Shown: positions 1 through 64,000 of the stretch, piece after piece
Layout: each line of letters opens with the position of its first letter
Numbering within the stretch: position 1 is the first letter of the stretch
Assembly: GCA_023213395.1 (NCBI GenBank)
Contig: CM041465.1
Span: 173,607,741-173,671,740 of the forward strand
Length of the DNA stretch: 64,000 bases
From: Cycas panzhihuaensis
Lineage: Eukaryota; Plantae; Cycadophyta
Direction of reading: 5' to 3'
Made by a program: the position numbers and the translations under genes
Notes under the pieces: model-generated
Told to the model about the DNA's origin: nothing
Seen by the model: the letters and a program-made list of their open reading frames with translations, nothing else
Databases searched by the model: none

Positions 1-2803
1 AACAAAGAGGATATCGAAGCAACCAAACTAAAAACAACTGAAATTAATGTGGGGAGTAAAGAGGAACCTAAAACAATACGAATCAGAGATTACTGGGACG
101 ACCAAACAATAGCTAAGGCCCAGCAATTGTTCGAAGAATTCCGTGACGTATTTGCATGGTCATATAAGGATCTGAAGGGTATTCCCCCTGAGGTGGGAAT
201 GCATCACATCCACTTAATGGAAGGAGCAAAGTCGGTGAAACAAAGACCATATCGCATGAATCTGAAATATAAAGAAAAAGTAAAAGCAGAGTTGGAAAAA
301 ATGTTGGAAGCAAGATATATCTATGAGATCGACTATAGTGACTGGGTGAGCCTTGTAGTAGTGGTTCTCAAAAAGAATGGGAAAATACGCGTCTGTGTGG
401 ACTACAGACAACTAAATAAGGTAACGAAGAAGGATCCCTTTCCTTTACCCTTTATAGAAGATATTTTGGAAGTCGTGGGAGGAAACGAGATATATTCCTT
501 CACCGATGGATTCAATGGGTATAACCAAGTGCAGATTGCCCTAGAAGATCAAGCGAAAACTATGTTTGTTACGGAATGGGGAACGTATGCCTACAGAGTA
601 ATGCCATTTGGTGTTACAAATGCTCCAGCCATATTTCAAAGAATAGTAATCAATATATTTTGTAGAATGATTGGAGAAAAAGTGGCAGTATTACTGGACA
701 ATTAGACATTATATGGGTTTATGAAAAACCATATGGGAAACTTGAGGGAGATGTTGCAAACATGCCGGGAGAATAAGTTGTGTTTGAACCCAGAGAAGTG
801 TACCTTTTTGGTACCATTTGGGTATCTATTAGGCCACATAGTAAGTAAGAAAGGATTGCTAACGGATCCGGCCAAGGTATCTGCAATCCTACACTTTCTG
901 GTACCGCTCACAAGGAGGCAATTGAAAGGTTTCTTGGGTCTGACCGGGTATTACAGAAAATTCATCAGGGGCTATGCATGCATATCAGGATCTCTTGAGG
1001 AATTGTTGAAAAAGAACATTGAATGGGATTGCATGGAAGAACAACAACAAGCATTTGAAGCATTAAAGAAGGCCATAACATCAACACCTATACTGCGGTT
1101 TCCCAATTGGAAGAAAATCTTCCATGTGCATATTGATGCCTTGCAATACGCTATTCGATGTGTCCTGGCACAACCAAGTGATGAAAAAGTGGATTATCCG
1201 ATATACTTTGCAAGTTGGAAACTTACAAAAGCAGAACAAAATTATACCACAACGGAAAGAGAAGCACTCAGAATGGTGTATGCATTGCAGAAACTCTGAC
1301 ACTACTTATTATCGAATCCATTCCTATTCTTTGTCGACCATCAAGCACTCATATACCTTGTGAATAAACTGATAATGAGGGGACGAATTAGCAGATGGTT
1401 AATGCTGTTTCAAGAATTCTCCTTCAAAATCATTGTGAAACTAGGAAAAGCCCATATCATACCCGACCAATTATCAAGAATTCCAAATGGGGAAAAGGCC
1501 ACAAGAGTGCCAGATGATTTTCCAGACGCTGCATTATTTAGTGTAGAGGCAGTTCCAACAGACTAGTATGAGGGAATACCAGAATACTTAGTAACTGGGG
1601 AGGTACCACCAAAATTGGACCGCACGGAACGACAGAATTTTGTGAGAAAAGCAGAGCCATACCAATTGATAAAAGGGGAGTTATACAAATTAGGACCAGA
1701 TGAGGTGTTACGACGGTACATTAGGCCACATGAGGTCAACCAAATTATGGCCAAAGCGCATGAAGGCATAGCAAGTGGACAAATGGGGAAGTTAGCAACA
1801 TGGAGGAAGATTTTGATGTCAGGGTTCTAGTGGCCATCGATGTTTGAGGACGTAAGAAGATGGATCCAAGCATGCGACTATTGTCAAAGAGTTGGGAAAC
1901 CTAATCGGCAGGATTTCCAACCCCTACACCCAATCTTACTTCTGTCACTGTTCGAAAAGTGGGGGCTCGATTTCGTCGGACCAATCAAACCAGCCACCTG
2001 ACGATCCCAAGCCCGATATATCCTAGCAGCGACCGATTACATGACCAAGTGGCTGGAAGCAAGAACCCTAAGGAAAGCGGATTCGGAAAGTACGGCCCGA
2101 TTCCTTTATGAAGTGATTATTACGCGATTTGGATGCCCTTTAGAGATTGTAAGTGATCAAGGGGCCCATTTCCTCAACCAAACCATAGAGGTGTTAACAT
2201 CAACTTTTATGATAAGCCATAGGAAGTCACACCATACTACCCAAGGGCGAATGGGCAAGCAGAAAGTTCAAATAAAATTATCGAGAACTGTCTACGGAAG
2301 ATCTGCGACGTGGGTAGATCCGATCACCGAGAAACTTCCATCGTGTTATGGGCTTTGAACAACGTATAAAAGATCAACAGACGGACACCATTTCAAATTT
2401 GGTTTACTAAGCGGAAGCCATCCTTCCTACCGAATTCGAGATACCGAGCCTGAGAACTGCTATGCAATGTCGACTGGACGACTTCCAATCCTTATGACGA
2501 AGATTGGAAGAATTGGTGAGACTGGAAGAAAAGAGGTATATGGCGAAATGGTTCATAGCGAAAAGACGACAAAAGGCGTGGCACGATTGACATCTACGCA
2601 AACCACAATTCAAAGAAGGTGATCAAGTTCTACTCTACGACAACAAGTTCAAGATGCACCCCGGAAAGCTCAAGATGAGATGGTTAGGACCTTATATTGC
2701 TGAACAAATTTTTGAAAATGGGTCCGTACAACTACAGGAAATCGATGGACCATTGCTACCAATCCGAGTGAATGGTAGCTGATTGAAACCATGCATCGAA
2801 TAA
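1..2803 (+). pseudogene. Gypsy pol (RT, RNase H, integrase with GPY/F tail), with stops and frameshifts
   Basis: Motifs RVCVDYRQLN, DGFNGYNQ, MPFG, FLGLTGYYRKF, NYTTTERE, WGLDFVGP, IVSDQGAHF and RWLGPY. Confidence 0.93.
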
Positions 2804-3051
2804 GAGGAAGTACCAGCCGGATTAGTTGGTTGTACTATAGCATGTTGCATGAAGTTGAGGCAAATCGAATTGCCTTGATACCGGAACGTGATTCAGTTCG
2901 GTATGTAACATAAAATACAAAAAAATTAAAAAATAAAAAAACAACCGTAACTCATATCATATGTATAAGCAATAAGAAAATAAGGATATATACTGCAACA
3001 AGAAAAGCCAAGAATGAAGAATCTTGCTAAGAAATCAAATTTTTTTACAAA

Positions 3052-3283
3052 ACTATACTATACGTACCGAAAAAAGTACGTTACCAGGTACGCACTGTGT
3101 AAAATAAGTCAAATATACTATATGTACCAAAAAAGTACGTTACCAAGTATGCATTGTGTAAAATAAGCCAAAAAACACTATATGTACCAAAAAAGTACGC
3201 TACGAGGTATGCACAGTTTAAAAAGTGAATAAGTTAATCAAATTACACTATATGTACCTGAAAAATACGCGATCAAGTACGCA
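3052..3283 (+). repeat. Four ~60-bp tandem repeats between pol and the extra ORF
   Basis: Unit ACTATA(C/T)GTACC..AAAAGTACG.TACCA.GTA(C/T)GCA recurs near 3057, 3117, 3177 and 3247. Confidence 0.9.
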
Positions 3284-3570
3284 TAAAACAAAAAGGGTCA
3301 AATAAGACAAACATATATAATACATACCTGCAAGCATTCCCACACGGTAGACAACAGAAAAAGGAGGACCATTTGACTCAAATTCTCAGCAACAAACAAC
3401 CAAGAGGAACCCTTGCAATCCAAGGAGGTAGAAGTACAAAATTCAGCGCAAGTTTGGATGAATGCTTCAAGAAAACAGTGACCATTCCGAAAAAGGTACG
3501 TACGTAGGATTCATACTAGTACTCCTTGGTTATTTTCAGTTCTATTTCTGGAATTCCATAGCCCGTTGTC

Positions 3571-4720
3571 ATGAGAACAACAGGTTGCCAAGAGACCTTC
3601 CTACCCAAGCAGAGGAAAGACCTGGAGGCATTACCTTCCCAATTTCAGACTAAAGTCAAGCAGGTTGGTTGGGGACAGTATATATACTGTAACCCCATCT
3701 ATTGTGACCAAGAGATTATAGAGAACATCTTGTCGGAGTTGAAAAAGGATATGAAGAAAATCAAACTAGATGCAGAAATAATTCATCTGATAATGGGACT
3801 TCCAAATGAAGGAGAAGTTCCCACAGCCACTAAAAGGTCAGAAGTGGACCGTGAGATTTGATTGAGAGAATTTTGCCAAGACAACACTCATCTTACCTTA
3901 GGAGAAATTCGGGTGGTGGATATAAAGGATGCCAGGTTGCAATGGATAGCCAAAGTTATCAATTCTAGATTTTTATCAAAAAGGAAATACACATACATTC
4001 CAGGACGAATGATGCCGGTATTACCAAAGATCCGGGATGGAAAAAAGTTGGATTGGTCAAAATTTTTAGCAGTTAACATGAGGCAGCAAATTCAAGAAAT
4101 AATGACACACCCTTTTTGTCACCCTTCCTTGCTGTTAGCCATCCTATTTTATCAATGTCCAAGTGTGCAACTAACAAAAAACAACTATTTCTCCAAGAGA
4201 GTCACTTATAAAACAATGGGTGACTGAGTTTCCAGACACTACTCAGGATCAGGAATTGAGAAAAAGGATTCAAAAGCAAATGACCAAAGTCCTCAAATGG
4301 CTACAACAAACCCCCGGGACACCCATTCCTCATTGTGCCAAACAAACAATACGGAAAAGCAGTAAAAGGAAGAAAGATGAAGAAGAACCCGAAGAGGAGG
4401 AAGAAGTGGAGCCCTCATTGGAAGAATGGCCATAATTCCCTCCCGTAATGGAAACGGGAGAAAGATCAGTACCCCCTCCATCAGATGATAAATCATGCCA
4501 AATTATCCAATTGATTAAAGAAATGGAAAAAGGGTACAAAGTAGAGATAACTGCCCTTCAAGAAAAAATCAAAGAAAAGGATGCAATAATCGTCACACTT
4601 ACCTAAATAAACGAAGAAATTTTGGCCACAAAAGACTCGTCGGCAGGAAAGAGGCAGCAGAAGCAGCCCTAAGACAGAGAGGGGGAAGAATACCCCAAAA
4701 TTTTGAAATTTTTGTTGAGC
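3571..4720 (+). pseudogene. Extra ORF 3' of pol (plant-mobile-domain / putative plant transposon protein-like), disrupted
   Basis: Consecutive ORFs 3571-3861, 3862-4227 and 4220-4435 contain IMGLPNEG, WIAKVINSRF and DWSKFL. A homologous ORF starts at 63614. Confidence 0.7.
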
Positions 4721-4757
4721 AAGGATGCTCAAACCCATCATGTTGACTCGGGATAGA

Positions 4758-5587
4758 TGTTGGGACATAGTTTGACACGCTGGGCTATGAGGAGACCAGA
4801 GATAGGCTATGTAACCTTGGATGTGCAGTGCATGCATTTTGAGGTACGCATGAGGCAGAAAAGTGGAAAAAACAACATCCTGGGTACGTATGACAGGTGC
4901 GTACTTGAAAAGGTACGCAACACAGTATACGTACCTCCTGCAATACGCAAGCAAACAGAAAAGGTACGCATGGCAGAATCGGACAGATGGATACCTGGGA
5001 TGACGTCAGACGTACGGATGGTTAGAGACAACAATTAAGAAGGTTAACTAATGGTTAACAAAGAGGTACGCTTATGACTGAAAGAGTACGGTTATGATAG
5101 GGAGTCATAACCCTTCAGCCAAAGGACACCAAGAAGGTGCATTTAAGAGACTTCACAAGGATCATTTTGTTAGGGTGAGAGCCAAGTATTCAGACACTCA
5201 ATGGTACGGAAGCCAGTACGTATGACAACAGCACAAAGCAATGTATAATGATGTGTACCTTCCAGGTATGCATGTGATAGCAGCAGTGTATGTGGCTGGA
5301 ATGCATAGGGAATGCATTCCAACACCTTTTATACAAAGGCTTATTGCTTAATAAAAGAAGAGTTACGTGGAAATGTGGATTCTATGTGTTTTACGAAGAT
5401 TGGATGCTGAATATGTGCTGATTATTGTATTGTTGTGTGTAAACTGTGACATGATTGTGTGGAATTGTGAATAAATCTGTGTGATCTATGTGGATGAATA
5501 TGTTGACTGTATCCTAGACTAGACTACCTGTGTTACCTTGACAAGTGTACCTATCTCACGAGTGTAGTGAGATACTCAAAGTCAATA
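4758..5587 (+). repeat. 3' LTR of element 1 (~830 bp)
   Basis: Begins TGTTGGGACATA and ends AAGTCAATA (CA mutated to TA), matching both termini of the element-2 LTR. Confidence 0.85.
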
Positions 5588-5697
5588 GGGGGGCCTTGGA
5601 AAATAGTGTAGTACACATGCAAATTGTTTTTTTGTAAGTAGTTGGTCTTTTGCAAGTATGTTTTTAGTGTTGTGTTGACATTAAACATTATAGGGGG

Positions 5698-6000
5698 TGT
5701 TAGAAATAATGTTTAATGTAAGTGTTGTGCATAGGTTTAGTAGTCTAATGTTTAATAAGTCTAATGTTAAATGTTAGTATTACAGGTATATGTGTCAAGT
5801 ATTGAGTAGTACTTAATTATGTCATCAAAGAATGTGCCAAGCCGTTATCTTAACAGTCTTGTCATGTAGTTGGTTGCATATTTGGTGGACATACATTATA
5901 TATGCACTCTCATCTATTGATACATCTATGAAGATCTTTCTTATGTGTTTACTTTGATATCCAATATGGCATATGTAATATTGTACCTACGCTTTCAACA
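5698..6000 (+). repeat. 3' LTR of a probable Copia element whose body lies left of the window
   Basis: AGGGGG PPT followed by TGTTAGAAATAATGT...TTTCAACA. It has the same first 15 nt as the LTR at 56763. Confidence 0.6.
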
Positions 6001-6090
6001 TAATCGATCCCACATTTCCATTATTATTAAATACTCATAACCTTAACCTACTTGACCCTTAGCCTCCTTAACCTATTAACCCTTTTAACA

Positions 6091-9000
6091 TGTGGTGAAA
6101 GTTCACCACAGAAGTGATCCTAGGACCTATGTGATGTTGATGATACTTGGCCAAAATCCTATTTTGAGGTTGCACATTTTGCCCTCAAATGATATTGTTT
6201 GAGGGATATGAGGTGTTGAGAATATTGAGGGGGTTTTGTAGGAACATAATAATGTGAATTTGGGAGGTCAGGAAAAAATTAATCATAAGGGCCATATAAC
6301 AGTGATTGCATAATGCAAGAAGGAATGGGATAAGTGGGGGTCCATGAGATGTTTAGCAATAAATTTGTATGTGTGGAAAACTTGGACAAAAGAACTATAT
6401 AGTGAGTAGTACATGAGGTTTGGGAGTTGATTTGATAAGGTGTTATGATAGGTAAGGTTTTGATGGGACAACTATAATTCTTAGGAAAACAAGACAAATG
6501 TGAGATTTGTGATAGACACTCTTTATGGGAAAGAGAGTTTAATAGGGGTTCAGAGACGAAGGAAGGACTCAATGAAGGAATTGATGGAAAGAAAGAGTGA
6601 TGGTTATATAGAAGAGTGGGATGTGCGGATAGACAAAACAAGGTTTTATAAGAGGAAAGAGGAATTTTTGAACTAGGAGGTGAAACATGATAAAGGAATA
6701 GTGGAGCATTTAGAATATCCTGTTCAGAAAATTCCCTAGGGGATGGAGAAGTGTGCGAGTTGTGAAAAGAGCTACAGCTGTGGAGATGGACTAGGATTTA
6801 TCCTACAAAGAACTTGGAATTTGGGGGCTTAGGGGTTGGTATAGTTATGGGATACTAGGTAGTGGTTTTGCTTACAACTATTGAGCATGGGAATGAAAAA
6901 GGAAAGATGAAACCATGAAAGAAAATGGACATGTATAAGATAGGATTAGGAGACCAAGCCAATACCTTATTCGCATTAGATTCTTTTTCACGATGCTTGG
7001 TCTTCACTTCCATCTGCTCGATGTCTTCAGTCTTGTTGTGTTGTTGCGCCTAAATTGATTCTCCTTGATGCCCCTCAATCTCTCTATCAACGGTCTATGG
7101 TTCTTCTTCTTCTGTTAGTTCCTCTACCTGCTCTTCTTCTTCTTCCATTAGTTCCTCTACCTACTCTGATTCTTTGGCTTCTTCAGTTTGCTTGTGCGCT
7201 TGTTGATGTTGATGTGTTTCCTCTTCTTTGTCTTCCTTGTGATACATTTCTTCTTAGCACTCATCTTCTCCACCCTCTTAAGCTAGGTCACTTTGAATTC
7301 CTTTGTCATGCTCCCATTGATCAACTATTGCACAAAATGAAATTTGAAACCAAAACTAATTGTTGAGTATTTTTGGTTTGCTAGACCAATTAATGAACCA
7401 ATCAAGAGCTTTTCCTTCTAAGAGAAGTTCCATATCTGGTCCATACTCTTCAATCTTTGTACCCCTCGTGTAGCCACTCAGTATTCTGACCATTTGTAGC
7501 CATTCCCGCACATCTATGTTTTCATCCGGATTGAAAACATAGATTCTGATCATTTCTAGCCATTCTCTTAGATCGGTGCCTTTATCAAGATCAAAAAATT
7601 CTAGCAACATTTGTTCCTTTTCTTGTCAACAAAATTGCAGTTTTATGAGTTAAAATCTACCTCAAAATTGATTGGATTAGTACCTTGCACCCATTCAAAA
7701 TGGTGGTCTCTAAACCAGGATTCCAACGATTCAAATGAAACTGGAATCCAATACTTGCTGCAAACGTTATGGGGGAAAACATACAGTTATCCCCTTTAAA
7801 AAACAAAACTTAAAAAAAAAAAAAAAACTTAAGCCCTTCGTTATCTCAGGTTGCTAAGTGACCATCCATTGATGGCTTGGGGTTAATAGATTCCAATGAC
7901 TTCTCTAATATACTTGTATCTAATCAAACTTTGCAAATCTTCGTCGCTGTTTGAAAATGGCCCAATCTGTGAATCTAGTTGATTTGGCACAACTCTGTGT
8001 GTGTGCTGCTAGGGCAGAAGCCTGCTTGCTTATCACTTCTTCATCTCTTGTTGCTCGAAGATCCTCCCTGGGGCTCTGTTTATTCCATTCATGCTCTCTA
8101 GTCCCGCTCTACTATAACTCGTAATCTTGATTCTCTGTGGATTTGCTTCTTGTTGGGACTGTGTGCTCCTCTCCGTTGCGGCTCACAATATCGATCCTCC
8201 TTGGGAGTGTGTACTTTCGTCTTTGTGGTCTTGCCTAAACCTGGACAGTCTTCACTTCCGTCTCTGTAGGTCTCGCCCAATTCCACAAAAATAATGGCGC
8301 TAAAAGGACGGACCTCCTATGGTACTCTTCAATGATAATGCGAGTATAAGCTCGTGGGTATAACCTCAATGACCTTGTGCCACAATGATTTTGATCTGTG
8401 CTCGGAATCCTTCGTTGGCATGCTCTTTCATTTGTGTTATTCAGTTCCTGCACTTCCTGAAAGATTATGACGTTGTTGTCCTACTGCGCACCCAGGGTTT
8501 CTGATATTTACTCTACTCCTGCTAGGGTTTCTCGCCAATTCCATCCTTTCAATCTTGCAAATTCACAGTTCTGTCGGTGAAGTTTCTAGTGACTTCGCTA
8601 AACAGTTCCCTACGATTTTCCTTCTGGAGAAGAATCCCTCAGTTTTTAACAGTGACAAACAAATCACCCAATACAACATGACTCACATACCTTCAACGAA
8701 TGTGTCTGCAACAAATTTTTTTTGCCTGTGGTGTATTGCTCCTAAAAATGCCTCAATAACCCTTGGAGAATGAATTCCTTCTTCTAAGAGCCTAAAGAAC
8801 TGCATGGAAGCAAAAAGGAAGCCCGATTGAGATCAGAGCTAGTTGCAACACAGATGAGCACACAGGAATACGATAGCAGGGATTCACAACATAGGTAATA
8901 GGGAATAATAGTATTCTTCTATTATCTCCAAACAATTAACCATGTACAATAGGAGAGCTTGTCTCTATTTAAGATGAAGGCATTGAAATAAATTGAAATC

Positions 9001-9190
9001 AGAAAACTACTTTGGTAACCAACTTAATTATGACCTAGCTATTAACTTATTTTTTACTAACTCAGCTTACTTGACTTCGGTGACTTTTGTACCCTTCGTG
9101 AACTCAATGTCAAAAAAATACAGTAAGTTACATTATATTACGCTAGAACATAGGGTTGAGTGATACTATTACTCATCAGCAGTTTTAACA
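6091..9190 (-). mobile_element. Non-autonomous gag-only LTR element remnant ('F'), related to 32603-49735
   Basis: 6110-7000 is the reverse complement homologue of 48250-49080. Gag-like LLLEGKALDWF at 7356-7610. Probable LTR at ~8790-9190. Boundaries are approximate. Confidence 0.6.
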
Positions 9191-9878
9191 CTAATGCAAG
9201 ATGGCCAACAATCTAGACCACCTTTCCAATATAGGCTACTGCTCAAAAAAGATTATAATTTGGTTTAAACCAGACCAAATGTTTTGGAGGATTATGGTCA
9301 TGTGCTATGTACCCTGATTTAGGCTTAGAATCTTGATAGGGAAATCACATGAATCATGGGAATGATTTACACCTGCAGAATGAACTAAAATTGAAGGCCT
9401 ACTCTTCAAAATTGCATTGCAATATTCATCCACATTTAGTTCATTTTGTAAAAGAGTAACCACGGTTTACCACCCCAGATTCTTGTTTAACTTGCCCCAT
9501 TTACCATGGACACCATCAGATGTCCCCTTATCATGTGTATCTACTTCTACCTCTTCAATCTGCAAAGAATATTTCATTTTTGCACTGAATTCTCTGCTGG
9601 CTTTCAATCATTTAAATTTAGCAAACTTGATTCAACAGACTCTAAAGGAGTAAGCTCACCCGACTGATACTAGACTTGTGGCTAAAGCAAACTTCTGTGG
9701 TGCAACATGCTGAAGGGCCAAGGCTAAATAATTTTGTTAAATAAACTCTCTGAAAGCAGAACTCATTTTAACATAAAGACTCTGCTTGATTTATTGAAAC
9801 TCTCCCCATTGGTGAAAAATGGTCCTAACATTAGAAAAATGAAGATTCTAGTTCAATTACACTGCTGTTGATACTAAC

Positions 9879-9950
9879 ATCATAAGTAATTATCTCCACA
9901 ACTTCAGCATTTGCAAGCATGTGCATTGGAGAGACAAGATTTCCATTCAC
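9879..9950 (-). CDS. RSH1: RSH1 exon, end of TGS domain: VNGNLVSPMHMLANAEVVEIITYD
   Basis: AG/GT boundaries, 72 bp. Contains the VNG...VEIIT TGS motif. Confidence 0.95.
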
Positions 9951-10118
9951 CTACAAGAAAAAGGGGAAGAAGAAAAACAAAGTTAAGAATAGAGTTCTTT
10001 GCATCATATGATCAAACCGACTAATGAGCACCCAATTATACAAAGCCAATAAACATCCATCCTAATGAAAAGATGTAGCATATTGAAATAAAATACTTCA
10101 TTTTTGCTCAAGACCTAC

Positions 10119-10205
10119 TTTTGCAGCGACCATTTTGTTCCCAATATCTGTATGTATTTGATAGGCATAATCAATGACAGTTGCACCCTTCGGAAGATTT
10201 TTGAT
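10119..10205 (-). CDS. RSH1: RSH1 exon, TGS domain: IKNLPKGATVIDYAYQIHTDIGNKMVAAK
   Basis: AG/GT boundaries, 87 bp. Contains the TGS motif LPxGATxIDxAYxIHT. Confidence 0.95.
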
Positions 10206-10308
10206 CTGCATCATAAGCAACAGTTTAGGAGTCCACAGTTAGTGGGGGCTTCTAAATTTATACATTGGAAACTAAGTTCCTCACCTAAGAACTTGTCCAA
10301 TTACATAC

Positions 10309-10440
10309 CTCCCCTTTTGGCGTGAATACAAAAACACGACTGCCTAGCAAATCACCTGTGACTGTATCAACAAATTCCCGAGAACTCATATTGCCAACAA
10401 ACTCCTCTTGCCATTCTCTAATGGCATTAAGCCAGCTAAC
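10309..10440 (-). CDS. RSH1: RSH1 exon: VSWLNAIREWQEEFVGNMSSREFVDTVTGDLLGSRVFVFTPKGE (start of TGS domain)
   Basis: AG/GT boundaries, 132 bp. Nearly identical to angiosperm RSH1 as recalled. Confidence 0.95.
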
Positions 10441-10574
10441 CTGCAACGTACTCCAATATTAAAACAATATTGATCTCCAATATTGATTATTGTTAAACTA
10501 AATCATGATAACAAAATTTCTCCTAAGGTAAATCCTGCACTACCAGCATGCAGTTGGTACAATTGATTGAATAC

Positions 10575-10733
10575 CCTGCGAGCAATATCTGCATTGTTCA
10601 AACAGATATTTTTGCCTTTTGAACTTCTCCCATTTGATTTTGCACTTCCATTTGAACTCCGAGTGATCCCTTTTCCACTGTAATGAACAGCAATGCCCCT
10701 CTCTGCTATCAAATCCATCTCCTCTGTCCTTAT
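10575..10733 (-). CDS. RSH1: RSH1 exon: IRTEEMDLIAERGIAVHYSGKG...CLNNADIARR
   Basis: AG/GT boundaries, 159 bp. Contains the IRTxxMxxxAExGxAxH motif. Confidence 0.95.
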
Positions 10734-13262
10734 CTGCCAGATAGAGAAGGATCATGAGAAACTGAATAAATTTGAAAAGAAGTTTCAATGACAGTCATAA
10801 AACTCGTCTTGTGCAAGAAACAACAAAATCCAGAGATATTATCATGGAAAACATCCATGTGAAAATTTACTATATGCAGGATTAGTACATGATCTGTAGG
10901 GAAACTAAACATGAAAGAGGATACAAAAAACCAAATAGACCCAAGAAGAAACTCGGTTACAAAAAATATCGGAGAAAACAGATACAATGCTTCAAACAAA
11001 ATAAAACCAAGCAGCAGTCCCAGGAACAGAAAATGTAAAAAAAGAGAGCAAGAGAGATACCATGGATGGAAATCAGTCAAGAATGGAAAACAAAGACAGA
11101 CAAGGCAAATACTAAAACTCCCCAAAGATAACAAAGAGCATTGTTATAGAATGGCATGGCTTGTGATCCTAGAATCCAATGACAACAAAAAGGAGAGTGA
11201 TATGAACAGACAAACAGAATCTATGAAACAACATCAACTAATGTCAGAATGAAGGGAAGTTGAAAAACAAGGCAGACATTTGCAGAAGAGGTAACACATA
11301 AAATTGCTGAGATGACGAAAATATGACATGAAATTGGAAGGGAGGTTTGGCAACAGTGACCATAACATAAGGAAGAACAAGACGATAACGAAGTATATTA
11401 AACAATGAGAGATTGTTCCCTTCATAAGGTCCACCAAAATGACCATGGTCTAAGAAGGAACCAAAAGCACAGATGTTGAATAAAATTTTACTTAAGTGGG
11501 AGGGCTTCCTAACCACAGAATGGACAAAAGGGAAGATGTAATTCTTCAATGACAGTAGATTGGAAAATAAGATTAATCATCTGGAATATAGAGCTCAAGA
11601 AGGCAACTAAACAAAAAATTTGGAAACTTGAATAACTGCAAAAATTTGGCAGCAGGACTTCAGCGCAACAAAAAATCCCAGAATTTGGTGATGCACATGA
11701 AAGATGAAACATTGTGAGTGTATACAGAAAAATATACTATATAGATTCATACACCAACGCTTATAAACAAAAGGCTATTAAACAGGCCACTCTATAGTGA
11801 GACTTCCAAACCAACATTGGTTTACCCCTGAAAAGCAAGATTTAATGCCAAAGGGAGAAATGACCTTAATTGACAATATGGAGGGGAAAACATGAAAGCA
11901 ACATGCAGAAGGTTAGAAAGAGCCTGTCTATATCATAACAATATTGTAGCTAAGCAATTCTTCCCAGAAATAAATTTAATTGGTAAAATGGAAGTGAAGA
12001 CGAATGCAACATTCAGAAGGTTAGACGTGGCTTGTGTGTCCTACAGGAGTATAGGAGCCAAAAACTGTTTTCCAAGCTAGACAAACAGAGGACTACAGAA
12101 GGCATAAAACTCAAGAACATTGATACAGATGGTGAAAACAATAAAATAGAGATGCAAAGATGATAAAATCCATAGTCAGACCAAAATACATTTCTTCGAT
12201 GTTTTGAAACATTCCATAGAATCCATAAGGTGGAGAAAAAGACAAAGAACTGGTAATGTTAGCAAACAACTTAATCAAACCCAACTGGTCGGAATGGAAA
12301 ACAGGCTTGAAAACATGGTTTCAAGACGTATACTTGTCCCACAATCATTGAACCTTAAATCCAGCCAAGCTAAAAGACAATTTCAGAGAAAAAATTATGG
12401 ACTGTGATAAAGGAAATGGCTAAAGATTTCCCCTCAAAACTGGATGGGTTAACAATCAAACAGCACAAGACATTCTCAAGTGTTACCCAAGGATCAATGA
12501 AACCCAGGACCATGGATTACGGTAAATTTACATAATGCATGCCAAAATGCAAGAAGCAAGACTTGTTTTTAAGGTGGAGGCCAAACAGACAGAGGAGCTA
12601 ATCCTGATATTAATTCTAGGATACTTCTCTGCTATTGTGAATGCAAGGAACCCATCAACCTGTCAACAAGTCATCTGCAAATGCCTACCCAACTAAAATG
12701 ATGAAACATGCTTCACAAAGAGAAATTGCTTCCTTACAGTTGTGATACCCCAGCAATCAAAGGCGCCTTTGAAACTGGGAAGATATCAATTATTTTGCAA
12801 TTATGATCTTAAAGATATGAAATCAAATTGAGATCCATAGGTCATCTCATAGAGCTTCTGATAGCCTTCAAAACAAGTGGATGTAGGGCTCGAGGAGATA
12901 ACATATAAGAGAGTTATGGTGGTTTTAAGATGGGGTGTCTCATTTCTATCCTCAATGGAGGCCAACTTCACCTTGGAATAATGAATGTAATTGCTTGAGA
13001 CTAACTTCACTCTATAATAATTAATAATTTGGGATGTGGTTCCCATGTATAAGGAATGAACGGTCAGTTGGAAAGGCAAGTATGAAAGATTCTGTTTTGC
13101 TCTGCATAAAGAGGTGCATTTCTGGACATTCCCTTACCTCAAAAAGGAGAAGCAATCTGTGCTATCCACTGCTTGAACATCTGTGTAGGCAAACTGTAAT
13201 GGAGATAAGTGAACTATTGTGATCATTTTTTGTGTATTGTGGACATCTTATTTTATTATTTC

Positions 13263-16200
13263 TGTAGCGATCTAGTTCTACTTTTATAGCAATTTTCCTC
13301 AAAAATACAGGTAATAATCCACAAAAATAATAACTAGATGTTATTCAACAAGAAAACGAACAAGGAACGGGAACTACCGAATTCACAGAAATAAATAATA
13401 ATCTCTATTGTAAAATAATACCAAAAATAGAGCGAAATTACAACAAAATACCAGTCTTTCCTAAAGAAGTGAGCTTCCCTCTTTGAGGCGAGGAACCCTT
13501 GAAACTGCAACCCCAAAATGGGTGAGCTAATTGCAGCCCCAGAACTGAAAATGTGCAACCAAAGAACCTCCAAATGATGATTTGGGATGCGGCCCAAACT
13601 TCCTATATATAGAGATCAAAATACTTCAATTAGAAGTCGGCCAAACTGAGTGATATTATCCTTAATACTGCTTAAATAGAAGTCGGCCAGAACTTCTCCA
13701 AAACTGGCAGGCTAACTTTAAATGGCCATAACTTTTGATAGAGATGTCAAAATTGACTTTCGTTTGAACCGTTGGAATCCTTATTCAGAGGCCTTTGATT
13801 TGAATGGTTACATAGCATAGTTTTGACTAGATTTTGGAATATTACAAGTCCCTCCCTTTCAAAACACGCTTTGCCCTCAAAGCATTGGTAAGGGCCCATT
13901 TTTTTTGCATCCATTCTTTAGACTCCCACATTGCATCTTCAAGCTCCAATGTCTTCCATTTGATGAGATATTCTTTTATTATCCTAGATTGCAAATTCTT
14001 GTCCCAAGTCTTCAATATCCCCTCAAGTTCCACTATCATCATTCCTTCTTCATCAAGTGTTGGCAAATTTGTTTGTGGAGCCTCCTTTGCACCCAACTTT
14101 TTCTTTAAACAAGACACATGGAAGATATTATGGATTTTGCTTTCTGGTGGCAGTTTTAACTGATATGCCACTTCCCCTATGCATTCCTCAATTTGATATG
14201 GTCCAAAGAATCTTGGTGATAATTTATGTTGATTATTTTGTTTCATCGACATCTGTTTGTAGGGTTCGAGTCTTAAGAATACCCATTCTCCTATTTCAAA
14301 ACTCCGTTCAGATCTCTTTCTATTTGCTTGTTGCTTCATCCTATTCTTCACCATCTCCAAATTATTCTTTAGTATTCGAATTGTTTCTTGCATTTGTTGC
14401 AGATTTTCTTGGACTGTTTGCACTTTAGATGTATTTAGCCAATTCAAGAGTGATGGAGGTTCATACCTATATAGTGCTTGAAATAGCGACATTTTTGCCG
14501 CTGCGTGGTATGTGGTGTTATACCACCATTCTGCCAGATGTAGCCATCGATGCCATTAAATACATTTGCTCGATCTGATGCGAAGTTTCTTAAGTATCCT
14601 TCCACACATTTGTTAACTATTTCTGTCTGGCCATCTGTCTGCGGATGTTATGTTGAGCTCATATGTAGGCTAGTGCTGACTGATTTGAACAGCTTCTTCC
14701 AAAAGTAACTTGTGAATTTGGGATCCCTGTTGCTGGACTATAACTTTTGGAAAGCCATGTAATCTGTGAATTTCTTTCATAAGTAATTCTGCTATTTGGC
14801 TTGATTTTGATCCTATCTGAGTTCCCCTGAAATGGGCGTATTTAGTTAATCTGTCTACCACTACAAAAATTGCATCTCTTCCTTCTGAACGTAGAAGACC
14901 TGTAATAAAATCCATAGAAATTTCTTCCCATTTTTGATGGGGAATGGGAAGGGGTTGTAGCAACCCAGGGGTCTTCATAGATTCAGTCTTATTCCTTTGA
15001 CATGTATCACATTCTGATATAAACCGGAGGACGTCAGATTTCAACCCTTTCCAGTAAACAAGCTTCAAAGCCTTCTATAAGTCTTATCCATCCTTGAATG
15101 TCCTGAAACCAGAGTTGAGTGAGCTTCTTGAAGTAGTGATTCTTTTAATTTACTTGTCTTTGGAACGAATATTTCTCCTTTCCTTATAATTAATTCTCCC
15201 TGCTCCATGAATTGCACTGCTTTTCCTTCTCTGATCTTTTGCCTTATTTCTTGTGATATCTTGTCGTCTTCATATTCCTTTGCCAACTCTGTTGTCCATT
15301 TTGGAGTTGCTATTGTTATTGAATTGGCTGATGCTTCAATCTTTCCTTCCTGTGGTAGTCTGGATAGAGCATCTGCTATTACGTTTTCTTTTCCCTTTTT
15401 GTATTCTATGGTGAAGTCGAAAGTCTGCAACTTACTGACCCACTTTTGTTGCTCATCAGATAACGCCTTTTGATTCAGAAAGTACTTAAAGCTTTCATGA
15501 TCAGTTCTAACCACAAATCTGCTCCCTAATAAATACTGCCTCCATTGGTGTATTGCGTGCATAATGGCCAACATCTCTTTGTCATATATCGGTTTCATTT
15601 TTTTCCCTATTATTCAGCTTCCGGCTTTCATAAGCTATAGGCCTTCCTCCCTGTAACAGAACTACTCCTATTCCAAAACCTGAAGCATCACATTCCAATG
15701 TGAATGGTTGAATGAAATCTGGTAAGGCCAATACTGGAGCTATAATCATTGCTTGTTTTAATTCTTGAAACACTCCTTCTGCTCCTGGATTCTATTTGAA
15801 CGCATCTCTTTTGGTAAGGTCTGTTAGTGGTGATGCTATGTGTGCACACCCTTTTATAAACTTTCTCAGAAATCCCGCTGCGCCCAAAAAACTTCTTACT
15901 CCTGTGACATTCTTCGGGGTTGGCCAGTTTACAATTGCTTGGATCTTTTTTGAATCAATTTTGATTCCTTCGCCTGTGATAATGTGGCCCAGATACTCTA
16001 ATTCCTCTTTTGTGAAAGAACACTTTTTCTTATTTGCAAACAGTTATGCTTTCTCAAGTATGAGCAAAACTGCCTTTATATGTTCCATATGTTCCTCCCA
16101 TGCTTTACTATAGATCAGGATATCGTCAAAGAAAACCAACACAAATTTCCTCAAAACATGTTTTAATATTGAATTCATTGTGCTTTGGAAAATAGCTGGA

Positions 16201-19031
16201 GCATTTGTTAAGTCGAAAGGCATAACCCTAAATTCAAACAACCCTTCATACATTCTGAATGCAGTTTTGTAGACATTTTCTTCTTTGACCCTTATTTGGT
16301 AGTATCCTGAGCGCAAATCTATCTTTGAAAAGTATCGGGCTCCATGTAACTCATCTAACAAATCTTCAATCCTTGGGATAGGATACCGATTCTTTATGGT
16401 CAATTTATTCAGGCCACAATAATCCACACACATTCTGTAAGATCCATCCTTCTTTAGACTGACCACCACGGGAGAGGCAAATGGACTCGTGCTTATCACC
16501 ACTACACCTTGGAGTAACAGTTCTTGTGTGATTTTTTCAATTTCCTTCATGAGATGATAAGGATGTCTATATGGAGGAATGCTGACTGGTATTGCTCTGG
16601 GGATAAGGTCTATTGTGTGTTCTAATTCCCTTTTCGGTGGTAGTCCTTAGGGTTCTTCAAAAACTCTCTGATGTTTTTCTAAGATTGCCTGAATCTCTGG
16701 GGGAATGTCTTCTATTTCTACTTTGTAACATGACATTATGTATGCCTGCAGATCCTTCTTTAGAATTTTTTCCATCCTATGAGATGATACAAGGTGAACT
16801 GGAGGTGTGGCTGGGGCTTGTGGTCGATATTTGCGTCCTTTTTGTCGGAAACACATAAATCTTGTCATATAGTTGGTAACAATGTTTCCTAGCGTTTGTA
16901 GCCATTGAATCCCCAAAACTGCGTCCACTCCACCTATAGGCATGGCAAACATACAAGTTGTGACCTTGTAATCATTAATCTAGAGAGTTGTATCTTTGTA
17001 GTATCCTCCACGTGGCGTTGTTCTCCCATTTGCTATTGACACCTGGAAGGTGTTGAGGGGTTTCACTTGTAATCCCATTTTTTCTGTTGCTGCCTTGTTT
17101 AAAATTATGTGTACTTCCACTGTCAACCAAAATTGATACTGGTGTTCCCTTGATTTGTCCTTGGAATCTTAGGGTTTGCGGGGATACCTATTGCCCTATA
17201 ATGGCCTACAATGAGATTTGGACATTCCCTGTATCCACTTCCAAAAGTTCATCTTCCTCCCTTTCTATGCTCTGGTCTTGTTCTACTTCTTCCTCTGTTT
17301 CTTCTGGTATTTCTGCATCCTCATTATTGATCATGAAAACCTTCTTTACCGGACACTGGTGTTCCTTATTCCATTTTCCTCAACACTTGAAACATGTCCC
17401 TTTTCTTATATGCTCCTCTTTTGTTGTTCCTGAGCTTTCTCATGTATTTCTTATAGCTAATGGAGGATTTGCCTTTGTTCCTGATTTTGCCCAATTAATA
17501 TTCTGGGTCTGATATGATGGTGGCTCATATCTCCTTGTATGTGTTGGTCTACTGTCTCTGAGTTCTGCCTCTACATTTTTTGCTATCCAAATTGCTACTT
17601 GGAGTTGAGGTGGATCTGCTGCTTTAACTCTAAATTTGATCTGATTTTTCAATCCACTAATATAAGTCTCCAGTAAACATTCCTGTGGTATTTTTTCTCA
17701 GACCATACATTGTAGAATTTGAAACTGTTCTGTATATTCTTGGACTGTTCCTTGTTGTTATAATCGTATTAATTGAGCAAAGTAATCCGTGTTCCAAGAA
17801 TCGTCGTATTGCTCTATTAATCCTCCTCTTAAATTCTCCCAAGTCTATTGTATTGGTAAATTCATCTTTTGCCACCCATAGTACCATCTTAATGCCCTTC
17901 TGTTTAAGTGTAAGGATGCTATTTCCATCTTTTCCTTAGCTGTTGAGTTATAGACCCTAAAATAATTCTCCATTTGTAAGATCCAATTTGTGATATTCTT
18001 GGATACTTCGAGATCAAATTTTTCCAAGGATAATCTTGCTCCTTTCCATCCATTATCCATGTTGGAAGTTCTCCTCTCATAAACTCGTCCATCAAATCTA
18101 TTCCCCTGCTTTTCTTGATTGTTCCAAGTATCTATCTGATCTATTCCTGATGCATTGTTGTTATCCATTTCTCCACCCAACACATTCTGTGTTGCTTGAT
18201 CTACTTTTGCTAGTAACTCCTGGATTAAGATAGTTAAAGCCTTTATGCTCTGATTTAATTCTGATCGCCTTTAAATTTTTTCCTTTGAGGTTCTAGATTA
18301 GGCTGCCATCTTCTTGGGAATGAAGTTTTTCCCTGATCTCAATTCCATTTCTATTTCCCTTAGAGGGAGGGGGGGGGGGGGATTTTTCGACCTTTTTTGT
18401 GCTTTTACCTTTGCCTTTTCCCTTCTAAATGAAGCTCTGATACCACTTGTAGTGATCTAGTTCTACTTTTATAGCAATTTTCCTCAAAAATATGGGTAAT
18501 AATCCACAAAAATAATAACTAGATGTTATTCAACAAGAAAACGAACAAGGAACAGGAACTACCGAATTCACAGAAGTAAATAATAATCTCTATTGTAAAA
18601 TAATACCAAAAATAGAGCGAAATTACAACAAAATACCAGTCTTTCTTGAAGAAGTGAGCTTCCCTCTTCGAGGCAAGGAACCCTCCAAACTGCAACCCCC
18701 AAATGGGCGAGTTAATTGCAGCCCCAGAACTGAAAATGCGCAACCAAAGAACCTCTGAATGATGATTTGAAATGCGGTCCAAACTTCCTATATATAGAGA
18801 TCAAAATACTTCAATTAGAAGTCGGCCAAACTAGGTGACATTATCCTTAATACCGCTTAAATAGAAGTCGGCCAAAACTTCTCCAAAACTGGTAGGCTAA
18901 CTTTAAACGGTCATAACTTTTGATAGAGATGTCGGAATTGACTTTCGTCTGAACCATTGGAATCCTTATTCAGAGGCCTTCGATTTGAATGGCTACATAT
19001 CATAATTTTGACTAGATTTTGGAATATTACA
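13263..19031 (-). mobile_element. Full-length Ty3/Gypsy chromovirus (Reina/IFG-like), decayed; 'C'
   Basis: 584-bp LTRs at 13263-13846 and 18448-19031 (~36 differences by eye, mostly transitions), TSD ATTTC, tRNA-Met PBS at 18434-18445, PPT at 13847-13862. Gag-PR-RT(FFDD)-RH-INT with a chromodomain (EYLIKWK...WES). Confidence 0.96.
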
Positions 19032-20024
19032 ATTTCAGACATCTGTTATAGCTATATTTGCACCTATTATTCATCTATTTAGCCATTGTAATACTTTATA
19101 TCATTGTTGTACTTCATCTATTGCAATTGTACTACCCTCTATTACTGTTATACAATCATTTGCTTCACATTTACAGCTGTAACTTTCATCATTCTAGTGC
19201 TATAATTTTTTTAAAATTTTGTTATAAATTAATTATTTATCTACTATGCTGTTATTAATTACTATTGTAATCTCTTTATTTCTTCTTGTGTTACTGTTGT
19301 ATTGTTATCATTTACTAAGATTAACTGCCCTAAAACAATAGGATGCAGTATAATCTCAATAGGGGATTGCTGCTAATGGTATTTAAATGGAAAAATGTGC
19401 ATAAGGAGAAGCAAGTTGGGATGGTGAATTATGGTGGCAATAGCGTCTGCCTATATCCATATTTTAAGTGCAAAGCATCATAATTAAAAAATGGGAAAAG
19501 AGGACGGGGCTTGCAGGGGATGGAAATTGTTGTGTTTTCACTCCCTAGTGGATAGCAACACCTTTATAACTAAGAAGAGATTAAGTTTTTTGCAATTATG
19601 ATCTTAAATAAATAAAATTAAGTTGAGATCCATGGATCGTGTAGAGCTTCTCATTGCCTTCGAAATAAGTGGTTGTGGACCTCAACAAGATGGTGTAGAA
19701 GAAAGTTACACCAATTTTAAGACTGCGTGTGTTGTTCTTGTCCCCAATGAAAGCCAACTTCATCTTAGAATAATGCATTTACTTGAGGCAAACTTCACCT
19801 CAAAATAATAAATATAATTGCTAGAGACCAATTTCACTCTAAAATAATTAATATTTCGAGGGTTGTTCCCAAATATAAGGAATTAGCAGGACATTTAGAA
19901 AGGCAAGCCTAGGATATTTTTTGCTTTGCTCTTTGTGGAAGGAGGAGCACTTATGGAGGTTGCCTTACTTCGGAAAGGGATATCAATCTATGGTATACAT
20001 TGTTGAAACATCTGTGAAGGCAAA

Positions 20025-23000
20025 TGTTACATGTCTAATCATGTGAAGTCGGTTTTTTAATGAGAGAGCATTAGACGTCAATTTTGAGAGAGAGAAAATA
20101 GGCCCAGCCTAGGGCTATAAATAGAGGAACAACATTCATTTGTAATCATCTTAGAGAATTTGCATTTGATTTGAAATCATGGCCTAGGGCCATTAGAGCA
20201 CTGTTGTGCCACTACGAGGAAACCCTTGCCTCAAAGAGAGCAACTATTTTTGAATTCTCATCTAAAATACTTTCATTTATTGTTATAATTCTGATATTAT
20301 TTATGTTAAGATGTTATTTTCTAAGTTATTTATGGTGTAATGGCTATATTTCTATTATAAAATTGTGGGCACACCACAACTAGTATCAGAGCCAAATTGA
20401 CTACAAAGGATATTTGCTTGGTGAATCTAATTCAAACATCAAAAACTGTTGGGGAAAGGTATTTCAAGTAGTAGCCACTTGTCGCAAGATGAATATCCAG
20501 GAGAAGCGATTGAGGGAACAACTTGACATCCAGTTTGGAAGAGTTTCTGCATAACTGGGATTGCATATCGATCTAGTTAGGAGGCACAACGTATTGCACA
20601 TAGTTGTTGATTTGGTAGGTGGATCAATCTTTGTAAGGGCAAACTTCTCGAACATAAAATTAGAGGGGCATCATAGAGATTATATGAGGAGATTATTGGC
20701 AATCTATAGGAGGAAAGGGACACAAGCAAGGGGAATTCAAGTGTTTATGGAGACACTGAAAAGCTTCACAGGAGAGGATGTCATCAAGTCATTGAGTAGG
20801 CTGGCCTTGGGGCAAACCACGTTTCAAAATGACTTTTTTCTTTTTAAAAAACAAAAAACAAAGAGCCTCATTGTATTAAAAGTGCAAAAGGAAAGAGATT
20901 ACAAAATTATTGGCATGACAACATTCAATTTCTCAAGTTATAAGCATTAGAATTATAAGAAGAGTATTAGAAAGAGATTGAGATAAAGGCTTTCAAAGAG
21001 AGGTGAGGTGAGGAGAACGTTGGAGCCATAAGCGAATTTCCATGTGAATGTGGATGGAAACATGCTTAAAGGTTGGAACAACGTCCTGAAAATGGACCAT
21101 ATTCCGAAATTTCCAGATCTCGTAGGGAGTAGACGATGAACTAGAGCTCTAGAAGGTGGAGTCTATTGTTGAGCCATTTGTGTGTGAGAGACCAACTTCA
21201 GTTAACAACGAATTGGAATGGAGAAACTTGAGGAGTAGCAAAAGCAATGAAGCCCTAATCAAGATCAAAGATTTGCATATGAGTAGCCCCTAACTTACAA
21301 AGAAGGAAATGATTCCACCAAATGTGATCGAAAGAATCATTAGGGAGACCACAGCCAAGACTGAAAGACTATCCCTAGATATGCCATGAGATCCAGGTGT
21401 CCCAATGGATGAAAGCTATGTAAAGTATGCATCAATGAGTGGCCTTGTGCTTTGAATGGGCTTTGTTCCACCAAATCCAATCCCAATTGGCATCAACTTG
21501 GACCTGACGCAAACTGTGCTAGTGTCGATCATAGTAAAAGTCCTTGGGATCAAAAATTTAAGTTCGAGATAAAACCAAATACATTCCTCCTGTTCTAGCT
21601 TCCTTGTGTAAACAAGAGGCACGACCTGCTACAACTCGAAAGAGAGGTGGCTGACACCCTAAATTAGGTTATTGTCTAAAAATCCATTGCCATCCATAAT
21701 CAACGAAGGGAGATCCTTCCACTTTTTATTATGAAAATCGTGAAAATGAGAAACTCGAGTAAGTTATAAATAGAGTAGAACTAAAGAGAGCACTAGGAAA
21801 GCTTCACTTTGAGCGAAAGGTCGCATGCCAAGGGGGAGCCATTTATCAGTCCAGAAGTGAACGTTAGAACCTTTGAGACTTGAGCAAAGAATAGTATTGA
21901 ATTGCATGTGGTCTTGTGCTCTGAGCATAAGATTCTAGACCTTGAGCCTTTAATTGTAGGGCACGAGGAAACAAGCTGCATTTTAGTTTTCAAGGAGTTA
22001 TAGTATTTCCTGCACAAAATTTCAGCCCACTTATCTTCTTCATGCATCCAAAAATCCAATACACATTTGGCACCTAGAACCTCAACCATTGAAAATGGAT
22101 CCCTAATACCAAGGATACCCCAACCTTTATGACCCGTAATAGTGCTCCATTTTATAGGCTGATAGAAACAAGACTCCTAAGAAGATGACTTCCAAAGAAA
22201 GCGAGCAAGCATCCCCCTAATTGCTAAAAAGACAACCTTCAAAGCCTCCAAGAGAGACATAACAAAGTTTGGCATTTGGGTTGGAGTGGATTCTATGAGG
22301 TTGCATTGCCCTACCAGATTCTGTTGCTATATAGGCCAAGCCTCCAACTTGGACTTCATCTTAAGAATGTAAGGGCACCGATCAAAAACTTTTACTCAAT
22401 GAAGCCTAAGAGGCACACCAAGGTATTTGATAACAAGAGAGTCTTCAATGATAGGGATATGAAGCAAAGACGCCAGTCACTATTTAAGAGTCATGGGGAC
22501 TGCATTGAAAAGAAGAGTTGATTTGTTATAGTTTGTTGATTGTCCTGAGGCCATGCAGTAGATATGCAAAGCTTGCTCCCAAGCAAAAGTTTCCACCATT
22601 GTAGACTGGCCCATAAGGATCATATCATCAACAAAAATTTAATGTGTAGAATGTTCCACACCATCGATAAGCATACCATGCAGGACACCTACACTTTGCA
22701 ACCAATTTAGGAAAGAAGAAATCCCTTCAACAACAATGACAAACAGATAAGGAGACAACAGACAACCTTGTCTAATGCCATGGCTAATAGGAAAGAAGCA
22801 AGCAATGGAGCTGTTGATTTTGATAGCCATTGAGACAGAAGAGAGAAGACCCTTAATCTAGCATAGGTGGGCCCAGTCAATACCTTTGATCCGAAGCATA
22901 GCCAAAATGTAGTCCCACTCAATACTATCGTAGGCTTTATTCATGTCAAGTTTAAGAAGTGCGGGGTGCTTTTGATAATTTATGGAGTGGAAAGCTTTGG

Positions 23001-25416
23001 CCAAAAGTGTAATGCTGTCAATAATATGACACCCACTGACAAACATTGTTTGATTTTCATTTACCATGAATGGTAAGAAGCCTTTGCACTAGTTAGCAAT
23101 GATTTTGTAAGGGGTGTTGCAAATGCTAATGGGCCACTAATGATTAAGAGAGACAGGGTGACAAGTCTTGGGCAGGAGGGTAATTAAAGTAGCATTTATT
23201 GCTGGGAAAAGAAAGCCGAAATGTTGAGTATCATCAACAATGTCAACAAGCAGTTGAGGAAGCTTAGGGCATCAATGGCAAGAAAAAGTTCAATTCGAAA
23301 ACTGTCAGGGCCAGGAGATTAACCAAAAGGAAGCTTCTTAATTATATTCGAGACCTCATTAATAGTGACAAGTTGATTGAGGGAAGCATTAAGAGCTTGA
23401 CAATGGATCTCCTTGAGGGGTTGGATTTTGGAAAAAGGGGATATGGACTGCAACATCACGAGACTTACGGAAGATCCTTGAGTATCCAGACTTGATCATA
23501 ATAAGAATGAACAACATTTGCAATCTTGTGAGGAGATGAAAGGATCAGATTATTTTCCAATTGAATGGAGTTCAAAGCAATTAAATGGCATTTGGCTTTT
23601 GTTAAATGATTGAAAAATTTGGTGTTGCTGTCAACATTTAACTTCTAGTTAAGGTTCGCCCATGCTTTGTATTTAATTTTTTCATCTTGAAGAAGATCAA
23701 GAAATTCATCCTTGAGAGTACTTAGTTTAGCTTGCAACTACTGCGAGCTGTTGCCACTATCTATTATCTGATGGATGACCTGAATGTGTTTGACGAGGTT
23801 GAGTTTGGCCTCTTCAAGTCTTTGTTTATGAGCTTTCTCATAAGATTAAATGCGGCACTTGAGTCCCTCCATGATAAAGGTCTAGCGTTCCCCTAGGATT
23901 GAGAAGGAGCTTGAGCTCTGATATAATTGACACCACCAAGATTCAAAGATTTTTAGAAATCCTCTAGTCGAAGAAGCCAGACGTTGAACTTACAAAGCAC
24001 ATTTGGGATAGAGTGAGAGTCATGACTAGTGGAGAGATGAAGTAAGATTGGATGGTGGTTGGAGATATACCTTGTTGGAAGAGACACATAATGGGAATTT
24101 GTTATGGAGTGTCTGAGAGGGCTAGAGAGAGAGACACACACACAGTCTAAACGTTTTGCTATAAGATCACTACCCAAACGATTACTGGATCATGTATATT
24201 ATAGAGGGTTGTCCCAACAAAGTTCATCAAAATCATAGGTATCCTATAGAGCAGAGAACAAGGTGACATAAGATTGATAAGGCCATTTGAAACAACCCCC
24301 ATGCTTATGATTTGGGTGCTCAATAAAATTGAAGTCTCCTAACATGATAATGTGATCCTGCGTAGCTTATTGATCAGACGTAATCTCTAAAAGAATCTCC
24401 CTAGAATCCTTCCAGGTTTGGGAATTTGTAGCCCCATAAACATCAATGACCGACCATTTTTGTTGGTCCTCACAAAAGTGGAGACATAACCAATCATCAA
24501 ACTAACTAGAAAAATGAGAGATGAGATTCCAAACCTCTTGCCACAGGAAACGACGGCTCCCAGTAGAGCGATTCTGATAGATTACTTTCCAAGACACAGA
24601 AGGCCAAATGTTGTTGATAACCTTTTGCATCTCAGGCTCAAATGTCATATGAGTTTCAGTAAGAAACGAGAATTTTGCTGACCTCTCAAAATCAACCTGT
24701 TACCTCCTCATAAAACCTTTTTAATATTCTCAACCCTCCACATCCCTTGAGCAAGATCATTTGAGGACAAAATATGCAACAACAAAACAAGATTTTGGCT
24801 AGGTGCCATTAACATCACACAAGTCCTAGGACTATTTCTATACAGGATGGGATACACAATTCACTAGGTTAAAGACACAAGCATCTATAGGCTTAGGTTA
24901 CATATCAATTGTCTCCAAGAGAAGGCACAAGAGTGGACCAATTATTATGACATATAGGACTTAGCAGGTAGTGGATTAGAGAACATGTCAAAGTTGGCTC
25001 CAAGCAATTCCACATGCAACAAATTATATTTAAAGGGCAAAGTATTTTAAGAGGAGGGGAGTTGTTGCATGTCTAATTATGTGAAGTCGATTTTATAAGG
25101 AGAGAGAATAAGAAGTCGATTTTTAGAGAGGGAAAATAGGCCTAGCCTAGGGCTATAGATAGGGGAGTGTTATTCATTTGTAATCATCTTGGAGAATTCA
25201 CATCTAATTTGAAATGATGGCATGGGGCCATTAGAGCATTGTTGTGCCACTGGGAAGAAACCCTTGCCTCAAAGAGGGCAATTATTTTTGAATTCTTACC
25301 CGATATGCTTTCATCTATTGTTATAAATCTGCTGTTATTTATGTTGAGATGCTATTTTTGACTCATTTATGGTGTAAGTGTTATATTTCTATTATCAGAT
25401 TTGTGGGCATGCCACA
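20025..25416 (+). mobile_element. Small non-autonomous LTR element ('A1', TRIM-like, ~1.55 kb without its LINE insert)
   Basis: 354-bp LTRs at 20025-20378 and 25063-25416, PBS TAGTATCAGAGC at 20381, PPT GAGGAGGGGAG, TSD GCAAA/ACAAA. Confidence 0.88.
20834..24668 (-). mobile_element. 5'-truncated L1-type LINE (ORF2: APE endonuclease and RT), decayed
   Basis: Endonuclease motifs FLTETH, KRLD and SNHHPILL. RT motifs LKLDMNKAYDSIEW, GIRQGCLLSPYLF and FVDD. T-tract (polyA) at ~20834-20845. Confidence 0.88.
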
Positions 25417-25959
25417 ACAAATTGTAAAGGAGATAAATGAACTAATGTAATCATTTACTATGTATTGCAGATATCTTATTTTATTATTTTAGGCATTTAT
25501 TACTATTGCACTAACATCTATAATTCATTTATTTATTATTATTCTTTCAATTATAGGTATTGTGATACTTTATACCATTGTTGTATTTCATTTATTATAA
25601 CTGTACCATTCTCTATTACTATTGTGCAGTCATTTGCCTTAGGTGTATTATTGTTAACTTCCATTATTTTAAATGTTGTTCCTTCCTTAATTTCTACAAT
25701 AAATTCATTATTTTCCTAATGTGTTTTCACTAATTACTGCTATAATCTCTTTATTCCCTGTTGTTTCATTATTATACTATTATTATTTACTAAGATTAAT
25801 TGCCCCAAAACAACAGGACAATATGTAATCCCACTAGAAGGTTGACCCTATAACTAGGGAAGGACCTCTCTGTAATATTGTTTGTCTCTATGATGGTGGG
25901 TCTTTACCCCCAATAGCATTTTAGAGTGTACTAAGATTATGTCTCTATCTGCAATAACT

Positions 25960-26100
25960 AGGGTTGATGGGTTTGCAAACCTAGCCAATTGGGTTCACAA
26001 ACCTAGTTTGAACCCAACTTTGAGTTCAACCATGTTCGACATTGGGTTCGACCAGCTCAAACTTGGGCAAACTAGATTCAATGGGGTTGAATCTTAAGTG
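25960..26100. mobile_element. One end of a hAT-like element related to the MITE at 50937-51422
   Basis: GGTTCACAAACCTAGTTTGAA matches the reverse complement of the MITE right end. GGGTTC/GAACCC subterminal repeats are present. Confidence 0.5.
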
Positions 26101-27149
26101 GAATCTTATTCTTGAGATGCTCGCTTCAACGTCTATTACCAGTCAAGCTCATTCATTTGTTCAACTCGTTCCAAAATCAACGAGACAAAAGAGACCAGTA
26201 GCTGCTCTTAATCTAATGTGTTGCAAGGGATGATACAGAGCTTTAATACCGAGTTGATCTCAAATGATATGGCCCCAATGGAGGTCAGGGAGTTCACATA
26301 CCAACTGATATTGCAGTAGAGAAGGGGATCAACCTCTGTGCTAAAATATTTCAAGGAAATATACAGAGAGTAAGAGATCTATACCAAGCATTCTAAATGT
26401 TGTAGGTATTGTTCCTGTCTAACAATGCCATCTTACGGTGCATTCCTTTGAGCCATTTCATAAAGCATTTTGCCATGGGTGCTATTCCTTTGTGGTGCCA
26501 TTCTACTATAGGCCATTTCTCTGTGCATAGCATTCTGCCAGCATTTTATCAATGTTCTGCTATGTGTTGCATTCCTGTGGTCATTCCTTGGGTGATTCTC
26601 TTTAAGTAGCCTTCTTGTGATTGTTCCTCTAACATTCCTTGATTGTACATGATGTTCTACAAGAGCAAAAGTTTAATGCACTGACCCAAAATGGAGAAAC
26701 TTGGCTCCTGAATGTTGAGTCCTCTTTGTGATATGTTGAAAAGGACTATGTTAGAGCTATTGGAGTTGGCTATTAGCCTTGGAATTGTGACAAACACAGG
26801 TGAGCACATTACAAACACAAGCCATAAGATATGCTTGGAAAAGAAACTAAAAAACATAGAAAATAATCCTTGTATTATAGAATTCCAAATAAGTAAATAT
26901 GCACATGTTTAATTTAGTGCACCCCTCTCCTTTTAAGATGCAAGATTTTTGCATGAGAGTTTAGATGGGTGCATGTTGAGAAAAAATTGACATGTATCTA
27001 TTCATTACAAGCACTATGTAAGTAAAAATCCATTACAAGAAACAAACAAGCATATCTCCTAACTGAAACCATTGCTCTAACTATAATTGTCTAAACCAAC
27101 TAATTCACAGGCCAAGGTATAATAAATAACCTTAACCTCATATTTAACA

Positions 27150-27795
27150 ACGTTAGCATTACAGAAGATTTCTACGTCGTGGATGTCGGTGGTGTAAATA
27201 TTGTGTTGGGCAGTCAATGGCTCAATACACTTGGAACCTTTGAAATGAATATGGATGAACAATTTATACGATTTAAGAAAGAAGGAAGAACCATCACATT
27301 ATCAGGAAAAGGATTGAACAAAACTAAAGTCATACTACGCAAGAATAAGGGTGAAGAAATCGAGAAGCAACCACAAGCATCACAAAAACACAGCCAAGGT
27401 TTTCAAACAGATGAATCTTCCAACACATCCTTGTAACATTCGACTAATTGCTTAATGGACTCTACTGTAACAAATGACAGCATTCGTTTAAAGAACTGCA
27501 ATCGTTCAACTATGTTTCATGGGCGAAACATCTTAAGAGGGAGGAATTGTTATAGACCTCCTTAAAGGAATTAATTAATTGTTGATTAAGTGAAAAGGTG
27601 TCTCCGAAGAGTTGTGACTTATGAGTGAAGGGGCCCATTATACACCTATAAATGAGGCCTCCAATGTATTGTATATCATTCATATCTTATCAATTAAACT
27701 GTTTGGTCTTTTGACTATCAATTTGTTCAGCGATTCTCGTGTGCTCTCTTGTACATTTGGAATTTGTCTTCAGGTTACGAACAGGGTTCGTAACA
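27150..27795 (+). mobile_element. 3' end of a deleted Gypsy element: protease remnant, PPT and a 248-bp LTR (27548-27795)
   Basis: DVGGVNIVLGSQWLNTLG protease tail, then AAGAGGGAGGAAT followed by TG...CA. Confidence 0.7.
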
Positions 27796-29811
27796 GAGTA
27801 TATCTTCTTAAGAATAAATCAGATGGTTTTGCAAGATTTAAAGAATTCAAGGCCGAAGCTAAAAATCTTTCTAATAAAAAGATTAAGATCTTAAGGAGTG
27901 ATACCAGAGGTGAGTATCTCTCTTATGAATTCACCAACTTCTGTAGAAGTCATGGAAACCAACACCAATTTACAACAACATACACTCCACAACAAAATGG
28001 CAAAGCAGAGCCAAAGAAACATACCATTCTTGAAGTGGCACGAGGTATGATAAAGACAAAAGATGTTTTTAAAGGTCTTTAGGAAGAAGTAGTCAATACA
28101 GTTGTTTACTTGTTGAATATAAGTCCTACTAAGACAATTCAAAATGTAACTCCTAAAAAAGCCTGGACTGATCTAAAACCTTTAGTAGCTCATCTTTGTA
28201 TTTTTGGATGAACAACCTATGCATGTGTACCCGATAAAAAGAGGCATAAACTTGATAACAAAAGGGTAAAAACTGTATTCTTGTTGGGTATAGTTTGACA
28301 TCAAAAGCATACAGGCTTTGGAGTCTCACTGAGAAGAAACTTATTCTTAACAGAGATGTCTTGTTTCAAGGAATTGATGAATAAAATGAGGTCATTGTAC
28401 CTATTGTAAGTGATGAAAAACTAAAAGGTAAAGAAATTAGAGTGAATGAGGAAAGTGAAATTGAAATAAGTCATGATGAAGCTTCTACTTCCTCTATTCC
28501 TCCTTTTTCTATTGATCCTTTCTCTTCACAAAAGAAATTACCTAAATGATATTTGCAAACCATTCAAGATTTTAGCATTATGAATTTTGACTCAGGCATA
28601 CAAATTAGGAGCAAAACCAACTTTGCCTTAATGTCAACAATTTTAAGTGTTGATGAACTACAATCATTTCATAAACCAAGGATTTGGCTCAATGGCAAGA
28701 AGCCATGAAAAATGAATGACTCCATCAAAAATGACACTTCGATCATGTTGTGTTACCTCCTAAAAAGAAAGTAATTCGTTCAGAAAGTGTTGTGGAACAA
28801 TACAAAGCTCGACTTGTTGCAAAAAGCTATGCTCAAACAACATGAATTGACTTTGAAGACACCTTCACACCAATAACAAAGATTACTATTAGGATGCCAC
28901 TGTGTCTTTCCACTCACTTCAGTTGCGAACTTCATCAAATGGATGTAAAGAATGATTTTCTGAATGGCATTCTTGATGAGGAGGTCTACATGAGGCAACT
29001 TGAAGGATTTGGTCAAGTGGGTGATGAACAACTTGTTTGCAGATTGAAGAAATCCCTCTATGGGCTTAAATAGGCACCAAGGGCATGGCATTGACGCATT
29101 GATGATCATTTTATCTCTCTTGGATTCACTAGATGTGAATCAAATAATAGCTTGTATGTACTACATAAGGATGATGAAATCCTAATTATAGCTTTGTATG
29201 TTGATGATCTCATCATAATTGGTAGTGACACTAAAAAGATCGATACTCTCAATTGTTTGAAGCTTTTGAGATGATTGATATTGGACTTCTAGATTTCTAT
29301 CTTGGGATGAAAATTTGGTAAAAGAGTGACAACATCTTTATGTGTCAGTAAAAAAATGCACATGATATCTTGAGATGCATTCATATGGAGAAATACAAGA
29401 CGATCGCTACTCCCATGGAAGTTGGTTTTAAATTAACTAAGGAATCTGTTGTTGAAGCTATAGATGAAACTTTGCATAAGCAACTGGTGGGTAGTCTCAT
29501 TTATTTGACTAACACTATGCCTAATCTTAGTTATGTTGTTGGTGTTATATCATGTTGCATGAATGCTCTGTCTAGCACACATTGGAAGACAACAAAGCCC
29601 ATTCTGAGGTATGTTCAAGGAACAATTTAGTTTGCACTCTTGTTTCAAAAACCATTTGAGTTTAGATTATAGGGCTTTACCGACTCAGATTAGGTAAGAG
29701 ATACTGATGTGAGAAAAACAACGTCAGGGTATGCATTTGCACTTAGTTCTAGTTTGATCTCTTAAAGCAATAAGAAACACTCTACAATTTCGTTGTCTTC
29801 CACCAAAGAAG
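27796..29811 (+). mobile_element. Ty1/Copia internal fragment (integrase, RT, start of RNase H), heavily decayed
   Basis: Motifs IKILRSDTRGEY, YTPQQNG, LHQMDVKNDFLNG, LYVDDL and QLVGSLIYL. Confidence 0.9.
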
Positions 29812-30791
29812 GTATTTCCAATAGATGATAGTAATATTCACAGATATTCACAGCAGATATCATACATTTATAGCAGTAAATCCTCATAAAGTATCATTCA
29901 ATAATCATATACAGTATAACATCCATACATTGATAAATAGCAACAGTAAATGGTCATAAATTAATAACAAAACTAGGTACAAAAATCCAATAGTTTGCAA
30001 CCTTCTTTGAGGTGGGAGCGATCCTCCAACAGACACAAGGCCCTAATGGCATGGAGCCATTATACTAACAATAACAAAATTCTCCAAGATTGTTTTACAA
30101 ATGGGGGAGGCTTTTCTATTTATAGCCTTCAAAACCAACCTTTTAATTTTCCCTCCAAAAAACTGGCTTCATAATAAAATAAAATAATTAATTCTTCCTT
30201 TATTCCTCATAAAAACCAACTTTATAATAATAAATTCTTCTATAAAACCAACTTCTTCTTTTATTTTGGGAATGCTACAACACCACTTGTAGCGGGCCCA
30301 ATTCTCAAGCAACAGATAGAGATAGTATTTCCAACAGATGATGGTAATATTCATAGATATTCACAACAATTATCATATATTTATATCAGTAAATCCTCAT
30401 AAAATATCATTCAATAGTCATATATAGTATAACATCCATATATTGATAAATAGCAACAGTAAATGATCATAAATTAATAACAGAACCAGGTACAGAAATC
30501 CAACAGTTTGCAACCCTCTTCAAGACGAGCGATACTCCAACAGGCACAAGGCCCTAATGGCATGAAGCCATTATACCAAGCGTAACAGAATTCTCCAAGA
30601 TTGTTTTACAAAAGAGGGAGGCTTGTCTATTTATAGCCTTCAAAACCAACCTCTTAATTTTCCCTCCAGAAAACCAACTTCATAATAAAATAAAATAATT
30701 AATTCTTCCTTTATTCCTCCTAAAAACTGACTTTATAATAATAAATTCTTCTATAAAAACCAATTTCTTCTTTTATTTCGGGAACACCACA
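29812..30791 (-). repeat. Two head-to-tail LTRs ('H'): 30288-30791 complete and 29812-30279 truncated, 8 bp apart
   Basis: Direct repeats about 90% identical with TG/CA termini. They share GCTATAAATAG and GCCATTAGGGC motifs with the A1 and E LTRs. Confidence 0.88.
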
Positions 30792-33700
30792 TTTGCACTT
30801 TAGTCACCTATCCTCTTCACCTCGATGTTGTCCTTGACACGCGTTCAAGGCTAACCTTACTAACTTGTTGCTACATGTTAGTGCACCCATACACATATTT
30901 TGGAAAGGAAACACTCAACACAAGCATTCTCATACACATTGCACACATGTTTTCTTCGTAATTCATAATCCCAATAAACAATAGCCAAATACAGTGTTTT
31001 ACCATTGGGTATGCTTGTGAGTAGAACATCTCTCATAATAAAGAGAATGACTTATGACTCAATGAATTGGCTCTCATACTAAAACCAAGGTGAGAATACT
31101 TATTTATGCCCTTTTTACAACCTTTTTGACATTACGGTGCAACCATCACATATGACCTTTGACTTTTTCAAAACAAATCATAATTACCCCCTAATAATAA
31201 CACCTTTTCTATATGCCTATACACCTACACAAACACTTCCTGCTGTAGTCGTTGGAGTGGCAAAGAATTGTTTCCTCTTTACTATTCACATTCCGTTCTA
31301 GCCATTCTTGTTCCCTTCAGACTGCCCTTGTTTTGCGGTAGTCCATCGACTATTCCCCAACAGATAAAATGTTGAACTATAAACATTCCAGTCATTATTA
31401 CGGTTGTTCCAACCATTCCACTGTAGGATTTTCACTATTTTGCACTCACTTTTGCCATTCCCTTGGTAAAGTTATTCCTGAAGCTATTCCCAACTACCCA
31501 AAGGGCCCATGTGCTAGTTTCCATGCATACAAAATGCAATGATATGAGCGTGCAAGTTTTCGATGTATTTCGTTTATTGAACTAACCATTATATGAATAC
31601 AAGTAATTAATGTGAATCTTTTTATTATACTTGCAAATATGGGGAAGGAAATAGAATGCTATTATACTTGCAATTTATTTTGGATGCCATGATATATGAA
31701 GGGGAATGTGTGTTTAAATTCATAATAAGCACACCAATGAATCTAAATCTAAAACCCCAAATTGAAAACATGAAACCATGGAATCTACCCAACTATTATG
31801 AAATGTGTGAAATGAATCAATGTACCTTAAGCACTTGGAAATGAAACAAGGTTCATTGTGCACTTGGAAGTCCCAAAGTGCATGGAGTGTTTAGGAGGAG
31901 TAATTCACTAAGTGTGTGTCGCTAAGTGATCTCTTGAAGGTAAGTGACCATGAGATGGGTTACACTCTTATGAAGGAATGGGTATGTGGCCTATGAAATA
32001 ATCAAAGAGTAAAGTGACCAATATATTAATGGTGGCTTGATCTCTCATAGTTAGTGATTCGAAAAGAATGAGTTCACATTAGAGAACCCACACTCACTAG
32101 TATTGGTTAGATGAGTCTTAAGACACCCTTGAGACATTAGTCACTAAATAGATAATTGATTATCCATTAGAAGGTGTTTCTATGGTAACATTAGCCGCAA
32201 GTCACCTTAACGAATTGTCATTTGTGAGATAAATCCTCTGTGTATCAAAAGGGAACTGTCTGTTGATCAAAATATACTTCCATTTGTTGGAAAAAGGGAC
32301 TTGTGTGTTGGGAAATGGCCTTAAATGATTCCAAACAATGGGAGAATAATCGCCATGTGTCAAGATAGCATCCGTGTCTTGGACACCATTCCTATATCTC
32401 GTGTGTGAAAGCACGAACACAAGATGGGCAACAAAGTTAGGATATACTATGGGGCATGGTTCTATACTTGGGCTAGGGGCAATGCATGAGAATGACTCAT
32501 AGTGGATTATGTCATATGGAAACTTATCATTCTATATCTATTCATAAACTCACCCCTCCTTTTTGAAATGATCAACAAGGAAACCAACTTAAACCTATAG
32601 CCATTAAATGCAAATTCGGTCTTTTTAAGAGAGAGATTAAGAAGTTGATTTTTAGAGAGAGAAAAGTAGAGCTATAAATATAGGAGCATTACTCATTTGT
32701 AATCAGTCTTGCAGAATTCATATTTTGATTTGGACTAATGGCCTAGAGCCATTAGGGCACGCTATGCCATTTGGGAGAAAACCCTTACCTTAAAGAGGGC
32801 CATTTTACTATTGATATTTCAACAAATTATTATATTAACTTTTGTTACAAATGTGATAATATTCTGTGATATGCTATTATCCTTGAAATTATTGTGGAAA
32901 TCTATTCTGATGTATGATGAGATGTTAATATCTAAATGCTTTATGTTGTTATGTTATTATTTTTTGTCATCAATGCATGGGTATCACCACAACTAGTATC
33001 AGAGCGAAGAATAAAATCTGCAAATGATCTACTGTCAAATTTGTGACGATGCTTGATGATACAAGTGGAGGGAAATAGAGTGTTATAGATCCAACAAGTA
33101 GAAGCCAAGGGATTTAGGATTGCAGGGTATCAACCCTGTTCTAGCAGAGTCGTAAACTACCAACAAACTTGCATCTAAGAATTGTCTACGATCTAGAAGG
33201 GACTATCAAATTCTAAGCTAATCATCATTGAACCAATGCTTGGCATAAGAGACATTACATCGCATGTGATGCAAAAGATCATCATTTTGAAGATGAGCCT
33301 ATGAGGGGGATTGAGATCCATAGCATAGGTCGATTAGGATGGGTAACCTAGACGTGTTGATTTCTGCATGTAGATGCAACTGGAAGAGGCGTTTGGGTAA
33401 CTGGTTACCTTTTGCGTTTTGTGTTTGAAGCGAAGTTATTATTCAGGAGGATTAGCACACCTAGTCGGGGGGGGGGACATCTTCACTTGTAGTCCATGGG
33501 GGCCTTTGTTAAACCTTATGTTTACATTTTAAGCCTATGTACTTTATTTTTCATGTAATATTTGTACTTTTGTACTTTAGAGGTGACTTTTCACTTAAGT
33601 GATAGAGTGCACACCCACATTCTTTCCTAGTGACACAACATTGTCACTAAAGGGTCAAATGGACCCCCATGCACTTTTGCTCACTTGAGAGCCCAAAAGG

Positions 33701-36700
33701 ACACATGTCCTACATGCAAGGCATATACCTTGGATGCTTGCCACTTGTCAAACATCTAACGCCTTAGGTCTCTCCTTTCACTCTATATATTGAGACCTCT
33801 TCTCATTATTCTCATATAGAGTTGGAGTTGTATTGTTATGCTGCCAGTTTGCTAATCAAATTGTTATTCATTTGGAGGTTGGATCAATTCCAACTCCTCA
33901 TGTTTGGTATCACTTTGCTCTTTGTCTTCATGCTTGATCTTGCTCATGTTTGATCTCATATTTTCATTATTAGTCTAGTTTATCTGCTTTCTAGAACTAA
34001 AGTGAATATAGCTTCTAGATCTCGGGATTCTAAGGCCACTTGGCCATTTCTACATTTCGTATCAGAGCTAGAGGAGACTAGTTCCCTCTGTTCTAATTTT
34101 GTTTTGCTTAAGGGAGACTCAAGGTAGGCTCTACTACTCCTTGGTGACGACCTTCGCTCTCCGAAGGTGATCCAAGGCATGTTTAAGACCTACAAATTGC
34201 AGATCAAGCTTCTTGGAGCAGTGTTAAAGGCTGGAGTATGCACAGTTCACAGATCTAAAAACTTTTTCAGATAACCAGTTGAGGTTTTGAGCTAATCTAC
34301 TCAAGTTTTCTTGTGTTTTTTCACTAAAGCTTGATTTTTTCAGCAAGTTCTTCTTCTAAATCAGAGTGTTGGGGTATTATGTTGGTGTTTAGATCTCACT
34401 GACTGAGATTATTTCAAAGTTCAGACTTCTTGCAGGCTATGGATAAATTCTAGGCCATTTTCAACCCTCAAACCCCACTAAAAATTCAAAATCTTTGGTG
34501 CTGACTTTATTTAGCTTGTCTGGACTGTAAATCAGTCTAATAGTTATTGTCTTAGGCATGTAATTGGCCTGCACCAAAAATCTCTCAGTGTTGGGTGGAT
34601 TCATCACTATTTTTAGTGAATTTTACCTCAAAATTTATTGTTTTTCAATCTTTTTCCTCACAACAGGCTGGTTGTCCACATACTGACCCTACATGCAGCT
34701 GTAGAAGACTTCAATGAAGAGTTTCAATGATTAATACATAGGTTTAAAACCCTTGACAGCTGTACGACTCCAGTTTTCCTTCTCAAGGCCATGCGACCAG
34801 CCAAAAACTCATACCATCAGTTCTCTCTACACAGTGGACGAACTACCGTGAGATTTTAGAGGAAGTTGAATACCACTTGGGCGTCCGTCCTCCTAAATTT
34901 TCAGCTCGAACTGAGCTTTCTGTAAGCAGTATGCACCACCTGAGTCTCCACGGGAGTCGCCCGAGCCGCCAAAGCCACGCCGTGACTCAAAAATTGAAAA
35001 TTTTCAAAATATTTAAGTTTGAACTTTGTAAGACATACTTTATGTTATGTTTTTTAGAATATTCCTTAAAATATTCAACTTTTGATAAAGTTTATAAAAC
35101 CTTAATCACCCTCTTAAATCACTAAAAATCACTTTTTTAGTCAAAATTAATACTTTTTCAAGTGAGTTTTTAGTTGGAGACTACATTAGCTTTACCTTTG
35201 TGACAATAGGAACTAAATCTAGTATTTTTCACATTAGTAATATTTTTTCCTTTCTAAAGCCTTTTTAGTCATTTGGGACTTTTTTGGCTTAAATCTCCTA
35301 AGGAAAAAATCAACCTTTTTTTGGTTTTTGGAGTTTAAAATCTTCATTGTACTTAGTGATTTCATCAAATCACTAAAGCTAAAATAGTTGTTCATGTCTG
35401 GAGATTAAAATTACTTGGTTTAAGTCTTCAATCAAGGCTCCTTGTGTGGTGTTCTTGTTGCTCAAAGTTTCAAAAAAGGTTAAAATTCAGCCTTTGTTCT
35501 TTGGCACTTTTTGCCTTACTTAACACTTATTTCATGTTTGCAAGTGTTGAAGACATTGAAAAGAGTAATTTTTAAAGTGTTGTGACCTTGTTAAAGTGAT
35601 CCTCATCACTATTTCAAAACTTTTCTTAAGGCACCTTGCATGGTGACCTACTTCCCTTAGTCTCAAAAAGGACTTAAGGAGACTTGTTTCTTAATAAAAT
35701 CACTCATTTTTGTTGATTGTTGGGATTATTTTAAAGTCCCAACACTTGGTGCTTGGCATCTTCAGTTTTTGCAAGTGATCTTCCTCTCTCTTTCAAGCAT
35801 TAAAAGGAATCCACTTGCATTTTCAACACAAAGACTTTGGTCTTTCTTCATTGAAGCACTTAGCATCTTCTTCAAACTGCTTACATTTTCACATTGTACT
35901 CAAGCACTTTCTTTTACTTGCATGTGATAGCACTATTTCACACTAAAGTGCTCTTGTAAAACAAGTGTTCATTGTGATGTACTTGGTTGCTTCTCTTTGA
36001 AGCTCTTTATCATTGTAAACAATAAATCAAGCATCAACATCATCCAAATAAAATTTACTCTAAAGTCCACTTCAATCTTCTAAAAGTGAACTTTAAAATC
36101 AAGTAGGAAAGGCCCGAAAAAGGTTCAAACCTTGCCTCTGAAATAACCTTAAGCTTGGTGCATTCCTTAGGGGACCAACTGACCATACAGTCAGTGCATG
36201 ACAATTAAGGTTGCTTGAGGGAAAGGAGGTTCGAAAAGGGTGTTATTGGGACTGTTAATCCCAGGGAAAGCATGATATGTCCATGCAGATCAACCCTACC
36301 TACCTTGTCCTAGATTTAACTTGCCCAACTATTGGATCTCCTCTATTGATCAGGGTTGGAGCAACTCTTTAGCCTAGTCCTCCACCCCTCATCATTCCAT
36401 TCAGTTGTTGGATTTTCTAGTAAGATTAGAGCTATTGGTTTTGTTAAAAGGTGGAACTTAAGCGACAAAAGCTTTGAGTTTCCAAGTTATATGCTAGCTT
36501 CAAGCCTTACAACTTTAACATGGCTACAATTAATATGCTAAATGCATGTACCATCAGATTAACATGACAAGACAACTATCAAGAATGGAAAAGGATCACT
36601 TAAAATCTCTTGATAATGAACAAGTTTTGGGGTTATGTTTCTAGAAGGATACCTCGACCTGTACCTATAGAAAATGATGATGGTGTAATTGTTCATCCTG

Positions 36701-39700
36701 ATGATGCTCTTGTTGCTACTTGGGAAGCCAAAGATGAAATTGCTTTGGCATTCCTACATATGATTATTGATGTTCATGTAGATTAGAATATTGTGTGTGC
36801 AAAGACTTCCAAGGAAGCATGGGACATTTTGTCATCCTTGTATGAAAGGCGAGATGAAGCTCGCATATTGATGGTAAAAGCTAAGTTGTATTCTGTAAAA
36901 TTTGTCAAGCCTATGTCGGCTTTTCTTTCCTCCATCAAGGAGGTATGTAATGAATTGAATACATTAGGTAGTCCTACTTCTAGAGATGAGCTTATAACAA
37001 CAATTGTCAAAGCTTTGCCTAAGGACTACAATGGTTTTATTTCTTCCACTACACGAGATGCTTCACTCAAACAAATGTCTTTCAATGAATTTGAAAGCTC
37101 GTTGCTTCAGGAGGAGCAGATTTACATCAAGGACAATGATGACGAACCATCCACATTAGGGGCATTCACGACCAAATCAAAGGCCAAGCAGAATCCCAAA
37201 CCTGCACTTTAAAAGCAGTTTGAAAACATGAACATTGGATCCTCAAAGGCTAATGTTGTTTGTCATTATTGTGGCAAAGTTGGCCACATAGCACCTAATT
37301 GTAGGAAGAAACAAGCAGATCTTCAACACACACGACAGTAGCAACAGCAGCCACGTCAGAAAAATCAAAGACAACAATTCCAACAACGTCAACAATTCCA
37401 ACAGCAACGGTTTCAGCAACAAAAGTAGCAGCAACCCCTCGATGAAATCAAGGTGCCTATTGAAGAGGTCAAAGAGAAAGGAAGGGTTTTAGAGGTGGCA
37501 ATCAACACCACTTCAATCAGTTTGCAGATGAGGACAAACTATTTTGTGCTTATCATACATCTAAGGTTGATCAAACTTGGATCATTGACTCTGGAGCTAC
37601 TCAACACATGACTGGAAGTGAAGAACCTCTTTGCGACATCAAGGAAGGGAAAGATCAATCGGTGACCTTTGACAATAATGAATCTGTTAAGGTTTATGGC
37701 ATAGGCACAATCGCTCCATTCCATTCTCCTTCCAATCCTTCCTCTACATTTCCTAATGGCAATGCCTATTTCATACCTTCCATGGAGAAGAGCTTGCTAT
37801 CTGTTAGCAAATTAGACAAGCAACAGATGAGCATTTTGCTCAAGAATGGGAAATGTGTAATAAGTGACAAAAATGACCAGGTAGTAGCTATTGGATATGA
37901 GTATCATGGCCTCTACAAATTGGATGCTAATAACATAATACTTGATTCTGGTTACTCTGGTTCCATTATCACTCAAACTTTGTCCAAGATGCAACTTTGG
38001 CATCAACGTCTAGGCCACTTGAGCTTAGACAATCTCAAGCAGATCGTGAACAAAAACATGGTACATGGGCTTCCAAAGATGTATGGCACAAAATGTCTTT
38101 GTGAAGCATGCATAATGGGGACACAACATCGCGTGCCTTTCCCTAAAGGCAAAGCTTGGCGTGCATCATATCCTTTGCAATTAGTACACTCAGATTTGTG
38201 TGGACTTATGTCCACCGCATCCTTTGGAGGAGCTTTGTACTACATCTCCTTCATTGACGATTTCTCCCATAAAGTTTGAGTTTACTTCATCAAGCATAAG
38301 TCTGAAGCATTTCAAAAGTTTAAGGAATTAAAGCTTGAAGTGGAGAACGAGTCTAGCCAATCCATCAAAATACTAAGGACAGACAATGGAGGTAAATTTA
38401 CTTCAAAGGAATTCACCTAATTCTGCAAGGATAATGGCATTCGGAGACAACTTACTATTCCTCACACTCCTCAACAAAATGTAGTCTTCGAAAGAATGAA
38501 TAGAACTTTGACTAACAAAGCCAAAGCAATGATACATGCAAAAGGACTCACTTGAGCTTACTTGGCAGAGGAATTCCACACAACTGCCTATGTGGCAAAT
38601 CGAAGTCCAACAACAACAGTCACCGACATCACACCAAATGAGGCATGTTCTCGCAAAAAGCCAACTGTCAGCCATTTGAGGACTTTTGGCTGCACTGCTT
38701 ATATGCACATTCTGAATCAGCAAAGAACTAAATTAGACAACATAGTCTAAAATACATCTTTGTAGGTTATGCCATTCATAGCAAAGCCTACAAGTTGTAT
38801 GATCCCATTAGAAAGAAAATGCATCTTTCAAGAGATGTAATCTTTGCTGAAGAAGATCACAAGGAGTTGGATACAACATCCATCCAACACCCCATTGACA
38901 AAGGCAAAAAGATTGTTGAGGCCTTTCTTCCCTCTCAATCTTTAACTCCCTGTACATCATTTGTACATGTTGGACCATCCACATCATCAGAATTGGCTCC
39001 ACTTGATCCTAGCACATCTTTTGTTGATCAACCACTTAGACCAGAAGATCTTGAGGTTCAAGTTACATCAATAAAAAAGTTACCAAAATGGTATACTCAA
39101 ACAGTGTAAGACGGCCAGATTGTTGAAGGAAACAAACCAATTTTGCACTTATGGCTGAAGTGCTTTGTGTTGACGAGCCTTTCACTTTTAAGGAGGCTGT
39201 TGACTTCTGCTGGGGTCTTATTACACTTACGAGATACCTCTGCTCACTTGTCAAGGTTACACAACGCTATAGTCTAGTTTTAGGATACTGTCAACATGGT
39301 CATTCACATATTCCACATACATTCCATATATAATTGACAGAATGGTACACAGCAGTACAGAAATCAATACATACTCAACAAATCATCATCACAACACCAA
39401 GAATACACCAATTTCCACGTAACTCTTCCTTTTATTAAGTCAATAGTTCATTTACAGAGGTGGAATGCATTCTGAGCATTCCAAGTAGCATACGATCTTT
39501 CATTACAATGCGCACTGGAAGGTACTTATCATACGGTGATGCTCCAAATGGCTATCATGCGCATCGCTTCCCGCACCTTTGCGCACACGATATCCGGCTC
39601 TCACTCGAGAGTATACAATATGATTGACTCACTCGGCTCTCCTGCGGAATGCTCCTCAAACCATCATTAAATATGTCCCTTTCATCCCTTTTCGGTCAAA

Positions 39701-40487
39701 CGTTATGACCCAAACTCATAACCATACCTGTTTGTCACCAAGGTACGCTTTCAGTTTAATGATTAGTTATAGAGTTTAAGTAATGTCTCTTACGCCGTCG
39801 TGACGTCCGTGACGCACGTCTGGCAGCCCCTGGGCTTCCACCGGTCCCGTCCCCGCCATGCGTCGCCTGCTCGGTTACGTCCGCCACCGGTACGCATCAT
39901 GCATACCCGCCTGCACGCACCGCCATACGCACCTGCACGCTGATTTCTTCAAGCTTCACCTTGTGCGCATTCTGTATGGTCCGTACTTGCATTCCTTTGG
40001 TCAATACAAGCTCGTATTCCGTCTTCCTCGAGGCCTATGTGTCACAATATGTCCCAACATCTATCCGGGTCAACATGATTGGGTTGAGCATCCTTGCTCA
40101 ACAAAAATTCAAAATTTGGGGTATTCCTCCCCTCTCTGTCTAAGGTCGCTCCTGCCGCCTCTACTCACGCTTCTACGCCATTCTTGGTTAATAAATCCTC
40201 ATCTATTGGCGCTTTGTTTTGTTTGACTCTCCTTGATTTTCCGTATGATGGTATATCTTTCCTCCATGCTTCACCATATTGTTTATGATATGAGTTACGG
40301 TTGTTTTTCCTGCTTTTTAATTTTTTGTATTTTATGTTACATACCGAATCGAATCACGTTCCGCTATCAAGGCAATTTGATTTTGCCTCAACTTCATGCA
40401 ACACGCTATGGTACAACCAACTGATTCGGCTGGTAAGTTGCTCCACCCTAGTTGATATAGGGTTTCAGTTTACTACCCTTGACCATT

Positions 40488-41642
40488 TCAGGTAGTAGCT
40501 GGCCTGATAGTTTCTTCAATCGATAGTGTCGCTCCAGACACCTTCTCAATCCTATATGGGCCCTTCCACTGCATCTTCAATTCTCCTTGGGTTGTTTGGG
40601 ATTTGTTGTCGAATCGCCATACTCGACCACCCTTCTTGAAATGCGATGTCTTGTCGTGGCGGTCGTGCCTTGTCCTTTTCCGCCTTTTCCTTGGTGTGGT
40701 ATGCTTTGTCGATTTCTTCTTATGATCCCTTAATTGGTCTTCTCCTAACCAATGTTCTCCACAATGTCTCAAATGGGAAATTCCATATAGTGGTTCTCCA
40801 TAAAAGGGCTTCACATAATCTCCAACATATTCTCCATGATTTCTATCTTTTGGAGTGGCAACTATTTCGGTCACATTCCGAGAAAGTAGGTTACATCTAT
40901 AGGATGAGGGGTTGACTTCATAATTGTCCCGTAGCCAATAATTCACAAATCTCATCTCGTTTTCATCATCTGAAAAATTGTAAATTTCTCCAAAATAGGT
41001 CAGTTCTTCTTTCTGGTAATGGGTCGATGTTGCAGGCTTCTCCGCAGTATGATAGAGGTTTTCTTTGTCACATGAAGAAGTTGTTGCTTCCCTTACAACG
41101 GTTGTACTTGATCCGTTGTCAGGTATCACCTTAATGGAGTTCTTCCCCAACATTGGTAATACTACTTTATTTCCTTCATCTGACAAGGTAAAGGTTACGT
41201 CTTTCCAACTTTGGAGACATTGGGTTTTGTATAGCCATGGTCTCCCCAATAAAGCTGGATACGGAGTTGCACCTTTCTCCGTTTCCACAATCGTAAAATC
41301 AATCTTTACGACAATTCCTGCCACATCCACCTTGGTGTTGGTCAGTTTTCCCATGGGTCGTACCAATAGCTCATTAGCCAACTTCAGCGAATAAGTCGCT
41401 GCTTCCAACTTCGGGCTTCCCAATTTACGCCATGTTGCAGCTGGTAACACATTTACTGCTGCACCTCCATCCACAATTACTCGAGGAAATGTTTCTCCCA
41501 ATACTGACATGGTTACCATTGGATCCATGTCGAATGATGGTATAACTTGTTTCAAACTTTTGGTAATTCCCTTCTGTAACACTCCTCCTTTGATCCAATC
41601 AATAACCTGAGACAGAGGAATAGTTAACTGCAACTGTTTCAC
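40488..41642 (-). CDS. Retroviral-type aspartic protease fused in frame to the integrase C-terminal GPY/F segment
   Basis: Open 384-aa frame: IVDGGAAVNVL...LLGRPWL, then HFKKGGRVWRFDNK...GELKMQWKGPY. Confidence 0.75.
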   Translation of the reverse strand: MKQLQLTIPLSQVIDWIKGGVLQKGITKSLKQVIPSFDMDPMVTMSVLGETFPRVIVDGGAAVNVLPAATWRKLGSPKLEAATYSLKLANELLVRPMGKLTNTKVDVAGIVVKIDFTIVETEKGATPYPALLGRPWLYKTQCLQSWKDVTFTLSDEGNKVVLPMLGKNSIKVIPDNGSSTTVVREATTSSCDKENLYHTAEKPATSTHYQKEELTYFGEIYNFSDDENEMRFVNYWLRDNYEVNPSSYRCNLLSRNVTEIVATPKDRNHGEYVGDYVKPFYGEPLYGISHLRHCGEHWLGEDQLRDHKKKSTKHTTPRKRRKRTRHDRHDKTSHFKKGGRVWRFDNKSQTTQGELKMQWKGPYRIEKVSGATLSIEETIRPATT

Positions 41643-43723
41643 TAGATTCTAGATTGTCCATCAATAGCAACATTCTGGGAATATCTTCTGCTGGTAATCC
41701 TTTAAACAACTCTTCCATTTGCACCATTTGGGGTTTTGTCGTCAGTTCTTCCAGTAGTTTTTTTGGCTCTTTTTGTTTATTTTTCCGCACATAAACATAT
41801 TTTGTCTCCGGTTTACCCATTGGTAGTATATTCTCCTCCCGGACTAAACCATCTAACACTTGTTTCGCTTGTTTGTATCGATCCATCTCTGTTGGGGTGT
41901 TTGGATATCCTTCATCCAATTTCTCTTTTTGTTTGTTCTGCAATTTCACATTCTTCGTTTCTGGCACGATTGTCATCAGGTTAGTCGCTTTAGCTTTACC
42001 CTTACAATCCTCCGTTTTGTGGTCGCTTGGGCCACAATTACTGCATACGAACGGCTTCTGTTCGTATTCTTGCTTCATTGGGCATTCGGATTTCCAAAGG
42101 TCTGAATCAGACAAATGAGGCATCTCCCCATCGGTTGTTTCTTCCTCGAGGGTTCTGGTGCGCCCCTCGTTGTATACACATTCCAAGGTGGGTTGCCTCT
42201 TCCCCGACCTCGACCTTTGAATGCTTTTCCCCTGGAATTGTAGAAACAATCCTTGGTTGTATGGGTATCAACCTCACATATGTGGCACCACTTCTCCTGT
42301 TGGTGCGTCGCACTGTTTTTTAAGTTCAGATCACATTCTCGGGTGGTATGTGAGTTTTCTTCACAGATATGGCACCACTTGGTTACCCTTCCAGTGTGCT
42401 CTTTCTTCTTGGGTGTCTCTTCCTCTTCCCGATTATTCCTGATTTTCAATCTGGCTACCTCTTTTCTTAGTGCCTCCAATTCCGACTCCTCTTCTGCTAC
42501 CCCTACCTGGCAGAAGGGTCGATTATACTGGTTCTGCTTCAATTCTCTAATCTCATCTTGCAATCTTAACAGCAAGGAATCTTGTCCTCCTGCTTGGGCA
42601 TCCATTTCCATCTCGAAATCTAATGCCATATCCTGAGCATTCTTAAATGACTTTAGCGGATGAGCATGCATCATAGCTCGCAACTTCTCATTCAGCCCTC
42701 TTACGAAGTAATTCTTCATGTTATGATCCGTGATCGTTTCATTGATCATGCTCGCTGCAATAATCTTCATTTGGCTAATGTGAGTTAGGACGGATTCTAC
42801 TTACCTCGATTTCGCAGTCACATTTCCACGACTTCATTATCATGAAACTTTTGGAATCTCTCCTCAAACGCTTTCTTAATCTTTACCCATGGCTCATTTT
42901 TGTTTATTTCCTTATACCAAGCCAAGGGTACTCCTCTCAATGTACAGGCGAAGCGTGTTTTAATTTCATCTTCGTCCGTAATCTTTTTGACATCAATGAG
43001 GTTCTGAAAGAGATACACATGCTCTGCTACGTCTGAAGTATCATTAAAGATTAATTTCCCAAAGTCTCTATAGTCGTCCATTTTGGGAGATTGCAATCCC
43101 CCACCGATGGTGATCTTTCCTCCTCCGCCTTTTGGGGATGCACCGAGTAACTACTACCGTACTATCTTTTCCAAACAACGGATTTTTGAACGGAGTTTTT
43201 ATGTGTATAGGTTCCACTACACCTGGAACTTGTATAGTCAATGGTGTTACCGTAATGTAAGATTGATCCGATCCCCTTTCTGTCGAATCTTCAAAAGTCG
43301 CCTCGTTAGCTTGTTTTCCCAATATGCCGAGGGACCTTCCTCCGCCTTCTTATCGCTGTCACCTAGGTCCTTCGGGCTGTCCTCCACTGGTATACTTCCC
43401 TCTGTTAGAATCTCTTTATGTTTTTCATCCACTTTAGGTTTCCCTTCAATTTCTGGGCTAAACAAATCATCTCTGATAGGGGCTGGTGTCAGTACCATGT
43501 GTTCGCCATGGGTTTCCTCTTCCTGAGGTGTCTGGGCTCCACTTGCCTCAGATCCTTCAACGGACTGTCCCTTAGTCTCGTTGTTTTGGGAACTCAACCT
43601 CCTCGCCCTTCTGAGTTTTGCTTCTTTTGACCATCTTAGTGCCCTTTGTCTTCTGGTTTCCTTTTCCTTAGGTGAAGTATCCTTCTCGGGCTCTTCCAAC
43701 CTTGAAGGCCTCTTAGGTGGCAT
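41599..43723 (-). pseudogene. gag of element 2 (capsid plus several CCHC knuckles), frameshifted
   Basis: FACTLRGVPLAWY...FEERF, YFVRGLNEKL, CHICEENSHTTREC, CHICEVDTHTTKDC and CSNCGPSDHKTEDC. Confidence 0.85.
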
Positions 43724-43848
43724 TGGAAGGTCCCCTGGCTGCCGGTGGCTTAGTTACAGCCCGCCATCACGGCGACCAGGTCCTCTGCCCTTTACACATT
43801 CTTTTTCTCTTTGAAACCCCTAGGCCCTGTCCCTCCTCAACGGACGTA

Positions 43849-43861
43849 GGCAACGGAACCA
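43849..43861 (-). promoter_or_regulatory. Primer-binding site TGGTTCCGTTGCC, complementary to the plant cytosolic tRNA-Glu 3' end
   Basis: Lies 1 nt inside the 5' LTR boundary. Matches the recalled tRNA-Glu 3' end ...GGCAACGGAA-CCA over 13 nt. Confidence 0.8.
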
Positions 43862-46800
43862 ATGTTGACTTGGGAGGTGTCTTATTACACTTACGAGATA
43901 CCTCTGCTCACTTGTCAAAGTTACACAGCACTATAGTCTAGTTTTAGGATACTGTCAACATGGTCATTCACATACATTCCATATATAATTCACAGAATGG
44001 TACACAAAGATGTAAATCAATACATACTCAGCAAATCATCATCACAACACCAAGAATACACCAATTTCCACGTAACTCTTCCTTTTATTAAGTCAACAGT
44101 TCATTTACACAGAGGCTAGAATGCATTCCTGAGCATTCCAACAGCATACAGTCTTTCTGTTACAATGCGTACCTATAAGGTACTTATCATACAGTGATGC
44201 TCCAAATGGCTATCATGCGTACTGTCTCCTGCACCTTTGCGTACCCGTGATATCCGGCTCTCACCCTCGAGAGTATACAATATGATTGACTCACTCGGCT
44301 CTCACACTGGAATGGTCCTCAAAGCACCATTAAATATGTCCCTTTGATGCCTTTTGGATGAAAGGTTATGACCCAAAGTCATAACCATACCTTTTTGTCA
44401 CCAAGGTACCCTTTCACTTTAATCATTAGTTATACACTTTAACTAATGTCTCTTTAGGTCCATACGTCCGTACGCACTCGCCTCCTGTGCTTCCACCGTC
44501 CTGCATCGTCATGTGTACCGCCTGCTCGGTTACGCTCCGCCATGGTAGATACCGCCATGCGTCTGGCCTGTGCACGCACTGCCATACGCACCTGTAATGT
44601 TGATTTCTTCACTGTTTCACCTTGTGCGTACCTCTGTACGGTCCGTACTTGCATTCCTTTGGTCAATACAAGCCTGTATTCCGTCTTCCTCGAGGCCTAT
44701 GTGTCACAATATGTCCCAACAGAGGCTTCTAAAAATGAAAATTGGAAGGCTGCCATGGATGAAGAAATCAATTCTATTGAAAAGAATGGAACTTGGGATT
44801 TGGTCGAATTGCCTAAACACAAACAGGCAATCAACTGCAAATGGGTCTACAGGACCAAATTCCATTCTGATGGTACACTTAAGCGCCAGAAGGCCCGCCT
44901 TGTTACAAAAGAGGTACAAACAAAAGGAAGGCATAGATTATGAGGAGACTTTTGCACCAGTGGCTAACATGAACACCATCAGACTCATCTTGGCCTTAGC
45001 AGCTCAATGCAAATGGCTGGTTTTTCAGATGGACATGAAAAGTGCCTTTCTGAATGGCGATATTCAAGAGGAGGTATACTTGGAGCAACCTACTGGTTAC
45101 AAGGTACAAGGCAAGGAGCATTTAGTTTGTTGCCTAAAAAAGGCATTGTATGGCTTGAAACAAGCTCCAAGAGCATGGTACTCAAAGATTGATGATTACT
45201 TTTGAGACATGGGTTTCATCGATCTACTTTAGATCCTAACTTGTATATCAAAGTTGGGAAAGACCATGCCATTTTCATTGTCTTGTATGTAGATGACTTA
45301 GTGATCACTGGCAATGAGACTAAGATGGTACATATTCTCTAGGATGACTTGAAGAATTTCAAGATGACAGATCTTGGACTTCTCCATTATTTTTTAGGCT
45401 TTGAGGTATGGCAACATCTAGGCTATATCTTCATCTCCCAAGCTAAATATTCTTGGGACATTTTGCAGTGGTTCAGGATGCACGATTGCAAACCGACACC
45501 TACACCCATGGAGAATGGCACAAAGCTTACTCTCAATGAGGAAGCTGAACCAGCAGATCCCACTCTTTATCGGCAGTTGATTGGGAGTCTCATTTATCTC
45601 ACCAACACTCACCCTGATATCTCATTTACAGTTGGGATTTGCTCTAGATACATGTCTCAACCCAATCAGAAGCATTGGAATGCAGCTAAATGCATACTCA
45701 AATACATCAAAGGCTCATTGCAACATGGCCTTGAGTATGCACATGACGAAAACTTCACTCTGGAAGGATTCTCGGATTCTGATAGGACAGATTGCTAGGA
45801 TAGCAAGAGATCAACCTCGGGTTACTATTTTACCCTTGGTTCAACAATTGTTTTGTGGAGTTGCACGAAGTAACCCAATGTTACCTTGTCTTCCATCGAA
45901 GCAGAATACAAAGTTGCAGTCAACGCAGCTTGTGAAGCTATCTGGCTATGACAAATTCTTAGGGAGCTTGGACTTTAGCAAGATCACCCCACCAGGATTT
46001 ATTGTGACAATCAAAGTGTGCTCAAGTTGGCCAAGAATCCTTTCTTTTATGCAAAGACCAAACATATTGAGGTTTATCATCACTTTATCAGAGAGCATGT
46101 GCAAAGCGATGAGATCAACCTTCAATACAGACCAACAGAGCAACAGACAACAAATATCTTTAACAAGCCACTCGGCAAAGAAAAATTTGTAAAATTTAGA
46201 GATGGTCTAGGGGTCCGACTTAACATTGTAAACAGTAAGGGGGGGTGTTAAACCTTATGTTTACATGTACTTTTGTACTTTAGGGGTGACTTTCACTTAA
46301 GTGATAAAGTGCACACCCATATTCTTTCCTAGTGATACGACATTGTCACTAAAGGGTTAAATGGACCTCCATGCACTTTTGCTCACTTGAGAGCCCAAAA
46401 GGACACGTCCTACATGCAAGGCATAGACCTTGGATGTTTAACACTTGTCAAACATCCAATGGCTTAGGTCTTTCCTTTCACTCTATATATTGAGACCTCT
46501 TCTCATTGTTCTCATATAGAGTTAGAGTTGTATTATTATGCTGCCAGTTTGCTAATCCAACTACTATTCATTTGGAGGTTGGACCAATTCCAACTCCTCA
46601 TATTTGATATCACTTTGCTCTTTCTCTTCATGCTTGATCTTGCTCATGTTTGATCTCATATTTTCATTATTAGTTTAGTTTATCTTCTTTCTAGAACTAG
46701 AGTGAATATAGCTTCTAGATCTTGGGATTCTAAGGCCATTTAGCCATTTCTACAGCCTTGTGTTTATAGGATTGTTATTTTTAGGTCAATACAGGACTGT

Positions 46801-49769
46801 TATTTTTAGATCATTTCACTCAATTGTGGTAGGCATCATTGGGGAGAAAATTAATAGTTTATATCGATCATCATTAGAACACTCGACAAGCATCCTTGAG
46901 GAAAGCAATTGCAATTCTGCACAATCATCCTAGGCATCATCTTGGTGTTGTCGTGGAGAACAATTACAGGAAGCGATCATCCCAGAAACCCATTAAGAAG
47001 GCACAGGTCGGTGGATAGGCGTAGGACTTCCATTTTCAAAGAAAGAAATCATTGCCAGATAATCGAATATCAAGCAGAATTAATTTTGGCAAAAAATAGA
47101 CCCTATAATTTTCCTTAAAGTTTTTTTTCAATTAAAATTGATTTTGTATTTTTTTTTTAATTTTCCCACCAGCCTTCCTACTAGTAAATAGTCACATGGC
47201 GGCCCCAGGTGACCAAGGCCTAAGCCTTAAAATGGGCTAAATTTTTTCCTCCTCAATTTGTTTTTTCAAAGGGGGTACTTAGATGTTTTTGTCCATCATT
47301 TCAACTACAGGTGCTAGACTTCAATTTCATTTGAACCGTTGGAATCCTGGTTCAAAGACGTTTGTTTTGAATGGTCGCAACGCATTGATTTGATTAGTGT
47401 TGATGTAGATTTTAACCCATGAAGCTACAATTCTTGTTGACAAAGGAAAAAGATGGAAGACCTGACAGTATTAGGGGAGAGGGTACACTTAAGGCGAAAT
47501 TTTCAAAATATCCAAAGATTCTATCGATGTTAAAGCATGACAGCTACCCAATGGCCTCAACATGTAGAAACATGCTTGGAAATCTCAAAGGGTACAAAAC
47601 TCAATATTTGCAAACCATGTGTTCAACTCTACTAGGCATGGGAAGCTTGCAAGTGGTATGAAGATTGGTCTAAAAGAACAAAAATCTTCAATAAGTGGTA
47701 TTGGTTTGAAAAGGATTTTAGGGTAACATCTACCCAATGGAAACAAGAAGAGGAAACACATCAACATCAATAAGTGCACAAGCCATATTTTCATTTTCAA
47801 CCTCTTAGCTAATCCATCAACAATGTATGCTTCTTCTTAGTCCATTAGCAGGTGCACAATCCATGGGAAGAGGCCAAAGAATCAATTCAGATGCAAGAAC
47901 CCAACAAGATCAAAGACACTAAGTAGATAGAAATGAAGATGGAGCATCTTGAAGAAGAATACAAGCAAGAGTTAGCAGATCAAGGAGAACCTATCTAGTG
48001 CTATGAAGAAGAGCAAAATTTACTGGAGCAAGAAGAACCAGCGCAAGTGCACAAACAATGCAGGAAAGTCAAAGAAATAATAGAACACTATGACGAACAA
48101 TCTAGGCAGGAGCAACACAAAACCATTGACGAGCCATCAAGAGAGGATCTAATGAAGATAGAAGAACTTGAGGAAGAGCCTAAGCAGGCTATGCCAGAAG
48201 CGAGGCAACCGAGTGAATCGCACGAGGTACTCAACATGGTTCTTGATCCTGTTTTGCACATTCACATTTCCTTTGGTAGCTTCATTTGTCCTCTTTCATT
48301 TCATTGCTCAATAGTTGTAAAGAAACCCTCTTCCTTTTATCCCATTGCTATACAAGACCCTTAGCCCCAAATTCTTCATAGGACGTATCCTAGTCCCTCT
48401 TCACAACCTTAGCTCACCTCACCGCTCACATATTTCTTCAGTCCCTAAAGAGTTTTCTCTACATGGTCCTCTAAACCCTCCACTTTCCCTTCATCAATTT
48501 TCATTTCCTAAATCAAAGATTGCCATTCCCCTTTATAACACTTCCACCTATTAGTTACCAACTTCCACACTTCTATATAACCAACACGTTTTTTTCCGTT
48601 CATTCCTTTATTTAGTTCTACCCTTATTTTCGAACCCCTATTAAAATCTTTTTCCCATAAAGGGCATCTAGCACTAATACCGCATCCATCTTATTTCCCT
48701 AAAATCTCTAGTTATCCAACGAACACCTTACTGATTCCAACATCTATTCAGGTCAATTTCCAGACCTCATGTATTTCTCACTATATATCTTATTTATCCC
48801 TATTTCTTACATAGTCAATCTGTTGTTGATCAACACATTGACCCCTTCTTCTCCCAATCCATCTTGCATTATGCAATCACCGTTATACGATCCTGATGAC
48901 CATTTTCTTGATGACTTCCCAAAATCACGTTATTTCCACCCCACAAAATCCCATCCATTTTCTCAACACCTCTCATACCTTGAGCGATATCAATTGAGAG
49001 CAAAATGTGCAACCACAAAATAGAACCTCCACCCAGCACCATCACCATCACAGAGGTCCTAAGATCGCTTCTGTACAGGATAGGATACAATAGGCAGTAG
49101 GTCCCAGACACAAGCATATGCAAGTTTAGATTACACATTAATTATCTCCAACAAAAGGCATAAGATTGGACCAAATTTTTACGACATAAAGGATTTAGCA
49201 GGTGGCAGATTAAAGAACTTGTCAAAGCAGAACCAAGTTGCTCCACATGTGACTATCTATACTTCGAGAGCGAAGTATTCTAAGGGGTGGGGAGTTGTTG
49301 CATTCCAAATTAAGTGAAGTCAATTTTAGGAGAATAAAGAAGAAATTATTAAATGTAAAGCTGATATTTTTAGGAGAGTTCAGAAAGTTGGTTTTTAGGG
49401 AGAGAAAAATAGAGCTATAAATATAGAAGCATTACTCATTTGTAATCAGTCTTGGAGAATTGATATTTTGATCTGGATTAATGGCCTAGAGCCATTAGGG
49501 CATGCTATGCCATTTAGGAGGAAACCCTTTCCTCCAAGAGGGCCATTTTATTGCTAATATTTAATATGATTATTATATTATTTTGTGTTACAAATATGAT
49601 AATATTCTGCAATCTACTATTATCTCTGAAATTTTTTGTGGAAATCTATTGTGAGGTATGATGAGATGTTAATATCTAAATCTTTTATGCGATTATGTTA
49701 TTATTTTCTGTCTTAAATGCATGGGCATTGCCACAAAAGAAATATGCATGGATGGGGCGATTCATGACA

Positions 49770-50150
49770 ATGTAAGTAGCCTAAAATGTGGAAACCAAAA
49801 CAAGGAAACACCAATTCCAAAAATCCCCAAAAGCACGAAAACGTCCACTCACACACACACATATATATAAAATATAAAATATTTAATATGATACGAAAAA
49901 ATACATATTGAATCATTATTCTATGGATTAAAAAAAAACATACAGAAAAGACCTGAAAACAATTGGAAATGGGCCAAAAATAAGCCAAAAAAGGCCATAA
50001 ATGGGCTAGAAATGTGAACCTAGACCAAAAATAGCCCATAAATGTTTCACATGACTCAAAAATGTTTCTAAGTTGTTTCTACGTTTCTAAAATGTTTCTA
50101 CATTTCAGAAATGGAAAATGGCCCTATATACGATGTTTTTGGTAAATTAA
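49770..50150. mobile_element. Probable decayed MITE (GAAAC repeats on the left, GTTTC repeats on the right)
   Basis: Inverted polarity of short subterminal repeats. AAATGG(G/C)C..AAA repeats resemble those at 51190-51320. Termini were not resolved. Confidence 0.4.
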
Positions 50151-50936
50151 CCTACATTAGATAATACTTACATAGCCTTCCACACAAATCCTTCCTATTT
50201 AACAACCAACCACCTTTTTTATTGTAGTAATAAAATTATAAAAAAAAAGAAGAAGAAGAGAATGATCCTATTATGTGAAAATTGTTAAATCAAATTTAAC
50301 CATGAAAACCATCATTAAGGGAATGTTGTTGTAGTAATTATTTACCAAGGCTGTGTACCAGTAGTTAAATTAAAAAACAAGTTGAGATTGATATGTAAGA
50401 TTCAGACCCTTTCTCCTCTACCTCTCCTCTCTGACAAGTCTCTTCCATGGATGCCACATACACGAGGGAATGGGAAGATCACTCGAAGAACTGTCTTTCT
50501 TATCCAATAACATGACAATAAATAGATCAAATGGATCAAGCGGACTTGGAGGACTACAGCATCTAGATTTTGTCTATCAAAGGACTCTATTTTGTAACCC
50601 CTTACTACAAATGCAAAGGCCCAACAAGATCTCTAAATCATGATTGACCTCCTACGATGAAGACTGTAGAAGTTTTATCTTATCAGAAATTGCCAAGTAG
50701 ATCTACTTGAAGTGAGATAATACAAAGTAGAATACCCAATAAGCATTTTCTGGTCTATGCATGTCTGGACAGTAATGAGATGGATACAGAATGTCTATGC
50801 TAGGCCCTTGATGACTGGCACAATCAGATGGTGTAAAACATTGCAGGGATGACTATTTCAGTTTTTCCTTATCTAACGCATGAATATGCTCTTATCGAGT
50901 GTGTTGCAAAACTGACATCTAGAGGCTTGTTCACCA

Positions 50937-51422
50937 CAAGGTTGTTGGGTTCACAGGTTCAGGGATTCCTAATTTCTGGGGTTTAAAGAACCTAGTTTGT
51001 CCCTCTGAAAATAGGGTTCAGAGGGTTCAGGTTCAGTATTTTTTTCAATTAAAAGAATAAAAAAATAAAAGAAATTTAAAAATTCATGAACATTGAGATT
51101 AATCATCAAACACATACACAATGATGCATTGAACAAGTTTGTAAGCAAATAGTAAAATATATGTTAAAATTTAAAGGAAAACAAAACAGAAAAGCCAGAA
51201 ATGACTCAAATATAGACCAGAAATGGCCTAGAAACAACTAGAAATGTCCCAGAAATAACCACAAACTACCCATAAACGGTAGGAAACGACCCAAAAACTG
51301 CTAGAAATGGCCAGAAACAAAGACAGCTTAGGGTCCAATTGAACCCAAACCTACACAACCAGTTCAGATTCAAACCAGGTTTGTGAACCTTGCTAGCTGT
51401 GTTCGTGAGCCTAGTAACTCTG
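50937..51422. mobile_element. hAT-family MITE (~486 bp)
   Basis: Degenerate TIRs CAAGGTTGTTGGGTTCAC / GTGAGCCTAGTAACTCTG, 8-bp TSD GTTCACCA/GTTCACCC, and GGTTCA subterminal repeats. Confidence 0.8.
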
Positions 51423-53657
51423 GTTCACCCTTAGTGTCAAGACAGCTAGGATCTTGGCAAACTGCACCATCAGTGATATTTTAAACTGTGTTTTGTTGTG
51501 CATGTTTCAACCTTCAGAATATTTCATAAAATATTGTTGCGCAAACGACACCTTTAGTGATATTGTTAATTGCAATCTGTTGTGCACTTTTCAGCCTTAG
51601 AGCCTTTGGTCAAATATGGGTGTTGAAATATGGCACTCTGTGGTGACTCACACAATTTAAGGAATTTTTGGGTCACTTGGTTTTGTAAACGGGTCCTTCC
51701 ATGGTTACCCTGGAATATAATTGTAACATCAGATCTAATTACTGTGCAGCCTGAAAAGAACCCTCTGTGACCTCCCTGTCTGCAACTTACAGGCATATGA
51801 TATTGGATGGGATAGACACCTATTAATCGAGGTCAGATTGTTGACCCTTCAGAGGCCACTCTTCCTATTTTGGGTTTTGGCCCTTTACCCATTCCGATGT
51901 TCATAAGGCTAGGGGAGTGGTTACCCATGTAATCATCTACTTTTTTCTTTCCCACCGCACACATCCCCCGCCCCAACACCAACTTTTTTTTTCCTATGGG
52001 GGTGTTGTAAGCTGGTAATTTCTCCAATCTAATGAGTCATCTTTCCCACAACCTCAAAAAATAAAATAAAAAATCACGGTGCAATTACTTAATGGATATA
52101 TGATGATATTCTGAAGAACAACAATAATCAATCTTTCTCATCAGTTCAAGTTCTTGTTTATGTAATTGTTTGATATATATAATAGTAATTTTAAGTGCAA
52201 TTCTCTATGTATTTTAAGTTAATACAGTTTTATGCATTTTACAGAGACACGTATTGATATCTGTGCTTCTTCATTTCAATTAAATTCAGCATGTAACAAA
52301 CATATGCTGCAATATAGCATATGCCAAATGAATGAGATCAAAATATCAAGAGCATCTCATTGTTGAGGAAATCTAACCCCCACCTGCCCAAAAAAATGAT
52401 GCAGCCATCAAAAGTCTCCTGCATCAAACTCACAATCAATGACTATAAAGCTGTCATTAAACTGTGAAAGAAAGCTCCTCCAACAGGATGTGCAATTAAA
52501 GTAAACAGCAACCGTGATGGTGCTTTAACTGACCCTGGGTAATCATGGGTAAGTTTCATAAAGTGTCCTCTTTGGGATAAGCAGCCTATTGCCTGGAAAT
52601 CAGAGTAAGGGCATTGTTTGGCAATGCAGATCATAGTTTGTGAGTTAGAGACAGCCCACCTTGATGTGGATGGATCAACTAGAAAGATGAGATGACATCA
52701 TCTAAACTATAGTCTATGTAAACAGGGCCTCACCTATGGAGGAATCTCTCAAATGAACAAGACCATGCTGCCCCAAACCTTGTATAGATAACAGTGATGT
52801 GGTGGGAACATACTCTGAATTGGCCTATGTGGAATCTCAGCCTATGTGTCAAGTTAGGATGTGCATAGTTAGAGAATGAAATATAAGCAATCTAAAATGC
52901 AAAGGAAGGGACAATAAGAATTTAGGGGGTTCAAGGCAAAAAATATGGAGAATCAGGTGTGACTAAAAGATAAGCAACACTTGTTCAAATTTGCCTCATC
53001 ATTCACCTTGAAGCAAATTGTGAATATGAATTATGTTAGACGAGTTACCAAGTTCAGGTAGAGAATAGCTTGGAAAATGGAGGACTTTAACAAAGTCACC
53101 CTTAACAGAGCTGTCTATAAAGTAGATTAGAAATTGGTTATCTGGATTGGCAAAGCCATACAAAACAATCTAAGGAGAACCAGGATGCACTAAAATCAAG
53201 CCAACGCCAAGAACATTTTGAAGGGATGATTCTCAGGCTCCACAGCCTATATGGTCAGCTCCAATTTAGAAAATTTAAAAAAAAAAAATCATTGCTTCTG
53301 ATCAGAAAAAGTCATCCACTTCCTATACAGAAAAATGCAAATGGAGATTTGAAGGACATATCACCCATTCCTTAAGGCTAGAGAATATGGACATAACCTA
53401 GATTCATGTTTCTATATCATGTATAACATCAAGATGTAAAGTAGGACCGGCAAATCCTGTTAAATGCCCTCACAAAGACAATTTATGGTACTGGAGGAAA
53501 AATCCATAATCACGTTTTGAAAGCAATAGCCTCCAGTTGTAATCTAGTTGCTTCCACTTGAATATGTACACTTTTTGAATCCATTGAAAGAAATACAAAA
53601 GCTCCAATAAAGAGCAGCCAGAATAGGACTACAGATGATTATAGTCAGAAGAATTAC

Positions 53658-53759
53658 CTGGACTTCCACTCGAAACATACTCTCATATAAAAATGGTATA
53701 ACCTTTGTCTGAAGACTTTGATAACCATTAGGTTTTGGTGTTGCAATGTAATCCTTCAT
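53658..53759 (-). CDS. RSH1: RSH1 exon: MKDYIATPKPNGYQSLQTKVIPFLYESMFRVEVQ
   Basis: AG/GT boundaries, 102 bp. Contains the KDYIAxPKPNGYQSL signature and the RSH1-type PFLYESMFR. Confidence 0.95.
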
Positions 53760-53846
53760 CTGCCATATACAGAATTCTAGCTTAAATTTCTAGCAATAAC
53801 CCTGAAAACAGGAGTAGAAAATAGAATGAATTTTAGGTTCACTTAC

Positions 53847-53903
53847 AGCTCGAGGAATCGGAGTCCAAATGCTATGGACAAGCCCCAGTACATGGTAGCA
53901 GAT
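53847..53903 (-). CDS. RSH1: RSH1 exon: ICYHVLGLVHSIWTPIPRA
   Basis: AG/GTAAGT boundaries, 57 bp. Contains the RelA/SpoT CYxxLGxVHxxW motif. Confidence 0.95.
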
Positions 53904-54002
53904 CTGCATAAGGGAGTTGAATGAGAAAAAACACAATTTATAACAATAACAGCTAACCGCATTATGGTACAATATTTAGCATTAGAATTAAGGAAATGTT
54001 AC

Positions 54003-54065
54003 CTGATGAGCACTACATAAGGGGGTAACCCTAACACCTGGCTTTGGTTTCAAAATGATTCGGAG
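54003..54065 (-). CDS. RSH1: RSH1 exon: LRIILKPKPGVRVTPLCSAHQ
   Basis: AG/GT boundaries, 63 bp, phase 0. Matches plant RSH1 'LRIIIKPKP..GVGPLCSAQQ'. Confidence 0.92.
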
Positions 54066-54206
54066 CTGCACAGGACCCAACATGCAGAAGGTGGTATTGT
54101 CAGCTAGCCCTAAGATACTCCACAAATATTCTAAAGTAAGTTAATGACACTGATATCCTCAAAAGCACACTAAAAAATCAGCTGTATAGGAGAACCCCCA
54201 ACAGAC

Positions 54207-54267
54207 CTGAGATATTTCATTGACCTCATTGATTGAACTTTTTCTTTCCAAAAGCATTTTGTATATG
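54207..54267 (-). CDS. RSH1: RSH1 internal exon (synthetase region): (S)IYKMLLERKSSINEVNEISQ
   Basis: tttcag acceptor and GT donor, 61 bp (1 nt + 20 codons). The peptide resembles plant RSH1 'SIYK...SINEVNQIAQ' and joins the next exon in frame. Confidence 0.85.
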
Positions 54268-54489
54268 CTGAAACATTAGAAACACAAATGATAACAGATC
54301 AGAAATTCAAGAAGACGTCTCATATAGAACTTCACAGTCCATTTCAATACCAATTTGAAAGCACAGAATATTTCAAAGAATAAATATCTAGTTGAAAATG
54401 GAAATAAACATCATGCTAAACAAAAATGTTGATCACATTGTTGCGAGTATAACAGCCAGCTGAGAAAATACAACCCCAAATGATGGCAT

Positions 54490-56762
54490 TGTTAGAACTA
54501 GCAACAGCAACAAAACTACTGCTGACAAGTTAAATATGTAGCTAATTTAGCTTTCTCGTGTGAAAAATGTGGGAATATTAATGCTTTATCCTATGTTAGG
54601 AAACTTTATGTAAACTGAGTGTTAGGCGTTATAACCCCCTCTTTGTATTTTATCAACACTGGTCACTCATGTTGACAATTGTCATTTATGTATGTATCAA
54701 TTATGTAAAGTACTTGTATATAAGAGAGTACATCTCTCATATCAAACCAATGAAGAAATTAGTTTCATTCTCTTCAATTCAGTTTAGTCTAGTTTTTCTA
54801 TCATGGTATCAGAACAGGTATGATAGACTAAGTCAAGGTAGAACAAAGTCAGAATGAGAAGGCATAAAAAGATAAAATCAAGCGAAGAAGCAAGAAGATA
54901 AAAATCTGAAGAAGGAAGATCAAGATCAAGTGCCAAGTGAAATCGTACAGCATTGTATGAAACTGTACGGATCTGTACGAATGGCTTTTTGAAGTGCTCA
55001 GATTGAGACGAAAATTTACCAGCAAGGACGTCTCACTGAGTAGAGTAGGCTGGTCCAAAGCCACTTTTGCAAATTCGGTCTCATTAAGCAGGAAAACAAA
55101 GAAAAACACCCATGCAGATTTGGAGCTTGAAGAGCAGCTTTCTCTCAGTTTTTTTCAGTTTTCAATCATGTTAGTAGACTTAAAATGATCTTTTCATCAT
55201 AAGCTTTCCGTTGAATGTAAAATTGCAAGATTTGGTTCAAGATTTTGTGAGTTATAAGCAAAATCATGGTTCAAACCCTAGTCACACCTCTAGTTTTAGA
55301 GCCTTTATTTTTGCCTGTCTGGAACTCCATTTGAAAATCTGACTTTAGATTCCTATGTACAACCTGATTGCCTTCAATTTGAGGGAGTTTCATTAAATTA
55401 TGTACACCAGTACTTTTGACCATACATTCGTACAGTTGTACGGACCAGAGCTGCAACAACCATTCAAAAGTTTCTAGTTATTGTTCTTGCCTTCTAAAAC
55501 TTCAAAATGGCCTCAATCTATTCACTAGGTGAGTCAGACAAGTTGACATACTCAAATTACGCTCCATGGAAAATTAAAATGAAAGGACTTCTGATTGCAA
55601 AAAATGATTGGGAAATAGTCACTGAAAAGGAAGCAAAACTGACCACTGGAGGTGCAACAAAAATCAGTTGGGAAGAGAGAGATAGGGAAGCCTTAGCCAT
55701 AATCACCCTATCCATTACTGATTCAGTCTTGACCCATATTACCGGAGCCTCTACCTCTATTGAAGTATGGAATGCCCTAACTTCTATATTCAGCCAAAAG
55801 AATGAAGCCCACATTATTGAACAGCTTTATCGACTGCATTTACGAGAGGCAGAATAGGTTACTGATTTCATCACCAAACTAGCGAAAATTAGAGGTAGTC
55901 TAGCCTCTACAGGAGAACCTGTGTCAGATACTAAAATTATCTGCCCGGTACTCAATAAATTGCCAAAATCCTTTGATAATTTGGTGAATACTCTTACTCT
56001 AGAGGGACAAGCTCAAAATGTGTCCTTCGATACTTTGTGTGGCCACTACTTCAAGAGGAACAAAGAGCTCGCAGGTATAAAAAGGGAGTCGACGTTGAAG
56101 AAGCCTTTGTCTCAAGACTTAGAATTAGTGAAAGAGGAGGTCAAAGTGTAAGGGGAAGATCATTTGAAACAAGCAACAGAGGAAGATTTTTCAGAGGAAC
56201 AAGAAGAGGTAGATCACCTGATATTGAATATGCTACCAGTGTGGAAGAACAGGTCACATCGCAACAAAATGTAGAACAACAAAAAACTGCCCATGTTACT
56301 ACTGTGGAAGGTATGGACACCTTTCAAGTAACTGTTTCTACAAAAGATTTCATATCTCTAAGGGTAAACGGGTTGAAGGCAACTATAGCAAAGAACAGTC
56401 AAAAGATGAAGATGATGAAGAGACTGCCTTCGTTGTTGCCTTAGTATCATCTGTCCAACACAATGAGAATTGGTTTGTTGACTTTGGCGCATCAAATCAC
56501 ATGACAAGTAGAGAAGACTGGCTTAAACCTTGCAAATATACCTAACAAACAAGACAATGGAGTTGTGTGATAATCACCCTTTGGAAATCAAAGCCAAAGG
56601 AACCATAGAAATCCAGATCAAGAATGAAATTATAAAAATTGGAAATGTGTTGTTTGTGCCAACCATGAAGAAGAATCTTTTTTTGGTATCATAGTTAAGA
56701 AAGAAGAAACTTCGAGTGATATTTCATGAAAATGGAAAATGCTATATCCTTGATATGAAAAA
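54490..56762 (+). mobile_element. Ty1/Copia element 5' part ('I'): LTR, PBS, gag and protease; interrupted at 56763
   Basis: LTR at 54490-54803, TGGTATCAGA at 54804, gag from 55507 (NYAPWKIKMK, LNKLPKSFD, two CCHC), PR WFVDFGASNHMT. Confidence 0.9.
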
Positions 56763-57149
56763 TGTTAGAAATAATGTACATTCCCATTTCATTTCATTTA
56801 AGTTTATTTTAGGTTCATTAGAATAATAGCTCACATGGAATATTCTATATGAGAATATTCTAGAGAGAGAGGATATACTTGGTCAAAGTTCTAGAAGTCC
56901 AAGATACTTAAAACATTTATGAGGTGGTTTGAGCACACCAAATTTCATGGGAGCGTTAGAGTTTGTTGAACCAGCTCGTATGTTTAGACTTAGTGTAGAG
57001 TTATAAATATGTATTTGTACCATTCATTCTTTTTAATGAGAATTGGAGAGTTTAGTCTTGTTGACGTATCATCACCTCTTGCTTCATTTTGCATGTGATT
57101 TATGTTGTAAGGCTAGCTTATATCCCTCATTCTGACATGGTATCAGAGC
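56763..57149 (+). repeat. 5' LTR (56763-57137) plus tRNA-Met PBS; unclear whether it belongs to the downstream Gypsy
   Basis: TG...CA followed immediately by TGGTATCAGAGC. Confidence 0.8.
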
Positions 57150-57436
57150 TAGGTTCTACCAATGTGTACTAGCATGCTCTAAAGACACAGAAGCCTCTAA
57201 TCTGTCTCATGTCTGAGCATCTAAAGCTGTCAAGAATTCCTTGTTTCTGCAAGAATTTCAGCACATTAATTACCATTTAGTTGGTATGCATAAGGCTGTC
57301 TACCCTCTGTCCACTCTCTGTTGAGAGTACATACTCTGCATACCCTTGTTTCTTCACCGTACAATGTCTACTATCTGCAGAGCTCTGAAGGTGCATCAGA
57401 TCTAGTCGTAATCAAGGCTACACGTTGGAGTCACCA

Positions 57437-57591
57437 GAGATGAATGTGAACACGGAACCGACAGAGAACGCCTGCTCGACGACGCATAGATGCCACCCAC
57501 ACGGACAAAGACAAACGTGAACACAAAGCCGACGGAGAACGCCTGCTCGAGGGCGCAATCACACCGCATTTTACGAGACGAACGTGAACAC
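57437..57591 (+). repeat. ~70-bp CpG-rich tandem repeat (2.3 copies)
   Basis: GAGACGAACGTGAACAC-like cores at 57437, 57508 and 57575. GAGAACGCCTGCTCGA occurs twice. Confidence 0.75.
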
Positions 57592-57619
57592 AGGGGGGGG
57601 GACGAAGCCGCCAATCAGA

Positions 57620-60600
57620 GATGGCAGACAGAGTGAATTTCAGGGTGAATCAGTGGGTGATTTTGATGGGAGAATGCGGATAATCATGAATAAGACAAAT
57701 TTGGCAACTGCAATTAATCCCATGCTTGCTCTAAAGTACCTTGTTCAAGGATTAGTCCCTTAATTAAAGGAAAAAGTAACTCTGCATCCTACGAATATTT
57801 ATAAGAAAGCACGAGATCTGGCATTGGAAGTTTGAAAACCAGATGAAGATAGCATATATGCAACCAACAGTGCAGATGGGGTTAAATTTTACAATGGGAG
57901 CTAGCTTTCAACCAATGGAAGTGCAAGTGCAATAGCCAACAGCAAATTGTCAACAAGGAGTAAATTTTTAGATGGGAATTAATACCCAACAAGGAGTACA
58001 ACCTCAACATTTGAGGTTCAATGTGCAACATACACCACAAATGGGATCCAACCCAGAATTGGAGGCTTCAAAAAGAGAAGTACAAGCCTTGAAACAACTA
58101 CCACCTATTTCAATGTCGGCAACACTGTAGCACAATCAGGTAATTGAACATCTAAGATCTGAATTAGCATGTCTATGTATGGAAAAAACTAGAGAAAGTA
58201 TATATGGTGTCCTCCATCGTGTAATCGACAAGGTCACCTACGAAATGAACACCAAGAAGCACTGGTGATAAAATAGTGTGAAATATATCAGAGAAACAAT
58301 CATAATACCTGTGAATGTTACTACCAACCATCAACCAAAGGGCAAGGGTGTGGACCAGAGGTGAGGGATTCTTTTTACCAAAGCATGGATTGTTATTCTT
58401 TAAAGCAAACGGGGAAGACCAAAGCCATCAGATGTCATTTGTGTTCAAGATGGGGACATTCTCAGTCAGATTGTCCTTTGGAGAAAAAAGGTGGAGAATG
58501 CATTTACGAAGAGTGTGAACCATCTAACCACGAATGGATTGGTTGCCCCAAGAATCCCAACACCCAAGTTCAAACTTTGAATTTGGTGACAAAAATTCCT
58601 GATCAGGAGGTGCCATCCTATCTACAAACACGAAGTGGGAAAATTACAACTCTAGTTGTAGGAAATTTTCCAGATCCAATCGTTGAAAAGGAAAGACTTT
58701 AAGAGGCAATGCGAGCCTTACAAGATGCAATGAACATGGTACAACAAAAAGAAGCCCAACAAGGCAATTGATTTAAAGGGCATACATATAGGAGGAGGAC
58801 AACTTTTCAAGAACCTCAACAACAAGGTGAAGCAACAAGAGAGCAATTCAATCCTTAGCAATGGTTACAACCATTAAGGGACTTATTAATAGAATTAGGA
58901 GTCACCATCTCAATTGTTGCATTCTTCAAATGGTGGGAAGTTGGTTATTTCTAAGAGATTATTTTGGACCAAATTAAGAAGCCTATGCTAAGATCTTTGA
59001 AGACTGATACAGTCGATCCTCAAGTCCCAATGGTTATTCTTCGCACGACTCTCTGTAAAACCATTGTAAACGGAGACTTAAGAGTGAACATCTTGCTAGA
59101 AACCTTACGGATCTCACTTGGAAGGCTGGAAGTGGTTGTGCCCCAGATTATTCCATTGGGTTCGCAAATCAATTGCAAGTAAAGCCAATGGGTACTTTGA
59201 TGAATGTACCTATCACAGTTGCAGGAATTGCTATTTCGTTAGATTCATCGTAGTCTGAATGCAAAATCATAAGAGGGCATATCCAACATTACTTGGGAGA
59301 CCATGTTTACCAGCCACCAATGCAATTCAAGACTAGGGCAAATTCACATTTACACACTCATCAGCAAGAAAGGAGGTTACTCTGCCCTTGTGCTCAAATG
59401 GACTACAAATTGAAAGAATTAAAGATGAAGACAAAGCTTCTTCAAAAACTGTTGAAATTGGACCCATTGTAAGTACATATTCAAAGACTGCTTATCAAAC
59501 ACGAATGGCATCTCCATCAATTCCAAGCGATTCGTCTTCTACGTATATATTGAACTGGCTATAAAATGCTTGGGTAGAAACCAAGCCAACAAGTTGTTAT
59601 TGCTTGGAGATATGCCCAAATTCATCATCGGATGAGGAGGAAGCAGACTTTGCATTGAAGATAGAGCAACAAATAGAAAAGTCAAAAGTCAACTTGGCAA
59701 AATTGTTCGACACAACAAGCTTGAATAAAGGAGAGGCAAAGTCAGCAAAATTGAATGAAGTTCAACTGCAAGTAACCCAGGGTAATTCTAAACTATTCAC
59801 TAAGGTTTTGAAAGACTACCTCAATTTTGGGGGAAGAAATGTTGCAAGCAACCATTTAGAATAGTGTGTAAACATTTTAAAGAAAAATCAATGGCAAGAA
59901 GAGCTTTGGATGTATCTCTTTCCTTTATCTTTATCTGGACAAGCCTTTGCCTGGTATCTTGCACGTAATACATAATTACAAAATTGGGATGTAATGAAAA
60001 ACGCATTTTAGATTAGGTTCCAAGATCATAATGATGAATTGCCTAAATTCTATAATAGAGAAAATTCAGATAATCACATTTAGAATTGCATAAAAGTATG
60101 GGAGGTAAAAAACATACCACAATGGAAATGGACCCATCACTGAGCCATTACCTTTACAAACATTAGTCACACCTCATATCAACACTGTAAGAAATCACAG
60201 AAGTTAGAATGGAATGTGCTAACAAAAGAATTTTCTAATATTTTTTCTTACTTTGGTCCAAACACCAAGCCACAATCGGATCCTTTTGCCTTTAAGGACA
60301 AAACAATAGCCCCCATATTGAATGCTTCCAGATGGAAGTTGTTGATGCAAATGGACAAAAAGGGGAACTAGAGCCTTTATCGAACAAGGATAATCAAGAA
60401 GAATTACATAAATTTCCTCCATCCTATTCTGTTACATAATATGGAGAGAGGCAAATAAATCAATCACCAACATACGAATTGCAGGCAAATGGAAAAATAA
60501 TACAAGGAAATGAGTTGAAGCTACAGAAAGTCAACATTGGTACAACATAGTAGCCCAAATATGTCACCATGGGTGACTATTGGGATGATGAAATAGTACA

Positions 60601-63600
60601 CCAAGCAACAACACCCTTTGTGGAATTCAAGGATGTGTTTGTGTGGTCCTATAAGGACATTAAAGGAATTCCTCTGGAGTTAGGAGAACACAGGATTGAG
60701 CTGATAGAAGAAGCGAAAACAATTAGACAACATCCATATAGGATGAACCCAAAGTACAAAGAGAAATTTGAGGCCAAGTTGGACAAGTTGCTTAAGGCAA
60801 GATACATCTTCAAGGTTGAAAATAGTGGGTCGGTAAGCCTGGTCATGGTTGTCCCTAAAAAGAATAAGAAATTGTGTTTTTGCATGGATTACAAGGCATT
60901 GAATAAAGCCACAAATTTAGACCAATTCTCAATCCGTTTCAAAGAAGATGTTCTCAAAAAAGTGGCAGGGCATGAGGTATTTGCATTCACTAATGGATTT
61001 AGTGAATATAATCAAGTTCGTATTGCCTCAAATGATCAACTGAAGACCACTTTTATTATAGAGTGGGGCACATATACTTACAGAGTCATGCCCTTTGACT
61101 TGACAAATGCGTCAACCACTTTCCAACAAGTAATTTTGAATATGTTTTGACAAACAATAGGAAAAACATTTGAGGTTTTTCTAGATGATTGGATGTTATA
61201 CACTTCGTTAAAAATCATCTACGTAACTTGAGACTAATGTTTGAAATTTGTAGGAAAAGTAACCCATGTCTAAATCCAAGAAAGTGTACCTTCATGGTAC
61301 CCATTCGTGAACCGTTGGGTCACATTGTGATGAAAGATGAACTGCTCACAGATCCGATGAAAATTGTAGTGATTCTCAATTTCCCAATACCAAACTCTGC
61401 CAAGAACCTGAAAGGTTTCTTATGCATGGCTGGTTATTATCGCAAGTTCATTAGGGAGTATACTCAGATTGCGAATCATTTAGAGTCTCTACTTGAAATA
61501 TCAGTAACGTGGGAATGGACTTTGAAGCAACAATTGGCTATTAATTTGTTAAAAAAAAGGTGGCACAAGTGCCAGTACTTCAATTTCTTAATTAGGAAAA
61601 ACCCTTCCACGTTCATGTAGATGCATCCATATATGCAATTGGCTGTGCATTGACATAGCCAGGAGATAATAACATTGATTCCCCTATCTATTTTGCTAGC
61701 AGGAAACTCACTCAAGCTAAGCAGAATTACTCTATCACATAAAGAGAAGGATTAGGAATGATTTATGCTATTTAGAAGCTCTGACATTATTTGTTGGCAA
61801 ATCCATTTGTATTTTTTGTGGATCACCAAGCTCTACAATATTTAATCAACAAGCCATTCTTACAAGGACAAATCAACCATGGGTTGATGTTGTTTCAAGA
61901 ATTCATGTTTAAGATAATAGTGAAAAAATGAGAAAAGTATACCTTTCCTGTGCAAAGACGAAATAGCAATAGGAATATAGTCGATGATTTTCCAGACTAA
62001 GTTATTTGCAATTGAAGCAATGTCAGTCTGGTATGAAGGAATAGTTGAGTATTTAACAATGGGACAGATACCTATTGGATTCAATCGAGTGGACCGAAGA
62101 AGTTTTGTAAGAAAAGCCTTTCCATTGTAATTAATTCATGGCATGTTGTATAAATTAGGACCTAACAAAATGCTGCATCAATGTGCCCTAAAGCATGAAG
62201 TGGAAGGTATGTTGAGGGAAGTGCATGAAGGGGTTGCATCTAGACATCATGGGGCTAAGGGCACCGCATGGAAAATTTTGTCAATTGACCTGTGGTGGCC
62301 CACACTATTTGAAGATGTGGAAAAATGGGTAAAGTCCTATGATGCTTGCCAAAGCGAAGGAAAGCCCTCAAAACAACATTTCATGCCTTTACAGCCAATA
62401 ATTGTGCGAGCTTGATTTGAAAAATAGGGATCGGACTTTATCAGTCCAATTAACCCACCAACCCAACAAACAAATGCCAAGTAGATCTTTGTGGCCACAG
62501 ATTTTGTGACAAAATGGATAGAGGCCAAGCCAATGAGGCAATGTAATGTGAGATGTACGACCAGGTTCTTCTATGAGGTGATAATTGTTCATTTCAATTG
62601 ACCATTGGAGATAGTGTCAAATCAAGGGAGTAGCTTTTTAAACTAGGCTATTAAATACATGACCTTTGAATTTTTAATTCAACATAGAAAATCTTTTCCA
62701 TATTATCCAAGGGGTGAATGGTCAAGTAGAGAGCACAAATAAGATTTTAAAGATTGTTTTAACAAAAATTTATAATGTAGAATAGATGGACTGGGCAGAG
62801 AGACTACACTCAATGTTGTGGGAAGATTGAACCATGAGGAAAATACCTCATAAGCAGACACCCTTCAAGTTAGTCTATGAACTGGAAGTAGTTGTCCCCC
62901 TCGAGTTTCAAGTGGAAAGCATTCAAGTAGCAAATCAACCATGAATGGGGGAAGAGGAATCGTATGATCAACATCTCCTCGATTTGATAAAGTTGGACAA
63001 AGAACACACTAGAGAGATGAAAGCATAAAAGGCCAGAAGGAAAGCATGGCATGATAGGTATTTGAAACGGCCTTAGTATCAAGCAGGTGATCTGGTTCTT
63101 TTATATGATAGTAAGTTTTGGATAAAACCAAGGAATATGAAATTGAGATAGATGGGTCCATAGAGAGTTAATCATATTTGGCCAAAAGGAGTTGTTTAGT
63201 TAAAATAGTTGGATGGTAAGTTGTTGACCAAATTGGTCAATGGTAGTTGGTTAAAGTTGCATAATCATTTTAAAAAGCAAAAAAAAAAATATTAGTGTAA
63301 ACCAAAGGGAACGTAATTTGATTGCAATCAAGGTCTTACTAAGCAATCAAGATTAGGATTGCAGTTGAATGACAAACAAGGGAATAATGGACAAGACAAG
63401 ACGTGGCACATGATTGAAAGACAAAAGATGGAACAATTGACGGTAGTTGTCGTTTCCAAGTAATAATGGCAAGGCATGCATACCTCCATCACTATCGCGC
63501 AAGCGAAATAATAATGAGGCACGATCCTTCATAAATTGATCAACCGTTTTTTATAAAGATACACAGATAGTGAAATATGACAATTATTTTCAAGGAATTC

Positions 63601-64000
63601 AATGTAGCTAAGGATGGCGACCATGGATATTCCACAACCAAACATTTCCTTTAGAATATTAGATGATAGTTGCAGAAGATGGAATGGTAGGTTATGTAGG
63701 AAGAAGATCCATGCAAAGAATGGGTATGAGCAGTATATTGTTACTACAATTTTTCCTCTTATCCTAAAATTTTTACTGTCGATAACTACAATGATTGCCC
63801 TACAACCGTTCATCTTGAAATGTTCCACAAAAGCAATTGCTCAAGTGACAGGGTTACCCATAGATGGTGTTGATCTGCCAAAGGATAAGCAAATATCTTA
63901 GAGACAAGCAGCACAAGAACTGGGTGTAGATGTAGCCTAGGTATCTAGTTTGGGCATTAAAAGTTCTAATATAAATTCAAAGCAAACAAGATGGATTGCA
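57620..64000 (+). mobile_element. Decayed non-chromovirus Gypsy ('K') related to elements 1 and 2: gag C-terminal part, PR, RT, RH, INT and extra ORF
   Basis: YLVQGL, CHLCSRWGHSQSDC, PR at 59010-59330 (LLGRP), RT at 60569-61190 (FLDD), INT to ~63270, extra ORF from 63614 (VTGLPIDG). Confidence 0.9.

What the first reader, a model, noticed from the sequence alone, without database searches (positions are those of the whole stretch)
39589..39611. LTRs carry a complement to the anticodon arm of their own primer tRNA-Glu: candidate bipartite priming or strand-transfer system
Seen: element 2 has PBS TGGTTCCGTTGCC. Its LTRs contain GATATCCGGCTCTCACTCGAGAG (39589-39611; counterpart 44249-44273) and a second copy, ACTCGGCTCTCAC (44293-44305). 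The diverged LTR of element 1 keeps the motif at a similar mid-LTR position as GGGTGAGAGCCAAGTATTC (5173-5191). Knowledge (recalled): plant tRNA-Glu(CUC) reads GGATACTCGGCTCTCACCCGAGAG around the anticodon, giving 20/23 and 17/19 matches. In both elements the genomic RNA holds the complementary strand. Inference: the primer tRNA could bind the PBS at the 5' end and a U3 site at the 3' end, bridging the ends for minus-strand transfer. This would be analogous to the Ty3 bipartite PBS and the tRNA-Lys3-complementary U3 motif of HIV-1. It could also be a target for tRNA-derived fragments. I know of no such description for plant Gypsy elements.
Basis: partly seen in the sequence, partly recalled or inferred. 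Interest (0 to 1): 0.85.

Follow-up and report, generated by a model that had tools for sequence, protein, structure and literature searches.

The report
Primer-tRNA look-alike boxes in gypsy LTRs
A very abundant plant (probably conifer) gypsy retrotransposon that starts its DNA copying on tRNA-Glu also carries, inside its long terminal repeats, two or three further stretches complementary to the same tRNA; they are real and tRNA-derived, but a role in replication is not shown.

Summary
All quoted strings sit at the stated coordinates. They match published plant tRNA-Glu(CUC) as claimed (20/23, 17/19, 13/13).

In a scan of the whole window on both strands, the best tRNA-Glu matches all fall in the LTRs of the two related gypsy elements. 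They always lie on the strand that makes the element RNA complementary. Within an LTR, 0 of 2000 shuffled tRNAs reach the observed two-piece score.

The family is very high-copy in at least four coded organisms. First readers noted the same boxes on four other windows of this genome.

Function is not shown:
- The anticodon-arm box is no better conserved than its LTR surroundings, and its copy number varies from 1 to 3.
- Its placement in U3 is unmapped.
- Only the D-arm box lies in a conserved block.

My best reading is that these are copies of the primer tRNA made by the element's own reverse transcriptase and fixed in an ancestral LTR. Use as auxiliary primer contacts (Ty3/Ty1/HIV-like) is possible, at about 0.3.

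No external copies could be fetched.

The parts
39198..44721 (-). Element 2: a complete but non-autonomous Ty3/gypsy derivative. It has gag, CCHC knuckles and a protease fused to the integrase C-terminal tail; RT, RNase H and the integrase core are deleted. It is nested in a plus-strand Copia element.
   Evidence: LTR pair and TSD; ORFs and Pfam
43863..44721 (-). Element 2 5' LTR (859 bp, TG...CA)
39198..40059 (-). Element 2 3' LTR (862 bp, about 85% identical to the 5' LTR)
44722..44726 (.). Target-site duplication GCCTC as read on the minus strand. Its partner is at 39193-39197.
43849..43861 (-). PBS TGGTTCCGTTGCC, 13/13 complementary to the 3' end of Arabidopsis tRNA-Glu(CUC) including CCA
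44249..44273 (-). Box B in the 5' LTR: the RNA holds the complement of tRNA-Glu nt 24-46 (anticodon arm), with 21 matches and a 2-nt insertion
39589..39611 (-).
44293..44305 (-). Box A in the 5' LTR: a second copy, 13/13 to tRNA nt 26-38 (numbering: nt 27-39 in the 76-nt printed sequence, as the scan reports it). It is part of a roughly 38-44-nt local duplication absent from element 1. The 3' LTR copy at 39631-39641 matches over 11 nt.
43934..43953 (-). Box C in the 5' LTR (new here): complement of tRNA-Glu nt 8-29 (D arm plus the start of the anticodon stem), with 19 matches and a 2-nt gap, 70-90 nt upstream of the PBS. The 3' LTR copy is at 39270-39289.
43954..43964 (-). ACCATGTTGAC, just 5' of box C. 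It is an inverted repeat of the LTR end plus PBS start (GTCAACATTGGT). This is weak evidence.
   Evidence: p 0.015; leader fold z -1.15, not significant
44064..44092 (-). The best-conserved LTR block between elements 1 and 2 (TAATAAAAGG...ACGTGG). It is a candidate TATA box or poly(A) signal, and lies between boxes B and C.
   Evidence: no variants listed there
4758..5563 (+). Element 1 3' LTR, about 70% identical to the element 2 LTR where alignable. Element 1 is an RT-RNaseH-IN gypsy whose 5' LTR and PBS lie off the window.
5173..5195 (+). Element 1 box B (single copy): 20/23 to the complement of tRNA nt 19-41
5509..5527 (+). Element 1 box C: complement of tRNA nt 7-29, with 17 matches and gaps

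Best explanation
The boxes are pieces of DNA copied from the family's own primer, tRNA-Glu(CUC).

**Origin (inferred).** The element's reverse transcriptase ran on into, or switched onto, the tRNA attached to its DNA. That automatically yields the complementary orientation on the element's sense strand. The copy then became part of the LTR when an LTR boundary moved:
- everything between R and the working PBS is U5, so a PBS moved downstream of a read-through copy puts that copy into both LTRs;
- an upstream shift of the plus-strand primer site would do the same for U3.

Later local duplication (boxes A and B), an older duplication or a second capture (boxes B and C overlap on tRNA nt 19-30), and ordinary LTR decay produced the present layout.

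**Shown.**
- The similarity is real, specific to this tRNA and in a fixed orientation.
- It is collinear: anticodon arm, then D arm, then LTR end and PBS.
- It is inherited by two diverged subfamilies and present family-wide in several organisms.

**Inferred.** The capture route, and that the boxes are now mostly passengers. The D-arm box near the PBS may have been co-opted.
For: - Specificity and orientation.
- Order of the boxes on the element strand matches the order in a reverse-copied tRNA.
- Boxes B and C overlap on the tRNA, so they are separate partial copies rather than one tuned site.
- Box A/B copy number varies from 1 to 3 (the joint 44295->44255).
- Box B is no better conserved than the LTR average between elements 1 and 2 (12/25, 70th percentile). 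A subfamily diverges after ...CTCACCCT (loose end at 44267).
- In the read pile-up, 2 of the 62 box positions appear among the 40 listed variable sites, against about 3.3 expected. That is no excess conservation.
- Identity to the tRNA is about 85-91% of aligned positions. About 84% would be expected per lineage from 70% LTR identity. This is a hand estimate, and it is biased upward because local alignment trims to the best part.
- Earlier follow-ups on the same genome report accidental tRNA-Glu copies in gypsy elements (s1-824870, s1-819439; not re-tested here).
Against: - No contiguous tRNA copy is left, and no T-arm or old-PBS remnant lies next to box B (p 0.14-0.5).
- The boxes lie 70-450 nt from the PBS, so at least one boundary shift plus an insertion of about 300 nt must be assumed.
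- Survival of recognisable pieces in both subfamilies of a fast-evolving LTR, one of them inside a conserved block (box C is in the top 8% of windows), fits some selection.
- In organism B the majority letter at 43945 makes box C more tRNA-like.
Confidence: 0.5

Rival explanations
1. Working multipartite primer-binding system. One tRNA-Glu pairs with the PBS through nt 64-76 and with box C in U5/R through nt 8-29. It also pairs with box A/B in U3 at the other end of the RNA through nt 24-46. This would stabilise initiation and bring the ends together for minus-strand transfer, as proposed for Ty3, Ty1 and the HIV-1 U3 site.
For: - Three separate parts of the same tRNA are covered with little overlap, all on the RNA strand.
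- Predicted duplexes are strong: box B gives -40.6 to -43.5 kcal/mol against -21 to -26 (sd 3.6) for shuffled tRNA, and box C gives -28 to -30 against -18 to -20.
- Box C sits in a conserved U5-proximal block, next to a short inverted repeat with the LTR end and PBS.
- The family is extremely successful and keeps the boxes in at least four organisms.
- Precedent exists in Ty3 and Ty1 (PMC5371799).
Against: - Box B is not conserved above background, and its copy number varies.
- U3/R/U5 borders are unmapped.
- The leader fold is not significant (z -1.15).
- Known auxiliary contacts are 6-12 nt, not 20 or more.
- Opening the anticodon and D arms of a modified tRNA is costly.
- There are no experimental data.
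Confidence: 0.3
2. Landing sites for host tRNA-derived small RNAs. 5' halves or fragments of tRNA-Glu would pair with boxes B and C on the transcript and guide cleavage or repression.
For: - In Arabidopsis, 19-nt 5' tRFs cleave mostly Gypsy transcripts, at sites conserved among angiosperms (PMC5605234).
- The boxes are on the transcript strand.
Against: - Box C covers tRNA nt 8-29 and box B covers nt 24-46, so neither covers nt 1-19 of a canonical tRF-5.
- Such a site harms the element, so it would be a by-product and not a reason for retention.
- No small-RNA or degradome data were available.
Confidence: 0.1
3. Chance similarity, or a tRNA-type RNA polymerase III promoter in the LTR (Helenus/TRIMp3-like).
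For: - Single short matches of score 26 occur elsewhere in the window by chance.
- tRNA-like LTR segments are known in Helenus TRIMs (PMC10886601).
Against: - 0 of 2000 shuffles reach the observed two-piece score.
- The tRNA-like strand is opposite to the element.
- There is no B box, and the A-box GG is missing.
- The LTR is 860 bp, in a gypsy family with coding relatives.
Confidence: 0.05

Closest known systems
Ty3 bipartite (5'-3') primer-binding site of yeast (Gabus et al. 1998; review PMC5371799)
   Same: A gypsy-superfamily element whose RNA pairs with its primer tRNA at the PBS and at further sites far away in the LTR-derived part of the RNA. The D arm is involved in both.
   Different: - Ty3 uses tRNA-iMet, an 8-nt PBS, and T-arm plus D-arm contacts that are mapped to U3 and tested in vitro.
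- Here the primer is tRNA-Glu, with a 13-nt PBS and anticodon-arm plus D-arm complements of 20 nt or more.
- Here the borders are unmapped and nothing has been tested.
Ty1 extended PBS (boxes 0, 1, 2.1) and retroviral U5-tRNA contacts (HIV-1 A-rich loop/PAS, RSV U5-TpsiC; HIV-1 U3 site for the tRNA-Lys3 anticodon stem, recalled from knowledge)
   Same: Extra complementarity to the primer tRNA outside the PBS. Box C lies upstream of the PBS, like the retroviral U5 contacts.
   Different: - The known contacts are short (6-12 nt) and lie within tens of nt of the PBS.
- They are supported by mutational evidence.
- I could not retrieve the HIV-1 U3 paper with the paper tools.
Read-through or captured copies of the primer tRNA in LTR elements (earlier follow-ups in this genome: s1-824870, s1-819439)
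   Same: The same primer (tRNA-Glu), the same genome, a gypsy host element, and the complement orientation expected from reverse transcription.
   Different: - Those fossils are contiguous and joined in register to the PBS or LTR end in single copies.
- Here the pieces are partial and dispersed inside the LTR.
- Here they are inherited by a whole high-copy family.
Helenus / TRIMp3 and Cassandra (small-RNA-derived sequence inside LTRs; PMC10886601)
   Same: tRNA-derived sequence fixed inside an LTR and carried by all copies.
   Different: - Helenus carries a near-complete tRNA-like unit in sense orientation with A and B boxes, in tiny TRIMs. That unit is not tied to the primer tRNA.
- Here the sequence is antisense fragments without a B box, matching the element's own primer, in 860-bp gypsy LTRs.
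tRF-5 target sites in plant Gypsy transcripts (Martinez et al. 2017, PMC5605234)
   Same: Gypsy RNA is complementary to the 5' part of a tRNA.
   Different: - Those sites match nt 1-19 and need not concern the primer tRNA.
- Here nt 8-46 of the primer are covered.

Membership tests
Ty3/gypsy LTR retrotransposon | Two LTRs (TG...CA) flanked by a 5-bp target duplication, with a PBS next to the 5' LTR | tested here: met
   Element 2: 859/862-bp LTRs, TSD GCCTC, and a PBS 1 nt after the LTR
Ty3/gypsy LTR retrotransposon | pol domain order RT - RNase H - integrase | tested here: met
   Element 1 has RVT_1, RT_RNaseH_2 and rve in that order. Element 2 keeps only gag, protease and the integrase tail.
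Ty3-type bipartite / multipartite PBS | PBS complementary to the 3' end of the primer tRNA | tested here: met
   13/13 to GGCAACGGAACCA of Arabidopsis tRNA-Glu(CUC)
Ty3-type bipartite / multipartite PBS | Further segments of the genomic RNA complementary to other arms of the same tRNA, beyond chance | tested here: met
   Boxes A/B (nt 24-46) and C (nt 8-29); 0 of 2000 shuffles
Ty3-type bipartite / multipartite PBS | The distal segment lies in U3, so it is present only at the 3' end of the RNA | tested here: inconclusive
   - There are two candidate TATA-like boxes, at about LTR position 385 and about 632.
- No raw RNA reads were available. All runs are contigs, which cannot show RNA starts or ends.
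Ty3-type bipartite / multipartite PBS | Segments conserved above the LTR background, and co-varying with primer identity | tested here: inconclusive
   - Box C is in the top 8% of windows. Box B is average.
- There is no excess conservation in the pile-up.
- The other LTR pairs in the window carry iMet-type PBSs, and none of them has these boxes.
- No sister families could be fetched.
Ty3-type bipartite / multipartite PBS | Segments needed for initiation or minus-strand transfer | not testable with these tools
   Needs annealing, primer-extension or strand-transfer assays
Primer-tRNA read-through fossil | Complement of the element's own primer tRNA on the sense strand | tested here: met
Primer-tRNA read-through fossil | Contiguous copy joined in register to the PBS or LTR end | tested here: not met
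   The pieces are partial, overlap on the tRNA, and lie 70-450 nt from the PBS. No T-arm remnant was found.
Helenus / TRIMp3 | Sense tRNA-like unit with A and B boxes in the LTR of a miniature element | tested here: not met
   Antisense orientation, no B box, no Rfam or ARAGORN tRNA, 860-bp LTR
tRF-5 target site | Complementarity to nt 1-19 of a tRNA, plus a cleavage signature | tested here: not met
   The boxes cover nt 8-29 and nt 24-46 only. Small-RNA and degradome data were not available.

The most novel reading that the evidence does not exclude
This would be a plant (conifer) gypsy family that uses a tripartite primer-binding system. The PBS, a U5/R box for the D arm and a U3 box for the anticodon arm together hold almost the whole tRNA-Glu except its T arm. 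They would bridge the two ends of the genomic RNA for initiation and minus-strand transfer. The system would have been built by co-opting captured copies of the primer itself.
Probability: 0.3. Interest if true: 0.8.

Novelty: new variant of a known kind. Interest (0 to 1): 0.58.

Why it matters
Extended primer-tRNA contacts are known from yeast Ty1 and Ty3 and from retroviruses. My limited literature search found no description of them for plant LTR retrotransposons, which make up most of conifer and many crop genomes.

If the boxes work, this would be a natural, very high-copy example of a primer bridging both RNA ends. It would also show how such sites arise, by capture of the primer's own sequence.

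If they are passengers, they still document a route by which tRNA sequence enters LTRs. They would also create family-wide sites complementary to abundant tRNA-Glu halves or fragments, which matters for small-RNA target prediction and for tRNA and SINE annotation in giant genomes.

Tried and rejected

The gag relatives P0001-P0003 could therefore not be traced to DNA.
- The metagenome scan used a conserved 19-mer from the LTR. It returned 9 loci that share only the 19-mer and belong to an unrelated repeat.
- Three viral-contig scans were empty.

**Leads that turned out to be noise**
- The putative second Glu PBS at 56593-56605 is a chance match with no LTR end nearby.
- The tRNA-Glu-like hits at 20382-20410 are a degenerate iMet PBS. 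Those at 53532 and 49266 are also noise; the partner LTR of 49266 lacks the string.
- A T-arm-like continuation after box B is not significant, whether judged from element 2, element 1 or a loose-end consensus (p 0.14-0.5).
- No U5-tail-like sequence lies upstream of box A.
- The leader hairpin that pairs the flank of box C with the LTR end and PBS has an inverted-repeat p of 0.015. The whole-leader fold gives z -1.15, so it is not claimed.
- Rfam and ARAGORN see no tRNA or tRNA-like RNA in the window.

- A test of whether iMet-primed elements carry complements of tRNA-iMet arms was not done, because no full tRNA-iMet sequence was available by reference.
- Conifer repeat papers gave no information on tRNA-Glu priming.
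Full report
**What is there**

Element 2 lies on the minus strand at 39198-44721.
- Its LTRs are 859 bp (43863-44721) and 862 bp (39198-40059), about 85% identical.
- It is flanked by the 5-bp duplication GCCTC.
- The PBS TGGTTCCGTTGCC sits one base after the 5' LTR.
- The 3.8-kb interior encodes gag with CCHC knuckles and a protease fused to the C-terminal tail of integrase. RT, RNase H and the integrase core are missing.
- It is therefore a non-autonomous deletion derivative, nested in a plus-strand Copia element.

Element 1 lies on the plus strand.
- It has RVT_1, RNase H and rve in gypsy order.
- Only its 3' LTR (4758-5563) is in the window, so its PBS cannot be seen.
- Its 3' internal part is 88-91% identical to that of element 2. 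The LTRs are only about 70% identical where alignable.

**Check of the observation**

All quoted strings are at the quoted coordinates.

The recalled tRNA sequence is borne out by printed sequences:
- barley tRNA-Glu(CUC), complete (PMC1904245);
- the 3' 56 nt from Arabidopsis (PMC3221849);
- the first 20 nt from poplar (PMC4189724).

Monocot and eudicot agree over nt 22-46. The PBS is 13/13 complementary to the Arabidopsis 3' end.

The host's own gene was not available. The window has no tRNA gene.

**Chance**

- 39589-39611 scores 31-32, 44249-44273 scores 29, and 44293-44305 scores 26.
- On the other strand, element 1 at 5173-5195 scores 31.

That new piece (box C) is the complement of tRNA nt 8-29, the D arm.

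The shuffle controls agree:
- Window-wide, 2 of 150 shuffled tRNAs reach the top score.
- Within a single LTR, 0 of 2000 do (2 of 2000 for element 1).
- None reaches the sum of the two best non-overlapping pieces (z 6.3-7.2).
- The antisense strand of the LTRs gives only noise (12-17).

The other LTR pairs in the window carry iMet-type PBSs (six sites). None of them shows a tRNA-Glu hit above noise.

- the tRNA differing at these positions;
- a match no better than shuffled tRNAs;
- other families carrying the motif.

**Anatomy on the element's sense strand**

- Box A is at LTR position 417-429. It is found only in element 2 and is part of a 38-nt local duplication.
- Box B is at 449-473.
- A strongly conserved TAATAAAAGG...ACGTGG block is at about 630-657.
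- Box C is at 769-788.
- The LTR ends at 859, followed by one T and then the PBS.

The order anticodon arm, D arm, then 3' end is the order of a reverse-copied tRNA. Boxes B and C overlap on tRNA nt 19-30, so they are separate partial copies.

Predicted RNA duplexes with the tRNA:

| Box | Duplex energy (kcal/mol) | Shuffled tRNA (kcal/mol) |
|---|---|---|
| B | -40.6 to -43.5 | -21 to -26 (sd 3.6) |
| C | -28 to -30 | -18 to -20 |

**Family and other organisms**

- The stretch is held by runs from at least twelve coded organisms.
- Logan contigs of four runs were laid on the 5' LTR plus PBS. Between 1,000 and 8,000 short contigs per run lie on it, so the family is very high-copy.
- No alternative letter is listed in the PBS or in box A.
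- Box B has one variant. At 44268, C>T is the majority letter in two of the four runs and rare or absent in the other two.
- Box C has one variant. At 43945, T>C is at 87% in organism B, and it makes the box more tRNA-like.
- 2 of the 62 box positions appear among the 40 listed variable sites, against about 3.3 expected. That is no excess conservation. A further 23 rows were not shown.
- A contig with a 41-nt backward joint (44295->44255) shows a three-copy variant of the A/B unit.
- A loose end at 44267, seen in 23 contigs of organism B, shows a subfamily that diverges inside box B.
- All runs are contigs, so RNA starts and ends could not be read.

**Conservation between elements 1 and 2**

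- Box C is 19/24 identical, in the top 8% of 24-nt windows.
- Box B is 12/25 identical, which is average. Only GTGAGAGCC is invariant.
- Box A is absent from element 1.
- Identity of the boxes to the tRNA is about 85-91% of aligned positions. That is close to the roughly 84% per lineage expected from 70% LTR identity. This is a hand estimate, and it is inflated because local alignment trims to the best part.

**Interpretation**

The sequence similarity is far too long and too specific to have arisen by point mutation. The boxes descend from copies of the primer tRNA.

Reverse transcription of the attached primer gives exactly this orientation. Earlier follow-ups on the same genome report such accidents for tRNA-Glu-primed gypsy elements (s1-824870, s1-819439). 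I did not re-test those.

A copy next to the PBS or next to the 3' LTR enters the LTR if the working PBS or the plus-strand primer site shifts. This follows from how U5 and U3 are defined, and it is inference.

Whether the pieces now serve as auxiliary primer contacts is open.
- In favour: the three-part coverage of the tRNA, the conserved setting of box C, and the precedent of Ty3 and Ty1 (PMC5371799).
- Against: box B is not conserved above background and varies in copy number. The U3 placement is unproven, because TATA-like boxes at about position 385 and about 632 give different answers. A note on another window, s1-841002, points to the first of these. The leader fold is also not significant.

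A tRF-target reading is possible as a by-product (PMC5605234). The boxes do not cover nt 1-19.

A Helenus-type Pol III promoter (PMC10886601) is excluded by the antisense orientation and the missing B box.

**Prior notes of this scan**

First readers noted the same boxes on four other windows of this genome (s1-833796, s1-831714, s1-841002, s1-824890). None was followed up. This shows recurrence in the family. It is not independent support for function.

**Limits**

- The one metagenome scan hit only chance 19-mer matches.
- The viral scans were empty.

Noticed in passing
window 43835-43861 (minus strand): Just after the PBS, the heptamer TCCGTTG recurs 4 nt downstream (…TTCCGTTGCC TACG TCCGTTGAGG…). 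TCCGTTG is also the 5' acceptor strand of tRNA-Glu. This may be a small PBS duplication or a trace of the PBS/tRNA-5'-end fusions noted elsewhere in this genome.
   Followed up: no
window 44362-44387 (element 2 5' LTR), about 39700-39725 (3' LTR) and about 5095-5120 (element 1 LTR): A conserved perfect hairpin lies in the LTR. It reads GGTTATGA(C/G)-TTTGG-GTCATAACC in element 2 and GGTTATGA-TAGGGAG-TCATAACC in element 1. The stem is kept and the loop differs. It is one of the best-conserved LTR blocks.
   Followed up: partly
window 40488-41642 (minus strand): An open 384-aa reading frame fuses the protease to the integrase C-terminal (GPY/F-like) tail at the deletion point of element 2.
   Followed up: partly
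window 44473-44571: No contig from any of the four runs lies on about 100 nt of the 5' LTR (LTR position about 150-250). This segment is private to this copy or hypervariable in the family.
   Followed up: no
window 18434-18445, 20381-20392, 32994-33005, 34057-34068, 54804-54815, 57138-57149: Six iMet-type PBS strings (TGGTATCAGAGC with at most 1 mismatch), against 0.25 expected. They mark at least four further LTR elements, several of them nested around element 2.
   Followed up: partly
L001-L009 (metagenome contigs): Eight of the nine loci share one repeated sequence around the 19-mer GGAAGAGTTACGTGGAAAT. It is unrelated to the plant LTR, so the match is a chance identity.
   Followed up: partly
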